NCBI GenBank assembly: GCA_963666565.1 | Contig: OY762911.1 | Location: forward strand, 1,440,001 to 1,504,000 | Source: Thermoanaerobaculia bacterium | GTDB taxonomy: Bacteria > Acidobacteriota > Thermoanaerobaculia > Multivoradales > Multivoraceae | DNA: 64,000 nt | Direction of reading: 5' to 3' | In this document: in pieces, positions 1 through 64,000 of the stretch | How the letters are laid out: each line of letters begins with the position of its first letter | How positions within the stretch are numbered: the stretch's first letter is position 1 | Translations under genes and position numbers: made by a program | Notes under the pieces: model-generated | The model's input: only the letters and a program-made list of their open reading frames with translations | Told to the model about the DNA's origin: nothing | Databases searched by the model: none

Positions 1-816
1 GTGGTCTTCGTCACATCGGCGGACTGGAACGACCAACTCATGAGCCGGGCGGCCGAGCGGGCCGGCGGGGCGGTTGCCCTTGACTCCGTGATCCAGAGCC
101 TCGACGACACGCCGGGCGGTGCGTCGCCGCCGGCGCAGCGGGCCAAGCCGTGGGGGACCGGCCACGCCGTGTTCGCGCTGCGGAAGAAGATCGAGGAGCC
201 GTTCCTGGTCGTCAACGCGGACGATTTCTACGGTCCGCGGGCGATCGAGTCGTTCGGCCAGCGGGTCGGTGATCTGCTGGATGGCGGGGACGACTCGCAT
301 TTCCTTGCGGCGTACGAGCTCCGCCGCACCGGCGTCTCCCGCACGAGCGGCGTCAACCGGGGCATCCTCTCCGTCGGCCCGAACTCCACCTTGGAGAGGA
401 TCGACGAGGTCTACGATGTGCGGGAGACAGACTCCGGCCTCGTCGGCCGCGACGGTGCGGGGGCGATCCGGAAGCTGTTACCCGAAACGCCGTGCTCGAT
501 GAATCTCTGGGCCTTCCGGCCCTCGATCTTCGGCCTCCTCGAAGCCCGCTTCGAGGCCTTCCACGCCGGTCTCGGTCGTCCCCCAACGGACCCGCTGACC
601 AGCGAGTTCCTGCTCAGCGAGATCGTCGGCAATCTCGCAAAGGAGGGTGCGGCTCGGGTTCGTCTTCTCGGGTTGACTCAAAGCACTGCTGGACTCACGT
701 ATCCGGGGGACCTGCCGCCCGTCGCGACGACGCTGCAGCGGTGCGTGGAAGCCGGCGACTACCCGGCCGACCTCGGCGACTGGTTCGCGGACCGCGCCTC
801 CCGGAGACCCGCGTGA
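1..816 (+). CDS. NDP-sugar pyrophosphorylase/nucleotidyltransferase family protein (5'-truncated by window edge)
   Basis: KPWGTGHAV, PFLVVNADDFYG and SMNLWAF motifs. Confidence 0.8.
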   Translation: MVFVTSADWNDQLMSRAAERAGGAVALDSVIQSLDDTPGGASPPAQRAKPWGTGHAVFALRKKIEEPFLVVNADDFYGPRAIESFGQRVGDLLDGGDDSHFLAAYELRRTGVSRTSGVNRGILSVGPNSTLERIDEVYDVRETDSGLVGRDGAGAIRKLLPETPCSMNLWAFRPSIFGLLEARFEAFHAGLGRPPTDPLTSEFLLSEIVGNLAKEGAARVRLLGLTQSTAGLTYPGDLPPVATTLQRCVEAGDYPADLGDWFADRASRRPA

Positions 817-2573
817 GGCTGAACGCCCTCGACTGGACCGTCCTCGCCGCCTACGGCGCGCTCGCGCTGGCCGTCGGGCTCGTCTTCGCGCGGCGGGCCG
901 GCGCGGGTACCGGGCAGTTCTTCCTCGCCGGGCGGAACCTGCCGTGGTGGCTGCTCGGCACCTCGATGGTCGCCACGACCTTCTCGACCGACACGCCCAA
1001 CCTGGTGACCGACCTGGTGCGCAACGGCGGCGTTTCCGGCAACTGGATGTGGTGGGCGTTCCTGATCACCGGGATGTGCACGACGTTCTTCTACGCGAAG
1101 CTCTGGCGGCGCTCGGGCGTCTTCACCGACATCGGCTTCTACGAGCTTCGCTACTCGGGGCGGGCGGCCGTCTTCCTGCGCGGCTTCCGCGCCGTCTACC
1201 TGGGCGTGTTCTTCAACGTGATGATCATGGCGACGGTGCTGCTCGCCGGCATCAAGATCGGCGGCGTCCTGCTCGGCGCCGACAAGTACACGACGGTGCT
1301 GGTCGCGGCGGCCGTCACCGCCGCCTACTCCGCCACCTCCGGCCTCTGGGGCGTCGTCGTCACGGACCTCATGCTGTTCGTCATCGCGATGGTCGGCTCC
1401 GTCGCGGCGGCCTGGTACGCGCTCGCGCATCCGGCCGTCGGCGGGCTGGACGGCCTGGTCTCGAACCCCGACATCGCGTCGCGGCTCGCCCTGCTGCCCG
1501 ACTTCGCGGACTGGCGGACCGCCGCCACCGTCTTCCTGATCCCCATCGCCGTCCAGTGGTGGTCGACGTGGTACCCGGGGGCCGAACCGGGCGGCGGCGG
1601 CTACGCGGCCCAACGCATGCTCGCGGCCCGGAGCGAGCGGGACTCGATGGGCGCGACGCTCTGGTTCAACATCGCCCACTACGCGCTGCGGCCGTGGCCG
1701 TGGATCCTGGTGGCGCTGGCCTCGCTCGTCGTCTACCCGACCCTGGATTCGATCGCCGAGGCCTTCCCGCACCTCGATCCGTCGATCGTCCGGCACGACC
1801 TCGCCTACCCGGCGATGCTGGTGTTCCTGCCGCACGGGCTGCTCGGCCTGGTGGTCGCGTCGCTGGCGGCGGCGCTCATGTCGACCATCTCGACGCACCT
1901 GAACTGGGGCGCCTCCTACATCGTGGACGACGTCTACCGTCGCTTCGTCCGGCCGGGTCACGGCGAGTCGCACTACGTCCTGGTGGCGCGGCTGTCGACG
2001 ATCGCCCTGGTGGCGCTGGCGGCGGTGGTCGCGCTGTGGCTGGAAAACGCGATGCAGGCGTTCCAGATCCTGCTCCAGATCGGGGCCGGCACGGGCCTCA
2101 TCTTCCTGTTGCGCTGGTTCTGGTGGCGGATCAACGCCTGGTCCGAGATCTCGGCGATGGTCGTCTCGTTCGGCGTGGCCGTGTGGTTCCAGTTCGGCCA
2201 CGAGGGGGTGGGGCTGGCGTTGCCCTCGGCTGCGGCTCAACTCCTGCTCGGTGTGGCTCTGACCACTGCGGTCTGGTTCGGCGTCACGATGGCCACGCCG
2301 CCGACCGAGACTGCGGTGCTGCAGTCGTTCTACGACCGCGTGCGGCCGTTCGCGCGCGGCTGGCGGCGGGCCGTCGAGACCGGGGCCGAACCGCCCGGCG
2401 GCGCCGCCGCGGCGCTGCTCGCCTGGATGCTCGGCTGCGCCGCCGTGTACGCCGCCCTGTTCGCGACCGGAATGGCTCTCTACGGCCGGGCGACCGAGGC
2501 GGTCCTCCTCGCCGCCGCCGCGCTGGCGGCCGCGTACGGCCTGTTCCGCCTCCTCCCGCGCACGACCGCGTAG
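813..2573 (+). CDS. Sodium:solute symporter (SSS) family transporter
   Basis: GTG start overlaps upstream TGA (GTGA); FFLAGRNLPWW, SMVATTFSTDTP, AQRMLAARSE and AALMSTISTHLNWG motifs; many TM helices. Confidence 0.88.
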   Translation: MRLNALDWTVLAAYGALALAVGLVFARRAGAGTGQFFLAGRNLPWWLLGTSMVATTFSTDTPNLVTDLVRNGGVSGNWMWWAFLITGMCTTFFYAKLWRRSGVFTDIGFYELRYSGRAAVFLRGFRAVYLGVFFNVMIMATVLLAGIKIGGVLLGADKYTTVLVAAAVTAAYSATSGLWGVVVTDLMLFVIAMVGSVAAAWYALAHPAVGGLDGLVSNPDIASRLALLPDFADWRTAATVFLIPIAVQWWSTWYPGAEPGGGGYAAQRMLAARSERDSMGATLWFNIAHYALRPWPWILVALASLVVYPTLDSIAEAFPHLDPSIVRHDLAYPAMLVFLPHGLLGLVVASLAAALMSTISTHLNWGASYIVDDVYRRFVRPGHGESHYVLVARLSTIALVALAAVVALWLENAMQAFQILLQIGAGTGLIFLLRWFWWRINAWSEISAMVVSFGVAVWFQFGHEGVGLALPSAAAQLLLGVALTTAVWFGVTMATPPTETAVLQSFYDRVRPFARGWRRAVETGAEPPGGAAAALLAWMLGCAAVYAALFATGMALYGRATEAVLLAAAALAAAYGLFRLLPRTTA

Positions 2574-2581
2574 GCCCTCCG

Positions 2582-2636
2582 CTGGGTGCGCGGGTCTTCC
2601 GACCCGCATCGAGCGCGATGCCGCGAAGCGGCGAGC
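2582..2636 (+). repeat. REP-like element (CTGGGTGC + GCGGGTC-TTCC-GACCCGC hairpin + GCCGCGAAGCGGC tail)
   Basis: Same sequence recurs at many intergenic sites in the window. Confidence 0.85.
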
Positions 2637-2699
2637 ACGAGCCGTTTCTGCATCCGGCGCAGGCGGAGGAAGCTGGTGGCCTTCCTATACTGGACGGAC

Positions 2700-3725
2700 A
2701 TGCCTCTACCGTCCGATCTGCTGCGGCGGGACGCGGAGGAGGCGGTTCGTCTGATCGCGCTTCATCTTCTCTCGCAAGCGCGGGAGGCCGCGCCCCGCAC
2801 CCTCGATCCGAAGGACGAGGAGGGTCTCCACGACTTTCGGGTAGCCATCCGGCGGCTGCGGAGCAGCTTGAGCGCCTGGAAGGTACAGCTTCGGGGAGTC
2901 GTCAGGAAGCGGGACCGACGGCCGCTCGCCGCGTTTCAGAAGCGGACCGGCGCTAGCCGCGACGCCGAGGTGGCGCTCGAGTGGCTGGAGGAGCAGGCCG
3001 GCGAATTGGCACCGGAGCACCGGCTTGGCTGTGAGTGGGTCAGGGCGCGACTTCGTTTGGCATCGCGAGCGCAATCGGGCGAAGCGAACCGGGCAGTGTG
3101 CGCCGAGTTCTGCGCGTGGGCCGACGACTTCGCTTCGCGCGTGACCCGCCACGCGCCGGCGCGGGACGTGGCCCGGGCGGACGCGGAGGCGCGGCTGGAC
3201 CGAAGCGCCGGCCAGATTGGCGCGGGCCAGCACACGGACGCCGGCGCGACTTGCGCGGAGGCTCTGGCCGAGCGGCTGGATCGTGTCGCCCGCAAGCTGG
3301 CCGAATGCGTCGACAGCCTCGGCGGCGACCGGAAGCGGAGCCCGCACAAGGTGCGCATCGCCTGCAAGCGCCTCCGCTACCTGGTCGAACCGGTGGCCGC
3401 GGAGAGCGGGATGGCGGACTCGCTCGTCGGTCGCTGCAAGCGGCTCCAGGACGTCCTCGGCACGCTGAACGACGGGAACGTCCTCGACGACCTTCTGAGC
3501 GCCTACCTCGCCGAGGCCCGCCCAGCAAGCGAGTCCGGAGTCGCGGAGCTGGTCCGCCTCAACGCGGCCAGGGCAGAGGCCAGCTATCGTTTGTTCCGAC
3601 GCGACTGGCTGGAAGGCGAGGGCATGCTCGCACTCCTCGATGAAGCGGCTGCGTTGGCTCGCCAACTCCGGGATGCCGACGATCTGGCGGACCGTCGCCC
3701 TACACGGCCGCGGGCGTCAGGCTGA
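2700..3725 (+). CDS. CHAD domain protein (polyphosphate-binding family)
   Basis: LHDFRVAIRRLRS, HKVRIACKRLRY and LQDVLGTLND motifs; ATG 2700 chosen, TATACT 8 nt upstream. Confidence 0.8.
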   Translation: MPLPSDLLRRDAEEAVRLIALHLLSQAREAAPRTLDPKDEEGLHDFRVAIRRLRSSLSAWKVQLRGVVRKRDRRPLAAFQKRTGASRDAEVALEWLEEQAGELAPEHRLGCEWVRARLRLASRAQSGEANRAVCAEFCAWADDFASRVTRHAPARDVARADAEARLDRSAGQIGAGQHTDAGATCAEALAERLDRVARKLAECVDSLGGDRKRSPHKVRIACKRLRYLVEPVAAESGMADSLVGRCKRLQDVLGTLNDGNVLDDLLSAYLAEARPASESGVAELVRLNAARAEASYRLFRRDWLEGEGMLALLDEAAALARQLRDADDLADRRPTRPRASG

Positions 3726-3751
3726 ACACGCACGGCGGTTCGCACGAGGGG

Positions 3752-4948
3752 CTACTGCGCGCTCCGCCAGTCCTCGCCGGGCATCATGCGCCTCATGAAC
3801 TGGTCGAAGGAGGGCACGGTGAAGGCCGTGTCGCCGTGGCTTGGACTCCAGACCATCCCCTTGCCGATCAGCTTCGCGCGCATCGGGCCGAGCGAACTGA
3901 CCTTTCGGTGCAGCGCGGCAGCGATCTCGCCGGAGCGGTGGGGACCGGGTCCGAGTTCCGCCATCGCCCGGAGATAGCGCTTCTCGCCGGGCGTCAGGCG
4001 GTCGTAGCGTACGCGGAAGAAGCCCCGGTCGAGCGAAGCGACGACCTGCTCCTCCGCGTCCCGCACGTCGGCCAGCCGAATCGGCGACCGGGGCGCGACG
4101 TTCCACGCCTGCTGTCCCCATTCCTGCAGGAAGTACGGATAGCCCTCCGTACCGGTCAGGATGCGCTCCAGAGCGCCGTCCTCGATGTCGGCCGAGCGGC
4201 TCTCGAGAGGCCGGCGAATCGCCGTCCGGGCGGACTCCGGGTCCAGGGCGCCGAGCTCCCTGAACTCGAAGAGCCTCTCCGCGTACGAGCGGGCCCGGCC
4301 GAGCCGGCCGCGAAGCTGGGGCAGGCCGGCAACGGCCAGCATGAGCGGCCATCGCCGTTGCGCCGCGCGGTGAAAGGCCGCGACGAGCGCCCCCAGTTCG
4401 CGCTCGCGGGCATACTGGAGCTCGTCGACGATCAGCATCAGCGCGGACCCGGACTGGCGCGCCGCTTCTCCGACCGCGTCCAGGAGGGCCGTCAGGTCGA
4501 ACTCCAGATCGCCGCTGTCGGCCAGGCCGAGTTCCGGCGTCACGTCGAAGCCGAACTCCAGGTCCTCGTAACGGACCTTGAGCGCCGAGACGAAACCGGC
4601 CAGCGCTCTCATCGCCCGCTGCGCCGCCTCGCGGCGCCGCTTGGCGCCCGAAAGACGGAGCAGGACGTGCCGAAGCTCCGGCGCCAGGAGCGAGGGCAGG
4701 GAGCGTGCCTCCGACGCCTCGAACATCGCGGACACGACGCCCCGATTCTCGATTTCCTCGCGCGCCCGAGCGAGCACGACCGTCTTGCCGACGCCGCGGA
4801 GCCCAAGGAGCGCGAGGCACCTGGCGGGGCCTCCTCGCCTGCACTTCTCGGCAGCGAACTCGAGCGCGTCGAGAAGCTCGTCGCGCCCGGCGAGTTCAGG
4901 CGGCGGCGTTCCCGCACCGGGCGCGAAGGGGTTGTCGAAGCGATCCAT
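3752..4948 (-). CDS. AAA/STAND-like ATPase with C-terminal winged helix
   Basis: NPFAPGAG..LAGR start; Walker A GLRGVGKT; Walker B LIVDELQ; GYPYFLQ. Confidence 0.82.
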   Translation of the reverse strand: MDRFDNPFAPGAGTPPPELAGRDELLDALEFAAEKCRRGGPARCLALLGLRGVGKTVVLARAREEIENRGVVSAMFEASEARSLPSLLAPELRHVLLRLSGAKRRREAAQRAMRALAGFVSALKVRYEDLEFGFDVTPELGLADSGDLEFDLTALLDAVGEAARQSGSALMLIVDELQYARERELGALVAAFHRAAQRRWPLMLAVAGLPQLRGRLGRARSYAERLFEFRELGALDPESARTAIRRPLESRSADIEDGALERILTGTEGYPYFLQEWGQQAWNVAPRSPIRLADVRDAEEQVVASLDRGFFRVRYDRLTPGEKRYLRAMAELGPGPHRSGEIAAALHRKVSSLGPMRAKLIGKGMVWSPSHGDTAFTVPSFDQFMRRMMPGEDWRSAQ

Positions 4949-4956
4949 GGCGGGAG

Positions 4957-5020
4957 GAGTCTATACCGAGATTAGCGAGTTTACCTTGTAGAGATAACTT
5001 CGCTAATCTCGGTACAACTC
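4957..5020. promoter_or_regulatory. Long inverted repeat overlapping the putative ATPase promoter
   Basis: TACCGAGATTAGCGA (4964-4978) / TCGCTAATCTCGGTA (5000-5014) perfect 15-bp arms. Confidence 0.6.
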
Positions 5021-5166
5021 TAGCTGTCGCGTCGACGCCGACGGACTTCGTTCACGAAGGCCGTGAGCTGGTTGCCGCGTCGGCGGCGGAGTTCCTCGTC
5101 GGTCTCCGGGAACGGCCGAACGCGCTCCGTGAGCCCAGGGAGGCGCGGATCGGAGCGATCCGCGGC

Positions 5167-5204
5167 TTGACGATCGCGTCGGCTGTAGCTACGTTAGAGC
5201 TACA
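5167..5204 (+). promoter_or_regulatory. sigma70-type promoter and operator of dinJ-yafQ
   Basis: TTGACG-17nt-TACGTT; palindrome TGTAGCT...AGCTACA (5184-5204) over the -10; AAGGAG RBS at 5211. Confidence 0.65.
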
Positions 5205-5223
5205 TTGCCGAAGGAGAACTCCG

Positions 5224-5481
5224 ATGACGACCGACACCGTTGTCCGCGCCCGAATCGACAGCGCCACGAAGGCGCGTGCCACCGAGGCGCTTCAGGCGAT
5301 GGGCTTGTCCGTCTCCGACGCGATTCGCCTCATGTTGCTGCGCGTGGCGGACGAGAAGCGGCTGCCGTTCGCCATACAGGTGCCCAATCCGACGACCGTC
5401 AGGGCCATGAAGGAGTTGGAGGACGGCAAGGGCAAGCGCTTCGAGAGCGCTGAGGAGCTGTTCCGCGACGTGGACATCTGA
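5224..5481 (+). CDS. dinJ: RelB/DinJ family antitoxin
   Basis: VVRARID...GLSVSDAIRLML...LPFAIQVPN..T..AM.E; RBS present; coupled to toxin. Confidence 0.88.
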   Translation: MTTDTVVRARIDSATKARATEALQAMGLSVSDAIRLMLLRVADEKRLPFAIQVPNPTTVRAMKELEDGKGKRFESAEELFRDVDI

Positions 5482-5753
5482 TGCTCATCGCCGTTCGCTC
5501 GTCGCGATTCAAGCGCGACGTCAGGCGCGCGAAGGCCCGAGGCAAGGATCTGAGAAAGCTGCGGCGGCTGCTGGAGTCGCTGATCGAAGAGGAACCTCTT
5601 TCAGCGCGCCACCGCGACCATCCGTTGCGAGGGATCTGGAAGGGATACAGGGAGGCGCACATCGAGCCGGACTGGCTGGTCATCTATCGCGTCAAGGGAA
5701 GCGAACTTCATCTGGTGCGAACCGGAACGCACTCGGATCTGTTCAGGGAGTAG
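5481..5753 (+). CDS. yafQ: YafQ family mRNA interferase toxin
   Basis: FKRDV, RDHPLRG.WKGYREAHIEPDWLVIY and RTGTHSDLF motifs. Confidence 0.9.
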   Translation: MLIAVRSSRFKRDVRRAKARGKDLRKLRRLLESLIEEEPLSARHRDHPLRGIWKGYREAHIEPDWLVIYRVKGSELHLVRTGTHSDLFRE

Positions 5754-5800
5754 ACCTCGTTGACGGCGCGGCCGATCCGCCAAGCGAGCGGCCCGCCGGA

Positions 5801-8533
5801 CTACTCCGCTTCCAGTGCCCGCCGGGGATCGGCGCGGGAGGCCCGACGAGCCGGGAGGAATGAGGCCATCACCGCGATGGCGAGGAGCACCAGCGCCGCG
5901 ACGGCGAAAGCGAGCGGGTCGCGTGGACTCCGGCCGTCGAAGAGCAGAGGTTCGACGAACCTGCCGGCCCACAGCGCGGCGAGCGTGCCGGCCGCGACAC
6001 CGGCCGCCGCCAGCGAGAAGCCCCGCGCCAGCACCATGCGCAGGAGGCGCGACGCCCTGGCGCCCAGGGCGCGACGAATGCCGAACTCCAGTTCGCGTTG
6101 GCGCACACCGAACGCGATAACCGCATAGAGCCCGATGGCGGCGAGCAGCACCGCCAGGGCGGCGGAGGCAGCGAATAGGCGCGTTCCGGTTCTCCAGGTG
6201 CGAATGCGCGATGCGAACTGGGTGGAGAGGTTCCGGACGTGGTGTCCCGGCAGTTCCGGAAAGAGCTCGGCCAAGGCGGCAAGCACCGGCGCCTCGACAC
6301 GCCCGGGGCTCGAGGCGGTGCGGACGAGCAGCGCACGCTGGATGCTCGTCCATCCCGACAGAGTCGGATCGGCTGACGCCTGAGAGATGGGCAGGTAGTA
6401 GACCGGGTCCGCTTCCGGCAGAGTCCAGTTCACTGCTGGTTCCACCACGCCGACGACCGTTGTGCAGTCGGCGTTGCTGCTGACAAACAGGCAACGGCCG
6501 ACGGCGCTCCGGCCGGGCCAGGCCCGCCGGGCGAACGACGTACTGACGACCGCGACCTTCCGCGTGCCTTCGCGGTCCCATTCCGTGAAGCCGCGGCCTT
6601 CCCGAACCTCCAGCCCCGCGACATCGAAGAAGTTGGGCGTAGTGAAGTTCACGTGGGGCCCGGAGCGGAACGGCAGACCGTCAAGCCCCTCGATGCGCAG
6701 GTCCGCGTACGCCGCACCGCTTCCCGACATCGGTGAACTCGTACCCTGAGCGACGTCCAGCACCTCCGGCAGATCCCGTACGCGGGCTTCCATGGCCTGG
6801 ATTGCGCTCTCGTTTAGCGGTGCTCCATCCAGGCCGTCCACGCGGGTGTCGCCGTGGAAGCTCCCCAGAGTCACCGTCAGCAGGTGCTCCTTCGCGTAGC
6901 CGACGTCCACCTGGCGCGCCGCTTCGAACGAACGGTAGAACACGGCCGTTCCGCTGAGCAGCACGACCGACAGCGCGGCCTGGACCACGATCAGGCCGGT
7001 GCGGACGGGCGTTCCGAGCGCGCTGGCGCTCCGGGAGCTGTCGAGCCTCTCGATTCCCCGGCTGCGCGCCGCGTACACGGCGGGGGCCACGGCCGCCGCC
7101 AGGCCGATCCCGAGGACGGCGATTCCGGTGAAGCCGATTGCCGTGGCGCCGAGCGGATCCTCGGTCAACTGGTGGCTCGGCAGGAGCGTGCGGCGGAGGG
7201 CGTCGCCGGTGACCGCCGCCACCGCCAGCGCGACAACGCCAGAGAGTGCGGCGAGCACCAGGCTCTCAGTCACCAGGAGACGTCCGATTCCCCATCGTCC
7301 GAGGCCGAGCGTGTAGCGGACCGCCAGTTCGCGTCGCCTGGCAGCGACCCGCAGCATCAGCAGGTTCGACATGTTGACGGCCGCAATGAGGAGCACGACG
7401 AAGGTGATCCCGCCCGCGATCAGCGGCAGGCGCATGTGGCGCCGCAGCGTGACGGGGCCGCGGGTTCGAAGGATCGGACCGAGAGCCACGGTCGCCTCCC
7501 GGTCCAGGGAGTCCGGGAACCGCGAGCCGGCACGCGCCGCGCGGACAGCGGCCGTCGCCGCGGCGCTGGCGGCCTCCTCCGTCGCGCCGGACGCCAGCCG
7601 TAAGAATGCCGTCAGGTAGAAGGTGGTGCCGTACCGTCTCCAACTGTTCCCCCGGCTGGCCGTTGCCGCGTGTTTGAGAGGCAGCCAAACGTCGACCGCG
7701 TTGGAGCGGGGCCCGGAGAAGCCGGGCGGCATCACGCCGACGACGAGGTAGGTGACGTCGTCGAAACTGAGCGTCGTGCCGAGCGCTTCTTCCGGGGTGT
7801 CGAACCGCTGCCGCCGGTAGCCGTCGCCGATGACGGCAACGGGTTGCGCCGCCAGGTCGTCATCCCCGGCGACGATCGATCTTCCGACCGTTGCCGCCAC
7901 GCCAAGGAAGTCGAAGAACTCCCCCGTGACCCAGGAGACCGTGAGGTTCTCGGCGCGTTGACCGCGTCCGTTCGTTCTGAACGTGACTCTGTGGCCCGCG
8001 ACACCGTCGATGAGTGCGTTGTCGGCGGGCAGGGCGTTGAAGTCGAGCCACTGCATCGCGTCGACCACCCAGCTTCGTCCGGTGGAGGCGCCGCGATCGC
8101 CCGGATCGATGCGCTCGCTGACCCAGAGGCGACGAACGCGGTCCGGCTCGTCGATATGCGGAGGCGGCTGAAGAAAGAGCCTCGACAGCATCTCGTACAT
8201 CGGAGCGTTCAGTCCGATGCCGAGCGCCAGGGTGAGGACCACGGCGCAGGTGTAGCCGGCGTTGCGCCGCATCATGCGGAACGCGGCGCCGATGTCCTTG
8301 AGCAGGCGCTCCGCCGGCGCCCAGCCCCAGGCTTCGCGGGTCAGTTCGCGCGTCAGCGTCACGTTGCCGAAGCTGCGCCTCGCCTCGGCACGCGCCTGTT
8401 CGGGAGGCACTCCAGCCTGGATGCGCTCTTCCGCTTCCTGGGCGAGATGGAAGCGGATCTCCTCCTCGAGTTCGGCGTCCTTGCGGCGCCGGCGCCACAG
8501 GGAGCGAAAACGGTTGTTGACCTGCCGCAGCAT
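5801..8533 (-). CDS. ADOP-type (acidobacterial duplicated orphan) ABC permease, MacB/FtsX-like
   Basis: ELEEEIRFHL...ARRSFGN N-terminus; VLTLALGIGLN; duplicated permease domains; PARRASRADP end. Confidence 0.88.
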   Translation of the reverse strand: MLRQVNNRFRSLWRRRRKDAELEEEIRFHLAQEAEERIQAGVPPEQARAEARRSFGNVTLTRELTREAWGWAPAERLLKDIGAAFRMMRRNAGYTCAVVLTLALGIGLNAPMYEMLSRLFLQPPPHIDEPDRVRRLWVSERIDPGDRGASTGRSWVVDAMQWLDFNALPADNALIDGVAGHRVTFRTNGRGQRAENLTVSWVTGEFFDFLGVAATVGRSIVAGDDDLAAQPVAVIGDGYRRQRFDTPEEALGTTLSFDDVTYLVVGVMPPGFSGPRSNAVDVWLPLKHAATASRGNSWRRYGTTFYLTAFLRLASGATEEAASAAATAAVRAARAGSRFPDSLDREATVALGPILRTRGPVTLRRHMRLPLIAGGITFVVLLIAAVNMSNLLMLRVAARRRELAVRYTLGLGRWGIGRLLVTESLVLAALSGVVALAVAAVTGDALRRTLLPSHQLTEDPLGATAIGFTGIAVLGIGLAAAVAPAVYAARSRGIERLDSSRSASALGTPVRTGLIVVQAALSVVLLSGTAVFYRSFEAARQVDVGYAKEHLLTVTLGSFHGDTRVDGLDGAPLNESAIQAMEARVRDLPEVLDVAQGTSSPMSGSGAAYADLRIEGLDGLPFRSGPHVNFTTPNFFDVAGLEVREGRGFTEWDREGTRKVAVVSTSFARRAWPGRSAVGRCLFVSSNADCTTVVGVVEPAVNWTLPEADPVYYLPISQASADPTLSGWTSIQRALLVRTASSPGRVEAPVLAALAELFPELPGHHVRNLSTQFASRIRTWRTGTRLFAASAALAVLLAAIGLYAVIAFGVRQRELEFGIRRALGARASRLLRMVLARGFSLAAAGVAAGTLAALWAGRFVEPLLFDGRSPRDPLAFAVAALVLLAIAVMASFLPARRASRADPRRALEAE

Positions 8534-8551
8534 CTCCTGGTCCCTCCGGCC

Positions 8552-8893
8552 TCAGTCCGCCGGACGCAGCACCCTGGTCACGGCGACCGAGAGTTGCTGC
8601 CAACGCGACTGCTCGACGAGGAGTTGCCGCCGCCCCGTCGTGGTGAGCCGGTAGTACTTGGCGCGCTTGCCCTTGTCGGAGGTCTTCCACTCCGCCGCGA
8701 TCCAGCCGCGGGTTTCCAGCCGGTGAAGCGCGGGATACAGCGACCCGGTCTCGATGCGGAGCGCGTCTTCCGACACGCGCTGGATGTGCCCGGCGATCGC
8801 GTGGCCGTGCGCCGGGCCGTAGACCAGCGTGCGCAGGATGAGCAGGTCGAGCGTGCCGTAGAGAAGCTGGTTGCGGGGGCTCGCCGGCGTCAT
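8552..8893 (-). CDS. PadR family transcriptional regulator (acidobacterial type)
   Basis: GTLDLLIL..L..GPAHG, GSLYPALHRLE and RAKYYRLT motifs. Confidence 0.92.
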   Translation of the reverse strand: MTPASPRNQLLYGTLDLLILRTLVYGPAHGHAIAGHIQRVSEDALRIETGSLYPALHRLETRGWIAAEWKTSDKGKRAKYYRLTTTGRRQLLVEQSRWQQLSVAVTRVLRPAD

Positions 8894-8938
8894 GGTGTAG
8901 ACAAGCTACTCCATATGACGTAGATTGTCTACACCATG
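8891..8938. promoter_or_regulatory. Symmetric divergent promoter with two putative PadR boxes
   Basis: 19-bp inverted repeat (8891-8909 / 8920-8938, one mismatch) containing both start codons; each arm has GTAG-N5-CTAC. Confidence 0.7.
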
Positions 8939-9607
8939 AGTACGCTGATCCATCTGGAGAACGTCTCCAAGGTCTTCTACACGGACGAAGTCGAGACCCA
9001 CGCGCTCGACGGCGTCACCCTCGCGATCGACTCCGGCGAGTACGTCGCCGTGTCCGGGCCGTCGGGCTGCGGCAAGTCGACCCTGCTGTCGATCCTCGGT
9101 CTGCTCGACACGCCGACCGCCGGCGACTACACACTGAACGGTTACCCGGTGGCGCAGCTCCGGCAGTCCGAGCGGGCGCGCATCCGCAACCGGGAGATCG
9201 GCTTCATCTTCCAGAACTTCAACCTGATCGGCGACCTGAGCGTCTACGAGAACGTCGAGCTTCCGCTCACGTACCGCGGCATCCGGCCGAGAGAGCGGCG
9301 GGAGATGGTGACGGCAGCGCTGGAGAAGGTGGAGATGGCGCCGCGCGCGAAGCACCTGCCGAGCCAGCTCTCGGGAGGTCAGCAGCAGCGCGTGGCCGTT
9401 GCCCGCGCCGTAGCCGGCCAGCCTTCCATCCTCCTCGCCGACGAGCCGACCGGCAACCTCGACTCGAAGAACGGCGGGGCGGTCATGGACCTGCTGCGGA
9501 CGCTGCACGAGGAAGGATCGACGATCTGCATGGTGACTCACGATCCCCGCTACGCCGACCATGCGGAACGGGAGATCCGCCTGTTCGACGGGCGGGCCAC
9601 GACCTGA
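8936..9607 (+). CDS. ABC transporter ATP-binding protein (MacB/LolD-like)
   Basis: GPSGCGKST, LSGGQQQRVA, LLADEPTGNLD and VTHD motifs. Confidence 0.95.
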   Translation: MSTLIHLENVSKVFYTDEVETHALDGVTLAIDSGEYVAVSGPSGCGKSTLLSILGLLDTPTAGDYTLNGYPVAQLRQSERARIRNREIGFIFQNFNLIGDLSVYENVELPLTYRGIRPRERREMVTAALEKVEMAPRAKHLPSQLSGGQQQRVAVARAVAGQPSILLADEPTGNLDSKNGGAVMDLLRTLHEEGSTICMVTHDPRYADHAEREIRLFDGRATT

Positions 9608-10860
9608 TGGACGTCGCGAGACCGGACCTGGCGCGGAAGAAAAAGGTCCGCCGGGTGACGTACTACTCCCTCGGCGGCTTGCTGCTCGTGCTGGTCACGC
9701 TCGGTCTGCAGCAGGCGGAGCCGTCGGCGCCGCGCGTCGACCGGGACGATCTCTACATCGACACGGTGCGGCGGGGCCCGATGGTTCGGGAAGTCCGGGG
9801 GCGGGGAACGCTGGCGCCGGAGAACATCCGGTGGATTCCGGCGACGACGGAAGGCACAGTCGAGAGGATCGTTCTCGACCCGGGCGCCAAGGTGGCGCCG
9901 GACTCGGTGATCGTCGAACTGAGCAACCCGGAGCTGGAGCACCAGGCGCGGGAGGCTGAGTTGAACCTCCGCGCCGCGGAGGCTCGGTACGAGAACCGGA
10001 AGGTCGAACTCGACAGCGAGCTGCTGATGCAGAAGGCGGGGCTGGCGAGCGTGGAGGCTGCGCTGGTCGTGGCCCGGCTCGAGGCGGATGCCGACGCCGA
10101 ACTGGCGAAGGACGGTCTGGCTTCGGCGATCGAACTCCAGCGGGCGCAGGCGTCGAAGCGGGAACATGAAACGCGCTTCGCGCTGGAGGAGGAGCGTCTC
10201 GGCATCGCTGAAACGACGAAGGCGGCGAAGCTCGCCGTCGAGCGGGCGGAAGTGGATCGTCTGCGCGCGATCTGGCGGCTCCGGCTCGACCAGGTCGCGG
10301 CCCTGCGGGTCCGCGCCGGCATGCACGGCGTCCTCCAGCAGCTGCCGGTCGAGGAGGGGCAGCGCGTCAGCGCCGGAACGAGTCTGGCCCGGGTCGGAGA
10401 CCCGACGGCGCTGAAGGCCGAACTGCGGATCGCCGAGACGCAGGCGAAGGACGTTCAGATCGGGCAGATCGCTGCGGTCGACACGCGGAACGGCATCGTC
10501 CCCGGCAGGGTGGTCCGGATCGATCCGGCGGTCGAGGAAGGGACGGTGACGGTCGACGTCGCGCTGGAAGGCGACCTTCCCCGCGGCGCCCGGCCGGACC
10601 TGACCGTGGCCGGCACGATCGAGCTCGAACGGCTCGAAGATGTCGTCTTCGTCGGCCGGCCCGTCGTCGGCCGGGAAGAGAGCGAGGTCGGTCTGTTCCG
10701 CCTGGACGGCGAAGGGAACGGCGCCAGCCGAACGCGCGTGCTCCTGGGGAGAAGTTCGGCCAACACGATCGAGGTGCTGGACGGGTTGCTGCCCGGGGAT
10801 CGGGTCGTTCTGTCGGGCATGTCCGCCTGGGACGAGTTCGACCGCCTCCGTATCGACTGA
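9607..10860 (+). CDS. HlyD/MacA-like periplasmic adaptor (membrane fusion protein)
   Basis: N-terminal TM, lipoyl-like halves and long coiled coil; coupled to the ATPase gene. Confidence 0.85.
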   Translation: MDVARPDLARKKKVRRVTYYSLGGLLLVLVTLGLQQAEPSAPRVDRDDLYIDTVRRGPMVREVRGRGTLAPENIRWIPATTEGTVERIVLDPGAKVAPDSVIVELSNPELEHQAREAELNLRAAEARYENRKVELDSELLMQKAGLASVEAALVVARLEADADAELAKDGLASAIELQRAQASKREHETRFALEEERLGIAETTKAAKLAVERAEVDRLRAIWRLRLDQVAALRVRAGMHGVLQQLPVEEGQRVSAGTSLARVGDPTALKAELRIAETQAKDVQIGQIAAVDTRNGIVPGRVVRIDPAVEEGTVTVDVALEGDLPRGARPDLTVAGTIELERLEDVVFVGRPVVGREESEVGLFRLDGEGNGASRTRVLLGRSSANTIEVLDGLLPGDRVVLSGMSAWDEFDRLRID

Positions 10861-10871
10861 GGAGGGCGGAC

Positions 10872-11048
10872 CTACCCCATGAAGAAGCCCTTCCGGTGCG
10901 AGACGCCGAGCACCTTCCTGCACAGCGCGCAGAAGTAGACGTAGCGCTTGCCCAGAACTCCCGAGACCTTCCGGAAGTAGATGCCCACCGGCTGCTCGCA
11001 GTGGGGGCACAGGGGCGTGATGTCGTTGCGTTCTTCAGCCTGAATCAT
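10872..11048 (-). CDS. Small 58-aa zinc-ribbon-like protein (absent from ORF track)
   Basis: Manual translation MIQAEERNDITPLCPHCEQPVGIYFRKVSGVLGKRYVYFCALCRKVLGVSHRKGFFMG; two CxxC; GGAGAGGAG RBS. Confidence 0.7.
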   Translation of the reverse strand: MIQAEERNDITPLCPHCEQPVGIYFRKVSGVLGKRYVYFCALCRKVLGVSHRKGFFMG

Positions 11049-11102
11049 GGCGTTGTCTCCTCTCCGTCGTTTCTGGTTCTGCTTGCCGGCCGTGGTTCGG
11101 TC

Positions 11103-12233
11103 TCAGCCGTGCGTGTCGTTCGGCGGCTCGTAGCCCCAGGCTTCCACGGCGAAGCCCCAATGCCGGTCGACGACGTCGATCGTCTCCGGATCGATCCGGT
11201 AGGCGTTCTTGCGATAGCCCGACAGCGTCCCGAGGTAGTCGGCGACCGGCTGGCGGGCCCGCTCCCAGCCCGGCAGGTCGAGCTCGGCGTAGAGACGCTC
11301 GAGTTCGGCCATCGGGGCTCTCTCCAGATCCTCGAAGCGGACTTCGGCCAGGTGTCCCTTCGGGATCGACTCCCGGTCCTTCATGTACTGCCTCATCATC
11401 GCGGCGTAGGAGTCGAGCATGCTGGCGATCACCTCGTCCGGGTCCGCGTCGGCCAGTTGGCAGATGGGCAGCACCTTCCCGTACAGGTGCTTCATCGACC
11501 GGTAGACCAGGTAGGGATTCCGCACGATGTGGATGAACTTCGCGTCGGGGAACAGGCGCCGGAGCTCGGCGGTGCGGCCGAGGTTGGTCGGACTCTTGAG
11601 CACGAGCCGGCGGCCGCCAGCCGCCAGCGTGGCCTTGCGAAGCACGTCGAGATAGGCGCGTTCCCACCGCGTCATCTCGGAGCTCGTCAGCCGCATCGTC
11701 GCGTACTTCTCCTGGTACTCCCTCGCCCGGTTGGGGAAGGTGAGGTGATGCACGAACGACAGGTGCGACGTGTTGGCGAGCGCGATCTCCTCCTCCTGCG
11801 GCAGCTCCACGGACACGGCCATGTTGTCCATCGGGCGCGTCGCGGGCATTCCCCGGGCGACGAGCCGCTCCAGCCGGCCGCGCGCGACCAGGAACATCGG
11901 CGCCGCGACGGCCTGGAAGGTCGAGACGACGCCCAGGCCCGGGTCTTGCGCGAGCACGTTGTGCAGGTGCGTGGTGCCCGAGCGGCCGAAGCCGTGGATG
12001 TACAGCGGCGCGTGGGCGATCGGGACCCGCGCCATTCGCGCCGGGCCGTAGCGGAGGCGCTCGGCGACCCGCAGCGGGGCGAACAGGGCGGTGATCGCGA
12101 GCACCTTCGCCAGCTTGCCCCAGTACCGCGGCGGCACGCCTCCGTTGTCCGCGATGAGCCGAAGCCAGACGCCGAGCGGCGCCATCGTGAACGGGTGCTG
12201 CCCGGAGGTCCTGGGGGCGTCCACGACGGTCAT
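11103..12233 (-). CDS. PAPS-dependent sulfotransferase (Stf3-like)
   Basis: GFGRSGTTHLHNVL 5'-PSB loop; RPMDNM...PQEEE; VLKSP; FIHIVRNP; RFEDL. Confidence 0.88.
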   Translation of the reverse strand: MTVVDAPRTSGQHPFTMAPLGVWLRLIADNGGVPPRYWGKLAKVLAITALFAPLRVAERLRYGPARMARVPIAHAPLYIHGFGRSGTTHLHNVLAQDPGLGVVSTFQAVAAPMFLVARGRLERLVARGMPATRPMDNMAVSVELPQEEEIALANTSHLSFVHHLTFPNRAREYQEKYATMRLTSSEMTRWERAYLDVLRKATLAAGGRRLVLKSPTNLGRTAELRRLFPDAKFIHIVRNPYLVYRSMKHLYGKVLPICQLADADPDEVIASMLDSYAAMMRQYMKDRESIPKGHLAEVRFEDLERAPMAELERLYAELDLPGWERARQPVADYLGTLSGYRKNAYRIDPETIDVVDRHWGFAVEAWGYEPPNDTHG

Positions 12234-12441
12234 GGTAGCGCTGGGGTGAATGCGCGGAAGCCGGCGCTTCGCGTCGGATGCCGGCGGGAACCGGGTGGCG
12301 CGGTCCGCGCCACACGCGACTCAGTCCGCGCGTCTGTCAGCGGGCGCGCGGATGGCACCCCGGCGCGCCCGGTGGCCGATTGCGGCGGAGCGTCCCGTCG
12401 GGGAACATAGGCCGCATGTGCTTCAACCAGAAGGACCAGCC

Positions 12442-13728
12442 ATGAAGATCCTCCTCTACTGTCTGGCGGCCCTCGTCGTCATCGTCCTGGCGCTGTACTT
12501 CGCGTTCTTCTTCAATCCCCAGACGGAAGAACAGGAGGAGGTGAACGCGGCCTGGAGCCGGTTCGCCGAGGAGGTCGCGGAGATGGGCCGGGCCGTCGAG
12601 AGCGCGCCGTTCAACCGCGACGAACGGACCGCCGCCGCGGGATACCGGCACCTCGCCCGCTTTCTGTCGACCTTCCTGGCCGACTTCACGGACCTGCGGA
12701 ATCCGGACTACCCGCAATTCTCCCGATTCCCGAACAGCGTCGCCCGAGTCGGCTGGGACAACCCGGACAACCCCTATCTCGCGTTCGCGGTGCGGGGCGA
12801 CCACGTCTACCGGCTGCGCGGGAACGTGACGAACTTCGACCTCGTGACGATCAACGTCTACAGCGGCATGCTCGGCCACACGCCGGTGAGGAAGATCCGC
12901 ACGGTGTCGAGCATCGCCTCGGACGATCTCGACGTCGACGAGAACGGCGGCTTCGTCCTGACGCTGAGCGCCGTGCGGGCCGAGGGCGACTGGCTGAAGC
13001 TGGAGCCGGACGCCTACATGGTCATCGTCCGGCGCCTCGTGTCGGACTGGGAGAAGACGGACGAGGGCCTCTGGGAGATCCTCAACCTGACCACGCTGGG
13101 CGCCGGCGCACCCCGCCCGACGCCCGAGTCGGTCGCGCGCTCGCTCGACGACGCCGCGACCCAGACCCGCTCGCTGCGGGAGCTGCTAACGCTGGTGCAT
13201 CGGATCACGTTCCAGCTCGCGCTCAGGCCCAACAGGGTCTCGGAACCCGCCGAGGCCGACCCGAACCTGCCGATGGCCGACGCCTTCCAGGCGGCCTCCC
13301 GTGGCTGGTTCCGGCTGGAGGAGGACGAGGCCCTGCTGGTCGACGTGCCGGTCGCCGACTGCCGCTACACGAACATCCAGCTCGCCAACCCGTGGATGGA
13401 ATCGCTCGACTACGCCAGCCACCAGTCGAGCCTGAATCACCGTACCGCGCATGCGGACGCCGACGGCCGCGTGCGGTACGTGATCAGCCGCCGGGACCCC
13501 GGCGTACAGAACTGGCTCGACACCGCCGGCTGGGCGGAGGGGTCGCTCTGCGCCCGGTGGACGTACTGCAGCGAGTATCCGACCGGGGTCACGGCGCAGG
13601 TAGTGAAGCTGGACGAGCTCGACAGCCACCTACCCGCCGAAACGCCGAGGGTCGGCCCGGAGGAACGCGCGCGGATCGTGGCGGCGCGGCAGGCCGCGAT
13701 CAGCCGGCGCTATGCCGGCGGCTCGTAG
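12442..13728 (+). CDS. DUF1214-like membrane-anchored protein
   Basis: [34 protein letters not shown] motifs; N-terminal TM; AAGGA RBS. Confidence 0.75.
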
Positions 13729-13981
13729 CTGGGCCGGCAGAGAGATCGCGAGCCCGGGACGGGGTTTCTGCGTGATCGTGGCGGTTCGCCAACGTGCCGC
13801 TGACTTCCTTCGAGAGTCCGCACGGATGCGCCTGCAAGCGTCCCGCGGCTTCGCCCGGGCGCGCCGGTGGGGGATGGAGGGCGGCTGGTATTGGCTCGGC
13901 GGATCGTCCGGGGTCCCGCCGCCGGCGGGGAAGCGCGGCCTCGGATACACTGGCTTGCGGACTCTGGACGGACCGCTTGCC

Positions 13982-14641
13982 ATGACCGACGACGAACTGA
14001 AGGCGCTTGTTGCCAGGATCGCCGAATCCCAGGACCGGGCCGACGCCCGACAGGCGAAGATCGACGCCCGACAGGCGAAGATCGACGCCCAATTGGCGGA
14101 GAACGCCGCCCAACAGGCGAAGACCGACGCGCAACTGGCGAAGACCGACGCGCAACTGGCGAAGACCGACGCGCAACTGGCGAAGACCGACGCGCAACTG
14201 GCGAAGACCGACGCCAAGCTGAACCGGCTGGCGGAGATGTACGGCGGCCTCGGGAACAGCCTGGGCCAGGCGGCGGAGGAGTTCTTCTTCAACAGCCTCG
14301 ATGCCGACCCGGTACTGGGCGGCGGTCGCTTCGATGTCGTAACCAAGAACTTCCGTCGCAAGCGCGCCGGGCTGGAGGACGAGTTCGACCTGGTGCTGGC
14401 CAACGGTCGCGAGGTGCTGGTCGTGGAGGTCAAGTACAAGGCGCACGAGAACGACCTGCGGCGGCTGCTGGACAAGAAGGCGCCCAACTTCCGGCGCCTG
14501 TTTCTCGAGTACGCGGATCACGAACAGGGTCTGGCCTTGGCGTCTTTCCGCGTTCACGATGAACTCAAGCAGGCGGCCCTGGAGCGGGGCGTGACCGTGC
14601 TGCAGCGCAAGGGCGACGTGATCGAGACCATCGCCGCCTGA
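13982..14641 (+). CDS. Coiled-coil repeat protein with C-terminal PD-(D/E)XK nuclease-like domain (DUF3782-like)
   Basis: Heptad repeats DAQLAKT; G..AEEFF; EFDLVL..G..VLVVEVK. Confidence 0.72.
14042..14209 (+). repeat. 21-bp in-frame tandem repeat, 8 units
   Basis: GACGCGCAACTGGCGAAGACC x4 exact plus 4 variant units. Confidence 0.9.
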
Positions 14642-14679
14642 TCCGGCGGTCCGCCCGCGCACCCAGCGGCCGTCCGCCT

Positions 14680-16146
14680 TCAGGCGAGGACTTCCCGCAC
14701 GACCCGCGCCTTCTCGACGCCGGTCAACCGTGCATCCAGCCCCTGGTGGCGGTAGGTGAACCGCTCGTGGTCGATGCCGAACAGGTGCAGCACCGTGGCC
14801 TGGAGGTCGTGGACGTGGACCGGATCCTCGATGATGTTGTAGGAGAAGTCGTCCGTCTCGCCGTGGACGACGCCGCCCTTGACGCCGCCGCCGGCCATCC
14901 AGATGCTGAAGCAGCGGGGGTGATGGTCGCGGCCGTAGTTGTCCGCGGTCAGGGCGCCCTGGGAGTAGATCGTGCGTCCGAACTCGCCGCCCCAGATGAC
15001 CAGGGTCTCGTCGAACAGGCCGCGCTCCTTCAGGTCCTGAATCAAGGCCCAGGCGGCCCGGTCGACGTCGCGGGCCTGGGCCGGCAGCACCGTCGGCAGG
15101 ATGGAGTGGACGTCCCAGCCCCGGTGGTAGATCTGCACGAACCGGACCCCGCGCTCGACCAGCCGCCGGGCCATGAGCGCCGCGTTCTGGAACTTGCCGG
15201 GCTGCCGGGCTTCCTCGCCCCAGCGTTCCCAGGTGCGCTCCGGCTCGGCCGACAGGTCGGCCATCTCCGGCACCGATGACTGCATGCGAAACGCCATCTC
15301 GTACTGCTCGATGCGGGCCAGGGTCTCCGGATCGCCGATCTGGGCGTGGCGCAGCCGGTTCAGTTCGCTCATCCCGTCGAGCACGCGCCGGCGGACGTCG
15401 GGCGAGACGCCGTGGGGGTCCTTGAGATAGAGGACCGGCTCGTCTCCGGTCTGGAGCCCCACGCCGGCGTACTCGGGCGACAGGAAGCCGGCGCTCCAGA
15501 GCTTTGCCGAGATCGCCTGCAGGCCGGCGCGCGGGTGGCTGCGCTCGGCGTTCATCACGACGAAGGTGGGCAGGTCTTCGTTCATGCTGCCGAGGCCGTA
15601 CGCGAACCAGGAGCCGATGCACGGCCGGCCCGGGATCTGCTGGCCGGTCTGGATGAAGGTGATGCCCGGCTCGTGGTTGATCGCGTCGGTGTGCATCGAG
15701 CGGATGACCGCGATGTCGTCCGCCATGCTCGCCGTGTGGGGCAGGAGCTCGGAGAACCACGCGCCGTTCCCGCCGTGCTGGGAGAACTCGAAGACGGACG
15801 GCGCGATCGGGAAGCGCGACTGGCCGGAGGTCATCGTCGTCAGCCGCTGCCCCTGCCGGATCGAATCGGGCAGGTCCTGGTCGAAGTACTCCTTCATCTT
15901 CGGCTTGTAGTCGAGCAGGTCCATCTGCGGCGGCGCGCCCATCATGTGGAGGTAGATGCACTGCTTCGCCTTCGGCGCGAAATGCGGCAGATCGGGCAGG
16001 CCGCCGAAGCGGTCCCGGGCGACCGGCAGGGCGAAGAGGTCGTCGGCCATCAGGCTGGCCAGCGCCAAGCCGCCGATGCCGCGGGCGGCCGTGCCGAAGA
16101 ACTGGCGCCTCGTCTCGGCTCGAACGGTTTCCTTCAGTGGGTCCAT
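14680..16146 (-). CDS. DUF1501 family (sulfatase-like) Tat-exported protein
   Basis: TRRQFF Tat motif; HFAPKAK; ARRLVERGVRFVQ; GWDVH; WGGEFGRT; GRDHHP. Confidence 0.88.
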   Translation of the reverse strand: MDPLKETVRAETRRQFFGTAARGIGGLALASLMADDLFALPVARDRFGGLPDLPHFAPKAKQCIYLHMMGAPPQMDLLDYKPKMKEYFDQDLPDSIRQGQRLTTMTSGQSRFPIAPSVFEFSQHGGNGAWFSELLPHTASMADDIAVIRSMHTDAINHEPGITFIQTGQQIPGRPCIGSWFAYGLGSMNEDLPTFVVMNAERSHPRAGLQAISAKLWSAGFLSPEYAGVGLQTGDEPVLYLKDPHGVSPDVRRRVLDGMSELNRLRHAQIGDPETLARIEQYEMAFRMQSSVPEMADLSAEPERTWERWGEEARQPGKFQNAALMARRLVERGVRFVQIYHRGWDVHSILPTVLPAQARDVDRAAWALIQDLKERGLFDETLVIWGGEFGRTIYSQGALTADNYGRDHHPRCFSIWMAGGGVKGGVVHGETDDFSYNIIEDPVHVHDLQATVLHLFGIDHERFTYRHQGLDARLTGVEKARVVREVLA

Positions 16147-16163
16147 TTGCCAGAGCCCTCCCG

Positions 16164-19100
16164 CTACTTGTTCAGGGTCTCGTCCAGGTTCATCAACTGG
16201 CTCGCCATCATGGTCCAGGCCGCCGACTCGGACATGGGCAGGCCGGCGTCATGGGCCGACTCGCCGACGTTCACCAACTCCTTTGCCGCCGCCCCGTCGG
16301 CGCCGTAGAGGTCGATCAGGCCGTCGTACGTCCGTCGCGCCACCGCCCGCTCGCCGTCGTCGAAGTCACGGGCCAGCAGCCGGGTCGTGAGGTAGTCGAG
16401 CCGACGGTCGAAGTCGTCGCCGGCTTCCCGCATCGCGCGCTGGGCGAGGAAGCGCGACGCCTCGACGAACTGGGTGTCGTTCATCGTGACCAGCGCCTGG
16501 AGCGGCGTGTTCGTCCGTTCGCGGCGGACCATCGAGTGCTCGCGGTTCCCGGCGTCGAAGATCGTCATCGACGGCGGCGGCGCGGCGCGCTTCCAGAAGG
16601 TGTAGAGGCTTCGCCGGTAGAGTTTGTCCCCCGAATCCCGCCGGTAACGGGACGTGTTGCTCGAGTTCATCGCCACCCGTTCCCAGTGGCCTTCCGGCTG
16701 GTAGGGCTTGACGCTCGGGCCGCCGATCGTGCGCACCAGGAGTCCGCTGGCGGCGAGCGCGGTGTCGCGGACCATCTCGGCGTCCATCCGGAAACGCGGG
16801 CCGCGCGAGAGCAGCCGGTTGTCCGGGTCCTGCTCCAGCTTCTCTGGCGTGAGCGTGGCCGCCTGCCGGTAGGTCGACGACGTCACCAGCCGCCGGAAGA
16901 AGCCCTTGACGTCCCAGCCCGATTCCCGGAACTCGGTCGCGAGGTAGTCGAGGAGCTCGGGGTGCGTCGGCACGTCGCCCTGGGCGCCGAAGTCCTCGCT
17001 CGTCGTGACGAGCCCGGCGCCGAAGACTTGCTGCCAGAAGCGGTTGACGGTGACCCGCGCCGTCAGCGGATTCGCCTCGTCCACCAGCCAGTGGGCGAGG
17101 CCCAGCCGGTTGCGGGGGAGGTGTTCCGGCATCGGAGGCAGCGCGGCGGGGGTTGCCGCCGTCACCCGTTCGCGCGGCTGGTCGTACATGCCGCGATGGA
17201 GGACGCGCGCCGCCGCCTCGCTGCCGGGAAGCTCCTGCATGACGTGGGTGATCGAGCCGCGGCGCCGCAGCTCCCGCCACTCGCCGTCGATCTCCAGCCT
17301 GCGGTCCACGAGGCGGCGATACTCCTCGTCGTTCGTGTTCGCGTAGCTCAGCAGGAGGCTTCGGCGTTCGTCGCCGGTCAGCTTCCGGGCCGGCTTTCGG
17401 GTGGCCGCGCGGATCCCGCTCCACTCGGAGACGACGCGGGCTTCCTCGACCGAGAGGACGCGGTCGAAGACGCGCACGTCGGCGACGCCGCCGCCGGCGA
17501 AGTGCTGGGCACTGCCCTCCGTTCGCCGATCGTGGCGGCCGAGGTAGAACGGCCGGTCCGTTCGGATGCGGCCCTCCACCTTGGCGAAGAACTCGCTGCC
17601 CTGCTCGGGAACGCGGTCGCCGTCGCGGTAGATGTGCAGGCCGCCGCGCTCGCCGGAGCCGTCGTGCGTGAAGACGACGTGGGTCCACTCGCCGGGCGTC
17701 AACCGTTGCGTGTTGTTGGGGTTGATCGAGACGCTGGTGGCGCCGCGGCCGGGTCCGGCGCGGTCGCCCCTGAGGCGGAAGTGCAGCTCGCGAGCTCCGA
17801 GCGTGACCTGCCAGCCGCGGTCGGCGTCGTGCGGGTCGCTCTGGCTGGCGACCGTGTAGCTGCCCTCGGCCTCGGGCATGTAGATCCACGTGGCCAGCGA
17901 GAACGGCGTGCCGGTGTCGAGTTCCAGCGGCGGCAGCTCGGCCGAGGCCTCGTCGCCGAAGAGCAGGGCCGGAAGGCCGTTGGGGCCCGGCTCGACGCGG
18001 ACTTCGCCGTGGAGCGAGACGGGCCGCCGTTCGCCTTCGACCAGGACGGCGGGTTCGAAACCGCCGCCGAGATCGAGACGCAGGATCTCGGAGTCGGCGC
18101 CCAGCGGCGCTTCGATCTCGCGGTGGGCGCCGCCCGTCAGCCACTCGGAGAAGGCGGGCTCCACCGAGCCGAGACGCTTCGCCAGCGCGTCTTCGATCTC
18201 GCCGACCTCCTCGCGCAGCCGGTACCAGGTCTCGCGGTCCTCGTCCCGCGGCACGACCAGGGTCGGCGGCGGATCGGAGATGTTGCCGTCCATCACGTAC
18301 TGCGTCGTGTTGCGGAAGAACGCGGTCAGCGCGTAGAACTCGCGTTGGCTTACGGGATCGAACTTGTGGTCGTGGCAGGTCGCGCATCCGACGGTCAGCC
18401 CCATGAACACGCTGCCGATCGTTTCGGCCCGGTCCTTGGCGTAGATCGCCTCGTACTCCTCGATCACCACGCCGCCCTCGTTCGTCGTGATGTTGTTGCG
18501 CTGGAACCCGGTGGCGATCAACTGGTCGAGGGTCGGTTCCGGCAGCAGGTCGCCGGCGATCTGGTCGAGCGTGAACCGGTCGAACGGCTGGTTCCGGTTG
18601 AACGCCTGGATCACCCAGTCCCGGTAGGCGTACATCTCCCGGTAGTTGTCGATGTGGATGCCGTGGGTGTCGCCGTAGCGGGCCGCGTCCAGCCAGTAGC
18701 GGGCGCGGTGCTCGCCCCAGTGCGGCGAGGCGAGGAGACGGTCGACGAGCCGCTCGTAAGCGCCTTCTTCCGTGTCGTCGAGGAAGGTCGCGAGCGTGCC
18801 GGGATCGGGCGGCAGGCCGGTCAGGTCGAGGGCGGCGCGACGGGCCAGGGTGCGGCGGTCGGCCTCCCCGGCGGGCGTGAGCTCCTCCGCCTCGAGCCGC
18901 GCCAGGATGAAGCGGTCGAGCGGGTCGCGGGCCCAGGCGTTGTCGTCGACCGCGGGCGGCGCCGGCCGCTCGATGGCGGCGAAGGACCAGTGCTCGTCCC
19001 AGGCAGCTCCCTGCTCGATCCAGCGCGTGAGCGCTTCGATCTGCTCGCCGGAGAGCGACTTCTGCGACACCTCGGGCGGCATCCGCCGGAGTGGGTCCGA

Positions 19101-19418
19101 GTGGTTGATGCGCTCGACCAGCAGGCTGGCGCCCGTGTCGCCGGGCACGACCGCGGGACCGCGAGGCCGGTTGCTGCGGCCCGCCGGAGGCCGCGGGCTG
19201 AACGCCCCGTTGCGCGTGTCGAGCCGGAGGTCCGCCTCGCGGGTCGCCTCGTCGGGACCGTGGCAGGCGAAGCAGTTGTCGGAGAGGATCGGCCGGACGT
19301 CGCGCTGGAAGTCGACGGCGGAAGCGGGCTCGGCCGCGGCGGCACCCAGCGAGGTCGCCGGGCTGCAGACGGCGATTACCGTCGCTAGCAGGAACGGGCG
19401 GAACACTCTATGGAGCAT
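16164..19418 (-). CDS. DUF1549/DUF1553 planctomycete-type cytochrome c protein with LamG-like insert
   Basis: CFACH and CATCHDHKFDP heme motifs; WLDAARYGDT; NRFWQQVFG; PLQALVTMN; start placed at the signal-peptide Met. Confidence 0.88.
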   Translation of the reverse strand: MLHRVFRPFLLATVIAVCSPATSLGAAAAEPASAVDFQRDVRPILSDNCFACHGPDEATREADLRLDTRNGAFSPRPPAGRSNRPRGPAVVPGDTGASLLVERINHSDPLRRMPPEVSQKSLSGEQIEALTRWIEQGAAWDEHWSFAAIERPAPPAVDDNAWARDPLDRFILARLEAEELTPAGEADRRTLARRAALDLTGLPPDPGTLATFLDDTEEGAYERLVDRLLASPHWGEHRARYWLDAARYGDTHGIHIDNYREMYAYRDWVIQAFNRNQPFDRFTLDQIAGDLLPEPTLDQLIATGFQRNNITTNEGGVVIEEYEAIYAKDRAETIGSVFMGLTVGCATCHDHKFDPVSQREFYALTAFFRNTTQYVMDGNISDPPPTLVVPRDEDRETWYRLREEVGEIEDALAKRLGSVEPAFSEWLTGGAHREIEAPLGADSEILRLDLGGGFEPAVLVEGERRPVSLHGEVRVEPGPNGLPALLFGDEASAELPPLELDTGTPFSLATWIYMPEAEGSYTVASQSDPHDADRGWQVTLGARELHFRLRGDRAGPGRGATSVSINPNNTQRLTPGEWTHVVFTHDGSGERGGLHIYRDGDRVPEQGSEFFAKVEGRIRTDRPFYLGRHDRRTEGSAQHFAGGGVADVRVFDRVLSVEEARVVSEWSGIRAATRKPARKLTGDERRSLLLSYANTNDEEYRRLVDRRLEIDGEWRELRRRGSITHVMQELPGSEAAARVLHRGMYDQPRERVTAATPAALPPMPEHLPRNRLGLAHWLVDEANPLTARVTVNRFWQQVFGAGLVTTSEDFGAQGDVPTHPELLDYLATEFRESGWDVKGFFRRLVTSSTYRQAATLTPEKLEQDPDNRLLSRGPRFRMDAEMVRDTALAASGLLVRTIGGPSVKPYQPEGHWERVAMNSSNTSRYRRDSGDKLYRRSLYTFWKRAAPPPSMTIFDAGNREHSMVRRERTNTPLQALVTMNDTQFVEASRFLAQRAMREAGDDFDRRLDYLTTRLLARDFDDGERAVARRTYDGLIDLYGADGAAAKELVNVGESAHDAGLPMSESAAWTMMASQLMNLDETLNK

Positions 19419-19467
19419 GGATGTGCTAGAGGATAGACCACCTGCGCCTCGCGCCCCCCGAAGGGAC

Positions 19468-20010
19468 ATGAAGATGATCGAAGAGATCCTGACTTTCTGG
19501 TTCGAGCAGAACGGCCCCAAGCAATGGTGGAGCAGCGATCCGCAGTTCGACGCGGCAATCCGCTCGCGGTTCGGAGCGCTGCACGACCGGGCCGTCCAGG
19601 GGGAACTGTACGGCTGGCGTGACGCGCCGCAAGGCCGCCTCGCCGAGATCGTCGTGCTCGACCAGTTCTCGCGCAACCTCTACCGCGACGACCCGCGCGC
19701 CTTCGCGGCCGACGGAATGGCCCTGGCGCTGGCACAGGAGGCGGTCCGGATCGGCGCCGACCGGGCGGTTCTTCCGGCCCGGCGGCAGTTCTTCTACATG
19801 CCCTACGAGCACAGCGAGTCGCCGCGAATCCACGAGACCGCAGTCTCGCTGTTCGAGAGCCTCGACGACCCGGAGCTCCTGGACTTCGAACTCCGGCACA
19901 AGGCGATCATCGATCGCTTCGGGCGCTATCCGCATCGCAACCGCGTCCTCGGCCGCTCTTCGACGCCAGAGGAGATCGCGTTCCTTCGGGAGCCCGGGTC
20001 GTCGTTCTGA
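19468..20010 (+). CDS. DUF924 family protein
   Basis: ILTFWF, LAEIVVLDQFSRN, FFYMPYEHSE and RFGRYPHRN motifs. Confidence 0.9.
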   Translation: MKMIEEILTFWFEQNGPKQWWSSDPQFDAAIRSRFGALHDRAVQGELYGWRDAPQGRLAEIVVLDQFSRNLYRDDPRAFAADGMALALAQEAVRIGADRAVLPARRQFFYMPYEHSESPRIHETAVSLFESLDDPELLDFELRHKAIIDRFGRYPHRNRVLGRSSTPEEIAFLREPGSSF

Positions 20011-20067
20011 CGAGCGGGCTCGGAGGTCTCTGGACCCGCGAGGCGACCGCGTAGTACGTTGGCGGCG

Positions 20068-20574
20068 ATGGCAGCCCGAAGGGCCTTCCTCACAGTGCTC
20101 GGGGTCACGGTACCGGTCTGGGCGTCCGTCTTGGCCTGCTCGACGGCGATCGTCACGACGCCCCCGTCCGCTCCGGCCGAGGCGCCTCCAGTGGCAGCGG
20201 AGGCTGAACCGGCCGCCCCGCCGACCTCCGTTCTCGACGGCATCTTCACCGAAGCACAGGCGGAACGGGGCCGGGCTGCCTACGGCGAGCACTGCGCCGA
20301 GTGCCACGGCGAAGAACTGCGAGGCGGCGAAATGGCCCCGGGCCTGACCGGCGTGGCGTTCCGATTCCGCTGGCGCGGGCTCAAGGTGGCCGACATCTTC
20401 GAGAGCATCGAGTCGACCATGCCGCCGGAAGAGCCGGAGACTCTGGGCGACCGGACGTACATCGACATCGTCGCCTTCCTGCTGAGCGCCAACGGTTACC
20501 CGGCCGGCGGTCGGGAGCTGGCCGCCGACTCCAGGCTGTTGGAGGGAGTTGCCGTCGAGCGGATGCCTCCGTAG
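20068..20574 (+). CDS. Monoheme cytochrome c (probable lipoprotein)
   Basis: CAECH heme motif; TMPP axial Met; VLAC lipobox-like. Confidence 0.8.
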   Translation: MAARRAFLTVLGVTVPVWASVLACSTAIVTTPPSAPAEAPPVAAEAEPAAPPTSVLDGIFTEAQAERGRAAYGEHCAECHGEELRGGEMAPGLTGVAFRFRWRGLKVADIFESIESTMPPEEPETLGDRTYIDIVAFLLSANGYPAGGRELAADSRLLEGVAVERMPP

Positions 20575-20616
20575 GGCACGCGGCCCTTGTGCGCCAGGGA
20601 AGACCGGCCGGGACCG

Positions 20617-20645
20617 TTGACTTCATCCGAAGTCAAAGACATCAT
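20617..20645 (+). promoter_or_regulatory. Promoter/operator of the RHH-RelE TA pair
   Basis: Palindrome TTGACTTC-ATCC-GAAGTCAA over -35 TTGACT; CATCAT 17 nt downstream; AAGGAG RBS. Confidence 0.55.
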
Positions 20646-20666
20646 GTGGAGTCAAGGAGAACGACG

Positions 20667-20894
20667 ATGGTGCAGGTGACCGCAAGACTCCCCGACGATC
20701 TCGTCGAGAAGGCCGATCACGCCGCGAGCCGGTTGAATCGCTCGAGAGCGCAGTTGGTGAGACAGGCGCTTGAGTACTACCTCGACGATTTCGAGGATCT
20801 GCGTCTGGCCCTGGATCGGCTCAACGATCCCGCCGACCCGGTTCTCGATTGGGAAGACGTCAAGCGTGAGCTACTCGATCAGGATCAAGGGTAG
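20667..20894 (+). CDS. Ribbon-helix-helix (CopG/RelB-like) antitoxin
   Basis: VTARLPDDL...RSRAQLVRQALEYYL; acidic C-terminus; overlaps toxin. Confidence 0.8.
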   Translation: MVQVTARLPDDLVEKADHAASRLNRSRAQLVRQALEYYLDDFEDLRLALDRLNDPADPVLDWEDVKRELLDQDQG

Positions 20895-21120
20895 CGCCGC
20901 CAGAACGCTGAGGAGAATCGACGCCCGGGAGCGAACGCGGCTCGTCGCGGCGATCGACCGTCTCGCTCGGGAACCCTCCGCGGGCGCCGCGCTCAAGGGG
21001 GAGTTCGGGGGTCTGCGTCGACTTCGCGTGGGGCGGTACCGCATCATCTACGAGGCGTTTCACGAAGAGCTGACGATTCTGGTCGTCCGCGTCGCGCATC
21101 GCCGGGAGGTGTACCGGTGA
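20866..21120 (+). CDS. relE: RelE/ParE family toxin
   Basis: YSIRI..SA; LKG...GLRRLRVGRYRIIY; VAHRREVYR; GTG start. Confidence 0.85.
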   Translation: MSYSIRIKGSAARTLRRIDARERTRLVAAIDRLAREPSAGAALKGEFGGLRRLRVGRYRIIYEAFHEELTILVVRVAHRREVYR

Positions 21121-21129
21121 GAAGGCCAC

Positions 21130-22905
21130 CTATGGCGCGGCGTACTCCAACGCAAAGACGAACAGGTTGTTCGCGAAACCCGGCTTGAGCTCCGGCGTCA
21201 GCCGAAGGAAGCTCGACGTGGTCGCTGAGATGCCGGTGCTGACCGCCACGTACTGCGTTCCGTCGACGGCGTAGGTGATCGGGTAGCCGGTCACGGGCGC
21301 GCCCAGGTTCACCTCCCACAACACCTCGCCCGTCTCCTGGCTGTAGGCCTTGAAGCGGCCGTTCACGTCGCCGCCGAAGAGCAGTCCGCCGCCGGTGGCG
21401 ACCAGCGAGGTCGTGGAGGCGCGCTGCTCGTGCAGCCACACCGTCTTGCCGGTCTCGGCGGAGATCGCATACACGGTGCCCAGGTTCTCGGTGCCCGGCG
21501 CCAGTTCGTGCCGGACGCTCAGGGCGTAGTACGGGTGGGACGCGCTGGGATCGGTCGTCGTCAGCGTTGGCATGCACATGTTGCGCAGCGGGTAGTACAG
21601 CGTGTTCGTCTCCGGGCTGTAGGCCCCGGCCTCCCAGTCCTTGCCGCCGTGCATGTTCGGGCAGATGAGCCGCTCCTCCTCCAGCGCGTTGAAGATGACT
21701 TCCGGGTTCTCGGTCGCCTTGCCGGTCTCGCCGTCGATGCTCTGGATCACGTTCTGGTAGACGGTGGGCCGCGCCCAGAGGAACTCGCCGGTCTCCCGGT
21801 CGATGGAGTAGACGAGGGCCGTCTTGCCGGGGATCCCGGTGATCACCTTGCGCACCTCGCCGGGCTCGACGTTCGGATTGATCCAGGCCACCTCGTCCGG
21901 GTCGGGCGCCACCGCGGTGTCGACGATCACCCGCTCGAAGGGATGGTCGAGATCCCAGTGGTCGTTCATGTGCTGGTAGTGCCAGACGATCTCGCCGGTG
22001 TCGCCGTCGAGCGCGAGCGTCGAGTTGTGGTACAGGTGCGTCTTGTCCGTGCCGCCGAGCATGAACTTGGGCGCCGGCGCCGTGACGGAGGTACCGGCGA
22101 AGACCAGGTTGAGTTCCGGGTCGTAGCTCGGCGGCATCCAGGAGCCGACGTGGGCCCGCTTCTCGAACGGCACGTCGCCCCAGGTCTCGTCTCCCGGTTC
22201 TCCGGGGGCGGGAATCGTGCGGCGCCGCCAGACTTCCTCGCCGGTGAGCGCGTTGTGGGCCGTGATCACGCAGGCCTCGGGCCCGGCGCGCGGCGAGCAG
22301 CTCCGGCCCGAGAACGCCTTGCCGGCGCCGATGATCGGGCCGGCGCCCTGCAACGCGGGGTGGGTGCGGTAGTCGAGGACCATCGTCTCCCAGACCATCT
22401 TCCCGGTCTCGGCGTCGAGCGCGAAGAGGTGGTCGTCGACGCTGGTGTCGATGATCAGGTTCGCGTAGATGGCGATGTTCCGGTTGTTCTGGGACAGGAA
22501 ACCGCCGACGTAGTCCTTCGCGTCCTCCGGGATCTTGCGCCGGTGCTCCCAGATCAGGTCGCCGGTTGCCGCGTCGAGCGCCTGGATCACGTCGTTCGGG
22601 TTCGGCATGTACATGACGCCGCGATAGGCGAGCGGCGTGCCGGTCTGGCTGCCGTCGTTGAGCGACCGCGTCCACACCATCCGCAGGTCGCCGACGTTCT
22701 CCGGCACGATCTGGTCGAGCGGGCTGTAGCCCCAGCCGTTCGCGGTGCGCCGCCACATGAGCCAGTCCTCGGGCGCCGGGTTCTCCAGCGTCTCGTCGGT
22801 GACCGGGACGAAGGCGTCGCCGGCCTGGGCGCTCGCGTCCGAGACGCTCAGGATCTGGGCAAAGACCGCCGTGGCGGCGATCAGATGTCCGTACCGGTTC
22901 TGCAT
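21130..22905 (-). CDS. PQQ-dependent dehydrogenase (alcohol dehydrogenase-like)
   Basis: DWLMWRRT..GWGYSPLDQI; repeated ALDA.TG..W PQQ blades; DHWDLD; PITYAVDG.QYVAV. Confidence 0.88.
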   Translation of the reverse strand: MQNRYGHLIAATAVFAQILSVSDASAQAGDAFVPVTDETLENPAPEDWLMWRRTANGWGYSPLDQIVPENVGDLRMVWTRSLNDGSQTGTPLAYRGVMYMPNPNDVIQALDAATGDLIWEHRRKIPEDAKDYVGGFLSQNNRNIAIYANLIIDTSVDDHLFALDAETGKMVWETMVLDYRTHPALQGAGPIIGAGKAFSGRSCSPRAGPEACVITAHNALTGEEVWRRRTIPAPGEPGDETWGDVPFEKRAHVGSWMPPSYDPELNLVFAGTSVTAPAPKFMLGGTDKTHLYHNSTLALDGDTGEIVWHYQHMNDHWDLDHPFERVIVDTAVAPDPDEVAWINPNVEPGEVRKVITGIPGKTALVYSIDRETGEFLWARPTVYQNVIQSIDGETGKATENPEVIFNALEEERLICPNMHGGKDWEAGAYSPETNTLYYPLRNMCMPTLTTTDPSASHPYYALSVRHELAPGTENLGTVYAISAETGKTVWLHEQRASTTSLVATGGGLLFGGDVNGRFKAYSQETGEVLWEVNLGAPVTGYPITYAVDGTQYVAVSTGISATTSSFLRLTPELKPGFANNLFVFALEYAAP

Positions 22906-22947
22906 TGGGAACCCCTTTCAGTCGGGCGGGAGCCGTAGAGTACTGCC

Positions 22948-23057
22948 CACTGGGTGCGGACGTTCCCGCCGGCAGCCGCCGAAGGCGGCAAAGAGAATTC
23001 GCTCGCCGCTCCGCGGCATCGCGTCCGATGCGGCCGAGGACGCCGGCGCACCCAGTG
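22948..23057. repeat. Two divergent REP-like units in inverted arrangement (REPIN/MITE-like, 110 bp)
   Basis: Ends CACTGGGTGCG / CGCACCCAGTG; internal GCCGCCGAAGGCGGC and tail sequence matching other copies. Confidence 0.72.
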
Positions 23058-23080
23058 TGTGGCGGCTAAGCTAGGCGGCA

Positions 23081-25906
23081 ATGTCGCACAACAAGGTCGC
23101 CTTCGCTTCGGCTGTCGCAGCGGCAGCCGCCCTGTTCGTCCTGTGTCAGCCGACCCCGGCGCAGGAAGCCGGCGCGCTTGCCGGCGACGACGTCGTCTCC
23201 CTCCTCGTCCGCCTCGGCGTGAACGACGCCGCGGCCCGCGACTGGGACGGCTCGCTCGAAGTGGCGGGCGGCGAACTACTGGGCCTCCGCGACTGGCGGC
23301 CAAGGCCCGCCAGCGAGGTCGAGGGCAACGCCTGGAAACTCGCCAGCTACAGCGGGCCGAACTTCAGGCCCAGCGCCATCCACGATACGCAGACCGTCGG
23401 TCCGGTCGAGTACGTCCGCTCGCCCGGACTGGTCGTCGACGTGCGGGGCAACGGCGGCTCGCGCCTGATGTTCGCCACCGCCAACGGCGAGTTCGAGGTC
23501 CGGCTCGCCGATGTCGCGGTCGGCCGGCGACTGCGGTTCCTGGGCGGCGACGTGACGGTCGAGCGCGTGCCCGGAGTCGAGCGGCTGACCTCCGACGACT
23601 ACCAGAACGACTTCGCCACGATCCTCGGCAGCGACGGCGACGAGGTCTGGGCCGCCTGGCTCGGCTACCGCGACAACGCGAACGAAGTGCTGGCGCGGCG
23701 GTTCGACGGTCAGGGCTGGGGAGAGGTCCAGACCCTGACGGAGCAACCCGGCGATCACTATCTGGTGAAGATGGGCCGGGACGGGGACGGCCGCCCCTGG
23801 GTCGTCTGGTCGGCCCAGGTCGACGGCAACTGGGATCTCTACGCCCGCGTCCTCGACGGTGACTCCTGGTCGCCGGCGGAACGGCTGACCGAGGCGCCGC
23901 AGCCCGACATGTTCCACAACCTGGCGACCGACGCCGAGGGCAACCTCTGGCTGGTCTGGCAGGGCTTCCGCGACGGCGCCGCCGACATCTTCGCCCGCCG
24001 CTACGACGGCGAACGCTGGTCCGACGCGGACCGGGTCTCGTCGTCGCCGGCGAACGACTGGGAGCCGGTGATCGTCGCGGACTCGAAGGGCGGCGTGTAC
24101 GTCGGCTGGGACAGCTACGACGCCGGCAACTACGACGTGCTGGTTCGCCGCTGGGCCGGCGGTGAGTGGGGCGAGGAGATGCCGGTCGCCTCGACGGCCA
24201 AGTACGAGGCGCACATCAGCCTCGCCGTCGACGGGCAGGACCGGGTCTGGGCGGCGTGGAACGAGAGCGGTGTCAACTGGGGCAAGGACACCGGCTGGGT
24301 GCTCAACCGCGAGGGCACACGGCTCTACGAGTGGCGCACGATGAACGTCGCGGTCCACGACGGCTGGGAGTGGCGGTCGCCGGCCGCGGACGTCAACGAG
24401 GCGCTGCCCGAGGAACTCCAGGGCTACAACGACTTCCCGGTGCTCTTCCCGGACGCCGACGGACGCATCTGGCTCCATTTCCGGCACCGGACGACCCGCC
24501 AGGCCGACATCCTGAGCGAGTCCCCGGCCCACCGGGCGGCCTGGGAGGTCTGGAGCACGACCCTCCAGGGAGACCGCTGGCTTCGGCCGCAGCACATCCC
24601 GATGACGCGCTTTCGGCAGGACGCCCGCTGGGGCCTGGCTGCCGACGGCAACGGCGACGTCTGGGCGAGCTGGCCGACCGACAACCGGGACTACTCGGGG
24701 TTCCTGTTCGAGCACGCCGACGTCTACGCCGCCAAGCTGCCGCGCCTCATGACGAAGGTCGTGCCGCCGAAGCTGGCGGCGCTGGTCGTCGACGAAGTGC
24801 CGGCCTACGTGATCCACGAGAACGAGGCGGAGGATCTGGAGCGAATCCGCAGCTACGAGATCGAGTCCGAGGGGAAGACGTACCGGATCTACCGCGGCGA
24901 CACCCACCGCCACACCGAGATCTCGATGGACGGCAACAACGACGGCTCGCTGATCCAGACCTACCGTTACGCGATGGATGTCGCCTCGCTCGACTTCCTG
25001 CTGGCCAGCGAGCACAACTTCCTGGGCGGCCCGGACATCGAGTACATCAACTGGCTTCTGCACCAGACGGTCGACGTCTTCTCGGTCTCCGGCCGCTTCC
25101 AGCCCTTCTACGGCTACGAGCGGAGCATCTCCTTCCCCGACGGGCACCGGAACATCCTGTTCGCGGAGCGCGGCAAGCCGACCCTGCCGGTCACCGAGGC
25201 GGAGCGGACCCACGAGGAGGGCGCTGCGAGACTCTACGAGTACCTGAAGGAGCACGACGGGATCGCCATCTCCCACACGTCGGCCTCGAGCATGGGTACG
25301 GACTGGCGCGACAACGACCCCGAGGTCGAGCCCCTGGTCGAGATCTACCAGGGCGACCGGGTCTCGAACGAGTACGAGGGCGCCCCGCGCGCCGCCCGCA
25401 CCGGCAACCTGCGCTCGGCGCCAGGGGGCTTTCGGCCGGAGGGCTACGTCTGGAACGCCTGGGCCAAGGGCTACAAGCTGGGCGTCCAGGCCGCTTCGGA
25501 CCATCTCTCGACCCACATCTCCTACGCCGCCACGATCGCCGAGGAGTTCACGCGCGAGGGGATGCTGGACGCGATGAAGAAGCGCCACAGCTACGGCGCG
25601 ACGGACAACATCATCCTCGACTACCGGCTGCGGACGGGCGGCAGGGAGTACCTCCAGGGCGACATTCTCACCGCCGACGGCGACTTCCGGCTGAGCGTCC
25701 GCGTCATCGGCACGACGCCCATCCGCCAGATCGACATCATCCGCGACCAGACCTTTCTGTACAATCGCCAGAACCTCGAAGCCGACGTCAGCCTCGAGTT
25801 CGCCGACGCCGACGTCGAACCCGGGGAGCACCTCTACTACGTGCGGGTGATCCAGGTCGACGGCAACATGGCTTGGTCCTCGCCGATCTGGGTGACCGTG
25901 GAGTAG
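23081..25906 (+). CDS. Secreted protein: beta-propeller-like repeats plus PHP-like (DUF3604-like) metallohydrolase domain
   Basis: Signal peptide; repeated W(A/V/L)xW and D(I/L/V)xARR units; GDTHRHT, SEH, GYE, GHRN and SDH metal-ligand motifs; AWSSPIWV end. Confidence 0.65.
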   Translation: MSHNKVAFASAVAAAAALFVLCQPTPAQEAGALAGDDVVSLLVRLGVNDAAARDWDGSLEVAGGELLGLRDWRPRPASEVEGNAWKLASYSGPNFRPSAIHDTQTVGPVEYVRSPGLVVDVRGNGGSRLMFATANGEFEVRLADVAVGRRLRFLGGDVTVERVPGVERLTSDDYQNDFATILGSDGDEVWAAWLGYRDNANEVLARRFDGQGWGEVQTLTEQPGDHYLVKMGRDGDGRPWVVWSAQVDGNWDLYARVLDGDSWSPAERLTEAPQPDMFHNLATDAEGNLWLVWQGFRDGAADIFARRYDGERWSDADRVSSSPANDWEPVIVADSKGGVYVGWDSYDAGNYDVLVRRWAGGEWGEEMPVASTAKYEAHISLAVDGQDRVWAAWNESGVNWGKDTGWVLNREGTRLYEWRTMNVAVHDGWEWRSPAADVNEALPEELQGYNDFPVLFPDADGRIWLHFRHRTTRQADILSESPAHRAAWEVWSTTLQGDRWLRPQHIPMTRFRQDARWGLAADGNGDVWASWPTDNRDYSGFLFEHADVYAAKLPRLMTKVVPPKLAALVVDEVPAYVIHENEAEDLERIRSYEIESEGKTYRIYRGDTHRHTEISMDGNNDGSLIQTYRYAMDVASLDFLLASEHNFLGGPDIEYINWLLHQTVDVFSVSGRFQPFYGYERSISFPDGHRNILFAERGKPTLPVTEAERTHEEGAARLYEYLKEHDGIAISHTSASSMGTDWRDNDPEVEPLVEIYQGDRVSNEYEGAPRAARTGNLRSAPGGFRPEGYVWNAWAKGYKLGVQAASDHLSTHISYAATIAEEFTREGMLDAMKKRHSYGATDNIILDYRLRTGGREYLQGDILTADGDFRLSVRVIGTTPIRQIDIIRDQTFLYNRQNLEADVSLEFADADVEPGEHLYYVRVIQVDGNMAWSSPIWVTVE

Positions 25907-25917
25907 CAGGCAACGCG

Positions 25918-26346
25918 ATGAAGAACGCTCTCGCAATCGTCCCGTCGTTCTCGTACCTGGCTCGCGGTTCGCGGCTTGCCGCCTGCGCCGCGGCCTTGTG
26001 CGGCCTGCACTGCGCGCTCACGCCGGTCCTGGTCGTGGCGGCGCCGGCGCTCGCGCTCTCCGAAGGCGTCGAGCGGGCCGCCTGGGCCGGAACCGTTCTT
26101 CTCGGCTCGGCGATGCTCCTCCTGGGCCCGGCCCGCGGGAGCGCGCCGGTGATCCTCACCTTTGCCGGGGGAGCGGCGCTCTGGGCGGCCTCCCTGGCGG
26201 GCTGGCTCGAACCGTTGCCCGAAACCGCGACCTCGGCCGCCGGCAGCCTGACGATCGCGGGCGCCATGGTGCTGAGCGCCCGCCTCTGCCACGCCGCCTC
26301 GTGCGAGGTGTGCGCCGACGAGGAGCCGGCGAGTCGGGAAGGCTGA
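25918..26346 (+). CDS. MerC-like membrane protein
   Basis: AALCGLHCALTP motif; four TM segments; C-terminal CH..SC..C. Confidence 0.7.
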   Translation: MKNALAIVPSFSYLARGSRLAACAAALCGLHCALTPVLVVAAPALALSEGVERAAWAGTVLLGSAMLLLGPARGSAPVILTFAGGAALWAASLAGWLEPLPETATSAAGSLTIAGAMVLSARLCHAASCEVCADEEPASREG

Positions 26347-26347
26347 C

Positions 26348-26430
26348 TCAGTCCGGCGACGCGACCGCCAAACCCGCCTCTTCGGCGGCGGCGCCGAGCC
26401 GCCGGTCGCAGGTCACGAGAGCGTCGCTGG
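26348..26430 (-). pseudogene. Remnant 3' end of a PIN/VapC toxin gene
   Basis: Translates to DALVTCDRRLGAAAEEAGLAV, a typical PIN C-terminal motif; no upstream PIN sequence. Confidence 0.45.
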
Positions 26431-26547
26431 CCCGGGTCGATGGCTCCCCGGCAGGCGGCGGAAGATCGAGCTTCGACGTCCCGGCATGGGGGTTCCAGCC
26501 ATGATGACGCGCGCGGTAGCGCATTGCCCCGGCGAAAGCGGCGGACA

Positions 26548-26616
26548 CTGGGTGCGCGGGTCTTCCGACCCGCTGCCGCCGTAGGCGGCCATGAAACGCG
26601 CCGCGAAGCGGCGACC
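26548..26616 (+). repeat. REP-like element
   Basis: CTGGGTGCGCGGGTCTTCCGACCCGC + GCCGCCGTAGGCGGC + GCCGCGAAGCGGCGACC. Confidence 0.85.
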
Positions 26617-26618
26617 TT

Positions 26619-27800
26619 TCAGTGGTCCCGCTCGTAGTGCTGCCGGAGCAGGTCCTTGCCGTAGTCGTTGCCGTTCGGCGTCCGCACGACGGCATGGATG
26701 TGCTGGCGGATCGGCGCGCGGCCTTCGACCAGGTGCCGGATGCCGACGGGGCGCTGGTGGTCGAACTCGATCAGGATGACCGGGCTGTGGATGCGGTAGT
26801 AGAAGACGGCGTCGTCGTCCGTGGCGCCGATCCAGGCGAAACGGGTCTCGTCGAGATGCGCCCCCACCTCGTCCATTCGCACCCTGGCGTGGCCCTCGCG
26901 CATGTTGTGGACGTAGAGGCCGATCAGGTCGAGCAGTTGCTTCCTGGCCCCGGCTGACAGCTCTGCCGCGGGGATGCCCGCGTAGTCCAGCACGATGTTG
27001 TCGCTGAACGCCTCGCCGAGGTTGTCGTTGCCATCCTTCGAGGTCTCGATGATCGCCTTGGCCTGCTGCTCCGGCGAGAGGGAGCGAATCAGTGCCAGCC
27101 CCTGGTCCTGTTCCCGCTGCATGATCGCCGTGCCCTTGTACTTGCCGGACTCGGCGATAACCGGTTCCGAGCCGACGAACAGCGGCGTCATCACGACCTG
27201 GTCGCCAAGCACGAAGTAGTTGACGATCAGGTGGTGGCCGTCGACCTGCCAGCCCCACGGCTGATCGGCGGAGGGCTCGCCCATCACGGTGATCCAGTAC
27301 AGCCACTCGTTGTACTCGTCGAAGTTGTCGCCGTTCAGTTCGCCCAGGGTGCGGTTGAGATTCATGATGTCGCGGCTCAGCTTGAGGCCGTCCGCGCTGA
27401 GCGAGGCGCGCATCATGCCGAAGGCGGCTTCGCGCTGCGCTTCGTTCATCTCGTCGAAGCCGACGCCCTGCCGCACGTAGAAGTGCTGGTTCATCCACTT
27501 GCGCCACTCGTCGTCATCGACCGCGAACGTCGTCCTGGCGCGTTGTTCCGCCGAGAGGGCCGCCAGGAACTTCTCGGCGGCCAGGCGGACAGGCTCGGTC
27601 GACACGCCGGTCGACTCGATCCTGTAGAGGCCGCGTTCGATGCCGGAACTGCCGTGGATACCGACGTACGGGTCGTCGGCGAGTCGGGCGTCGATCTGGC
27701 GACTGCGTTCCCGCATCCGGTCGCCGCGGTCGCCGGGGCGCTGGGCGAGGGCGGTGGTGGTGAGGAGGGCGAGGGTCGTGGCCAGGGTGCAGCGGAGCAT
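26619..27800 (-). CDS. DUF3500 family secreted protein
   Basis: [51 protein letters not shown] motifs. Confidence 0.85.
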
Positions 27801-27829
27801 GGTGCCGGCATGCTAGCGGCAGACGGAAT

Positions 27830-27899
27830 GGTCGCCGCTTCGCGGCGTGCGTTCCGGGCCGCCTCCGGCGGCAGCGGGTCAGAAGACCCGCGCACCCAG
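27830..27899 (-). repeat. REP-like element (inverted relative to the 26548 copy)
   Basis: Reverse complement of the same three-hairpin unit. Confidence 0.85.
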
Positions 27900-27924
27900 C
27901 CGGCGCACCGACGCCTTGGTTTCC

Positions 27925-29343
27925 TCAGCCGAAGAGGTAGCCGAACAGCCAGTCGAACTGGTCGGCCAGCACGACGTAGCGGATGACCAGCAGGGCCATC
28001 GCGGCCTCGAACGCGAACACGACCCAGAGGCCGACGTACGTCAGGCGGCGCGGCCGGATCCGTGGGTCCATCCGCGTGCGCTGAAGCCACAGCGTGGCGC
28101 CGGCCTGAATGGGCAGGAAGATCGCCGAGGTCAGGCCGCCGACCATGATCAGGATGACGAAGTCGGTGACGAAGTAGTAGATCCCGAAGGCGGCCAGCGG
28201 CAGGCAGACCAGGTAGCCGCGGATGATCTTCTTGCGCAGCGCCAGGTTGGAGCGCTCGATCAGGCCCATCTCCATCAGGTAGTCGGGGATCGAGCGGCCG
28301 CCGCCGCCGGCGCCGGAGAGCACGGTGGAGAACAGGATGCAGAAGGCGCCGATCGCGAAGATCCACACCGCCCACATGCCCAGGGTCTGGGTGAAGATGT
28401 TGGAGAGCGCCCCGATCGTCTCGTCGTTCCCCTCCGGCGTCAGCCCCATCTTGTTGAGCACCCCGGCGCCGAGGATGTAGTAGGGGATCGTGGCGCAGGT
28501 GACGATGAGCAGGGCGAGCCAGACGTCCGTGTGTAGCACCCGCATCCAGCCGCGGGCGTGGGACTCCCAGTTCGGGTCTTTGCGGTCGGCGCCGAGCAGG
28601 CTGGGATAGCCCTTCTCGATGCACCAGTAGGTGTAGGACGAGATGTCGCCCGAGGTCGTGCCGGTGTAGCCGTAGGCGGAGAGGGCCAGCGCCGCGACGG
28701 CGACGAAGAGCGTCATGTCCGGCTTCATGCCGCCGAGGATCTCGCCGGGCGAGGTGCGGAACTCCGTGAACTGCATCGCGATCAGGCAGACCAGCGTGCA
28801 GAACGTGAAGGCGAGGACCAGGGGCAGCATGACCCGCTCCAGCCACTTGTACGAGCCGGTGCCGAGGATGATCGAGCAGACGACGGCGATCAGGCCGGTG
28901 CAGAGGACCCCGCCGAGCTCGACGTTCGCCAGCGAGGCCAGGAAGGACATCGACTGGCCGGCGCCGCCGATGATGCCGCCCAGGCCCATCGTGCCGGGAA
29001 CGTAGGCGATCAGCCCGAGCCAGATCGGCCAGGAGATCCGCCAGATCTTCCCCGGCAGCCGGTTCATCGCGCGCAGGTAGGTGTCGCCCGACTCGATCGT
29101 GTAGCGGGCCATCTCCGCCTGGACGAGCGACTTGCACCAGCAGGAGAGGAGCATCCACCAGAGCAGCGTGAAGCCGGCGACCGCGCCGAGGCTCGTCGTC
29201 AGCACCAGCTCGCCGGAGCCGATCACGGCACCGGTGACGATCAGGCTCGGCCCGAGGTACTTCAGCCGCTCCCGGAAGGTCGCCGGCGGGGCCACGGCCT
29301 CGCCGTGGCGAACGGTGTACGGATCGAGCGTCTGGTTGGCCAG
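27925..29343 (-). CDS. Nramp/MntH-like (APC superfamily) transporter
   Basis: LGPSLIVTGAVIGSGEL, SYTYWCIEKGY and GAGVL motifs; many TMs; start uncertain (CTG 29343 or GTG 29295). Confidence 0.75.
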   Translation of the reverse strand: MANQTLDPYTVRHGEAVAPPATFRERLKYLGPSLIVTGAVIGSGELVLTTSLGAVAGFTLLWWMLLSCWCKSLVQAEMARYTIESGDTYLRAMNRLPGKIWRISWPIWLGLIAYVPGTMGLGGIIGGAGQSMSFLASLANVELGGVLCTGLIAVVCSIILGTGSYKWLERVMLPLVLAFTFCTLVCLIAMQFTEFRTSPGEILGGMKPDMTLFVAVAALALSAYGYTGTTSGDISSYTYWCIEKGYPSLLGADRKDPNWESHARGWMRVLHTDVWLALLIVTCATIPYYILGAGVLNKMGLTPEGNDETIGALSNIFTQTLGMWAVWIFAIGAFCILFSTVLSGAGGGGRSIPDYLMEMGLIERSNLALRKKIIRGYLVCLPLAAFGIYYFVTDFVILIMVGGLTSAIFLPIQAGATLWLQRTRMDPRIRPRRLTYVGLWVVFAFEAAMALLVIRYVVLADQFDWLFGYLFG

Positions 29344-29521
29344 AGGGGACTTCCCGAGCGTCGGAGGCGCTTCGGAAGCGCCGGTCTGTGGGCTGGGCCG
29401 GAGGGAGGGTATCAGCCGCCGTGCGGTGCCGGTTTGGACGGCGTCGGACGCACACGCCCCTCCGGCCCCGACTGGGCTGGAGGTCGTCGCCGTGAGGTTG
29501 GCCCTTGGCCGCTGGGGTCAG

Positions 29522-30691
29522 TCAACGACGAGCCTGGGCGCTCGCCGCTTCCTCTTCCAGCAGCCGGGCGCCGCGGAGCATGTTGCCCATGGAGTAGTTG
29601 CCTTCGTGGCAGGCGTACTCGTAGAGACGCTTGTCGGTGCGGGGCCAGGGCAGGGAGCCGGTGTAGGGCGCGGTGTAGTCGGAGTCCTCCACGGTGAACT
29701 TGTAGAACAGGGTGTCCGCGTCGATGCGGCGGAAGCGCTCGACGACGCGCAGCCCTTCGTGGGGGACGTGCGGCGCGCGCAGGAAGTTCGCCGTCTCGAC
29801 GACCAGGGTGTCGTCTTCCCACCAGCCGATCGAATCGCCGGCGAACGACCGATACGCCGGTGGCGGGTGTGCGGCGTCGAGGCGGACGATCCGGGTCCAG
29901 TGCATCCACTCCACGTGGATCGCCACGTGGGTTTCGGTCTGCACGATCGTCTTCAGGTTGTTGTAGGCCGACGGCCGGACCGGCACCGTGGGGCCGCCAG
30001 CGTAGAGGCAACGGGTGCCCAGGGTCTGGACTTCCGGCTCGTCGTAGAGGTTCTCCCCGGTCTCGAGCCACCACGCCCCGCCCGGGTTCCGGTTGTAAGC
30101 GCCAAGGCCGCGCGGTGTGATTGCCCGTCCGCGCTCCGTCTTGGGCGGCAGCCGGCCGTCGGGCGGGTCCGTGATGATCGAGTTGCGGTACTTGCCGTCG
30201 ATCCGGAAGGGGATCGTGCCGAAGTCGAACCAGAACGGGTTGTGGCCGCCGATGTTGCTGCGGTGACCGTCGCCGCCGACCGGCGGCGCCTTGCGGTTCG
30301 GATCGCTGGGGACGTCGGCTTCGACCTTGGCCGCTTCGGTAGCGGCCGCGATCCCGTGGGCGTCCTCGGCGCTCATGTAGGGGTCGTTGCCGTACTTCGG
30401 ATCGCGCACCATCGGCGTGCGGGTGGCGATGTCGTAGGTGCCGGAGAGGTCCGGCCGGCCGCTCGGGGTGCGGGGGATGTCATCCTGGGCGGCGGCCGCG
30501 GTGGAGGCGGCCAGGATGGCTACGGCGGCCAGGAGCCAACGCCGCGGGAGCAGCCTCGACGCGCAGGGAACGGGCCGTAGTGTCGGTGCGCGGGTCTTCT
30601 GACCCGATGCCGCCGAAGGCGGCCGGAAGGACGCGCCGGCCGCAGGCCGGCACCGCCGCGGCGGCCAGTTCCACGCAAGCTGGATTCGCAT
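29522..30691 (-). CDS. Conserved secreted hypothetical protein (YEYACHEGN motif)
   Basis: AGGAGA RBS; signal peptide; PRTPSGRPDLSG, GDSIGWWEDDTLVVET and YEYACHEGNY motifs. Confidence 0.75.
   Translation of the reverse strand: MRIQLAWNWPPRRCRPAAGASFRPPSAASGQKTRAPTLRPVPCASRLLPRRWLLAAVAILAASTAAAAQDDIPRTPSGRPDLSGTYDIATRTPMVRDPKYGNDPYMSAEDAHGIAAATEAAKVEADVPSDPNRKAPPVGGDGHRSNIGGHNPFWFDFGTIPFRIDGKYRNSIITDPPDGRLPPKTERGRAITPRGLGAYNRNPGGAWWLETGENLYDEPEVQTLGTRCLYAGGPTVPVRPSAYNNLKTIVQTETHVAIHVEWMHWTRIVRLDAAHPPPAYRSFAGDSIGWWEDDTLVVETANFLRAPHVPHEGLRVVERFRRIDADTLFYKFTVEDSDYTAPYTGSLPWPRTDKRLYEYACHEGNYSMGNMLRGARLLEEEAASAQARR
30583..30626 (+). repeat. REP-like element inside the 5' end of the 29522-30691 CDS
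   Basis: GGTGCGCGGGTCTTCTGACCCG + GCCGCCGAAGGCGGCC. Confidence 0.8.
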
Positions 30692-30711
30692 CGGCTGTTT
30701 CTCCTGTTGCT

Positions 30712-32733
30712 CTATGGCGCCTCGTTCGCCGGCAGGGCGAAGGCGATCAGCTCCGCCGGTTCGGTCATGCCGCCGCCGGTGACCGCGATGAACTGCCTGC
30801 CGTCCCGCATGTAGCTCACCGGCGCGCCGTGCAGCGCCCTCTCGATGAGCACCTCGGCAAGCAGTTCGCCGGTGAACTTGTCGTAGGCCTGAAGCGAGCT
30901 GCCGAGCACCGTCGAACGGTCGTTGTAGACCTCGAAGCGGGCGGCATGCGTGACGACCAGCGTCTTCGTGACCAGGATGCCGCCCTCCGTCACCGCGCTC
31001 GACGAGCGTCCGCCCAGCGGTCCCAGGTTCAGGTGGCGAATCGCGGGATGGTTGCGCGGTCCGTCGCCGAGCGGCGCCTGCCAGGCGATGTCGCCGCGGT
31101 TCAGGTCGATCGCGGTGATGCGGCGGTACGGCGGTTTGAGCAGCGGCAGGCCGCGCGGCCCGGCCGTCGACACGCGGTCGAGGACGTAGGGCCAGAAGCT
31201 CCGCGCTCCGTCCGGCTCGACCAGCGCCATTCCGCTCGGCCGGGTCATCGACTGGACGTAGAGCATCCCGGTCTCGGGATCGGCCGCGGCCCCCGGATGG
31301 TTGGCGCCGCCGCCCGCTCCGGGCACGGCCAGGATCGCGTCCTTGCCGGCCTCGCCGCGGCGGATCAGCGGCATGAACATGGGCCCGAGGATGAACTTCT
31401 CCGCGATCTCGAGCGCCTCGGCCCGCAGCTCCGGCGTGAAGTCGATCAGGTCGTCCTCGCTCACTCCCTGGCGGTCGAACGCCGGCGGCTTCGTCGGAAA
31501 CGGCTGGGTCTTCGACAGCTTCTCGCCCGGGACGGTGCTCTCCCAGGGGACGGGCCGCTCCTCGATCGGCCACACCGGCTCGCCGGTCGCGCGATCGAAG
31601 ACGTAGGTGAACGCGGTCTTGGAGACCTGGGCGACGGCCTTGATGAGCTTGCCCTCGACCACGATGTCGATCAGGTTCGGCGCCGAGGCGATGTCGTAGT
31701 CCCAGACGCCGTGGTGGACGGTCTGGAAGTGCCACACCCGCTCGCCGGTCGCGGCGTCGACGCAGATCAGGCTCTCGGAGTAGACGTTGTCGCCGTGCCG
31801 CAGCCCGCCGTAGTAGTCGCTGGTCGGCGTGCTGGTGGCGAGGTAGACGTAGCCGAGTTCCTGGTCGGCGGTCATCGGCGCCCACACGTTCGCGTTGCCG
31901 GTCGTCTTCCAGGAGTCGTTCTCCCAGGTCTCGACGTAGTCCTCTCCCTCCTGCGGAATCGTGTGGAAGCGCCACTTGAACTCGCCGGTGCGGACGTCGT
32001 AGCTGCGGACGTGGCCGGGCGGGTTGTTGTTCTGGAGCGGGAAGTCGTAGATGCGCGAGCCGACGACGATCGTGTCCCCGACGACGATCACCGGCTGGCC
32101 GTGGCTGATGTTGCGGAGCACGATGTTCTCGCGGCCGAGATTCCGCGAGAGTTCGACCGTGCCGTCCTCGCCGAAGCCGCGGTCGGGCAGCCCGGTGGCG
32201 GGGTCGATCGAGATGAGCTGCTTGCCGATCGTGGCGATGAACAGGCGCTCCTGCTCGCCGTCGCTCCAGTACTCGAGGCCGCGGGTGTAGTAGTTGCTCT
32301 GCGCCGGCTTGCCGCGCTCGTAGCTCTTCGGGTCGTAGACCCAAAGTTCCTCGCCGGAGGCCGCGTCGAGCGCCGCGACCTGGCTCAGCTCGGTCGGGAT
32401 GTAGAGGCGTCCGTTGACGACCAGCGGCGAAGAGCGGAACACCTGCCGCCGGTACGGCGAGTTCGCCTCGATGCGCGAATCGGCGGACGCCCACCGCCAC
32501 GCCGGTTCGAGCCGGCCGAAGTTCGAGCCGTCGATCTGGTCGAGCGCCGTGTAGCGCGTGAAGCCGTCGTCGCCGCCGTGATGGCGCCATTCGCCGTCCG
32601 CGGCCCCGTACTGGGCCCACGCGCCCGTACACAGAGAGAGTACGCCGAGGATCGCCAGGGCGATTGCCCAACCGGTGACCCGTTTGCCCGAAGCGATGGC
32701 CTTGGGTGTGCAGTAGAGAAGTGGAAGGCGCAA
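30712..32733 (-). CDS. PQQ-dependent glucose/quinate dehydrogenase-like protein
   Basis: GHVRSYDVRTG, DYYGGLRHGDN, FQTVHHGVWDYD, WPIEERPVP and TQPFPTKPP motifs; start uncertain. Confidence 0.88.
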   Translation of the reverse strand: MRLPLLYCTPKAIASGKRVTGWAIALAILGVLSLCTGAWAQYGAADGEWRHHGGDDGFTRYTALDQIDGSNFGRLEPAWRWASADSRIEANSPYRRQVFRSSPLVVNGRLYIPTELSQVAALDAASGEELWVYDPKSYERGKPAQSNYYTRGLEYWSDGEQERLFIATIGKQLISIDPATGLPDRGFGEDGTVELSRNLGRENIVLRNISHGQPVIVVGDTIVVGSRIYDFPLQNNNPPGHVRSYDVRTGEFKWRFHTIPQEGEDYVETWENDSWKTTGNANVWAPMTADQELGYVYLATSTPTSDYYGGLRHGDNVYSESLICVDAATGERVWHFQTVHHGVWDYDIASAPNLIDIVVEGKLIKAVAQVSKTAFTYVFDRATGEPVWPIEERPVPWESTVPGEKLSKTQPFPTKPPAFDRQGVSEDDLIDFTPELRAEALEIAEKFILGPMFMPLIRRGEAGKDAILAVPGAGGGANHPGAAADPETGMLYVQSMTRPSGMALVEPDGARSFWPYVLDRVSTAGPRGLPLLKPPYRRITAIDLNRGDIAWQAPLGDGPRNHPAIRHLNLGPLGGRSSSAVTEGGILVTKTLVVTHAARFEVYNDRSTVLGSSLQAYDKFTGELLAEVLIERALHGAPVSYMRDGRQFIAVTGGGMTEPAELIAFALPANEAP

Positions 32734-32743
32734 CGGCGGTGCT

Positions 32744-32798
32744 CTGGGTGCGCGGACCCTCTGGTCCGCATCAAGCGCGATGCCGCGAAGCGGCGAGC
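32744..32798 (+). repeat. REP-like element, compensatory-stem variant
   Basis: Colinear with 2582-2636 but stem reads GCGGACC-CTCT-GGTCCGC. Confidence 0.82.
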
Positions 32799-32852
32799 CC
32801 GAGTGCCAATAGCATAGAGGGCAATGAACGCCACAGACATCCGGATCAGCCG

Positions 32853-33938
32853 ATGAGAGCGGGACGCTCCCTCTTGGTCCTCTCCTTCACCGCCTCACTC
32901 ACCGCCCTGGCCTGCGCGGCCCCGGACGCCGAACCTGCCTTCGACACCGAAGCGCCGTCCGACACCGCCCCCAGGCCCTCCATCCGCGTCGAACGCCTCC
33001 TCGATGCTCCCATCATCGGCCCGGAGCTGGACCCGAGCATCGGCGAGAACATCCAGGGGCCGTCGCTGATCCGCGTGCCCGGCTGGGTAGCCGACCCTCT
33101 CGGCCGCTACTACCTCTACTTCGCCGACCACAAGGGCCACTACATCCGGCTCGCCTACGCCGACGACCTGCTCGGGCCGTGGTCGATCCACGTTCCCGGC
33201 AGCCTGCAGATCGAGCACTCCCACTTCCTGGTCGAGCCGCCGGAGGTGACGCCCGAGATGGTCGCCGAGTGGGAGGAGCGCCGCGGCCTGAAGCTGTCGC
33301 ACGACGTCCAGAAGGAGATCACGGCGACCCACATCGCGTCGCCCGACGTGCACGTCGACGATGAGAACCAGCGGATCGTCATGTACTTCCACGGCCTGGA
33401 GGACGTCGGCAGGCAGATCTCGCGGGTCGCTACTTCGACCGACGGCATCGACTTCGAGGCTCAGCCCCAGTCGCTGGGCCGCACCTACATGCGGATCTTC
33501 CACTACGGCGGGTTGACCTACTCGCTCGCCATGCCCGGCCAGTTCTACCGCTCGGCGGACGGCTTCACCGACTTCGAGGAGGGTCCGCTGCTGTTCAACC
33601 CGGACATGCGCCACTCGGCCGTGCTGCTCCGGGGCGACACGTTGTGGGTGTTCTGGACCCAGGTCGGCGAGGCGCCGGAGCGGATCCTGCTGAGCAGCAT
33701 CGACCTCTCCGGCGACTGGACGGACTGGACCGAGTCCGAACCGGTCGAGGTCCTGCGGCCGGAGCGTGACTGGGAGGGCGCCGACGCCCCGCTCGAACCG
33801 TCCGTCCGCAGTACCGCCTACGGCAAGGTGAACCAGTTGCGCGATCCCGCGATCTACGAGGAGGACGGCCGCGTCTTCCTCCTCTACGCCGTCGCCGGCG
33901 AGAGCGGCATCGCGATCGCCGAGGTCTTCCTTGACTGA
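32853..33938 (+). CDS. Lipoprotein with predicted five-bladed beta-propeller (GH43/32/130-like fold)
   Basis: ALAC lipobox; YYLYFADH, HIASPDVHVD and QLRDPAIYEE motifs. Confidence 0.6.
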   Translation: MRAGRSLLVLSFTASLTALACAAPDAEPAFDTEAPSDTAPRPSIRVERLLDAPIIGPELDPSIGENIQGPSLIRVPGWVADPLGRYYLYFADHKGHYIRLAYADDLLGPWSIHVPGSLQIEHSHFLVEPPEVTPEMVAEWEERRGLKLSHDVQKEITATHIASPDVHVDDENQRIVMYFHGLEDVGRQISRVATSTDGIDFEAQPQSLGRTYMRIFHYGGLTYSLAMPGQFYRSADGFTDFEEGPLLFNPDMRHSAVLLRGDTLWVFWTQVGEAPERILLSSIDLSGDWTDWTESEPVEVLRPERDWEGADAPLEPSVRSTAYGKVNQLRDPAIYEEDGRVFLLYAVAGESGIAIAEVFLD

Positions 33939-35301
33939 GAAAGATACAGACTGGGTGCGCCGGCGCCCTCGCCGGCATCCGGTTCTGTTCCGGCCTCTCG
34001 CCGTCGCCTCGGTCGCTGCCCTGGCCGCCTGCGCCCCAAGCCCGCCCGTCATCGACGGCGCCGACACCATCACGATCGCCGGCGCGACCCTGATCGACGG
34101 CACCGGCGCACCGCCGGTCGAGGACGCCGTCGTCATCGTCCGCGGCGACCGGATCGAACAGTTCGGCTCGCGCGACGACGTGCCGGTGCCCGATGGCGGA
34201 GAAGTCGTCGACGCCACGGGCAAGTTCCTGATCCCCGGTCTCGTCGACCTGCACAACCACTACCGCGACGGCCTGGAGAAGTGGTCCTGGGCGCTGCAAC
34301 TCCACGCCGGGGTGCTGACCGTCCGCAGTCTCGGTTCCGACCACGGCCAGACGCCGGCGATGATCGCCGAGGCACGCGCCGGCAACGTGCCGGCGCCGCG
34401 CATCTTCACCGCAGGGGTCGGCTTCACGCACCCCGAGGGCTTCCCGCCGGGCAAGCTGGGTCCGGCCACCGAAGAGGAGGCCCGCGAGATGGTGCGCGAA
34501 CTCGCCGCGCAGGAAGTCGACCTGATCAAGATGTGGGTCGACACCTTCCTCGACACGCGGCCGAAGATCGAGCCCGAGATCCGCGCCGCCATCGCCGACG
34601 AGGCGGCGCGGCACGGCATCCCCGTCTCGGCCCACATCTTCTTCGAGGAGGATGTCCGGCAACTCGTCGACGCCGGCGTGCGTTCCTTCGTCCACGGCGT
34701 GCGCGACCAGGAGGTCGACGACGAGTTCGTCTCGATGGCGCGGGAGAACGACCTCTCCTTCGCGCCCGCTCTCGGCCAGGCGAAGACCTTCTGGTGGGTC
34801 GCCGAGCACCCGGAGCTGCTCGACGACGAGGGGTTCCGGGCCGGACTTCAGCCAGCCCTGCTGGAACGACTGCTCGATGCCGAGAACCGGGCCGCCATGC
34901 TGGAGAGCGAGTCGACCGCCAAACGCCGCGTCGCCTACGACTACGTGACGAAGTTCGTCCGCCGCATGAACGAAGCCGGCGTCACGGTCACCGTCGGCTC
35001 TGACAGCGGCGCCGGCAACATCGCCTACGGCTGGGGCACCCACCACGAAGTGGAGACCCTGGTCGAGGACGGCGGCCTGACGCCGCTCGAGGCCCTGGCG
35101 GCGGCCGGTGCCGCCGCGGCCGCTGAACTCACCGACGACCCGGACTTCGGGTCGGTCGCCGAGGGCAACGCCGCGGACCTCGTGCTTCTATCCGCCGATC
35201 CCCTCGCCGACATCCGCAACACACGGCAGATCGATCGTGTGATGCAGGCCGGGGTCTGGCTCGAACGCGGGCTGCCGGAGTTCCCGCAGCCGGCGGAGTA
35301 G
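33931..35301 (+). CDS. Amidohydrolase family lipoprotein
   Basis: IPGLVDLHNH, SAH, VHG and GSD motifs; G..ADLVLL.ADPL; LAAC lipobox. Confidence 0.85.
   Translation: MTEKDTDWVRRRPRRHPVLFRPLAVASVAALAACAPSPPVIDGADTITIAGATLIDGTGAPPVEDAVVIVRGDRIEQFGSRDDVPVPDGGEVVDATGKFLIPGLVDLHNHYRDGLEKWSWALQLHAGVLTVRSLGSDHGQTPAMIAEARAGNVPAPRIFTAGVGFTHPEGFPPGKLGPATEEEAREMVRELAAQEVDLIKMWVDTFLDTRPKIEPEIRAAIADEAARHGIPVSAHIFFEEDVRQLVDAGVRSFVHGVRDQEVDDEFVSMARENDLSFAPALGQAKTFWWVAEHPELLDDEGFRAGLQPALLERLLDAENRAAMLESESTAKRRVAYDYVTKFVRRMNEAGVTVTVGSDSGAGNIAYGWGTHHEVETLVEDGGLTPLEALAAAGAAAAAELTDDPDFGSVAEGNAADLVLLSADPLADIRNTRQIDRVMQAGVWLERGLPEFPQPAE
33951..33979 (+). repeat. REP-like core variant within the amidohydrolase 5' region
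   Basis: CTGGGTGC + GCCGGCG-CCCT-CGCCGGC + ATC. Confidence 0.65.
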
Positions 35302-35587
35302 CCGGAACCCGCGCTCGAATCCGCATAGTCCGCCCGCAGCGCTGTTCGACACAGTGGGTCTGGCACGCCGACGTCCGCCCTCCGGCCCGGGAGCGCCACC
35401 GCGAGCGGGCCCAGCCCTCCCTTGGCCCAACACCTCTCGCCCGTGGACCGCGGAAGCCGACGATCCGCCGCCGCGGGGGTCGGGGTCGCCGGTCGGTCGC
35501 GGCCGTCTCGAAGCCTCGAAGCCGCCGCGCGACGGCCGCGGTCTCAAAGCCTGGCCCAGGCGCTGGCGGGTGCGTCCAGGACCGGCC

Positions 35588-36472
35588 TCAGCCGTCCCGC
35601 CAGCTCACCACCCGCATGAAGTACTGAACATCGATGAAGTCGCGCGGCTTGACTTCGGCCAGCCCAGCTTCCGCCAGTTCGTCGCGGACGACCTGGAAGA
35701 ACTCCCGGATCCGGCGGTAGCCGTCCCAGGCCACTTCCGAGCGGTAGCCCACGTCGTAGCGCCAGGCGGCGGCCGCTCTTGTGACGGAGTCGGGCTGGAC
35801 CAAGACTTCGCGATCGGGGAACACGATCCACCGAAAGTACGTCGAGAGCGGCCACCTTGCGGTTCCCAGGCTGTCCAACCACGAGACGAACTGCTCGAAG
35901 GCGGTTTCCTCGCTCCGCGATCCATAGAGCAGCGTCCGCAGTCCGCTTGCGAAGGCCCTTTCTCTGGCGTCGTCGCCAAGAACCTGTTTCCACAGGTCGT
36001 CGGAAGCGCGCCAGTCGACCACGTTCGTGATCTTGAGGTTCTTCTTGGCGCGCCGGCATGCCTCCGAGTGGTTTCCTTCTTCGAGCAGTTCGTCGAGGGC
36101 GTCGCGGCTCAGCCGCTCAAGGGCTTGCCGGCGAGCGGCCTCCTTGTAGTTCCGCTCGGCGGCGACGTACGCCTCGTTGGAGAACCCACCGGGAAACTTC
36201 CTGAGGAAGTAGTCGATCGACTTCGCGAGGTTGCGGTACTCCGGTACCAACGCCGTCGTCGAGTCCCGGAGATCGAGCCGATCGAGACGCGGATGGGCAG
36301 GTCTCGGCACGAGCGGAGGCAGCGGAATCCGCCCAAGGTCGATCTTCTTGACGCCGTCAACGAAGAAGATCTCCGCCTTGCCGCCACCCACATCGAGCAC
36401 CTGGCCGAGGCCGAGCTTGGGATGGAGAACGCGATCCCCCGAACTGAGCTGCGCTGCTGGCCGGCTGGTCAT
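35588..36472 (-). CDS. Hypothetical protein with N-terminal DUF3553/Tudor-like domain
   Basis: GDRVLHPKLGLGQV..V...KAEIFF; C-terminal DFIDVQYF; TAGAAT upstream. Confidence 0.6.
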   Translation of the reverse strand: MTSRPAAQLSSGDRVLHPKLGLGQVLDVGGGKAEIFFVDGVKKIDLGRIPLPPLVPRPAHPRLDRLDLRDSTTALVPEYRNLAKSIDYFLRKFPGGFSNEAYVAAERNYKEAARRQALERLSRDALDELLEEGNHSEACRRAKKNLKITNVVDWRASDDLWKQVLGDDARERAFASGLRTLLYGSRSEETAFEQFVSWLDSLGTARWPLSTYFRWIVFPDREVLVQPDSVTRAAAAWRYDVGYRSEVAWDGYRRIREFFQVVRDELAEAGLAEVKPRDFIDVQYFMRVVSWRDG

Positions 36473-36490
36473 TCTTTGTTGGCGCGCATT

Positions 36491-36967
36491 CTAGTCGAGG
36501 GGTGGCCTTGTGGGCCGCTCTGCCGCGGAGGAGGGCCGCGACTGGCCGCGGCCCTCCTCGGCTTGGTGCGTTCCGGTAGTCCGGCCGCGCAGGCGCCGGC
36601 CAGCCTGCGTCAGGCGGTAGCGCTGGTTCCTTGCGCTGGGAGTCTCGGGCCGCGTCATCTTGATCAGGCCGTCCTTCAGCGCTGGCCCCAGATACGCCTG
36701 TCGCAGCCACTTCCGGTCGCGCAGGCCCAGCGCCTCCAGTACCTCGCGCCCCGACATCTCCCCGTCCAGCACCCGCAGAAGCCGCTCGACCTGGGGGGAA
36801 ACCTGGGGGGTTTCCTGGGGGGCGTCCTCCCGCACGGCATCGAGGATGGCCTCCAGCATGAAGCGGATGAAGAACGTGCTCTCACCCGCCCCGGAACTCC
36901 GTTCGATCGCCTCGTAGTAATCGCTCTGACGGGCGCGCACGACGCTCTCCACACGGCGACTCGTCAC
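36491..36967 (-). pseudogene. C-terminal (HTH-bearing) fragment of a Fic family gene
   Basis: Clearly paralogous to the last ~125 aa of the Fic at 62462-63457; lacks the HPFxDGNGR motif; GTGA overlap with upstream stop. Confidence 0.72.
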
Positions 36968-38142
36968 TCGTTCGAGCCTTGCTTGAGCAAAGGCCGATTT
37001 GGAACGACGCCACGCAGGAACTCGTCGACCGGCAAGCAGAGGACGTCGTCGACCAGGAGGCGGTCGGCGCCGCGATACAGCAGAGCGGCCTGAGCCTCCG
37101 GATAGTCGGCCACGAAGGCCCTGAGCGCGCGCAGGTCGCTTCGCTGCGCGGTCCGGGAGTTCTTGACCTCGAAGGCCCAGAAGCCAGCCTCTCCGTAAAC
37201 GACGAAGTCGATCTCCGAACCGCCGCGCGTGCGCCAGAAGAACAGCCTGTTGGCGCCTCCCGAGTACGCGGCCCAGGCGCGGAGATGCTGTGCCACGAGA
37301 CCTTCGAGGGCCGGTCCTTCCGTCTCGGCCCGGCTGTCCAGCGGTCCGGCTGGACGGAGCGCCCGAAAGACGCCGGCGTCGAAGAGGTAGAGCTTCTGGT
37401 GGACGACCGTCTTGCGGCGCGCGCGCCTCCGGAACACGGGCAGGCGGAATGCCAGAAGCAGGTCTTCCAGGATGGTGACGTAGCCGGAGGCGGTGCGGTG
37501 CGGCACTTCGCACTCCCTGGCGACGGAGGCGACGTTGAGCTGGGCGCCGTGCGAGAAGCTGACTGCTTCGAGGAAGCGGGCGAAGGCCCCGACGTCGCGA
37601 ACGATGCCCTCGGCCTGGACTTCCTGCTCCAGGTAGAGCCCCGCATACGCCCTGAGCATCTCGTCGGGATCCGGCGCGCGGGTCACCAGGGGAAGGAGTC
37701 CGATGGCTAGTGCTCGGTCCAGGGAGAAGTCGGGCGTCTCCGCGGCCATGAAGGGGTGCATCGTCCGGTAGAAGGCTCGGCCCCCGAGGAGATCGACGCC
37801 GCCTCGGCGGAGCTTCCTCGCGCTCGATCCGGTAAGCGCGAACCGCCGGCTGTCGGGCGATTCCAGGACGGAGTGAACCACGGTGAGAAGCTCGGGTACG
37901 CGCTGGACCTCGTCGACGACCACGTCGGTGCGGTCCGGCTCGGCGGCGATCATCTCGCGCAGGCGCTCCGGGCGGGCCCGGAGAGCGCGGTACAGAGCCG
38001 GGTTGAGCAGATCCAGATAGAGAGCATCCGGAAGCTGGTCCCGGAGCCAGGTCGACTTGCCCGTCCCCCGAGGCCCGAAGAGGAAGAAACTCTGGTCTGG
38101 TAGCCCGCAGAAGCGCGGCGTTATTGCCGATTTGCGTCGCAA
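36964..38142 (-). CDS. AAA_14 ATPase with DUF4143 and PD-(D/E)XK-like C-terminus
   Basis: GPRGTGKST, VVDEVQ, LTGSSARKL, KLYLFDAGV and EIDFVV...AFEVK motifs; start uncertain. Confidence 0.88.
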   Translation of the reverse strand: MRRKSAITPRFCGLPDQSFFLFGPRGTGKSTWLRDQLPDALYLDLLNPALYRALRARPERLREMIAAEPDRTDVVVDEVQRVPELLTVVHSVLESPDSRRFALTGSSARKLRRGGVDLLGGRAFYRTMHPFMAAETPDFSLDRALAIGLLPLVTRAPDPDEMLRAYAGLYLEQEVQAEGIVRDVGAFARFLEAVSFSHGAQLNVASVARECEVPHRTASGYVTILEDLLLAFRLPVFRRRARRKTVVHQKLYLFDAGVFRALRPAGPLDSRAETEGPALEGLVAQHLRAWAAYSGGANRLFFWRTRGGSEIDFVVYGEAGFWAFEVKNSRTAQRSDLRALRAFVADYPEAQAALLYRGADRLLVDDVLCLPVDEFLRGVVPNRPLLKQGSNE

Positions 38143-38270
38143 AACGGCGACAGCCTAGCCGATTTGGGACTCTTAGGCATCCTAACCGCCTTCGCCTCGA
38201 ACATCGAAGGGGGCGAAAACCTCGCCTGCCCGTGGTCGAAACGTCGCGGAAAGACGGCGGGCCGTGCGGC

Positions 38271-38975
38271 TCACTCGACGGGCGGGTCGCCTGCCCCGGA
38301 GACCGCCAACCGCCAGCCCAGGAGACCCATGTAGACGATGCCGCTGGCGGACGTCAACGCGAACACCGGAGCGAGCGACAGCTCCAGCGTGTTCGAATGC
38401 CACGCGGCGATGAACAGCGCCAGCGCAACCAGGGTCAGCACGCCGACGATGCCGTTCAGCACCGGCGGCAGGCGCAGCGGCTCCGGTCGGGAGATGAGGC
38501 CGAACGCCAGCACCGCGATCCCGGCGTAGCCCGCGACGCTGCCCGTGAAGTGCAGACCCCATACCGTGCGCTGCATCGCCAGCGCCGTCGCCAGCGATTG
38601 CGCCGCCTGTTCCGGGTCGGACCCCAGCGCCGCCCTGCCAAAGCCGACGAGCATGTAGTCGAAGCCTCGCATCACCATCTGCAGGACCGCGCCGACCGTC
38701 ATACCGAGCAGGCCGAGCCGCGGCACGGGGGCGGCGTACCGCCGCAACGTCACGATGCCGTTCAGCATGAGCAAGGCGCCCAGGACGATGACGACCGCCA
38801 GGGCGTAGGACAGGGCGGCGTTGCGCCCCATCGCCAGCGTCAGGTCCGTCAGGCTGGTGCTGGGGACGGTATCCACCATGCCGCGGCCGGGCGACAGCGC
38901 GGAGGCGACAGCCACCGCGACGGTTCCGGACAGCAGCGACCAGCCGCCAAGTCTCGTTTCGGTCAAGCCCTTCAT
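38271..38975 (-). CDS. Integral membrane hypothetical protein
   Basis: About 6 hydrophobic segments; GAGGAGG RBS. Confidence 0.65.
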   Translation of the reverse strand: MKGLTETRLGGWSLLSGTVAVAVASALSPGRGMVDTVPSTSLTDLTLAMGRNAALSYALAVVIVLGALLMLNGIVTLRRYAAPVPRLGLLGMTVGAVLQMVMRGFDYMLVGFGRAALGSDPEQAAQSLATALAMQRTVWGLHFTGSVAGYAGIAVLAFGLISRPEPLRLPPVLNGIVGVLTLVALALFIAAWHSNTLELSLAPVFALTSASGIVYMGLLGWRLAVSGAGDPPVE

Positions 38976-39039
38976 GTGCCTCCTCGATCCGCCGTAGAGC
39001 GGCGGCAATCCGGTCCCTCCATGCGACTCCCGGACCCCC

Positions 39040-40344
39040 TCAGCGGCACTCCGCCGACAGCACCTCCGACTCGACGATCACGCCGCAGATGTGGCTCGTG
39101 TACTCGAAGGGGTCGCCGTCGAAGAGGGCGAGGTCCGCGTCCTTGCCGACCTCGACCGAGCCGACCCGGTCGTCGATGCCGAGGATGCGAGCCGGGCTCA
39201 GGGTGACGGCCTCCAGGGCGCGTTCCATGCCGAGGCCGTTGGCGGCGGCGATGGCGGCTTCCCAGAGCAGCACGCGGGTCTTCGGCACGTAGCCCTCGAA
39301 GCCGGTCTGGATGGCGAACGGGATGCCGGCGTCGGCGAGCTGCGAGGCGGTCTCGTAGGAGCCGTTGCGGACCCGGCTCATCGTCGGGTGGAGGAGGACG
39401 GGCACGCCGGCCTCCCGGATCTCGTCGAGCAGCAGGTAGGACTCGGCGGCGCCGTCGAGCACGAGGTCGAACCCGAACTCGCGCTGCAGCCGGAGCGCCG
39501 CGGCGATCTCGGGCACGGCGTTGGCCGTGATCAGCAGCGACAGCTCGCCGTCGAGGACCTGGCCGAGCGCCTCCTTGGCGAGGTCGCGTGGCGGCGGCTT
39601 GGGGGCCGGTTTGGCGTCGCCGTTCTCGTCGTCGTTGCCGGCTTCCTCGCCGTCCGCGTCGCTCTCGCCCTCATCGTCTCTGCCGGCTTCCTCCGCCTTG
39701 CGCACCTGCTCCAGGTACGCCTGGGCGCCGTGCAGCGCGTTCCGCAGCATCGCCACACCCTTGGCCGACGTTCCGGGCGACTGGAAGTTCGACGACACGG
39801 CGTTGCCGAGCGTCGAGGCGAGCATGCGCGCCGGCACGACGGCCGCCTGGTCGACGTTGCGGCCGCGGGTCTTGGCGATCATCGTCTGGCCGCTTATGAG
39901 CGCCCCGGGACCGTGGCCGGTGTGCAGCGTCGTGACGCCGTAGGAGCGCACCCACTCGACGAGGGTCTCGTTCGCGTCGTAGGCGTCGATGGCGCGAAGG
40001 TCGGGCTGGAGCGGCGAGGATCGTTCGAGTTGATCCTGGTCGCGCACCGGGCCGACGTTGCTGTTCAAGGCGCCCGAGAGGCCCACCACCGAGCGGGCGT
40101 CGACGAGGCCGGGCGTGACGACGGCGGCTTCGAGGACGTCCGTGCCGTCCGGGATGTCGGCTTCGGCGGTCGGGCCGACCCAGGCGATCTTCCCGTCCGC
40201 GCCGGCGATCACGACGGCGTTCTCGATCGCGTCGCCGGACACCGTGTGCAGCGTGCCGGCCCGCACCGCCACCTGTGCGGCGGCCGGCATGCCGGCGAGA
40301 GCTGCCAGAGCCACAAGAAAGGAGGTTGTACCCAAGCGCTTCAT
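39040..40344 (-). CDS. Secreted amidohydrolase-fold protein, probably non-catalytic
   Basis: TPGLVDARS instead of DxHxH; RVGSVEVGKDADL. Confidence 0.8.
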   Translation of the reverse strand: MKRLGTTSFLVALAALAGMPAAAQVAVRAGTLHTVSGDAIENAVVIAGADGKIAWVGPTAEADIPDGTDVLEAAVVTPGLVDARSVVGLSGALNSNVGPVRDQDQLERSSPLQPDLRAIDAYDANETLVEWVRSYGVTTLHTGHGPGALISGQTMIAKTRGRNVDQAAVVPARMLASTLGNAVSSNFQSPGTSAKGVAMLRNALHGAQAYLEQVRKAEEAGRDDEGESDADGEEAGNDDENGDAKPAPKPPPRDLAKEALGQVLDGELSLLITANAVPEIAAALRLQREFGFDLVLDGAAESYLLLDEIREAGVPVLLHPTMSRVRNGSYETASQLADAGIPFAIQTGFEGYVPKTRVLLWEAAIAAANGLGMERALEAVTLSPARILGIDDRVGSVEVGKDADLALFDGDPFEYTSHICGVIVESEVLSAECR

Positions 40345-41696
40345 CGCGTCTCTCCCAGCAGCAGCTCGTGGATCATCTCGTCTTCGTGGGCGGTCGTGCG
40401 GTAGACCTTGTAGCCGCCGACCGCGTACTTGCGGTGGTCCGGGTTGGCGCGGTCGTAGATCATCGTTCCCTCGACCCAGGTCTGCTCGACCTTCGTGTAG
40501 GCGCTCAGCGGATCGCCGGAGAGGATGACGAAGTCGGCGTCCTTGCCGGCTTCGAGCGAGCCGATCCGGTCCTCCAGTCCGAGCGCCCGCGCCGGCGCCA
40601 GGGTCAGCCCCTCGATCGCCTTGTCGCGCGACATCCCGTAGCGCACCGCCATCGCCGCGGCCCGGAACAGCAGCCGCGAATCGGTCACCGAGTCGTCCGT
40701 GTTGAAGCTGACGTCGACGCCCGCGCGCTCCAGGATCGCGCCCATCTCCATGTTCCAGTCGATCGTCTCCTCCTTGCCGCCCGGCGCGTCGATCCAGGTG
40801 ATCGACACCGGCACGCCGGCGGCGGCGAGTTCGTCGGCGACCTTCCAGGACTCCGTGCCGTGCTGGGCGACGACGCGGAACCCGAACTCCTCCTTGAGCC
40901 GCAGGACCGTGGCGATGTCGTTGTGGCGGTGCGTGTGGTGCTGGACGATCCGCTTGCCGTCGAGCACCTCGACCAGGGTCTCCATCCGCAGGTCGCGCTT
41001 CGCGGGCTCGCCGCCGTCTTCGCCGTCCTCGCCATCCTCGGCCTCGGCCTCGGCCATCTTCTCGCGGTACTCGACGGCCTCGTGGTAGAGGTTGCGGACC
41101 AGGGCGGCCGACTTGGCGCGGGTGCCGGGGAAGGGCGGCTGGCCGATCGAGTTCGTGCCGTTCGCCATCTTCAGGCCGCCGCAGATGCCGGTCAGCGGAT
41201 CGTCGCAGTAGAGCCAGTCCTCGATCGTGCGGGCGCCGTCGCGCAGCTTGACGTAGGCGGTCTGCCCGGACATGAGGTGCCCGGAGCCCGACATGATGTT
41301 GACCGTCGTGATGCCGCCGGCCCGGGCGCGCCAGATGCTGTCGGAGGCGACGTCGATCGAGTCGAGGTTCCGCACGTCCGGGTGCAGCGGCGCCGAGCGG
41401 TCGCCGCCGGAGACCGAGCCGATGTGGGAGTGGGTGTCGACGAGCCCGGGCATCAGCACCTTGCCGCCGAGGTCGTGCTCGACGGCGCCCCGGGGCGTGG
41501 ACGTGTCCGGGCCGCCGACGCCGACGATCCTGCCGCCCTGGACCACCAGGACGCCGTTGTCGATCGGCTCTCCGGCGATCGGCAGCAGCCGCGCGCCGCG
41601 GAAGACATGGGGATCGTCCTGCGCCGCGGCCGGCGTCGCGGCAAGAAGCGCCGGCAGCGCAACGGCGAACAGGAACGAGACGGGACGTTTTCTCAT
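40341..41696 (-). CDS. Secreted amidohydrolase
   Basis: MPGLVDTHSH, LKMANGTN, HTH, QHG and NTD motifs; RIGSLEAGKDAD; AGAGGAG RBS. Confidence 0.85.
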   Translation of the reverse strand: MRKRPVSFLFAVALPALLAATPAAAQDDPHVFRGARLLPIAGEPIDNGVLVVQGGRIVGVGGPDTSTPRGAVEHDLGGKVLMPGLVDTHSHIGSVSGGDRSAPLHPDVRNLDSIDVASDSIWRARAGGITTVNIMSGSGHLMSGQTAYVKLRDGARTIEDWLYCDDPLTGICGGLKMANGTNSIGQPPFPGTRAKSAALVRNLYHEAVEYREKMAEAEAEDGEDGEDGGEPAKRDLRMETLVEVLDGKRIVQHHTHRHNDIATVLRLKEEFGFRVVAQHGTESWKVADELAAAGVPVSITWIDAPGGKEETIDWNMEMGAILERAGVDVSFNTDDSVTDSRLLFRAAAMAVRYGMSRDKAIEGLTLAPARALGLEDRIGSLEAGKDADFVILSGDPLSAYTKVEQTWVEGTMIYDRANPDHRKYAVGGYKVYRTTAHEDEMIHELLLGETR

Positions 41697-41706
41697 GCGT
41701 GCTCCT

Positions 41707-42825
41707 CTAACGGCGGAACGACGGGTCAAGGTCGATACGGTACAACGCCTCCCGCGGCCGGCCGCCGTTGCGGCTGCCGCCCCAGACGACGTGGACGGCG
41801 ATGCGGTCGCCGCGGGGGCTCCAGGCCAGGTCGCCGACGTAGGCGTGGCCCAGGCTGTGGTCGGAGGCCGGATCGTTGAAGAACGTGAGCCGGCGCTTGT
41901 TCGAGCCGTCCGCGTCCATCAGCCACAGCTCGCGGCGGTCGGCGGCCGGCACCGCCTGGTCCGGCTCGGCGCCGCGGATTCCGGCGTTCGAGGTGAAGGC
42001 GACGTGCCGGCCGGTGGGCGACAGGCGGGCGTACTCGTCGGCGCCGCTCCGGGAGTGGGTGAGGCGCTCGGGCTCGCCGCCGTCGAAGCGCAGCCGGTAG
42101 AGGTCGAGCGTGTCGGGCGACTGCCCCGGTTCGAGGTTGGCCGCGACCAGCGCGCCGCGGTCGTCGGGCGTGTAGCCCTGCGGGACGATCAGGGCGTCGG
42201 CAGGCGCTGGATGCGTCCTGACCTTGCCCAGCCTCGGGATGCCGCTCCGCTTGACCTGGAACTCGGCACTGCGGAGGCGCCAGGTGCCGTAGCGGCCTTC
42301 GCGCGCCCTGAACCGCTCGCTCCACAGCAGCCGCTCGCCGTCGAACGCGAAGTGCGGGTCGAGCACCGCCGCGCCGCTGGCCGCGAATCGGGTGAGCAGG
42401 GTGAAGTGCTTGCCTCTCCGGTCGACGTCGTAAAACTCGCTGTGGACGCCGCGGTCGGGGGTCAGGAGCTGCAGCGGATCGGCCACGAACTTGAGCCGCT
42501 TCGGGTGGCTCTGGACCTGCACGACCAGCCGCTCGCCCGAGGGGTGCCACGCGGGGTTCAGCACGTTGTCCTTGCGGAGCTCGTACATCTCGCAGGTCAG
42601 GCAGCGCTCGGCCAGGAGGTCCGTCGACGTGACGTAGACGTCGTAGCGGCCGTCCTCGCCGGCCTTGTCGTAGGCCAGCCACTCGCCCTGGCGGGACCAG
42701 TCGACCCGGGCGCCGCCCTCGATCCAGCGTTCGATGCGCACCACCGGGTTCGTCTCCGGATCGGCGGCCGGCGCCGGCGCGGCGGCCGCGGCCAGCAGGA
42801 TGCAGATCAGGCGGAAACCGACCAT
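41707..42825 (-). CDS. TolB-like (PD40) beta-propeller secreted protein
   Basis: Signal peptide; repeated PAWHPSG, LSPTG and AWSPRG; MDADGSNKRRLT. Confidence 0.75.
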   Translation of the reverse strand: MVGFRLICILLAAAAAPAPAADPETNPVVRIERWIEGGARVDWSRQGEWLAYDKAGEDGRYDVYVTSTDLLAERCLTCEMYELRKDNVLNPAWHPSGERLVVQVQSHPKRLKFVADPLQLLTPDRGVHSEFYDVDRRGKHFTLLTRFAASGAAVLDPHFAFDGERLLWSERFRAREGRYGTWRLRSAEFQVKRSGIPRLGKVRTHPAPADALIVPQGYTPDDRGALVAANLEPGQSPDTLDLYRLRFDGGEPERLTHSRSGADEYARLSPTGRHVAFTSNAGIRGAEPDQAVPAADRRELWLMDADGSNKRRLTFFNDPASDHSLGHAYVGDLAWSPRGDRIAVHVVWGGSRNGGRPREALYRIDLDPSFRR

Positions 42826-42884
42826 CGCTGGAAGGCTACCAGCGGCCGCGGCCCTGAAGCTGCGTCGTCGCCCTCGAAACTGGA

Positions 42885-42960
42885 CGCCCGCTGGGTGCGC
42901 GGTTCTTCCGACCCGCCGGGTGCGCGGGTCTTCCGACCCGCCGCCGCCGAAGGCGGCCGG
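42885..42960 (+). repeat. Tandem pair of REP-like cores
   Basis: Two head-to-tail GGGTGCGCGG(T/G)TCTTCCGACCCGC units + GCCGCCGAAGGCGGCC. Confidence 0.85.
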
Positions 42961-43031
42961 AAAGACGAGTCGGCCGCCAGGCCGGCACCGCGTTGGCGGC
43001 CGGGTTCCGGGCGAGCGGCTGGCGGGTTCGG

Positions 43032-44186
43032 TCAGCGCGAGGCCACGCCGACGAGTTGGCGCCCGGCGCCTTCGCGCGGCGCCTCTGGCGACACGTCCCG
43101 CGGCTTCGCCTCCGGCTGCCACTCCGGGAAGAACTGCCGGTACCAGCGCCGCAGCCGGACGACCGGCCCGTCGTCGCGGCAGAGCGTCGGATGCGTCGTG
43201 TAGGTCTTGTTCTCCCAGATCCGGATGTCGTGCTCCCACTGGGAGATCCAGTTGCCGACGACGTACCAAACGAGCAGGCGCGGCATCCGGCGGTCGGCGA
43301 ACCAGTGGAAGTCGACCTGCTGCTCGAGCGGCGCGACCGGAAGGTGGGTCTGAACGATGTCGACCTCGCCGGCGCCGGGGATCGTGATGCGGAAGTTCAC
43401 GATGCTGGCCGGACCGGTGCAGGTGACCCGGGCGCTTGCCCGGGTCCGTTCGAGGCGCCGGCCGAAGACCCTGAGCACGGTCCGGTCGAGGAAGTACAGC
43501 CGCCAGGGCTTGTCGTCGTCCAGTTCCCATCCGGGCGTGTGGACGAGCTGAACGCCGGGAACCGGAATCTGCGTCCACGGCACCGTCATCTGGCTGTGGA
43601 TGTACCGGAAATGGGCGAAGTCGGCCGTGTTCTCAAGGAACTCGACGATGTGCATGCGCACGCAGCCGGCGTCGTGGTGGCCGCGGTAGGCGAAGCTCCC
43701 GTCGTCGACCTCCGGGATGCGGGGAACCGGGTAGGGGACGTGGTCGCCGGCCTGTTGCTTCGGTCCGGCGGCCCGGTGATGCAGGAAGATCTGCCCGTTC
43801 ACGTCCTCCACGGGGAAGCTCTCGGCCGCGACGCGGGACGGCACGGTGTCGCTGTACGGCACGCAGGCCGCCCGGCCGTCGCCGGTGAACTGCCAGTTGT
43901 GGAACGGACACTCGATGCGGTCCTCGCGGACGCGGCCGTGCCTCAGGTTCGCGCCCAGGTGGGGGCAGAAGGCCTGCATCGCGTGGACGTCGTCGCTGTC
44001 TTCGCTCCGCCAGACGACCAGCGCGCGGCCGAGGCACTCCAGGTAGCGCACCTGCCCGCGCCGGAGCGACTTCGACGTCATCAGCCGGTACCAGCCGTCC
44101 GGGTAGGGATGCGGATAGCCGGCGAGACGGAGATCGTCCGAGGTCGGCGGTTCCCGGCGCCGCGAACGGCGAGTGATGGCGCCCAT
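43032..44186 (-). CDS. Rieske oxygenase, Neverland/DAF-36-like sterol 7-desaturase candidate
   Basis: PHPYPDGWY; CPHLGANL...IECPFH Rieske site; ENTADFAHFRYIH mononuclear Fe site; DIRIWENK..P.L..DDGP...RRWYRQF. Confidence 0.8.
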   Translation of the reverse strand: MGAITRRSRRREPPTSDDLRLAGYPHPYPDGWYRLMTSKSLRRGQVRYLECLGRALVVWRSEDSDDVHAMQAFCPHLGANLRHGRVREDRIECPFHNWQFTGDGRAACVPYSDTVPSRVAAESFPVEDVNGQIFLHHRAAGPKQQAGDHVPYPVPRIPEVDDGSFAYRGHHDAGCVRMHIVEFLENTADFAHFRYIHSQMTVPWTQIPVPGVQLVHTPGWELDDDKPWRLYFLDRTVLRVFGRRLERTRASARVTCTGPASIVNFRITIPGAGEVDIVQTHLPVAPLEQQVDFHWFADRRMPRLLVWYVVGNWISQWEHDIRIWENKTYTTHPTLCRDDGPVVRLRRWYRQFFPEWQPEAKPRDVSPEAPREGAGRQLVGVASR

Positions 44187-44270
44187 CGCGGACCTAACGC
44201 TGGCGGAAGGCAGGCATCCGCTCGAATCGGAACGAGGCGATCGGGTCGTTCACGAAGTCCTCCAGGCGGC

Positions 44271-45350
44271 TCACGAGGGAGTCGTCGCGTCGCCGTCCGG
44301 CTTGCGCGCGTGGATGAGGAAGGAGGGCGTGAAGATGCCCGCCACGCCGCCCTCGACGAGGGAGTCGGCGGCCACGTTCAGGATGCGGGCGGCCTCGCCG
44401 GTGCCGGCGGGCGCGATGCGGAGCAGCTCGAGCAGACGGGTCGCCCCGGCCGTGAACCGGCGGCCCGCGGGAATCCGCCCGAGCGACGCGAGCGAAAGGT
44501 CGCGTCCCTGGAGCGACCGGTACCAGGGAGTGTCCGGATCGCACTCGAGGGAGTAGTCCTTCGCGGCCAGGATCTCGAAGCCGGCAGCCCTGGCCGCGTC
44601 GAGCTGCTGCGAAGTCGTGAGCAGGTTGGGCGTCGCGTTGGCGACTTCAAGCCGGTCGCGGATGTCGCGGTGGGCGGGATCGCCCGCGTCGTACCTCGCG
44701 GTGAGGCACCAGTCATTCAAGGCCAGCTCGCCGCCCGGTCTGAGCAGACGGAAGAACTCCTTGAAGCAGAGGTCCGTTCGGGGCGCGTGACAGACGGCGT
44801 CGAAGGAGTACGCCGCATCGAAGCAGCCGTCCTCGAGAGGCACGTCCAGGAAGTTCGCGAGCAGGAAGTCGCACGTCTCTTCGAGCCCGGCCCGGCGCAC
44901 CGCCCTGCGGCCTCTCTCGATCTGGAGCGCATTGAGGTTCAGGCCCGTGATGCTGGCGCCGGTGGCCTTCGCGATCGCGATCATCGGCCCGCCGACGCCG
45001 CATCCGAGATCGGCGGCCTTCATTCCCGGCTTGAGATCCAGGAGTTCGGCGACGCCGAGTTCGTGGCGGCGGACCGAGTCCCGGAGGCTCTCCCCGGATC
45101 GCCGAGGAGAGAAGTGGAACGACTGCCCCCAGCCGTACTCGTAGAAGCGGGTGACGACGTCGTAGTAGCGACTCACCATGCCGGGCTGACCGCGCAGGGC
45201 GCGGTCTTCTTCCTCCGCGCCGACGAGTGCCTTCAGCTCGAGGTAATCGTCGAGCGCCTCTCTCAGGGAGCCGCCGCTGTTGGCGGCCACGTGCGGACGA
45301 CCCGGTGTCGTCTCCACGCCGTCAACGTCGATGTGCGCTGGCTCTGCCAT
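44271..45350 (-). CDS. Sterol 24-C-methyltransferase-like protein (ERG6/SMT family)
   Basis: YYD.VT.FYEYGWGQSFHF; DLGCGVGGP; ITGLN.N..Q; YSFDAVCHAP; RLLRPGG; PWY; LVEGG..GIFTP; GGGAGG RBS. Confidence 0.88.
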   Translation of the reverse strand: MAEPAHIDVDGVETTPGRPHVAANSGGSLREALDDYLELKALVGAEEEDRALRGQPGMVSRYYDVVTRFYEYGWGQSFHFSPRRSGESLRDSVRRHELGVAELLDLKPGMKAADLGCGVGGPMIAIAKATGASITGLNLNALQIERGRRAVRRAGLEETCDFLLANFLDVPLEDGCFDAAYSFDAVCHAPRTDLCFKEFFRLLRPGGELALNDWCLTARYDAGDPAHRDIRDRLEVANATPNLLTTSQQLDAARAAGFEILAAKDYSLECDPDTPWYRSLQGRDLSLASLGRIPAGRRFTAGATRLLELLRIAPAGTGEAARILNVAADSLVEGGVAGIFTPSFLIHARKPDGDATTPS

Positions 45351-45399
45351 GGGCGCCGTGCCTCCCCGCCCGTGAGCCTATACCCGCGTCGAGGAGGTC

Positions 45400-45432
45400 C
45401 GCCCGCTGGGTGCGCGGGTCTTCCGACCCGCC
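45400..45432 (+). repeat. REP-like core
   Basis: CGCCCGCTGGGTGCGCGGGTCTTCCGACCCGCC, one mismatch to 42885-42917. Confidence 0.85.
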
Positions 45433-45506
45433 CACCGACACGCGGCCAGTTCCCCGCGCGGCAGCGCGGCCTCGCGGCTGCGAACGCTGCTAGCGTCCTC
45501 GTCGAG

Positions 45507-46664
45507 ATGACCGACGAAGCCGGCGCCCGGAAGCGAGCCAGTTTCGCCGTTCCGGCTCTGATCGCCCTGTGGATCGTCGGTTCGGCGCCCTTTCTGGGCC
45601 GCCTGACCCGGTGGATTCGGGAGGAGGTCGACCGTTCGCTTCTCGTGATCGTGCCGACGATCCTGTTCTGGGGCGCGGCGGCGGCGTTCGCGGTCTGGGT
45701 GGTGCGTTCGGCACGGCGCCTGCGATGGAAGAACTGGATCGCGATGGCGCTCGGTCTGCTCTGGGCGGTCGTCCAGGCGACGGCACTCGCCCGCGGCCGT
45801 CCCGAAGAGTCCGCCCTCGAGCGGATGCACCTGGTTCTCTACGGCGTCGTCGCTCTGCTGCTCTACCGGGCCTTCCTCCGGGGCGGCCGGTCGGCAATCG
45901 CGGCGGCGTTTTCGGCCGTTGCTCTGACTTCGCTCGTCGGGCTAGCCGACGAGTTCATCCAGTGGCTCGTGTGGGTCCGCGCCGGCGACTTCTACGACTG
46001 CCTGCTGAACGCCTCGGCCGCTGGCTGCGGCGTCGTCTTCGGGCTGGGCCTGTTCGGATTCGACCCCCGGTCCCCGCCTCTCCCGGAACGCCGCGCGATT
46101 GCCGTCCTGTGGGTCGTCCTCGCCGTGGCGTCGGTCGGCCTCGTCGATCTGACGAACCTCGGCCACCGGATCGTCGACCCGGAACTCGGCAGCTTCCAGA
46201 GCCACTACAGCGCCGAGCGGCTCGAGCGCCTGAACGAGAATCGCCGCGCCCGCTGGCCCGCGAAGCAGCCGCCGACGCCGCCCTTCCAGCCCTGGCAGGT
46301 CGAGGATCACTTCCTGTCCGAGGCCGCCTGGCATGTCCAGGCTCGCAACGAAGCCTTCGACGCGGGAGAGTGGGCCACCGCCGCCGCCGAGCAGGCGATC
46401 CTCAGCCGCTACTACCCGGCCGTGCTGGAAGAAGTTCGGAATCCCGACGGCAACCTGCGCCACGCCTTCCCGCTGGAGAGAGTCCAGCGGCTCCAGCAGG
46501 AAGGCGCTGTCCCCGTCCCGACGTACGAAAGCTCCGCGGGCGGCACCAGGATCTGGATCTGGCCGAGGTTCCTGGCGTCGACTCTCTTTCTTCTCGCCCT
46601 TCTCCCCGCGGTTCCGCTGTCGATGGTTGGGCATCGGCGCCGCACGATCCCGGACCGCTCATAG
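45507..46664 (+). CDS. VanZ-like membrane protein
   Basis: ERMHLVLYG...GLADEFIQW.V..R.GD..D..LN motif; multiple TMs. Confidence 0.7.
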   Translation: MTDEAGARKRASFAVPALIALWIVGSAPFLGRLTRWIREEVDRSLLVIVPTILFWGAAAAFAVWVVRSARRLRWKNWIAMALGLLWAVVQATALARGRPEESALERMHLVLYGVVALLLYRAFLRGGRSAIAAAFSAVALTSLVGLADEFIQWLVWVRAGDFYDCLLNASAAGCGVVFGLGLFGFDPRSPPLPERRAIAVLWVVLAVASVGLVDLTNLGHRIVDPELGSFQSHYSAERLERLNENRRARWPAKQPPTPPFQPWQVEDHFLSEAAWHVQARNEAFDAGEWATAAAEQAILSRYYPAVLEEVRNPDGNLRHAFPLERVQRLQQEGAVPVPTYESSAGGTRIWIWPRFLASTLFLLALLPAVPLSMVGHRRRTIPDRS

Positions 46665-46676
46665 CGCATCCAATGC

Positions 46677-46747
46677 GGTCGCCGCTTCGCGGCGCATTTC
46701 TTCAAGCCGCCTCCGGCGGCAGCGGGTCGGAAGACCCGCGCACCCAG
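46677..46747 (-). repeat. REP-like element
   Basis: Reverse complement of the three-hairpin unit. Confidence 0.85.
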
Positions 46748-46763
46748 CGTCCGACAACGTCCA

Positions 46764-46939
46764 GTCCGCGAGCGGGTCCGGGGGGAGGGTCCCAGGGCGT
46801 CGGAGGCAAACGACTCCCTCCGCCCGACCATCGACCGACGCCGACGCGGAGTGCAGCCGACAACAGCGAGCCCCTGCTCCCCATCCTCTCCGTGAAGGCG
46901 AGCGTGCCCTGGGACCCTCCCCCCGGCCGGCTCGCGGAC
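46764..46939. mobile_element. MITE-like element with ~35-bp terminal inverted repeats
   Basis: GTCCGCGAGCGGGTCCGGGGGGAGGGTCCCAGGGC (46764-46798) vs 46906-46939; no convincing gene inside; no clear TSD. Confidence 0.5.
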
Positions 46940-46989
46940 GGGTGCAACCGCCGCCGCCTCGGCAGCGTCGACCGTCGCCGCCGCAGCGG

Positions 46990-48099
46990 TCAGTCGCAGC
47001 CTTCGCGCGTCTCTTCGATGAGGCCATCGACGACGGCGTTCAGGTCGCCCGCCTCGGCGCGGGCGATCTGGCGGTCGGCGCTGGTGCCCTCGGCGAGGAT
47101 CCGGTGGACGTACTCGACCTCCTTGCGGATGTTCAGCTCGTCCAGCACGTCGTCGACGAAGTCGAGGAGTTCCTCGGTCAGAGAGCGAAGCGGCACCTCC
47201 TCGCCCTTGCCGAAGTCGATCAGCTTGCCGTCGATGCCGTAACGGATCGCGCGCCACTTGTTCTCGTAGATCAGGTGGCGGGGATAGCGGCGCCAGGCCT
47301 GGTTGTTATGGCGGAGGCGGATCAGCTTGCCGACGATCGCCATCAGGAGCGCCGTCATGCACAGCGCCTCCTCGATCTTCGTGCAGACGTCGAAGACCCG
47401 GAACTCGATCGTCGGGAACTTGGGGTGCGGCCGGACGTCCCACCAGATCTGCGTCGGCTCCTCGATGCACCTCGTCTGGACCAGCACGTTCACGAGCCGC
47501 TCGTACTCGGCGTAGGAGCGGAGCGACGGCGGCAGGCCGGAGCGGGGGAGGCTCTCGAAGACGACGGAGCGGTAGGACTTGAGCCCCGTGTTGCGCCCCT
47601 GCCAGAACGGCGAACTCGTCGACAGCGCGAGCAGGTGCGGCAGGAAGTAGAGCGACTGGTCCATCACGTCGATGCGGAGTTCCTTGTCGGGAACGCCGAC
47701 GTGGACGTGCATGCCGAAGATCAGCATGCGCCGGGCGACGTCGCCGAAGTTCTCCTGCAGCTTGATGTAGCGCTGCGCCTCCGTGACGTCCTGCTCCTGC
47801 CAGGCCGAGAACGGATGGCTGCTGGCCGCCGCGATGCGGAGTCCGTTCCGGGACGCCAGGTGCCCGATCGACCGCCGCAGCCGGATGAGCTCCTGGCGCG
47901 CCTCGTCGATCGAGCCGCAGACCTCGCTGCCGACCTCGACCTGGCACTGCAACTGCTCCGCCTTGATCTGCTCCTGGAGCACGATCTGGCCCTGCTCCAG
48001 GAACTTCTGGATGAAGGGCTTCAGTTCCCGGCTCTCGGGTTCGATGATCTGGTACTCCTCTTCGATGCCGATGGTCAGCTCGGGAAGTCTCGTCTTCAT
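46990..48099 (-). CDS. ybdK: Carboxylate-amine ligase, glutamate-cysteine ligase family 2
   Basis: TIGIEEEYQ, FGMHVHVG, LLALSTSSPFW, WWDVRPHP.FPTIEFR and ENKWRAIRYG motifs. Confidence 0.9.
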   Translation of the reverse strand: MKTRLPELTIGIEEEYQIIEPESRELKPFIQKFLEQGQIVLQEQIKAEQLQCQVEVGSEVCGSIDEARQELIRLRRSIGHLASRNGLRIAAASSHPFSAWQEQDVTEAQRYIKLQENFGDVARRMLIFGMHVHVGVPDKELRIDVMDQSLYFLPHLLALSTSSPFWQGRNTGLKSYRSVVFESLPRSGLPPSLRSYAEYERLVNVLVQTRCIEEPTQIWWDVRPHPKFPTIEFRVFDVCTKIEEALCMTALLMAIVGKLIRLRHNNQAWRRYPRHLIYENKWRAIRYGIDGKLIDFGKGEEVPLRSLTEELLDFVDDVLDELNIRKEVEYVHRILAEGTSADRQIARAEAGDLNAVVDGLIEETREGCD

Positions 48100-48233
48100 C
48101 GGGCCTGCTCCTGGGTTGGGGGATGCCGCAAGCGTATCCGGCCCGCGCGGGACGGCCGCGGCGCGCGGCCCATCCCGCGCGCGCTCCCGGGGGACCGGCG
48201 ACGCCGGGGCGCTCTGATACCGTGACGCCCGCC

Positions 48234-50006
48234 ATGAGCTGGCCCGCGACCACCGCCTGGCGCCCGCGGGTTCCCCGCGCGGTGAGCTGGCTGCTCGTTC
48301 CGCTCCTGCTTCTGGGAGCGGCCTGCGGCGGGCGCGACGCGGCGCCGGACGCCGCCGCATCCTGGCCGCTCTACGGCACGGCGCCCACGGCGCGCGGCGA
48401 GGCGGGCATGGTCGTCAGCGGCCACGGCCTCGCCTCCGACGTCGGCGCCGCGATCCTGGCGGAGGGCGGCAACGCGGTCGACGCGGCCGTCGCGGTCGGC
48501 TTCGCCCTGGCCGTCGTGCTGCCGTCCGCCGGCAACCTCGGCGGCGGCGGCTTCCTCGTCTACCGGTCGAGCGACGGCGACGCGCGCGCCCTGGACTACC
48601 GCGAGAAGGCGCCGGCCGCCGCCAGCCGGGACATGTTCCTGGACGACGAGGGCAAGGTGACGGAGGCGTCGGTCATCGGCCACCTCGCCGCCGGCGTCCC
48701 TGGCTCGGTGGCCGGCCTGTGGGAGATGCACCGGGAGTACGGCACGTTGCCCTGGGCCGACCTCGTCGCGCCGGCGGTCGAACTCGCCCGCGGCCACGAG
48801 ATCGACGAAGCCCGCTCCGGAAGCCTGGCCCGCGCGGCGTCGCGGCTCGAGCGCTTTCCCGCCAGTGCGGCCCAGTTCCTGGTCGACGGCGAGGCGCCGC
48901 CGCCGGGCACGGTCCTGGCCCAGCCCGACCTGGCCGCGACGCTGACCGCGATCGCGGAGCAGGGGCCGGACGGCTTCTACCGCGGTCCCGTCGCCGATCT
49001 GATCGTCGCCGAGATGGAACGGGGCGGCGGGCTCATCTCCCACCGGGACCTGGAGGACTACGCCCCGGTCTGGCGCGAGCCGGTCGTGGCCGAGTACCGG
49101 GGCCACACGATCTTCTCGATGCCCCCGGTCTCCTCGGGCGGACTCACCCTGGGCCTCATCCTGAACGTGCTGGAGGGCTGGGATCCGCTGCCGCCGTTCG
49201 GCAGCGCCGGCCTGGTGCACGTGGAGGCGGAGACGATGCGGCTCGCCTTCCGCGACCGCAACACCCTGCTCGGCGACCCGGACTTCATCGACATTCCCCG
49301 CGCGCAGTTCGAGTCCCAGGAGTACGCGGACGAACTGCGGGCGCGGATCGATCCCGAGCGCGCGACGCCGCTGCCGCCGATCGAGGCGGCGCCGCCGGCC
49401 GAGAGCGCCGAGACGACGCACTACTCCATCGTCGACCGCTGGGGCGCGGCGGCGTCCGTCACCACGACGATCAACGGCGCCTACGGGAACGCCGTCACGG
49501 TCGCCGGCGCCGGCTTCCTGCTGAACAACGAGATGGACGACTTCGCCGCGTCGCCGGGCCAGCCGAACCAGTTCGGGCTGGTCGAGGGCGAGAACAACGC
49601 GATCGTGCCCGGCAAGCGGATGCTCTCCTCGATGACGCCGAGCATCGTGCTCGACCCGGAAGGCGATCTGATGATGGTGGTCGGCACGCCGGGCGGCCCG
49701 ACGATCATCACCTCCGTCTACCACGCGATCTCGAACGTGATCGACCACGGGATGCCGCTCGACCGGGCGGTCGAGAGCCCGCGGGTGCATCATCAGGCGT
49801 GGCCGGACCGGATCTTCTACGAGGAGGAAGGGCTCGCCGCCGACGTGGTCCAGGAACTGGAGCGCCGCGGGCACCGGGTGGTCGGCCGGGGCCACAGCGG
49901 CGACGTCGCCGCCATCCTGGTGGAGGGGTCGAGCCTCGTCGGCGTGGCGGACCCGCGGCGAGGAGGCGGCGCCAGCGCGCCGGACTCGCCCGGCGACGCC
50001 GACTGA
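48234..50006 (+). CDS. ggt: Gamma-glutamyltransferase (lipoprotein)
   Basis: GGNAVDAAVA, GNLGGGGF, DYREKAP, ETTHYSIVD (Thr nucleophile), LLNNEMDDF, KRMLSSMTP and GTPGG motifs. Confidence 0.95.
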   Translation: MSWPATTAWRPRVPRAVSWLLVPLLLLGAACGGRDAAPDAAASWPLYGTAPTARGEAGMVVSGHGLASDVGAAILAEGGNAVDAAVAVGFALAVVLPSAGNLGGGGFLVYRSSDGDARALDYREKAPAAASRDMFLDDEGKVTEASVIGHLAAGVPGSVAGLWEMHREYGTLPWADLVAPAVELARGHEIDEARSGSLARAASRLERFPASAAQFLVDGEAPPPGTVLAQPDLAATLTAIAEQGPDGFYRGPVADLIVAEMERGGGLISHRDLEDYAPVWREPVVAEYRGHTIFSMPPVSSGGLTLGLILNVLEGWDPLPPFGSAGLVHVEAETMRLAFRDRNTLLGDPDFIDIPRAQFESQEYADELRARIDPERATPLPPIEAAPPAESAETTHYSIVDRWGAAASVTTTINGAYGNAVTVAGAGFLLNNEMDDFAASPGQPNQFGLVEGENNAIVPGKRMLSSMTPSIVLDPEGDLMMVVGTPGGPTIITSVYHAISNVIDHGMPLDRAVESPRVHHQAWPDRIFYEEEGLAADVVQELERRGHRVVGRGHSGDVAAILVEGSSLVGVADPRRGGGASAPDSPGDAD

Positions 50007-50031
50007 GGGGCCGGGTGGCCGTGGCCGGCGC

Positions 50032-53000
50032 ATGAACGGCCGGCGGATCTTCGCCGCGGTGACCGTCGGTCACCTCGGCATCGACATCTTCAACAGCATG
50101 GGGCCCGTGCTGCTGGCCTTCCTGCAGGCGCCGCTCGGTCTGAGCGCCGCGCAGATCGGCCTCGCGGTGGGCCTCTTCCAGGTCCTGGCCGGCACGACCC
50201 AGCCGGCGTTCGGCTGGCTGGTCGACCGGATCGGCAGCCGCTTCCTGGGTCCGCTCAGCGTCGCCGTCAACCTCGGCTGCGTGGCGCTCGCGGTCGCGGC
50301 CGCCGGCGCGACGGGCAGCTTCGTCCTGTTCCTCGTTCCGTTCGCGCTCGCCGCGGTCGCGTCGGGCGCCTTCCATCCGCTGGGCGTGATGCACTCCAGC
50401 ACGGTCAACCTGGCGCGCTCGGCCACGTTCACCGCCATCTTCTTCTTCTGCGGCCAGGTGGGGCTGACGACCGGGCCGGTCCTGGCCGGCCTCGCGCTGG
50501 ACCGCGCGGGGCTTGCCGGGATCTACTGGCTGGTGCTGATCGTCGCGCCGGTGCCGCTGTTCATGGCCTTCGCGATGGGGCCGCGGCGGGTCCATTCCGC
50601 GCCCGCCACGGCTCACCCGGGTGAGAGTCGGGCCGACGACGGCGTCGGCGACGCGGCGTCCGGCGGCCGGCTTCCCCTGCGGGTCGGCGCCGTCGCTCTG
50701 CTCGCGCTGGTCTTCGCCAGCCGGTCCTGGGCCGTGTTCGGGACGATCGCGTTTCTGCCCCTGCTGCTGAGCGGGTACGGCTACAGCTCCCTGGCCCAGG
50801 GGGTCGCCAGCGCGATGTTCCTGCTGGGCGGCGCCGTCACCGCGGTCTTCGCCGGCGCCTGGGCCGATCGCTGGGGCCGGCGCCCGGTCGTCTTTCTGAC
50901 CACGCTGCTCGGTTCGCTGCTGCTGGCCGTGTTGCCGGGCGCCGGCGGCTGGCTGTTCGCCGTCGTCCTGCCCTGCGGCGCGCTGCTGGGCGCCTCGCAC
51001 TCCATCCTGATCGTCACGGCCCAGTCGTTGCTGCCGTGGCGCCGGGGCCTGACCTCGGGGACGGCGCTCGGTTTCCTGTTCGCGACCGGCGGGATCGCCA
51101 CCTGGGCCATCGGCGAACTGGCCGACCGCTACGAACTGGCGACCGTGCTGCAGGCGGGGGCGATCGTCGGCTTGGTGTCCGCGGTCTCCTCCCTCCTCCT
51201 GCCGAGGCGGGGCCGGGCCCCGCTGGCGGCCGCGCCGGCGGTTTCGACGGCGCTCGTCGTCGCGGTCGCCGGCCTCACGCTGTTCGGCGCCCGTCCGGCG
51301 GCCGCCGGCCTGAACGGCGAGATCAACGGCCAGGTGCGCGACGCCGCGACCGACGTGCCGCTGGCGGGCGCGGAGATCAGGATCACGGGCGACCAGTTGC
51401 ACAGCACCCAGATCGTCCGCGCCGGCCGCGGCGGCAGCTACCGGGCGCCGGGCCTGCCTCCCGGCGACTACTACGTCGAGGCGAGCGTGGACGGCTACGC
51501 GACCTCCGTCGTCGAGAACCTGATCCTGGTCGCCGGCGGCGTGCTGCGGGTCGACTTCCGGATGAGGGCCGGCAGCGCCTCGGCGCTCGATCTCGTCACG
51601 TCGCCGCTGCTCGACGTGGTCACCGGCAGCGACGGCAACGTCCTCGCCGGCGACGACCTGCGCGAACTCCCTGGCGCCGCGGCGGCGTTCAACCTCGACC
51701 TGGCCTCCGGCCTCGACGGGCTGGACGGAGACGTGGCGGTCAACGGCTGGTCGCCCGGCTTCGCCACCTACCGGATCGACGGTCAGGAGAGCGCGGTCCG
51801 CGAACCGGACGCCGCTGGCATCGATCCTCGCTGGGTGGACCAGGTACGGGTCTGGACGATGGAACTGGCGGCCGCGATGGCCGGTCCGCACATCGACCTG
51901 ATCACGCGCTCGGGGGGGACCGAGTGGCGGGCCAACGGCGGCTGGTCGACGGTCGAGCCGCTCGACACAGGCAAGCGGCTGGCCCTGCGCCTGCTCGACG
52001 CCGGAGAGTCGCCGGCCGGCGGCAGGGACCGGAGACGCATCGAGGGCGACGAAGCGACCGTCTTCGCCGGCGGGCCGCTGCGGGACAAGCGGGCGCGCGC
52101 GTTCGGCGGCCATTCGAGAAGCCGCGCGCGCGGCACGGAGAACCTCTTCGGCGCGGGCGCGCCGCTGACCTGGGACGAGACGGTCGAACAGTCCGTCGGT
52201 AAGCTCGACTGGTGGGCCGGCTCGGCCAGCAACCTGACCCTCAAGCACCACAGCGCGGCCGGCGAGCTGGACGGCCGGCGACCGGCGCCGTTCGTTCTCC
52301 CGTCCGCGGACGGGAACGAGAGCGCCCGGTCGCGCCGGCAGACGACCAGCCTGAACGTGGAGTGGGGAATCACCGACCGGCTCTGGCTGCGCGTCTTCGG
52401 CGGGCGCTCCGACTTCACCGGGACGGGCGAACCGTGGCAGGACGCGGGGGCGTACTTCGCGGCGCCCGCGCCCGGCCGGGCGGCGGGCTGGTACGAGGCG
52501 GGTCCGGCGGGCCGGGTTCGGCGGGCGGTGGAGCGGCGGAACTGGGCGGTGGAACCGTCGTTCTTCTTCTTCGACCACACGCTGGAGGTCGGCGTGCAGA
52601 GCACGAAGGGCCGCCTGGATTTCGCCCGATCCGGACGCTCCGCGCGGATTCTGGAGTTGCCGGGCGGCCCGCTCGACACCTGGAGCGGCGATGGTGTCGG
52701 CGCTTACCGGCTCCGGCAGGAGAAACGCGCCGTCTACGTCCAGGACGCCTGGCGCGTTGGCGGCGCTTTCGAGCGGCGGCTGACGCTGCACGCGGGACTG
52801 CGCGCGGAAGAGGAAGAGGCGGGCCCGCTCGACCTTGAGTTCGAAGACCGCACGGAACCTCGGCTCGCGTTCGTCTGGGACGCCGCGGGCCGCGGCAGGT
52901 GGAAGGTCTACGGCGGCGCGGCGTGGTGGCACGTCGAGGTCTTCCGGCCGGGGGCGGGCCGCGCGGACGTCGACGCGGTCGCGGCCGTGGAAGCGGCCGG

Positions 53001-53988
53001 CGGCTACGGCGGCACGAGCCTCGACTTCGCACGGGCGGCGGTGGACCCTGACCTCCGTCCCGGCCGGGTGCGCGAAGTCCAGTTGGGTACGGTCTACCAG
53101 TTCCTGCCCGACGTCGTCATCTCGGCACGGGTCGCCCGGCGCCGGTTGCGGGACGGCATCCGCCTCCTGCCCGCGTTGGCCGGCGGCGAAGTCGTGCCGA
53201 CTCTGCTGACTCCCGGCCGCGGCGCCGGCCGGGCGCCCTGGGGCGAAGCCGGCGGGGAGCTTCCCCGGCTCGAGCAGAACTGGTGGGGCGCCGAACTGAA
53301 CGCTCATGTCGGCTTCAACCCCTCGTGGAGGATTCGCTTCTCGTACGTCCTGAGCCGGCTGACCGGCAACCACGAGGCCGGCGGACTCGGGCTCGGGCCG
53401 GGCGACCTGCCGGGCGCCCATCCGGCCCTTGCCGCGCTCGACCTGTGCTCCTCGCCCGTGCCCTGCGACGTGTTCGATGTCACGAACGACAGCCGCCGGC
53501 TGAGCCTCGACCGCGAGCACCAGCTCTCCGGCTGGCTCGTCCTCTCACCGGGCGAACGCTGGCAGATGGCCCTGGTCTACCGCTTCCGCACCGGCGCCGC
53601 CTACGTGCCGCGCGCCTTGGCGGTCCGGGTCGACGGGGAGAGCCGCATCCTCGGCGCCGGCCTGACTCCTTTGCCGTCCGGCGCGGACGGGCCGCTCAAG
53701 AGCGCCGATCTCAAGCGCGCCGACCTGTCTCTCACCTACCGCGTCCCGCTTCGCTCGGACGACCGGCGGCTGTCCCTCTTCGCCGAGGCCCTCAACGTCT
53801 TCGACCAGGACGCCGCGAACCAGCTCTGGCCGCTCGCCTGGCTCGACCCGGTCCTCGTCGGCCCGGGCCGTACCGACCTGCTCGCCGCCGCGGCAGCGCA
53901 GGGGGCAAGGCCGGATCCGCGCGAGTCGCTTCCCGCCGCCTTCCAGACCAGCCGCCGCGTACGCGCCGGTCTGCGCCTCCAGTTCTGA
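50032..53988 (+). CDS. MFS transporter (Fsr-like) fused to a TonB-dependent receptor-like outer-membrane protein
   Basis: aa 1-390: MFS with FGWLVDRIG and WADRWGRR motifs; aa 426 on: GEINGQVRD..TDVPLAGAEI / LPPGDY carboxypeptidase-regulatory-like domain, YVQDAW, LTLHAGLR, EALNVFD, C-terminal GLRLQF. Confidence 0.8.
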   Translation: MNGRRIFAAVTVGHLGIDIFNSMGPVLLAFLQAPLGLSAAQIGLAVGLFQVLAGTTQPAFGWLVDRIGSRFLGPLSVAVNLGCVALAVAAAGATGSFVLFLVPFALAAVASGAFHPLGVMHSSTVNLARSATFTAIFFFCGQVGLTTGPVLAGLALDRAGLAGIYWLVLIVAPVPLFMAFAMGPRRVHSAPATAHPGESRADDGVGDAASGGRLPLRVGAVALLALVFASRSWAVFGTIAFLPLLLSGYGYSSLAQGVASAMFLLGGAVTAVFAGAWADRWGRRPVVFLTTLLGSLLLAVLPGAGGWLFAVVLPCGALLGASHSILIVTAQSLLPWRRGLTSGTALGFLFATGGIATWAIGELADRYELATVLQAGAIVGLVSAVSSLLLPRRGRAPLAAAPAVSTALVVAVAGLTLFGARPAAAGLNGEINGQVRDAATDVPLAGAEIRITGDQLHSTQIVRAGRGGSYRAPGLPPGDYYVEASVDGYATSVVENLILVAGGVLRVDFRMRAGSASALDLVTSPLLDVVTGSDGNVLAGDDLRELPGAAAAFNLDLASGLDGLDGDVAVNGWSPGFATYRIDGQESAVREPDAAGIDPRWVDQVRVWTMELAAAMAGPHIDLITRSGGTEWRANGGWSTVEPLDTGKRLALRLLDAGESPAGGRDRRRIEGDEATVFAGGPLRDKRARAFGGHSRSRARGTENLFGAGAPLTWDETVEQSVGKLDWWAGSASNLTLKHHSAAGELDGRRPAPFVLPSADGNESARSRRQTTSLNVEWGITDRLWLRVFGGRSDFTGTGEPWQDAGAYFAAPAPGRAAGWYEAGPAGRVRRAVERRNWAVEPSFFFFDHTLEVGVQSTKGRLDFARSGRSARILELPGGPLDTWSGDGVGAYRLRQEKRAVYVQDAWRVGGAFERRLTLHAGLRAEEEEAGPLDLEFEDRTEPRLAFVWDAAGRGRWKVYGGAAWWHVEVFRPGAGRADVDAVAAVEAAGGYGGTSLDFARAAVDPDLRPGRVREVQLGTVYQFLPDVVISARVARRRLRDGIRLLPALAGGEVVPTLLTPGRGAGRAPWGEAGGELPRLEQNWWGAELNAHVGFNPSWRIRFSYVLSRLTGNHEAGGLGLGPGDLPGAHPALAALDLCSSPVPCDVFDVTNDSRRLSLDREHQLSGWLVLSPGERWQMALVYRFRTGAAYVPRALAVRVDGESRILGAGLTPLPSGADGPLKSADLKRADLSLTYRVPLRSDDRRLSLFAEALNVFDQDAANQLWPLAWLDPVLVGPGRTDLLAAAAAQGARPDPRESLPAAFQTSRRVRAGLRLQF

Positions 53989-53991
53989 CCG

Positions 53992-54155
53992 CCGGGTGCG
54001 CGGGTCTTCCGACCGCTGGGTGCGCGGGTCTTCCGACCCGCATCGGGCGAGCCGCGAAGCGGCGGAGCCCGGAGAATCGGGCCGCCGGCCAAAGGCCGGC
54101 GACGCTGCCGGTCGCCGCCTCCGGCGGCAGCGGGTCGGAAGACCCGCGCACCCGG
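53992..54155. repeat. REPIN-like cluster: two direct cores plus one inverted core
   Basis: Cores at 53992 and 54016 (+) and one ending at 54155 (-), between convergent genes. Confidence 0.88.
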
Positions 54156-54166
54156 TGTGGGGCGGC

Positions 54167-56917
54167 CTACACCAGTTCGCTCAGCCGCCGCAGCGCGGCC
54201 AGCAGGTCCGGCTGTTCCGTCAGCACGCCGCGGAGCGGGTCGGCCTTCAGCTCTTTCAGCCGCTCGGGCACGGTGCGGATGTTGTGGTCGCGCAGGTCGA
54301 GACCGGGCTTGACTTCCGACCAGCGAAGCGGCGTCGACACCGGCGCCGCGGGCAGCGGCCGGACGCTGAAAGGGGCCACGAGCAGCCGGCCTCGGCCGTT
54401 CTGGACGTAGTCGATGTAGACCTTGCCGGCGCGCCGTTCCGGGTTGCGGGTCACGGTGGCGATCTCGGGCAGTTCGCGGCAGACGATCTGGGCGATGAGC
54501 TGCCCCAGGCCGCGCGACTGCTCCCATGTGCAGGCGCCGCCGAGCGGCAGGAGCACGTGCAGGCCGCTCGAGCCGCTGGTCTTGACGAAGCTGGGCAGCT
54601 CGATCTTCCGGCACAGGCGGCGGATGGCGAGGGCGATTTCGATCACGTCCTCGAACGGGGCGTCCTTGGGGTCGAGGTCGAGGATGCACCAGTCGGGCTG
54701 GCCGAGCCGGTGCAGCCGGCTGGACCACACGTGGAGGACGATCGCGGCCAGGTTGGCCACGTAGAGGAGGCTCTCGCGGTTCTGGCAGACGAAGTACTCG
54801 ACGTCCTTGCCGGTCCGCGGGCTGGTCAGCCGGACCGTCTGGAGCCAGTCCGGCGCGAAGTCCGGCGCGTTCTTCTGGAAGAAGGACTTGCCGTCGATCC
54901 CGTCCGGGTAGCGGGTCATCACCAGGGGACGGTCGCTCAGGTAGGGCTGGATCGCCCCGGCGACGGCGGCGTAGAAGTCGATCAGATCGCCCTTTGCGTA
55001 GCCCTCGTCCGGCCAGAAGACCTTGGAGACGTTCGTGATCTCGACCCGGCGCTTGGGCGGCACGGGCGGGGCGGCGCTCTTCGCGCGCGGCCCGGCGCGC
55101 CGGACGCAGTCCCCGATCGGCTTGTCGTCCCGGCGCCGCAGGAAGACCGGATGCCGGAGCAGGCCGTGGGGCGTCCACTCCTTGAAGCGGACCTCGCAGA
55201 CCAGTTCGTCGTCCGGCTCGACCCAGGTCTGGTCGGCGATGCGGCCGCCCATGATGTGCTCGTCGGCGAGCGCGGCGCCGGCCGGCGTCGCGCGGCCGTC
55301 TCCGGCATCGCCGGCGCCGTCTTCGATGTCTCGGTTGCCGCGGTCGCCGCCGTCCGCCGCCACGGGCGCTCCGCACGGAGGGCTGTCGCGCCGTCTGGCC
55401 GTCAGGCGCTCCGTCAGTTGCGCGAGATCCGCGTCGCTGAATCCCGTGCCGACGCGCCCGGCGTAGACGAGCCCGCCTCGCGGTCCGCCGTCGCCGCTGG
55501 CGCCTTCCGCTCCCTCGACGGCCCCGGCCTCGGGGTCCCAGACCGCCAGGTGGAGCGAGCCGAAGCCGACCCGGCTGCCCTTGGGCGGCGACATGCCGAC
55601 GATGGCGAAGTCGGCGGTGCGCTCGGTCCGGAACTTGACCCAGGACGACGAGCGGCGGCCCACGTAGCGCGACGCGCCGTCCTTGGCCATCGCCCCCTCG
55701 AGACCCATGGCGGCGACCTGCTCGAAGAACGCCTCTCCCTGCTCCTCGATGTGGTCGGAGTAGCGAAGCGGACCGGCCGGCGGCAGCACCCTGGCAAGCA
55801 GGGCCTTGCGCTCCAGCAGCGGCAGCGGGCGCAGGTCGCGGCCCTCGAACGACACCAGGTCGAAGGCGAACAGGGTCGCCGGCTGGCGCACGGCGGCCCG
55901 CTCGATGTCGACCTGGCGGCTGAGCAGGCCGCGCTGCTGCAGCCGGGGGAAGCTCGGCCGGCCGCCGCCGTCGAGCACGACGACTTCGCCGTCGAGGACC
56001 AGGGACTGCGCCGGCAGCGCTCGCAGGGCGCGGGTCAGCTCCGGGTAGAGCGCGGTCACGTCGCCGCCGCGCCGGTAGCGCAGGAAGACGTCGCCGCCCT
56101 CCCTGGCGGCGATCAGCCGGTAGCCGTCGTGCTTCAGTTCGTAGATCCAGCCGGCGCGGGAGAAGGGCCGGTCGCCCGCCACCGCCAGCATCGGCGGCAG
56201 CGTCCGCGGGTCGACCCGGCGGCGCGGCGCCGCCGACGCCTCGATCTCCTCCCGCACCTCCTCGATCCGCTCGCAGCCGTCCCGCAGTTCCTCCACGGTC
56301 AGGCCCGAGAGCACGGACTCCTGCGGCAGGCCGTCTCCGGGGCCGGCGTCCCCGTCGCCGCCGGCAGGGTCGGTGTGCATGTCGCTGCCGGCCCGGTTCG
56401 CGCCGTCGTCGCTGCCGGCCGGCCGCGCCGCGGCGTCCGGCTTCTTCATGAGCAGCCACTGACTGCCGTCCTCGGCCTGCCGCCGGCCGCCGGTGCGGAA
56501 CAGCGTCCACACGCCGCGCAGCTTGTAGCCCCGCAGCTCGAACAGGAGCTTGCCGCTCTCCATGCCGGCCACCGGATCCTCGAGCGGGACCCAGCGTCCG
56601 CTGTCCCACACGATCATCGCGCCGGCGCCGTAGTTGCCGGCGGGGATCGAGCCCTCGAAGTCGGCGTACTCCAGCGGGTGGTCCTCGGTGGCCACCGCGA
56701 GCCGCTTGACCTCCGGGTCGAGGCTGGGGCCGCGCGGCACGGCCCAGGACTTGAGCGTGCCCTCGAGTTCCAGGCGCAGGTCGAAGTGGACGCGGCGAGC
56801 GGCGTGCTTCTGGACGACGAAGCGCCCGCCGCCGGCCGCGGCTCGAGAGCCCATCGGCTCGGGCGTCGCGTCGCCCGAACGCTTGCGGCGGTAGACCTCC
56901 AGATCGCCGTGCGGCAT
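54167..56917 (-). CDS. ligD: NHEJ DNA ligase D (phosphoesterase-ligase-polymerase)
   Basis: FVVQKHAARRVHFDLRLE (PE domain); YELKHDGYR and EGAMAK (ligase); RYPDGIDG, DLDP and KTSGSSGLH (Pol). Confidence 0.95.
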   Translation of the reverse strand: MPHGDLEVYRRKRSGDATPEPMGSRAAAGGGRFVVQKHAARRVHFDLRLELEGTLKSWAVPRGPSLDPEVKRLAVATEDHPLEYADFEGSIPAGNYGAGAMIVWDSGRWVPLEDPVAGMESGKLLFELRGYKLRGVWTLFRTGGRRQAEDGSQWLLMKKPDAAARPAGSDDGANRAGSDMHTDPAGGDGDAGPGDGLPQESVLSGLTVEELRDGCERIEEVREEIEASAAPRRRVDPRTLPPMLAVAGDRPFSRAGWIYELKHDGYRLIAAREGGDVFLRYRRGGDVTALYPELTRALRALPAQSLVLDGEVVVLDGGGRPSFPRLQQRGLLSRQVDIERAAVRQPATLFAFDLVSFEGRDLRPLPLLERKALLARVLPPAGPLRYSDHIEEQGEAFFEQVAAMGLEGAMAKDGASRYVGRRSSSWVKFRTERTADFAIVGMSPPKGSRVGFGSLHLAVWDPEAGAVEGAEGASGDGGPRGGLVYAGRVGTGFSDADLAQLTERLTARRRDSPPCGAPVAADGGDRGNRDIEDGAGDAGDGRATPAGAALADEHIMGGRIADQTWVEPDDELVCEVRFKEWTPHGLLRHPVFLRRRDDKPIGDCVRRAGPRAKSAAPPVPPKRRVEITNVSKVFWPDEGYAKGDLIDFYAAVAGAIQPYLSDRPLVMTRYPDGIDGKSFFQKNAPDFAPDWLQTVRLTSPRTGKDVEYFVCQNRESLLYVANLAAIVLHVWSSRLHRLGQPDWCILDLDPKDAPFEDVIEIALAIRRLCRKIELPSFVKTSGSSGLHVLLPLGGACTWEQSRGLGQLIAQIVCRELPEIATVTRNPERRAGKVYIDYVQNGRGRLLVAPFSVRPLPAAPVSTPLRWSEVKPGLDLRDHNIRTVPERLKELKADPLRGVLTEQPDLLAALRRLSELV

Positions 56918-56997
56918 CAGGCGTGCATTCTCCCAGAACGTCAAGGGAGCTTCACGGAATCCCGCGGAAGCGGTTTCAATGCTAGGATTTGCGGTCT

Positions 56998-57966
56998 ATG
57001 CCCGCTCGTACCGTTGGCGCCGGCACCGTCTCGTTCGGCCTGGTCTCGATTCCCGTCCGCCTGTACTCCACCTCGGAGACCTCGGGCGCGGTCCGCTTCA
57101 ATATGCTCGACCCGACCGACAACACGCGGGTCAAGCAGCAGTTGATCAACCCGCGCACCGGCGCCGAGGTGAAGCGCAAGGAGACCATCAAGGGCTACGA
57201 GTTCGGCAAGGGCCAGTACGTCACCTTCAGCGACGAGGAGATCAAGGGCCTCCAGGAGAAGGCGTCGCCCGCCATCGAGATCACCGAGTTCGTGCCGCTC
57301 GAGGAAGTCGAGCCGATCTACTTCGAGAAGTCGTACTACCTGGGTCCCGAGAAGGGCGGCGAACGCGCCTACCGGCTGCTCAGCGAGGCGATGCGGAAGA
57401 CCGGCCGTTCGGCTCTGGCCAAGCACGCGGCGCGCGGCAAACAGTACCTCGTCATGCTCCGCCCCTTCGCGTCCGGCCTGCTGATGCAGCAACTGAAGTA
57501 CGAGGACGAGCTGAAGTCGTTCGACGAGGTGCCGCTCGGCGAGGAGACGGAGCTCAAGCCGGGCGAACTGGAGCTTGCCGTGCAGTTGATCGAGCAGATC
57601 GCGTCGGACGAGTTCAAGCCCGGCGAGTACACCGACGAGGTGCGCAAGCGGCTGTGGGACGCGATCCAGAGCAAGATCGACGGCCGCGAACTGGCCGAGG
57701 ACGAGACGGAGGCGCCTCAGGCACAGATCATCGACCTGATGGAGGCGTTGAAGGCGAGCCTGTCGAAGAACGGCGAAGCCGACGCCGGCGAGTCGGCCGC
57801 CGGCGGCGCCAGACCGAAGTCCGGCGCCCGCAAGGCCGGGGCCGCCAAGCCCAATTCCGGAACCCGCAAGCCGGCCAGGAAGGCGACGGCGCCGCGCAAG
57901 GCGACGAAGAAGAAGCCGGTTCGGCGAGCCGCGAGCACGACGGCGAAGCGGGCCGTGGCCGGTTGA
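56998..57966 (+). CDS. ku: NHEJ Ku protein
   Basis: SFGLVSIPVRLY, KGYE, IYFEKSYYLGP, IIDLMEALKASL; basic C-terminal tail. Confidence 0.95.
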   Translation: MPARTVGAGTVSFGLVSIPVRLYSTSETSGAVRFNMLDPTDNTRVKQQLINPRTGAEVKRKETIKGYEFGKGQYVTFSDEEIKGLQEKASPAIEITEFVPLEEVEPIYFEKSYYLGPEKGGERAYRLLSEAMRKTGRSALAKHAARGKQYLVMLRPFASGLLMQQLKYEDELKSFDEVPLGEETELKPGELELAVQLIEQIASDEFKPGEYTDEVRKRLWDAIQSKIDGRELAEDETEAPQAQIIDLMEALKASLSKNGEADAGESAAGGARPKSGARKAGAAKPNSGTRKPARKATAPRKATKKKPVRRAASTTAKRAVAG

Positions 57967-58126
57967 CGTGAGCGACCCTTCGTGAAGGCGGGAGGCGAGG
58001 GCCGCGGCGCGACTGCCGCCCTGCCCGTTCAACAGACTGGATCCGCGCACGCGCTCCGGCGGAAACGGCTAAGGTAGCCGTTCGCCCCGGCACCCGCCCC
58101 TAGACGGCAGCACAGGAGGCATCGAG

Positions 58127-58654
58127 ATCGCACGCCCAACAAACGAGCCGCGCATCAACCACCGGATTCGGAAGAGCCCGGTACGGCTCATCGATCAGGA
58201 CGGCGCCCAGGTCGGCGTCGTTCCCCTTGAAGACGCGAAGCGACGCGCTCAGGACGCCCGACTCGATCTCGTCGAGGTCGGTCCGAACGCGGACCCGCCC
58301 GTGGTCCGCGTCATGGACTGGGGCAAGGTCAAGTTCGAGCGCGAGAAGAAGAAGCGGGAGTCGCGGAAGAAGGCGGCCACGATCGACCTGAAGGAGGTCA
58401 AGTACCGCCCGACGATCGACCCGCACGACTACCAGATCAAGACCGACCGGGCGCTTCGCTTCCTGCGGGAGGGCAAGAAGGTCAAGGTGACGATCTTCTT
58501 CCGTTACCGGCAACTCCGCCGGCCCGAACTCGGCGTCGCCATCCTGGACAAGGTGAGCGCGGCGATCGAGGGCGTGGGCGAGGTGGAGACGCGGTCCGGC
58601 CTGGAGGGCCGTCAGATGACGATGGTCCTGAACCCGGTCGCGCAGGAGGACTGA
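58127..58654 (+). CDS. infC: Translation initiation factor IF-3 (non-canonical ATC start)
   Basis: In-frame extension EPRINHRIR..PVRLIDQDG..GVV...A...LDLVEV.PNA.PPVVRVMDWGK; AGGAGG 7 nt before ATC. Confidence 0.92.
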   Translation: MARPTNEPRINHRIRKSPVRLIDQDGAQVGVVPLEDAKRRAQDARLDLVEVGPNADPPVVRVMDWGKVKFEREKKKRESRKKAATIDLKEVKYRPTIDPHDYQIKTDRALRFLREGKKVKVTIFFRYRQLRRPELGVAILDKVSAAIEGVGEVETRSGLEGRQMTMVLNPVAQED

Positions 58655-58697
58655 AGGCAGGCCGGGGCGTTCCGAACGGCTCCAGGAGCCGGCGCCG

Positions 58698-59846
<1,149 letters not shown>

Positions 59847-59916
59847 CTAGCATCCTCCCGGAGCGCGGCCGCTCGCTGGCGGGCGGCCCGCCCCGACCGG
59901 GAGAGGCGCCGAGCAA

Positions 59917-61767
59917 GTGGGAAACGACCAACGCGCGAATTGGTTCACGTGTGGCGCGAGAACGCGCCACACGGGTGCCCGCCGGCTTCCGGGAAGGGCG
60001 CGCCGCGAAGCGGCGACCGTCCTGCACGTCGCGGTCGCCGCCGCCGGCGTGTTCGCGGCTCAGGCCGCGCCCGCACACGCCCAGCGTCCCGGAGCGCCGA
60101 TCGACGTCCTGGACTACCGCTTCGAGCTCACCCTCTCCGATGAAACCGACGAGATCGAAGGCAAGGCGGCCATCGCCTTCCGCGTCCTCCGGCCGGCCGC
60201 AGAGATCGCGTTCGACCTCGACGACCCGGCGGCCGCCAGCAGCCTGGAAGCCGGCGGCAAGGCCGGCGACGGCCGGCCGGCCGGCGGCATGACCGTCTCC
60301 GCCGTCGAACTGGCCGTGCCGCCGAACCGGGCCGCTCCGCCTCTCGCGTCCGCGGCGTCCGGCCGATCCACTCGTTCCGGCCTGCCCGAACCGCCCGGCG
60401 CCGCGTCATTCGATCCGGCGCCGGCTCTGAGTTTCCGCCAGGAGGGCGACCGTCTCCATGTCCGCCTCCTCCGCGAGGCGGCGGCCGGCGAGCGGCGCCG
60501 GATCGTCGTCCACTACCGCGGCGTACCGGCCGACGGCTTCACGATCGGCCGAAACCGCCACGGCGAGCGCACCTTCTTCGCCGACAACTGGCCCGACCGG
60601 GCGCACCACTGGCTGCCGGTCGTCGACCACCCGTCGGACAAGGCGACCGTGGCCTTCGCCGTCACGGCGCCGGCGCACTACCAGGTCGTCGCCACCGGCG
60701 CCTTCGTCGAGGCGGTGGACCTGGAAGACGGCAGGCGGCGCACCGAGTGGCGCAGCCGGGCGCCGATCGCGACCAAGGTGATGGCGGTCGGCGTCGCGCG
60801 CTTCGTCCGGCAGCGCCAGGCGCTCGTCGACGGCGTGCCGGTCGAAACCTGGGTCTACCCGCAGGACCGCGAAGCCGGCCTGCGGGCGTTCGCGCCGGGG
60901 GCGCGCGTGCTGGGCGCCTTCGAGCGGCGGCTCGGCGACTACCCCTACGCCAAGCTCGCCAACGTGCAGACGACGACCCGCTGGGGCGGCCTGGAGAACG
61001 CCGGCAACGTGTTCTACGACGAGGATGCCGTCGACCGCGAAGGTGGCATCGAGACCCTGGTCGCCCACGAGATCGCCCACCAGTGGTACGGCGACTCGGT
61101 CACCGAGAGCGACTGGCCGCACGTCTGGCTGAGCGAGGGCTTCGCGACCTACCTGACCGCCTGCTACCTGGAGTGGACCTACGGGCGCGGGCGCTTCCTG
61201 GGGCAGATGGACGCGGCGCGGGAGCGGGTCCTGAGCTACGTGGAGGAAGCGCCGGACTCCGTCGTCGTGCCGGAATCCGTGCCCGACCCGCGGCGGCTGC
61301 TCAGCCCGAACGTCTACCAGAAGGCGGCCTGGGTGCTGCACATGCTCCGCGGCGAGGTCGGCGACGGCACGTTCTGGAAGGGGATGCGGATTTACTACGA
61401 GCGCTTCCGGGACCGTAACGCCTCGACCGCCGACTTCGCGGCGGTGATGGAGGAGGTCTCGGGGCGGAGGCTCGACTGGTTCTTCGATCAGTGGCTCCGC
61501 CGGCCCGGCGTGCCGGAGCTCGAGATCGAGTGGGGCTTCGACGCGGCGCCGGCGTTGGAGATCGAGGCGCGGCAGCTCGGACCGACGATCTACCGCCTGC
61601 CGCTCGACGTCGAGGCAGTCATGGCAGACGGCCGCGGCGTGCGCGGTCGCTTCGCGGTTGAGGGCGAACGGACGACCGCCACGATCCCCCTGCGCGAGCG
61701 CCCGGAGCGGCTGCGCTTCGACCCGGACGGCTGGCTCCTCATGCGGTACACGGTGGAGGAGGAGTAG
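59917..61767 (+). CDS. M1 family aminopeptidase (secreted)
   Basis: GGLEN; HEIAHQW...WLSEGFATY; VYQK; start uncertain. Confidence 0.9.
   Translation: MGNDQRANWFTCGARTRHTGARRLPGRARREAATVLHVAVAAAGVFAAQAAPAHAQRPGAPIDVLDYRFELTLSDETDEIEGKAAIAFRVLRPAAEIAFDLDDPAAASSLEAGGKAGDGRPAGGMTVSAVELAVPPNRAAPPLASAASGRSTRSGLPEPPGAASFDPAPALSFRQEGDRLHVRLLREAAAGERRRIVVHYRGVPADGFTIGRNRHGERTFFADNWPDRAHHWLPVVDHPSDKATVAFAVTAPAHYQVVATGAFVEAVDLEDGRRRTEWRSRAPIATKVMAVGVARFVRQRQALVDGVPVETWVYPQDREAGLRAFAPGARVLGAFERRLGDYPYAKLANVQTTTRWGGLENAGNVFYDEDAVDREGGIETLVAHEIAHQWYGDSVTESDWPHVWLSEGFATYLTACYLEWTYGRGRFLGQMDAARERVLSYVEEAPDSVVVPESVPDPRRLLSPNVYQKAAWVLHMLRGEVGDGTFWKGMRIYYERFRDRNASTADFAAVMEEVSGRRLDWFFDQWLRRPGVPELEIEWGFDAAPALEIEARQLGPTIYRLPLDVEAVMADGRGVRGRFAVEGERTTATIPLRERPERLRFDPDGWLLMRYTVEEE
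59998..60018 (+). repeat. REP tail remnant
   Basis: GCGCGCCGCGAAGCGGCGACC matches the tail of the 26548 copy. Confidence 0.5.
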
Positions 61768-61775
61768 CCGCCGCC

Positions 61776-62501
61776 ATGCCCGCCAGCAGCCTCTCCGCGG
61801 CCGAGGACTTCGAGCGCTCCCACGCCGGCGGCGCCTTCGGCACCGTTCTGGCCGATCCGCCCTGGCAGTTCACGAACCGCACCGGCAAGGTGGCGCCCGA
61901 GCACCGCCGGCTCAGCCGCTACGCGACGCTGACGCAGGAGGAGATCGAAGCGATTCCGGTCGCCGCCGCCTGCGCCGAGGACGCCCATCTCTACCTGTGG
62001 GTGCCGAATGCTCTCCTCCAGGAAGGCCTCGACGTGATGCAGCGCTGGGGCTTCACCTACAAGACGAACCTGGTCTGGCACAAGGTCCGCAAGGACGGCG
62101 GTCCCGACGGCCGCGGCGTCGGCTTCTACTTCCGCAACACGACGGAACTCGTCCTCTTCGGCGTGCGTGGCAAGCTCCGGACGCTCGCTCCCGGTCGCCG
62201 CCAGGTCAACATCATCCGCTCGCGCAAGCGGGAGCACTCCCGCAAGCCGGACGAGCTCTACGACATCGTCGAAGCGTGCAGCCCCGGCCCGTACCTGGAA
62301 CTCTTCGCCCGCGGCCGCCACTCGGAACGCTGGACCGTCTGGGGCGACCAGAGCACGGACTACGAACCCGACTGGCCCACCTACGCAAACGCCCGGTCCT
62401 GCCGCCAAAGGCCGCCAGGAGAACGCGCCGGCCGTCAGGCCCGCGCCGCCCCAACGGCCAGTCAGCCACGAACGCGGCGTCCCGCCGGCGTCAGGCGGTA
62501 G
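61776..62501 (+). CDS. MT-A70 family N6-adenine methyltransferase
   Basis: LADPPW, HLYLWVPN, WGFTYK, HSRKPDE and LELFAR motifs. Confidence 0.92.
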   Translation: MPASSLSAAEDFERSHAGGAFGTVLADPPWQFTNRTGKVAPEHRRLSRYATLTQEEIEAIPVAAACAEDAHLYLWVPNALLQEGLDVMQRWGFTYKTNLVWHKVRKDGGPDGRGVGFYFRNTTELVLFGVRGKLRTLAPGRRQVNIIRSRKREHSRKPDELYDIVEACSPGPYLELFARGRHSERWTVWGDQSTDYEPDWPTYANARSCRQRPPGERAGRQARAAPTASQPRTRRPAGVRR

Positions 62502-63457
62502 CGCTGGTTTCTTGCTCTGGGCACCTTGGGCCGCGTCATCTCGATCAGGCCGCCGTCGAGAGCGGGGCCGAGGTATCTCTGACGCAGCCACTTGCGGTCT
62601 CGCAGGTCCAGGGCGGCGAGCAGATCTCGCCCCGACATCTCGCCGTCCAGGACCTGCAGAAGCCGCTGTACTTGGGGGGATACTTGGGGGGATACTTGGG
62701 GGGTCGCTTCCCGCAAGGCGGCGAGGATCGCGTCCAGCACGAAACAGATGAACGGCGTGCTCTCACCTTGCCTGGAACTATCTTCGATCGCCGTGTAGTA
62801 CTCGGGCTGGCGCGTGTGCACGACGCTCTCCACCGGCACCTGTGCGAACAGCGGCTTCCAGCGGCGGAGGATGAGGGTCTGCCACAGCCGGCCGAGGCGG
62901 CCGTTGCCGTCTTCGAACGGATGGATGAACTCGAACTCGTAGTGAAACACGGAGCTCGCGATCAACGGGTGTTCGTCGGTGTCCCGCAGCCAGCCGAGGA
63001 GGTCGGCCATAAGCCCAGGCACCCGGTCGGCCGGCGGACCGATGTGATGCACGCCGTCCGGGCCGACCACGCCCACGGTGCCGGTGCGGTACCGCCCCGG
63101 CGTACCGGCGAGTTCGGCCATCATTGCAGCGTGAGCGGCCAGCAAGTCGGCCTCGCTCGCGGGCGTCCAGTCCTCGGCCAGGTCGTAGCTCCTGTTCGCG
63201 TTGCGCACCTCCTGCACATCCCTCGGCGGTCCCACGACGCGTTGGCCGTCGAGGATCGCCGACACCTGCTCCTCCGACAACACGTTGCCCTCGATGGCGA
63301 CGGAACCGTGAACCGTGCGCACCCGCGCCTCGCGCCGCAGTCGCAGGTCCAGCCCCAGTCCAGCCGCCTCGGCGTGACCGATCGCCCCGCCGATCCGCTC
63401 CACCAGGGACAGGATCCCGGGCGTGATCGTGTATGGGGGCTTGGCGGCGGGGGCCAT
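62462..63457 (-). CDS. Fic family protein with C-terminal HTH
   Basis: HPFEDGNGRLGR catalytic motif; inhibitory-type SVAIEGN motif. Confidence 0.92.
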   Translation of the reverse strand: MAPAAKPPYTITPGILSLVERIGGAIGHAEAAGLGLDLRLRREARVRTVHGSVAIEGNVLSEEQVSAILDGQRVVGPPRDVQEVRNANRSYDLAEDWTPASEADLLAAHAAMMAELAGTPGRYRTGTVGVVGPDGVHHIGPPADRVPGLMADLLGWLRDTDEHPLIASSVFHYEFEFIHPFEDGNGRLGRLWQTLILRRWKPLFAQVPVESVVHTRQPEYYTAIEDSSRQGESTPFICFVLDAILAALREATPQVSPQVSPQVQRLLQVLDGEMSGRDLLAALDLRDRKWLRQRYLGPALDGGLIEMTRPKVPRARNQRYRLTPAGRRVRG

Positions 63458-63627
63458 GCCCGAGACTCTTGCACAGCCTGACCCGCACGGGCCGAGGCGC
63501 GGCGTGGAACCAGCGCTTTCGGGAGCCAACGGTTCGGGTATGCGGCGCTGACGCGTGCCCGCGGCGGCCGTAGCGCGGCAGAACCCTGGCCGCGCTACGA
63601 TGCGTTCGTCCGCTGAAGGAGACGACC

Positions 63628-63915
63628 ATGTGCAGGAACATCCGCGTCCTCTACAACTTCGAGCCGCCGGCCAGCGCCGGTGAGGTCCGCGCCGCGGCGC
63701 TCCAGTACGTTCGCAAGGTCAGCGGTTCGACCAAGCCGTCGCGCGCCAACGAGGCGGCCTTCGAGCGCGCGGTCGATGCGGTTGCCGTGGCCACGGCCGA
63801 ACTGCTCGGCGAGCTGACGACGACCGCGCCGCCGCGCGACCGGGAGGTCGAGGCCGAGAAGGCGCGTGCACGCTGGCGCAAGCGGCAGCGGCGGATGGCT
63901 GCGGCGCCCGCGTAG
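63628..63915 (+). CDS. DUF2277 family protein
   Basis: MCRNIRVLYNFEPPA...AAALQYVRKVSG; AAGGAG RBS. Confidence 0.88.
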   Translation: MCRNIRVLYNFEPPASAGEVRAAALQYVRKVSGSTKPSRANEAAFERAVDAVAVATAELLGELTTTAPPRDREVEAEKARARWRKRQRRMAAAPA

Positions 63916-64000
63916 AAGGGCGCGGCTTCGCGGCGGCGGCCGCACCCGCCCGTCTTGGGTCAGGAGGGGTCGGCGCCCAGGTGACGCGCGCGCTCGAGAG

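What the first reader, a model, noticed from the sequence alone, without database searches (positions are those of the whole stretch)
43032..45350. Eukaryote-like two-gene sterol-remodelling cassette: C24-methyltransferase plus Neverland/DAF-36-like Rieske 7-desaturase
Seen: two adjacent co-oriented genes 84 bp apart. The first has all four SMT signature regions (YEYGWGQSFHF, DLGCGVGGP, DAVCHAP, RLLRPGG) and the SMT C-terminal LVEGG..GIFTP. The second has PxPYPxGW, CPHLGANL, HIxExxENxADxAH and RRWYxQF, which from memory match animal/protist cholesterol 7-desaturases better than KshA. Established: SMTs alkylate the sterol side chain with SAM; Neverland/DAF-36 convert Delta5 to Delta5,7 sterols; bacterial SMT homologues on their own are already known. 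Inference: there is no squalene epoxidase, cyclase or sterol catabolic gene in the window, so the pair may tailor host or dietary sterols into 24-alkyl-Delta5,7 (ergosterol/provitamin-D-like) sterols. I am not aware of this pairing being described as a bacterial unit. It would bear on symbiosis and on sterane biomarker interpretation.
Basis: partly seen in the sequence, partly recalled or inferred. Interest (0 to 1): 0.9.

Follow-up and report, generated by a model that had tools for sequence, protein, structure and literature searches.

The report
Bacterial sterol methylase–desaturase gene pair
A sponge-associated bacterium that cannot make sterols carries an adjacent sterol side-chain methyltransferase gene and a relative of the animal cholesterol 7-desaturase, so it probably remodels sterols made by its host or neighbours.

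Summary
Two intact minus-strand genes lie 84 bp apart: an SMT (44271-45350) and a Rieske/KshA_C oxygenase (43032-44186).

In a careful tree the Rieske protein groups with named Neverland/DAF-36 cholesterol 7-desaturases. KshA is excluded (support 100/99; AU test of a KshA grouping p=0.018). It is not SdmA (50 bits against a cut-off of 600).

The pair recurs. 53 of 80 loci from nine phylum labels have an SMT on the same strand, in two gene orders. The two proteins' distances are tightly correlated (rho 0.93).

The window's complete genome has no cyclase, squalene epoxidase, SdmA or CYP51-type gene. The core sterol cluster of a close relative is precisely absent between conserved flanks. An ERG4/ERG24 reductase is retained. 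47 of 76 other carrier genomes also lack an OSC, but 29 have full sterol clusters, so the pair is not limited to non-producers.

Relatives at about 90% identity occur in sponge metagenomes and one sponge metatranscriptome.

Enzyme activity, the position of desaturation and the source of the sterols are inferred, not shown. Host-sterol methylation by symbionts has been suggested before for Chlamydiae. I found no description of the Neverland-type partner or of the pairing.

The parts
44271..45350 (-). Sterol C-24 methyltransferase homologue (SMT), 359 aa; first gene of the pair
   Evidence: ORF. Pfam Sterol_MT_C 68.8 bits and Methyltransf_11 68.8 bits. It is the only Sterol_MT_C gene in the genome. 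1286 homologues, many labelled 'sterol 24-C-methyltransferase' by JGI.
44187..44270 (-). 84-bp intergenic spacer between SMT and Rieske gene
   Evidence: Coordinates. No terminator-like site inside it. One contig each from an RNA library (X11) and a DNA run (X10) of a relative joins the two genes, with 22 other letters in place of 96 (tables 5 and 5c).
43032..44186 (-). Neverland/DAF-36-type Rieske non-haem-iron oxygenase (proposed sterol desaturase), 384 aa; second gene
   Evidence: Pfam Rieske 77.6 bits and KshA_C 80.9 bits. C74, H76, C93, H96, D189, H192, H197 and D320 are invariant. Placed in a clade with named Nvd at 100/99 support. Grouping with KshA rejected by AU test, p=0.018.
42971..42984 (-). 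Weak terminator-like hairpin 48 bp after the Rieske stop codon
   Evidence: Two such sites were found in the region against a mean of 1.0 in shuffles, so this is not significant on its own.
42885..42942 (.). Two tandem copies of a 33-nt REP-like palindromic repeat downstream of the pair
   Evidence: The 25-nt core has 723 copies at 2 or fewer mismatches across the genome. It is a generic intergenic repeat, not specific to the pair.
45400..45432 (.). One copy of the same REP-like repeat, in the 156-bp region between the SMT start and the divergent VanZ-like gene (45507-46664, +)
   Evidence: No sigma-70 consensus was found in this region.

Best explanation
The two genes form a bicistronic sterol-tailoring cassette.

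The SMT transfers a methyl group from SAM to C-24 of a sterol with a delta24 side chain. The Rieske enzyme is a bacterial member of the Neverland/DAF-36 clade. It takes electrons from an unlinked reductase and uses O2 to desaturate the sterol nucleus, most likely at C7(8) as its eukaryotic relatives do.

This bacterium appears to be an Acidobacteriota sponge symbiont of the Candidatus Multivorans type. It has no squalene epoxidase, cyclase, C-14 demethylase or C-4 demethylase. Its substrates must therefore be sterols made by the host or by neighbouring sterol-producing symbionts. An ERG4/ERG24-type sterol reductase elsewhere in the genome probably belongs to the same remodelling route.

Shown here: gene structure, family membership by sequence and tree, conservation and co-evolution of the pair, absence of the core pathway from the genome, and presence in sponge samples.

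Inferred: all enzyme activities, the position of desaturation, the order of the steps, how sterol is taken up, and the benefit to the cell.
For: 1. Family. The SMT has both SMT domains.

2. Tree. The Rieske protein sits in a 100/99-supported clade with named Nvd from Xenopus, Latimeria, Takifugu, Scyliorhinus, Gigantopelta and Acrasis. KshA (L096, 562 bits to 4QDC) and SdmA-like proteins are excluded. The 87-row tree agrees (95 SH-aLRT). Forcing the family to group with KshA costs 30.2 lnL, p-AU 0.018.

3. Similarity. The nearest of 1.84 billion representatives are 39-52% identical, against 32% or less for plasmid KshA-type genes.

4. Catalytic residues are invariant.

5. Pairing. 53 of 80 loci have an SMT on the same strand within 3.3 kb: 37 directly upstream, 13 directly downstream, 3 nearby. 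SMT is the only neighbour family shared across phyla (50 loci under 9 phylum labels).

6. Co-evolution. Rieske and SMT distances correlate at rho 0.93, Mantel p 0.001. For between-phylum pairs only, rho is 0.87 (43 pairs).

7. The window's genome is one contig, 97% complete. It has no PF13243, no PF08491, no match to a symbiont SE-OSC protein, and no SdmA above 51 bits.

8. Missing core block. The SdmB-SdmA-P450-SE-OSC block of relative G010 is absent between flanks that are 94% and 75% identical and lie 202 bp apart.

9. Retained partners. An ERG4/ERG24 reductase scores 243 bits, and 235 bits to 4QUV. A Fer2-FAD-NAD reductase is also present.

10. Other carriers. 44 of 47 OSC-negative carrier genomes have an SMT. 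Of 16 OSC-negative chromosome-level assemblies, 15 have an SMT.

11. Habitat. A sponge-metagenome contig (X8) at about 90% identity spans both genes. Sponge metatranscriptome contigs (X11) at about 90-92% identity cover both genes.

12. Literature. Sponge-symbiont SMTs methylate desmosterol and 24-methylenecholesterol in vitro (Brown et al. 2023, PMC10070321, passages). In Capsaspora a Rieske C7-desaturase, a C22-desaturase and an SMT are proposed to convert taken-up cholesterol to ergosterol (PMC4967820, passages).
Against: - No activity has been measured for any member of the bacterial Rieske family.
- The bacterial proteins lack the N-terminal membrane helices and the C-terminal L-D-W end of named Nvd proteins.
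- Signature columns favour Nvd only modestly: 9 shared with Nvd only, 3 with KshA only, and 4 where Nvd and KshA agree against the family.
- 29 of 76 carrier genomes have an OSC in full sterol clusters, so the pair need not imply scavenging.
- In those clusters the ERG4/24 reductase of the type retained here sits beside the C-14 and C-4 demethylation genes. Its role without them is unclear.
- 27 of 80 loci have no SMT within the flanks. The four myxobacterial genomes have the Rieske gene but no SMT at all.
- No sterol uptake system was identified.
- The RNA-library contigs do not prove transcription, as the tool itself warns.
- The identity of this SMT to the assayed SMTs is unknown, because the supplements are closed.
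Confidence: 0.55

Rival explanations
1. The pair does tailor sterols, but the Rieske enzyme does something other than C7(8) desaturation. It could hydroxylate, or desaturate at another carbon of the nucleus or side chain.
For: Rieske oxygenases of this superfamily carry out 9-alpha-hydroxylation (KshA) and C-4 methyl oxidation (SdmA), so chemistry shifts between clades (PMC10202945 passage). The bacterial family is a separate clade, 99/85 support, at only 39-52% identity to the eukaryote-type sequences. Four columns conserved in both Nvd and KshA differ in the family. Some loci place it beside an FAD oxidoreductase and a FA_desaturase-like gene, which suggests a longer tailoring route.
Against: Its nearest named relatives are all annotated cholesterol 7-desaturases, and the clade with them has 100/99 support. 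Nine signature columns are shared with Nvd and absent from KshA.
Confidence: 0.25
2. The substrates are not sterols. The pair would modify another lipid, for example a hopanoid or another isoprenoid made by the cell.
For: 16 of the 17 close Acidobacteriota relatives searched (G001-G016 yes, G059 no) have a cyclase match of 350 bits or more; all 4 that I fetched from this clade carry DxDDTA, the squalene-hopene cyclase type. No sterol uptake system was identified. No family member has been assayed.
Against: The window's genome has no cyclase of either type, so it makes neither hopanoids nor sterols, yet it keeps both genes intact. The SMT carries the sterol-specific C-terminal domain. Sponge-symbiont SMTs act on sterols in vitro (PMC10070321). 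An ERG4/ERG24 sterol reductase co-occurs in 59 of 76 carrier genomes and in 0 of 14 control genomes.
Confidence: 0.1
3. The genes are decaying leftovers of a lost de novo sterol pathway and no longer function in this organism.
For: The core cluster present in relative G010 is absent here between conserved flanks. One relative (L063) has its Rieske match split in two pieces.
Against: Both ORFs are intact with all catalytic residues. GC3 is 0.88-0.92, like the neighbouring genes. The pair is kept in all 17 close relatives, 14 of which lack an OSC. Contigs from an RNA library cover both genes of a relative. The SE and OSC genes of the three OSC-positive relatives are of two different types, separate or fused, which fits later gain as well as loss.
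Confidence: 0.05
4. The Rieske protein is a KshA-type 3-ketosteroid 9-alpha-hydroxylase used to break down steroids for carbon.
For: The best solved-structure match is KshA (4QDF, 131 bits). Pfam names the C-terminal domain KshA_C.
Against: Xenopus Nvd matches KshA equally well (127 bits). KshA lies outside the 100/99 clade. AU rejects the grouping, p=0.018. The conserved neighbour is a biosynthetic SMT, not a catabolic gene. I made no dedicated search for steroid-degradation genes such as KstD or Hsa.
Confidence: 0.03

Closest known systems
Neverland / DAF-36 / DES7 cholesterol 7-desaturase (EC 1.14.19.21) of animals and protists
   Same: Rieske plus KshA_C architecture with the same metal ligands. 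Same clade in the tree at 100/99 support. 33-45% identity to eukaryote-type members. IMG and the ESM Atlas already auto-label bacterial members 'cholesterol 7-dehydrogenase/desaturase'.
   Different: The bacterial proteins are soluble-looking, with no N-terminal membrane helices and no C-terminal L-D-W end. They form their own clade (99/85). They are encoded in an operon with an SMT. Activity is untested. Whether the bacterial clade is nested inside the eukaryote-type sequences or is their sister is unresolved (AU p=0.33).
Bacterial SMTs of sponge symbionts and other uncultured bacteria (Brown et al. 2023, PMC10070321; Brown and Welander 2025 preprint)
   Same: Same domain pair, same kind of source (sponge-associated MAGs), and the same proposed reaction. 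That paper raises methylation of host-acquired sterols for a Chlamydiae MAG.
   Different: The main texts never mention a Rieske desaturase, Neverland or 7-dehydro sterols: 0 occurrences (2023 paper); 'Rieske' and 'desaturase' only (preprint). They stress de novo synthesis. Here the complete genome lacks the core pathway.
KshA, 3-ketosteroid 9-alpha-hydroxylase oxygenase
   Same: Same superfamily and fold, and the best solved-structure match.
   Different: About 27-32% identity. Outside the clade. A clade with KshA is rejected. No catabolic gene context.
SdmA, bacterial Rieske C-4 sterol methyl oxidase
   Same: A Rieske oxygenase acting on sterols in bacteria.
   Different: Only 49.9 bits against a cut-off of 600, and over the N-terminal half only. 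Genomes G021, G050 and G057 have a separate SdmA-like gene of 398-414 bits as well as this family. It serves as the outgroup in the trees.
Capsaspora owczarzaki conversion of taken-up cholesterol to ergosterol (PMC4967820)
   Same: Uses a Rieske C7-desaturase and an SMT on a sterol the cell did not make at that stage (passages).
   Different: It is a eukaryote, the genes are unlinked, and a P450 C22-desaturase is also involved.

Membership tests
Neverland/DAF-36 cholesterol 7-desaturase | Rieske [2Fe-2S] motif CxH...CxxH | tested here: met
   C74, H76, C93 and H96 are invariant in 14 of 14 family members and conserved with Nvd and KshA.
Neverland/DAF-36 cholesterol 7-desaturase | KshA_C-type catalytic domain with mononuclear iron ligands | tested here: met
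   PF19298 80.9 bits. D189, H192, H197 and D320 are conserved. The assignment of these residues as iron ligands is recalled from KshA, not computed here.
Neverland/DAF-36 cholesterol 7-desaturase | Groups with named Nvd/DAF-36 to the exclusion of KshA and other Rieske oxygenases | tested here: met
   100/99 support in the 45-row careful tree. 95 SH-aLRT in the 87-row tree. AU test of a clade with KshA gives p=0.018.
Neverland/DAF-36 cholesterol 7-desaturase | N-terminal membrane anchor and conserved C-terminal L-D/E-W end seen in named eukaryotic members | tested here: not met
   7 of 8 named Nvd printed end in W (Takifugu ends in F); the window protein ends ...GVASR. Eukaryote-type representatives have hydrophobic N-termini and the window protein has none. 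Whether these features define the family is my own reading.
Neverland/DAF-36 cholesterol 7-desaturase | Converts cholesterol to 7-dehydrocholesterol | not testable with these tools
   Needs expression and GC-MS.
Sterol C-24 methyltransferase (ERG6/SMT1) | SAM methyltransferase domain plus Sterol_MT_C domain | tested here: met
   PF08241 68.8 bits and PF08498 68.8 bits, both above cut-off.
Sterol C-24 methyltransferase (ERG6/SMT1) | Region I sterol-binding motif YEYGWG and SAM-binding motif LGCGVGGP | tested here: met
   Both are present in the translation. The region names are recalled, not taken from a tool.
Sterol C-24 methyltransferase (ERG6/SMT1) | Methylates delta24 sterols | not testable with these tools
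   Sponge-metagenome homologues are active in vitro (PMC10070321). Their identity to this protein is unknown.
KshA 3-ketosteroid 9-alpha-hydroxylase | Orthology to characterised KshA | tested here: not met
   131 bits to 4QDF, against 562 bits for a true KshA. Outside the clade. AU p=0.018.
SdmA C-4 sterol methyl oxidase | Reaches the NCBIfam NF052579 cut-off (600 bits), or at least a full-length match | tested here: not met
   49.9 bits over residues 32-200 only. A separate SdmA-like paralogue exists in 3 sterol-producing genomes.

The most novel reading that the evidence does not exclude
Bacteria of at least eight phyla living in sponges share, by horizontal transfer, a two-gene cassette that turns host sterols into 24-alkylated delta5,7 sterols. 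If so, the unusual sponge sterols, and the sterane biomarkers traced to them, would be joint products of host and microbes and not of either alone. The bacterial clade would also be the closest prokaryotic kin, and a possible donor or recipient, of the Neverland/DAF-36 enzyme that starts ecdysteroid and dafachronic-acid synthesis in animals.
Probability: 0.25. Interest if true: 0.85.

Novelty: new variant of a known kind. Interest (0 to 1): 0.72.

Why it matters
Bacterial SMTs have been used to argue that side-chain-alkylated steranes, including the 24-isopropylcholestane 'sponge biomarker', could come from bacteria making sterols de novo.

Most carriers sampled here lack an OSC: 47 of 76 genomes, and 16 of 20 chromosome-level assemblies. 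They still keep an SMT, a Neverland-type oxygenase and often a sterol reductase. That points to remodelling of sterols made by others. It changes who counts as the 'producer' of such lipids and gives a testable gene set.

It also extends the Neverland/DAF-36 family, known from animals and protists, to a bacterial clade. This gives soluble, operon-encoded versions that may be easier to express and to solve than the membrane-bound eukaryotic enzyme. There is no Neverland entry among the solved-structure matches.

From memory, not from any call: many sponges are rich in delta5,7 sterols. A symbiont 7-desaturase would offer an origin for them.

Tried and rejected
1. First tree (159 rows, FastTree). 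My ORF extractor picked antisense ORFs for about 10 loci, which produced a false long-branch cluster and placed KshA inside the Nvd group. I discarded it, re-extracted by requiring the Rieske motif and rebuilt the tree.

2. Early reading that carrier genomes lack an OSC. After I took all strong PF13243 hits as squalene-hopene cyclases and dismissed the 170-205-bit hits in frames of about 1150 aa. Searches showed these are squalene epoxidase-OSC fusions in full sterol clusters. I corrected the reading.

3. 'Bacterial family nested inside eukaryotic Nvd, hence transfer from a eukaryote.' The free trees show this. The AU test does not reject all bacterial sequences lying on one side (delta lnL 10.5, p=0.326). 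I make no claim about direction.

4. REP-like repeats flanking the pair as a sign of a mobile cassette. Rejected: about 723 copies occur genome-wide.

5. Fused N-terminal domains in long representatives (560-745 aa) as SMT-Rieske fusions. Pfam finds nothing in the extensions for any of 10 tested.

6. Downstream beta-propeller, two amidohydrolases and a membrane protein as part of the unit. They are syntenic only within Acidobacteriota, so I do not count them.

7. SMT product chain length from the Gly249 rule of the 2025 preprint. I could not map it without their alignment.

8. Small-share holders that I did not lay (X5-X7, X9, X12-X17) are not used as evidence of habitat.

The Atlas gave only leads: arthropod nvd at 0.97 and giant-virus Rieske proteins at 0.95 for P0246.

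11. Not done: structure prediction, complex prediction, a search for steroid-catabolic genes, a named SMT phylogeny, and a test of sponge enrichment against non-sponge genomes.
Full report
**1. What is there**

The window has about 70% G+C. Two ORFs lie on the minus strand. One is 359 aa at 44271-45350. The other is 384 aa at 43032-44186. They are 84 bp apart. Third-position G+C is 0.88 and 0.92, like the surrounding genes.

Pfam gives the first protein Sterol_MT_C (4.4e-19) and Methyltransf_11. It gives the second Rieske (7e-22) and KshA_C (1.8e-22).

The SMT is the upstream gene. A VanZ-like gene diverges from it on the other strand (45507-46664). A weak terminator-like hairpin follows the Rieske stop codon, and none lies in the spacer. 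By itself the hairpin is no more than chance would give.

**2. What the Rieske protein is not**

NCBIfam's SdmA model (the bacterial C-4 sterol methyl oxidase) gives 49.9 bits against a cut-off of 600, over the N-terminal half only. Three sterol-producing genomes that carry the window's family also carry a separate, full-length SdmA-like gene of 398-414 bits. In that search the window's own gene scored 51.4 bits and G021's copy of the family 39.6 bits.

The best solved structure is KshA, at 131 bits. A named Xenopus Neverland protein matches KshA just as well, at 127 bits. A real KshA from a Rhodococcus plasmid scores 562 bits.

**3. What it is**

An exhaustive search of 1.84 billion representatives gave 8464 hits at E<=0.001. 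Below a few bacterial clusters, the nearest are 39-52% identical. They look eukaryotic, with hydrophobic N-termini and a shared C-terminal L-D-W end.

One hit from that list, P0292, was used as a query and brought in proteins that NCBI and UniRef name 'cholesterol 7-desaturase nvd' or 'DAF36'. They come from fishes, amphibians, birds, a mollusc and the amoeba Acrasis.

A first tree was spoiled by my own ORF-extraction errors and was discarded.

The repaired 87-row tree used IQ-TREE with LG+C20 PMSF and was rooted on SdmA-like proteins. It unites the window's family, the named Nvd proteins and the eukaryote-type sequences at 95% SH-aLRT, with KshA outside. The careful 45-row tree gives that clade 100/99 support. 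The bacterial family is monophyletic within it at 99/85.

An AU test rejects a clade of the family with KshA (delta lnL 30.2, p=0.018).

In the free trees the bacterial family sits nested among eukaryote-type sequences. A tree with all bacterial sequences on one side is not rejected (p=0.326). Nested or sister, and hence any direction of transfer, stays open. The unnamed sequences nearest the bacteria may be protist or giant-virus proteins; that is an Atlas lead only.

Signature columns agree modestly with the tree. Nine are shared with Nvd only, three with KshA only, and 36 are common to all three groups.

**4. Is the pairing real?**

A scan of one genome per species found 104 relatives of the Rieske protein, and the best 80 were kept.

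- An SMT lies on the same strand within 3.3 kb in 53 of the 80 loci. It is directly upstream in 37, directly downstream in 13 and nearby in 3. The other 27 have none in the flanks held.
- I clustered all 1123 called neighbour proteins. SMT is the only family that recurs across phyla, in 50 loci under nine phylum labels. All other neighbours follow lineage synteny.
- For the 43 pairs where my gene caller found both genes, the Rieske and SMT distance matrices correlate at rho 0.93 (Mantel p=0.001). For between-phylum pairs alone rho is 0.87.
- Pairs in different phyla reach 72-87% identity. MAG binning errors could inflate that last point.
- Two Myxococcota and Spirochaetota MAG loci carry SMT, then an FAD oxidoreductase, then the Rieske gene, then a FA_desaturase-like gene. 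A GGR-type FAD enzyme was recently shown to be a bacterial sterol C-24 reductase (PMC12004948, passages). I did not test whether this one is its orthologue.

**5. The genome behind the window**

The genome is a single contig of 4,786,144 bp, 97% complete, with no N bases.

What it lacks:
- any squalene-hopene or oxidosqualene cyclase domain;
- a squalene epoxidase domain;
- any match to six relatives' cyclases;
- any match to a symbiont SE-OSC protein.

What it has:
- one SMT;
- two KshA_C-type Rieske genes;
- one ERG4/ERG24 sterol reductase of 385 aa, scoring 243 bits in Pfam and 235 bits to the solved bacterial delta14-sterol reductase 4QUV;
- one Fer2-FAD-NAD reductase that could feed the Rieske enzyme.

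In the close relative G010 (Candidatus Multivorans by its record title), five genes lie between two flanking genes: SdmB-like, SdmA-like, P450, squalene epoxidase and OSC. In the window's genome those flanks are 94% and 75% identical and sit 202 bp apart, with none of the five genes anywhere in the genome.

Loss here and gain there are both possible. The three OSC-positive genomes of this clade carry two different arrangements, separate or fused.

**6. The other carriers**

I first misread the cyclase hits. The strong ones (350 bits or more) carry DxDDTA and look like squalene-hopene cyclases, 6 of 6 checked. The 170-205-bit ones carry DCTAE, 5 of 5 checked. In four of the five they follow an FAD-binding start in one protein of about 1140 aa; in G010 the epoxidase and the cyclase are separate genes. 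They lie in clusters with SdmA-like, SdmB-like, ERG24-like, P450 and SMT genes. The meaning of both motifs is recalled.

A direct protein query finds a true OSC in 29 of 76 genomes (my threshold was 44% identity or more over the cyclase part).

Genome-wide, among the 76:
- SMT is in 69, and in 0 of 14 control genomes.
- ERG4/ERG24 is in 59, and in 0 of 14 control genomes.
- Among the 47 OSC-negative genomes, 44 have an SMT, 33 have the reductase and 33 have the adjacent pair.
- Of 20 chromosome-level assemblies, 16 lack an OSC, and 15 of those 16 have an SMT.
- No trait differs significantly between OSC-positive and OSC-negative genomes (Fisher p 0.05-0.42).

The four myxobacterial genomes (Plesiocystis, two Nannocystis, one Myxococcales MAG) have the Rieske gene, OSC, SdmA or SdmA-like genes and reductases, but no SMT.

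Four loci were not searched as genomes: L007, L024, L030 and L056. The last three belong to MAGs already covered.

**7. Where it lives**

Many record titles carry names coined for sponge symbionts, such as Candidatus Poriferisodalis, Poriferihabitaceae and Multivorans. That these are sponge lineages is my recall. The describing papers are not in the library.

Four runs of one study hold the locus almost whole. They may be its source and so do not count as independent evidence. Nine of the 13 small-share rows are labelled sponge metagenome.

I laid three of the small-share runs:
- X8 has a 1889-nt contig at about 90% identity, running from inside the Rieske gene through the whole SMT.
- X10 has shorter pieces of both genes.
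- X11, a metatranscriptomic library, has contigs at about 90-92% identity over both genes. One contig joins the two genes across a shorter spacer.

The tool warns that DNA can be present in RNA libraries and that a contig is not a transcript. This is therefore a hint of expression, not proof.

**8. How it most likely works**

Shown: two intact, conserved, co-inherited genes of the SMT family and the Neverland clade, in a complete genome that cannot make a sterol nucleus and keeps a sterol reductase.

Inferred:
- The SMT methylates C-24 of delta24 sterols such as desmosterol.
- The Rieske enzyme, fed by the unlinked reductase, introduces a nuclear double bond, most likely C7(8).
- The reductase trims a double bond somewhere in the product.
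- The sterols come from the sponge or from OSC-positive co-symbionts.

Capsaspora offers a eukaryotic parallel, where a Rieske C7-desaturase and an SMT act on taken-up cholesterol (PMC4967820). I put this reading at 0.55. Most of the remainder goes to a different oxygenase chemistry on the same class of substrate.

**9. What is known and what is new**

Already known:
- Bacterial SMTs from sponge symbionts are active in vitro.
- Bacterial sterol clusters occur in sponge metagenomes.
- A symbiont (Chlamydiae) might methylate host-acquired sterols.
All three are in Brown et al. 2023 (passages).

Automatic pipelines already label some bacterial members 'cholesterol 7-dehydrogenase/desaturase'.

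The terms I searched gave no occurrence of this family. 'Rieske' and 'desaturase' are absent from Brown 2023, the Brown and Welander preprint and the 2025 Myxococcota paper. 'Neverland' and '7-dehydro' are also absent from Brown 2023. In the 2023 cholesterol paper 'Rieske' occurs once, for SdmA, and 'desaturase', 'Neverland', 'C-7' and 'KshA' do not occur.

Five library searches found no paper on a bacterial Neverland-type enzyme or on its pairing with an SMT. The library leaves out most subscription journals, and the supplements were closed. The Rieske gene may appear in supplementary gene maps under another name.

I rate the finding a new variant of a known kind.

Noticed in passing
window 42885-42942 and 45400-45432; 9 copies in the window: A 33-nt palindromic REP-like repeat. 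Its 25-nt core has 723 copies at 2 or fewer mismatches across the 4.79-Mb genome. It causes depth spikes and false 'skip' joints when contigs are laid on the locus.
   Followed up: partly
own genome G000:C1:1248796-1249953 (+), outside the window (locus L101/L102): An ERG4/ERG24-family sterol reductase, 385 aa, scoring 235 bits to the solved delta14-sterol reductase 4QUV. It lies directly after an MFS transporter gene, in a genome without a cyclase. The family is present in 59 of 76 genomes that carry the Rieske family and in 0 of 14 control genomes.
   Followed up: partly
own genome G000:C1:3707693-3712262 (-), outside the window (locus L103): A second Rieske/KshA_C gene (366 aa, neither Nvd-type nor KshA-type). 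It is followed by a GPP34 (Golgi phosphoprotein 3 domain) fused to a cytochrome P450 (667 aa, best solved match CYP51 at 92 bits) and by a flavin amine-oxidase-like gene. A sulfatase lies upstream. This may be a second lipid-tailoring cluster.
   Followed up: partly
L104 7197-10616 (-), L105 8994-12437 (+), L107 6499-9957 (-), L108 8369-11749 (+): Single proteins of about 1130-1150 aa that join a squalene-epoxidase-like FAD domain to an oxidosqualene cyclase (DCTAE). They sit in sterol clusters of Vicinamibacterales, Dehalococcoidia, Poriferihabitaceae and Pseudomonadales MAGs. In Candidatus Multivorans G010 (L106) the two are separate genes.
   Followed up: partly
own genome G000:C1:1365516-1365719 compared with L106 3055-10006: The five-gene core sterol block of a close relative (SdmB-like, SdmA-like, P450, SE, OSC) is absent from the window's genome at a conserved site only 202 bp wide. 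This is a clean presence/absence difference within one symbiont clade.
   Followed up: yes
L041 7772-12603 and L040 2209-7160: A four-gene run on one strand: SMT, an FAD-dependent oxidoreductase (possibly like the Bsr C-24 reductase), the Rieske gene and a weakly FA_desaturase-like 480-aa protein. It occurs in Myxococcota and Spirochaetaceae MAGs that share 84-87% identity across these genes.
   Followed up: partly
P0094 / L039 (Candidatus Poriferisodalis sp.), G036:C1:261753-261860: This Rieske protein ends in a tail resembling the C-terminus of an SMT (precomputed Pfam PF08498; weak Sterol_MT_C hit of 36.7 bits). It looks like a leftover from a rearrangement that changed the gene order.
   Followed up: no
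L063 10055-11060 (Candidatus Multivorans sp., G059): The Rieske match is split into two pieces, so the gene may be disrupted. This genome also has no cyclase or ERG4/24 hit, but has three Sterol_MT_C hits.
   Followed up: no
window 50032-53988 (+): One open frame of 1318 aa carries an MFS transporter domain, a CarboxypepD_reg domain and a TonB-dependent receptor barrel. It is either an odd fusion of inner- and outer-membrane parts or two genes that my start-finding merged.
   Followed up: no
window 38271-42825 (-): Downstream of the pair on the same strand lie a PD40-like beta-propeller, two amidohydrolases and a membrane protein. They are syntenic with the pair in most of the 18 Acidobacteriota loci (L001-L017, L063; 11-18 of them, by gene) and nowhere else among the 80.
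   Followed up: yes

Follow-up and report, generated by a model that had tools for sequence, protein, structure and literature searches.

A putative polyprotein joining an Fsr-like MFS transporter to a TonB-dependent-type receptor through an internal signal peptide in an uncultured genus of Acidobacteria

Bases 50032..53988 on the plus strand of the 64,000-nucleotide stretch of DNA analysed here (the window) form a single ATG-started frame of 1318 aa plus stop. The ORF listing and the translation agree that it contains no internal stop, as a previous sequence-only reading of this DNA had stated. The frame encodes, in order, a 12-helix Fsr-like MFS transporter, a segment resembling a signal peptide, and a receptor of the TonB-dependent type with CarboxypepD_reg, putative plug and barrel domains (Table 1). 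With a GC content of 70%, long open frames are common by chance in the window; the GC3 of the fused ORF (0.92) is typical of the real genes there. The gamma-glutamyltransferase gene, ggt, ends 25 bases upstream on the same strand. This spacing had also been noted before, and the linkage is conserved: ggt precedes the fusion in all 26 genus loci compared, and four of five outgroup loci show the link too. The convergent LigD gene marks the downstream end of the ggt-fusion unit.

Table 1. Positions of the fused gene's parts and of its neighbours in the window.
Feature	Position	Strand	Basis
Glutamate-cysteine ligase family 2 (GCS2), divergent neighbour	46990..48360	-	Pfam PF04107, 2.9e-58
Gamma-glutamyltransferase (ggt)	48123..50006	+	PF01019 1.1e-162, TIGR00066 1.6e-151
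Fsr-like MFS transporter domain, aa 1-391	50032..51204	+	Pfam MFS_1, AlphaFold model, hydropathy, invariant columns
Short basic cytoplasmic MFS tail, aa 392-397	51205..51222	+	K/R-rich in fused orthologues
Leu398 codon CTG, fossil start of the former receptor gene	51223..51225	+	Homologous to outgroup GTG/TTG starts
Putative internal signal peptide, core aa ~399-419 plus c-region	51226..51306	+	Hydropathy, model, alignment, A-x-A
CarboxypepD_reg-type beta-sandwich (aa 431-511), in Oar-type receptors the N-terminal periplasmic domain	51322..51564	+	PF13620 1.7e-15
Degenerate plug domain, aa ~525-630	51604..51921	+	Structure model, family profile
TonB-dependent-transporter-type beta-barrel with C-terminal aromatic beta-signal	51928..53985	+	PF00593 (TonB_dep_Rec_b-barrel), aa 761-1256, 6.1e-12
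LigD, convergent downstream gene	54167..56944	-	Pfam LigD_Prim-Pol 6.3e-83, LigD_N 1.2e-40

The transporter part is complete, as had been claimed for aa ~1-390. Pfam matched MFS_1 (PF07690) at aa 21-335 (E 8.9e-29, profile positions 12-324 of 347), and AlphaFold models aa 2-387 as 12 helices, mostly at pLDDT above 90 (mean 85.7), with a loop at aa 182-217 as expected between the two six-helix bundles of an MFS protein. Hydropathy agrees with this arrangement. All 17 invariant columns of a 62-sequence family alignment that includes this protein are retained. Motifs of the D-R-x-G-R type occur in the loops that follow helices 2 and 8, and their positions, together with the 12 helices, place both ends of the transporter in the cytoplasm. 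With this topology the basic linker lies inside and the receptor outside. Searches found 156 shorter MFS homologues; JGI calls many of them FSR family, and the family name used here is the one JGI assigns. The NCBIfam subfamily models scored far under their cut-offs. Like members of the Fsr (fosmidomycin resistance) family, the transporter is a 12-helix MFS of ~400 aa, and it shares 45-61% identity with standalone homologues from Acidobacteriota MAGs. Unlike them, it additionally has a predicted 13th helix and an exported extension of 893 residues.

The sequence-only reading had placed an Oar-type receptor after the transporter, and both the CarboxypepD_reg and barrel matches and the modelled barrel fold agree with this. 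The beta-sandwich is modelled at pLDDT 83-93. The Pfam Plug profile gave no match, even at E<=10 on aa 512-773 alone. The model nevertheless has a mixed alpha/beta plug inside the barrel (mature residues ~100-205) that aligns with solved transporters, and the family profile of the receptor matches the plugs of Cir, PirA and FepA. A conserved, TonB-box-like stretch around aa 520-535, assigned by position only, lies between the sandwich and the plug. The receptor model (pLDDT 79.8, pTM 0.84) matched PqqU, FusA, YddB, Cir and FpvA in Foldseek with E-values of 2e-30 to 1e-28; the top matches are all TonB-dependent transporters, with TM-scores of 0.6-0.69 on the target. The protein ends in LRLQF, as previously read, and the terminal Phe is retained in at least 90% of 57 aligned receptors. 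The genome has five TonB_C matches and one BamA. As modelled, the receptor is a complete TonB-dependent-transporter fold, with TonB dependence predicted.

The nearest standalone relatives of the receptor are ~990 aa long and 28-32% identical. The fused receptor shares with Oar-type TonB-dependent transporters an N-terminal CarboxypepD_reg domain followed by a modelled plug and a barrel, but it has no N-terminal signal peptide of its own and its plug is degenerate by sequence. Oar of Myxococcus xanthus is reported to be needed for the secretion of a protease (PMC6434023), so transport through the fused receptor may run in either direction.

The two parts meet within aa 391-437, where the junction text quoted in the sequence-only reading was located. 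Residues 392-425 comprise a basic n-region and a hydrophobic core (hydropathy peak 1.98), then a helix breaker, with small residues occupying -3 and -1. The MFS tail, aa 392-397, now provides the putative internal signal with its positive n-region. The AlphaFold model has a helix at aa 403-416, at low pLDDT and unpacked against the MFS. Signal peptidase I is predicted to cut between bases 51306 and 51307 (aa 425/426), which puts the mature start at G426, base 51307, where it had been proposed. The A-x-A site is borne out by the 39 genus genomes: residue -1 is Ala in all 39 and residue -3 is Ala in 37 and Val in two, with ten different residues at -2. Pro stands at -4 in the alignment rows printed. 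The segment before G426 aligns with the N-terminal signal peptides of two paralogues in the same genome and three outgroup receptors. The signal peptides of the two paralogues end in A-W-A and A-V-A directly before the beta-sandwich, whose start, G-x-I/L-x-G-x-V-x-D, is common to the fusion and both paralogues. Two signal peptidase I genes are present in this genome.

The host genus is one of uncultured Acidobacteria, and the fusion is conserved across it. Codon-by-codon reading found the junction in frame and stop-free in 38 of 39 genus genomes, its own included, at 66-93% identity; the single change in linker length seen, of one residue, is in G279. In 35 of the 39, again counting its own, the MFS is part of an open frame of 1314 aa or more, and a set of 5.8 billion proteins contains 35 fused proteins at 64-93% identity. 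Homologues with both domains in one ORF, proposed earlier as a check, are thus present throughout the genus. Retention of the frame in all but one of the 39 genomes takes the fusion beyond what chance would give even at this GC content. The exception is G010, in which the linker has 17 nt rather than 18 and the MFS is terminated by a TGA of its own, which overlaps the CTG as CTGA. The receptor is then in a different frame from the MFS, and both halves look intact. Either the system also works unfused in G010, through a CTG or reinitiation start, or this complete genome contains a one-base error.

Outside the genus the arrangement is different. The MFS orthologue is unfused in all five outgroup genomes, which come from other genera of the same family (54-56% identity), and in three of them (G125, G400 and G435) it is followed by an adjacent, separate same-strand CarboxypepD_reg/TonB-barrel gene with a normal N-terminal signal peptide. 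The MFS stop of G125 is followed by AGGAGG, 10 nt and a TTG receptor start. Stop and start overlap in the other two, as TTGA after GAGGAGG in G400 and as GTGA in G435. These pairs resemble the fused locus in gene order, strand, ggt linkage and receptor architecture (CarboxypepD_reg plus barrel); they differ in their separate stop, Shine-Dalgarno site and start, and in an N-terminal signal peptide with a basic n-region. Similarity between the receptors is distant (with G125, 32% over 107 aa; with G400, 37.5% over 128 aa) and the fused receptor had no match in the G125 genome at E<=1e-8, so the orthology of the outgroup receptors rests mainly on synteny. The sequence-only reading had held that two separate genes in all relatives would count against it. 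Separate genes are indeed found outside the genus, but within it they are fused, a pattern that accounts for how the fusion arose without counting against it.

The gene sequences point to an ancestor in which an Fsr-like MFS gene and an Oar-type receptor gene lay adjacent downstream of ggt, the receptor gene being equipped with a Shine-Dalgarno site, start codon and N-terminal signal peptide of its own. Some relatives had the two genes translationally coupled, with a GTGA or TTGA overlap. In the genus ancestor a one-base frame merge removed the MFS stop and turned the old start into Leu398. Such a merge, as read from these comparisons, explains the fusion.

It seems probable that the product is a bacterial polyprotein cut by signal peptidase I, which the sequence-only reading had proposed alongside an envelope-spanning tether; those of its suggested checks that were carried out all turned out in its favour. 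The ribosome would pass from MFS helix 12 through the short basic tail and Leu398 to the old signal peptide and then the receptor. The MFS would insert with its C-terminus in the cytoplasm, and the signal segment would enter the translocon N-in/C-out as a 13th helix, starting export of the receptor part, 893 residues long. The cut by signal peptidase I would fall just after the conserved A-x-A. The freed receptor would be folded into the outer membrane by BAM via its C-terminal aromatic signal, and the MFS would remain in the inner membrane, still bearing the signal helix. The outcome would be obligatory 1:1 synthesis of two membrane steps of one transport route, with the compound carried by that route handled by a co-transcribed periplasmic GGT.

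There is a likely parallel in the cytochrome b/c1 polyprotein FbcH of Bradyrhizobium japonicum, for which cleavage by signal peptidase was reportedly proven by Thony-Meyer and colleagues in about 1989-1991. FbcH also carries a polytopic inner-membrane protein and its exported partner in one chain, split at an internal signal peptide, and the present ORF has the same make-up of polytopic membrane protein, internal signal peptide and exported protein. However, both products of FbcH stay at the inner membrane in one complex, whereas the second product here is an outer-membrane beta-barrel that would have to cross the periplasm and be folded by BAM after a cleavage that is predicted from the junction. 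A literature search found no published description of such an MFS-receptor fusion.

The alternatives differ in how the single frame is to be understood. An assembly or frameshift error, or a decaying gene that recently lost a stop codon without gaining a function, is extremely improbable. Open frames are long by chance at this GC content, and several drafts (G011, G016) have breaks elsewhere in the fused gene, but independent short-read Logan contigs cover the junction with no differences and no gaps (four runs, three samples, one study). They are clean over 51150-51320, where such support had been called for. An artefact also fits poorly with a junction that stays in frame in species-level genomes as divergent as those above, and with the family-invariant residues retained in both halves. 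The fusion is a real, selected gene and not an assembly artefact.

We also think it unlikely, on balance, that most of the functional receptor comes from internal initiation at codon 398, with the fusion a tolerated by-product. The earlier reading was right that the junction has no ATG, but in finding no clear Shine-Dalgarno-linked start it overlooked the fossil start codon, and this codon keeps internal initiation alive. It is an initiator codon, near-cognate or canonical, in 33 of 35 aligned rows (CTG 27, TTG 4, GTG 2, with TTC in the other two), and an SD-like GGAG or AGGAG, the GGAG coming from K-R-E codons, lies 9-10 nt upstream in many of them. The six genomes with TTG or GTG could allow some initiation, and the intact out-of-frame receptor of G010 would need such a start; its CTGA overlap has a geometry known from coupled genes. 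However, CTG is a very poor initiator codon, and two further genomes have CTT and GTC, so that four of the 37 fused genomes read at this position have no start there at all. A signal peptide begun at codon 398 would have no basic n-region, as none of 36 sequences has K or R in the next seven residues. The strong AGGAGG of the outgroup is absent upstream of codon 398 in the fused genus, and ribosomes translating the MFS meet no stop, so all of them must make the fusion. In-frame TTG and GTG codons are also present at 51172-51177, the GTG being replaced by GCG, GTA and GTC in three orthologues. With no ATG in the junction, with CTG or a non-initiator at codon 398 in most genomes, with the AGGAGG gone and no basic residues after 398, independent initiation of the receptor looks lost.

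The remaining alternative is that the chain is not cut, the 13th helix acting as an anchor and the barrel sitting in the outer membrane, tied to the inner-membrane transporter. This would make the protein a single-polypeptide trans-envelope transporter in which the barrel hands substrate to the permease with periplasmic GGT alongside, and we regard both the tether and this mode of transport as decidedly unlikely. The retention of the frame across the genus would suit a tether, as would the flexible, low-confidence stretches on either side of the beta-sandwich in the model. But A-x-A, Pro at -4 and a free -2 are what a cleavage site needs and not what an anchor needs. The periplasm would be spanned by only ~10 residues, one small domain and ~25-30 residues, which we estimate at roughly 17 nm in full stretch. 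This is marginal, and the TonB box would have to be presented from this stretch as well. The outgroups, and possibly G010, run the MFS and the receptor as separate proteins.

With cleavage by signal peptidase I as the favoured reading, the locus also says something about function. Through the fusion, Rosetta-stone reasoning links gamma-glutamyl metabolism with an uncharacterised Fsr-like MFS and an Oar-type receptor, and what they transport is probably a gamma-glutamyl or thiol-related compound.

The usual view is that cells make each outer-membrane barrel as a precursor of its own, bearing an N-terminal signal peptide, and export it once translation is over. In this case the only ribosomes to reach the ~97 kDa barrel are those that have already made an inner-membrane protein of 12 helices, so its export would start at a translocon already engaged co-translationally. 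If the chain is cut, barrels as C-terminal extensions of polytopic inner-membrane proteins might conceivably be a general and unrecognised biogenesis route, one that would use co-translational, SRP-type targeting of an outer-membrane protein. The fusion offers a test case for what bacterial signal peptidase I does with internal signals, for the tolerance of an outer-membrane protein for co-translational targeting, and for how cells set a 1:1 ratio between the membrane steps of a transport route. A series of stages survives at the locus as well, from separate genes through overlapping stop and start to a fusion with a fossil start codon, showing how the change of a single base can make a putative polyprotein out of two coupled genes.

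Transporter and receptor are encoded in a single frame of 1318 codons, as the sequence-only reading had claimed, with an ATG start. Its junction text, its predicted mature start at base 51307, its aromatic C-terminal end and its spacing of the fusion from ggt all proved correct. The GC content of the window is 70% and it holds many long spurious frames; as these are common at such a composition, the open frame by itself proves little. Scanning the fusion gene and its surroundings for promoters found none, and terminator-like matches were weak and lay inside coding sequence.

Positions of the fusion gene, its domains and neighbouring features (window bases, or residues of the fused protein where marked aa)
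Feature	Position	Strand	Evidence
Fusion ORF	50032..53988	+	ORF listing, translation
MFS_1	aa 21-335	+	Pfam 8.9e-29
CarboxypepD_reg	aa 431-511	+	Pfam 1.7e-15
TonB_dep_Rec_b-barrel	aa 761-1256	+	Pfam 6.1e-12
Codon 398, former receptor start	51223-51225	+	
ggt	ends 50006, 25 bases upstream of fusion	+	PF01019 1.1e-162; TIGR00066
GCS2-type glutamate-cysteine ligase gene and ggt	46990-50006		
Sterol methyltransferase C-terminal domain protein	43032-45377	-	PF08498, 4.6e-19; SAM-methyltransferase domains
Spacer, fusion stop to convergent LigD	53988-54160		

The fusion is conserved in the genus, which we surveyed in 39 genomes counting this one (24 relatives, 9 more and a further 5). In 35 of these genomes the open frame that contains the MFS is 1314 aa or longer, and homologues with both domains in one ORF are found across the genus. 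The exceptions are two draft genomes with frame breaks within the receptor part (G011 and G016), one in which the gene is divided between two contigs (G007), and G010, where the halves are in different frames. Reading all 39 codon by codon, we found the junction in frame and without a stop in 38. The MFS part of the genus orthologues is 66-85% identical to the window protein. A set of 5.8 billion proteins contained 35 fused proteins at 64-93% identity, named at source as ‘MFS transporter’ (Holophagales/Acidobacteriota MAGs) or ‘FSR family fosmidomycin resistance protein-like MFS transporter’. Beyond the family, searches of sampled genomes recovered the MFS orthologue in none of 129 from 11 other families of the order (E<=1e-20) and none of 363 from 22 other families of the class (E<=1e-40). 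The ESM Atlas returned only ordinary Oar-type receptor clusters (score 0.75) and no fused cluster, which is uninformative on other fusions.

Hydropathy and an AlphaFold model of aa 1-533 (mean pLDDT 85.7) give the MFS 12 helices, from aa 2 to 387. Loops of the D-R-x-G-R type follow helices 2 and 8, so both ends of the MFS are cytoplasmic, and the basic tail (aa 392-397) remains on that side. The segment that follows is thus N-in/C-out, the orientation a signal peptide needs. In the model its helix (403-416) has a pLDDT below 50 and is unpacked against the MFS, and the beta-sandwich is confident from aa 429.

Signal peptidase cleavage sites follow the -3/-1 rule. Judged from its residues, the predicted site in the fusion obeys it: -1 is Ala in all 39 genomes, and at -3 two genomes have Val and the other 37 Ala. 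Position -2 is occupied by any of ten residues (S, A, W, M, H, Y, F, R, T and C), a freedom that cleavage sites have and that is not required of a structural helix. Position -4 is Pro in the rows printed, and the hydrophobic core changes in sequence while remaining constant in character. Two paralogous receptors of the same genome have N-terminal signal peptides ending A-W-A and A-V-A, each directly followed by G-x-I/L-x-G-x-V-x-D, the motif that also follows the A-A-A of the fusion. These two were the only paralogues that tblastn returned with the N-terminal or whole receptor as query, though HMMER gave 7 matches, and with three outgroup receptors they made up the set used for comparing signal peptides. 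A Tat signal was rejected, as the twin Arg of this genome is not conserved (orthologues have K-R-E, K-Q-E and similar), and so was a lipoprotein signal, there being no Cys at +1. Gln occupies +1 in 9 of the 36 fused orthologues and in the two paralogues examined, recalling a +1 Gln rule that has been reported for substrates of signal peptidase I in Bacteroidetes (PMC5837995).

The receptor half (aa 426-1318), modelled on 57 sequences, reached a mean pLDDT of 79.8 and a pTM of 0.84. Its best Foldseek matches were all TonB-dependent transporters: PqqU, FusA, YddB, Cir and FpvA, with E values from 2e-30 to 3e-28. By sequence the plug is degenerate. Pfam Plug had no match in the whole protein, nor at E<=10 in aa 512-773 alone; what points to a plug is the model, in which it is present, and the family profile, which matches the plugs of Cir, PirA and FepA. 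The closest standalone relatives are about 990 aa long, with 28-32% identity. One genus-conserved frame carries a complete MFS, a complete receptor and, between them, a correctly oriented signal segment.

This frame derives from a coupled gene pair. The MFS orthologue is unfused (frames of 414-537 aa, 54-56% identity) in all five outgroup genomes, which represent four further genera of the family, and in three of them a separate gene with CarboxypepD_reg and TonB-barrel domains lies 3' of it on the same strand. In G125 AGGAGG comes directly after the MFS stop, and a further 10 nt separate it from a TTG start; the receptor opens there with a signal peptide of classic type, whose n-region is basic, and then the beta-sandwich. 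In G400 the MFS TGA and the receptor TTG form the overlap TTGA, with GAGGAGG shortly before it, and in G435 the receptor GTG overlaps the MFS stop as GTGA. Genes that share such a four-base stop/start overlap are one base out of register; the frames become one through a change of a single base, and the start codon is then read as a sense codon. The former start is residue 398. Its codon is CTG in 27 of 35 aligned rows, TTG in 4, GTG in 2 and TTC in 2; beyond those rows G158 has CTT and G279 has GTC, and G289 was not read. After the conserved L-L-P the MFS tail has 6 residues in the fusion and 8-17 in the outgroups, and codon 398 is 28 residues from A-x-A where outgroup signal peptides have 22-27; these lengths fit the proposed frame merger.

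The surroundings have been kept as well, with ggt upstream in 26/26 genus loci with enough flank and in 4/5 outgroup loci. Similarity between the fused receptor and those of the outgroups is only distant (32% over 107 aa in G125, 37.5% over 128 aa in G400), and a search of G125 and a second genome, G130, returned nothing from G125 at E<=1e-8, so the orthology of the outgroup receptors rests mostly on synteny. Among the outgroup loci (L036, L039, L040), that of G125 has ggt and the MFS separated by a gene for a GAF-GGDEF diguanylate cyclase, and G435 and G419 have ORFs of about 390-416 aa at the same position. The fused genus has lost the gene there, and the gap from ggt to the fusion is 25 bases.

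It is very unlikely that the fusion is an artefact or a decaying gene. We compared window 49800-54100 with Logan contigs of four runs, which come from three samples of one study. One contig spans 49800-54013 and another 49800-53384, and neither shows a difference or a gap. Two further contigs cross the junction up to 51330, and the contigs agree with the window throughout 51150-51320. The runs may include the genome’s own source sample, and this match tests the assembler, not biology; the intact junction in all but one of the genus genomes also argues against artefact and decay. The one genome with its halves in different frames, the complete genome G010 (locus L023), has a CTGA overlap at the MFS stop. 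Its public receptor gene call (P0037) starts after the signal peptide, leaving the annotated protein without an export signal. In the MFS tree G010 is nested beside G021 on a long branch (0.96, support 83/69), and in the ggt tree it falls in a basal polytomy. Its split may be secondary, the ancestral state or a one-base assembly error; the presence of CTG where its start would be points to a fused ancestor.

The strongest rival to cleavage is that the receptor is made separately, by internal initiation at codon 398. Many orthologues have an SD-like GGAG, formed by the K-R-E codons, 9-10 nt before it, and in G010, with a linker of 17 nt instead of 18, the MFS TGA overlaps CTG and an intact receptor follows in the other frame. 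However, four fused genomes have a non-initiator codon at 398, and initiation at CTG is very weak. The basic residues that follow the start in outgroup signal peptides are absent in 36/36 fused rows, and ribosomes on the MFS meet no stop. A chain left uncut, tethering the two halves, fits poorly with the conserved cleavage motif and the short linkers. Signal peptidase I cleavage of the fused chain seems the probable outcome. The interpretation given by the sequence-only reading is supported, while the cleavage itself we infer.

In the mechanism we propose, the signal segment would open the translocon to the receptor part, with signal peptidase I cutting after aa 425 and BAM folding the barrel. 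The MFS would retain the signal helix as a 13th helix, and the two proteins would be produced 1:1. The genome carries two genes for signal peptidase I, together with five TonB_C matches and one BamA. The function may be a two-membrane route tied to periplasmic GGT and the divergent GCS2 ligase gene. An Oar-type transporter is reported to have a link to protein export (PMC6434023), so such a route may run inward or outward.

The GCS2-type gene and ggt are divergent, placing gamma-glutamyl synthesis and breakdown side by side and adjoining the transporter fusion. On the other side of the fusion, in the spacer before LigD, a GC-rich unit of about 25 nt occurs three times, twice in direct and once in inverted orientation. 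A 90-nt probe taken from the spacer gave 1132 blastn-short matches genome-wide, and contig depth there rises from 10-100 to 2,500-14,800. The repeat has the look of a family of REP-like extragenic palindromes, and could fold into a long hairpin ending the ggt-fusion transcript. Elsewhere in the window, the gene with the sterol methyltransferase C-terminal domain adjoins one for a Rieske/KshA-like oxygenase (PF19298, PF00355), by their domains an apparent sterol-modifying pair in an uncultured Acidobacteriota genome.

The closest precedent known to us is the FbcH cytochrome b/c1 polyprotein of Bradyrhizobium. Both FbcH products reportedly remain at the inner membrane, whereas here the second is an outer-membrane barrel. 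We found no description of an inner-membrane protein, MFS or other, fused to a TonB-dependent receptor in literature outside subscription journals. The fusion would be a kind of bacterial signal-peptidase polyprotein, unusual in having an outer-membrane barrel as its second product, and the evolutionary series from coupled genes to fusion is unusually clear at this locus.
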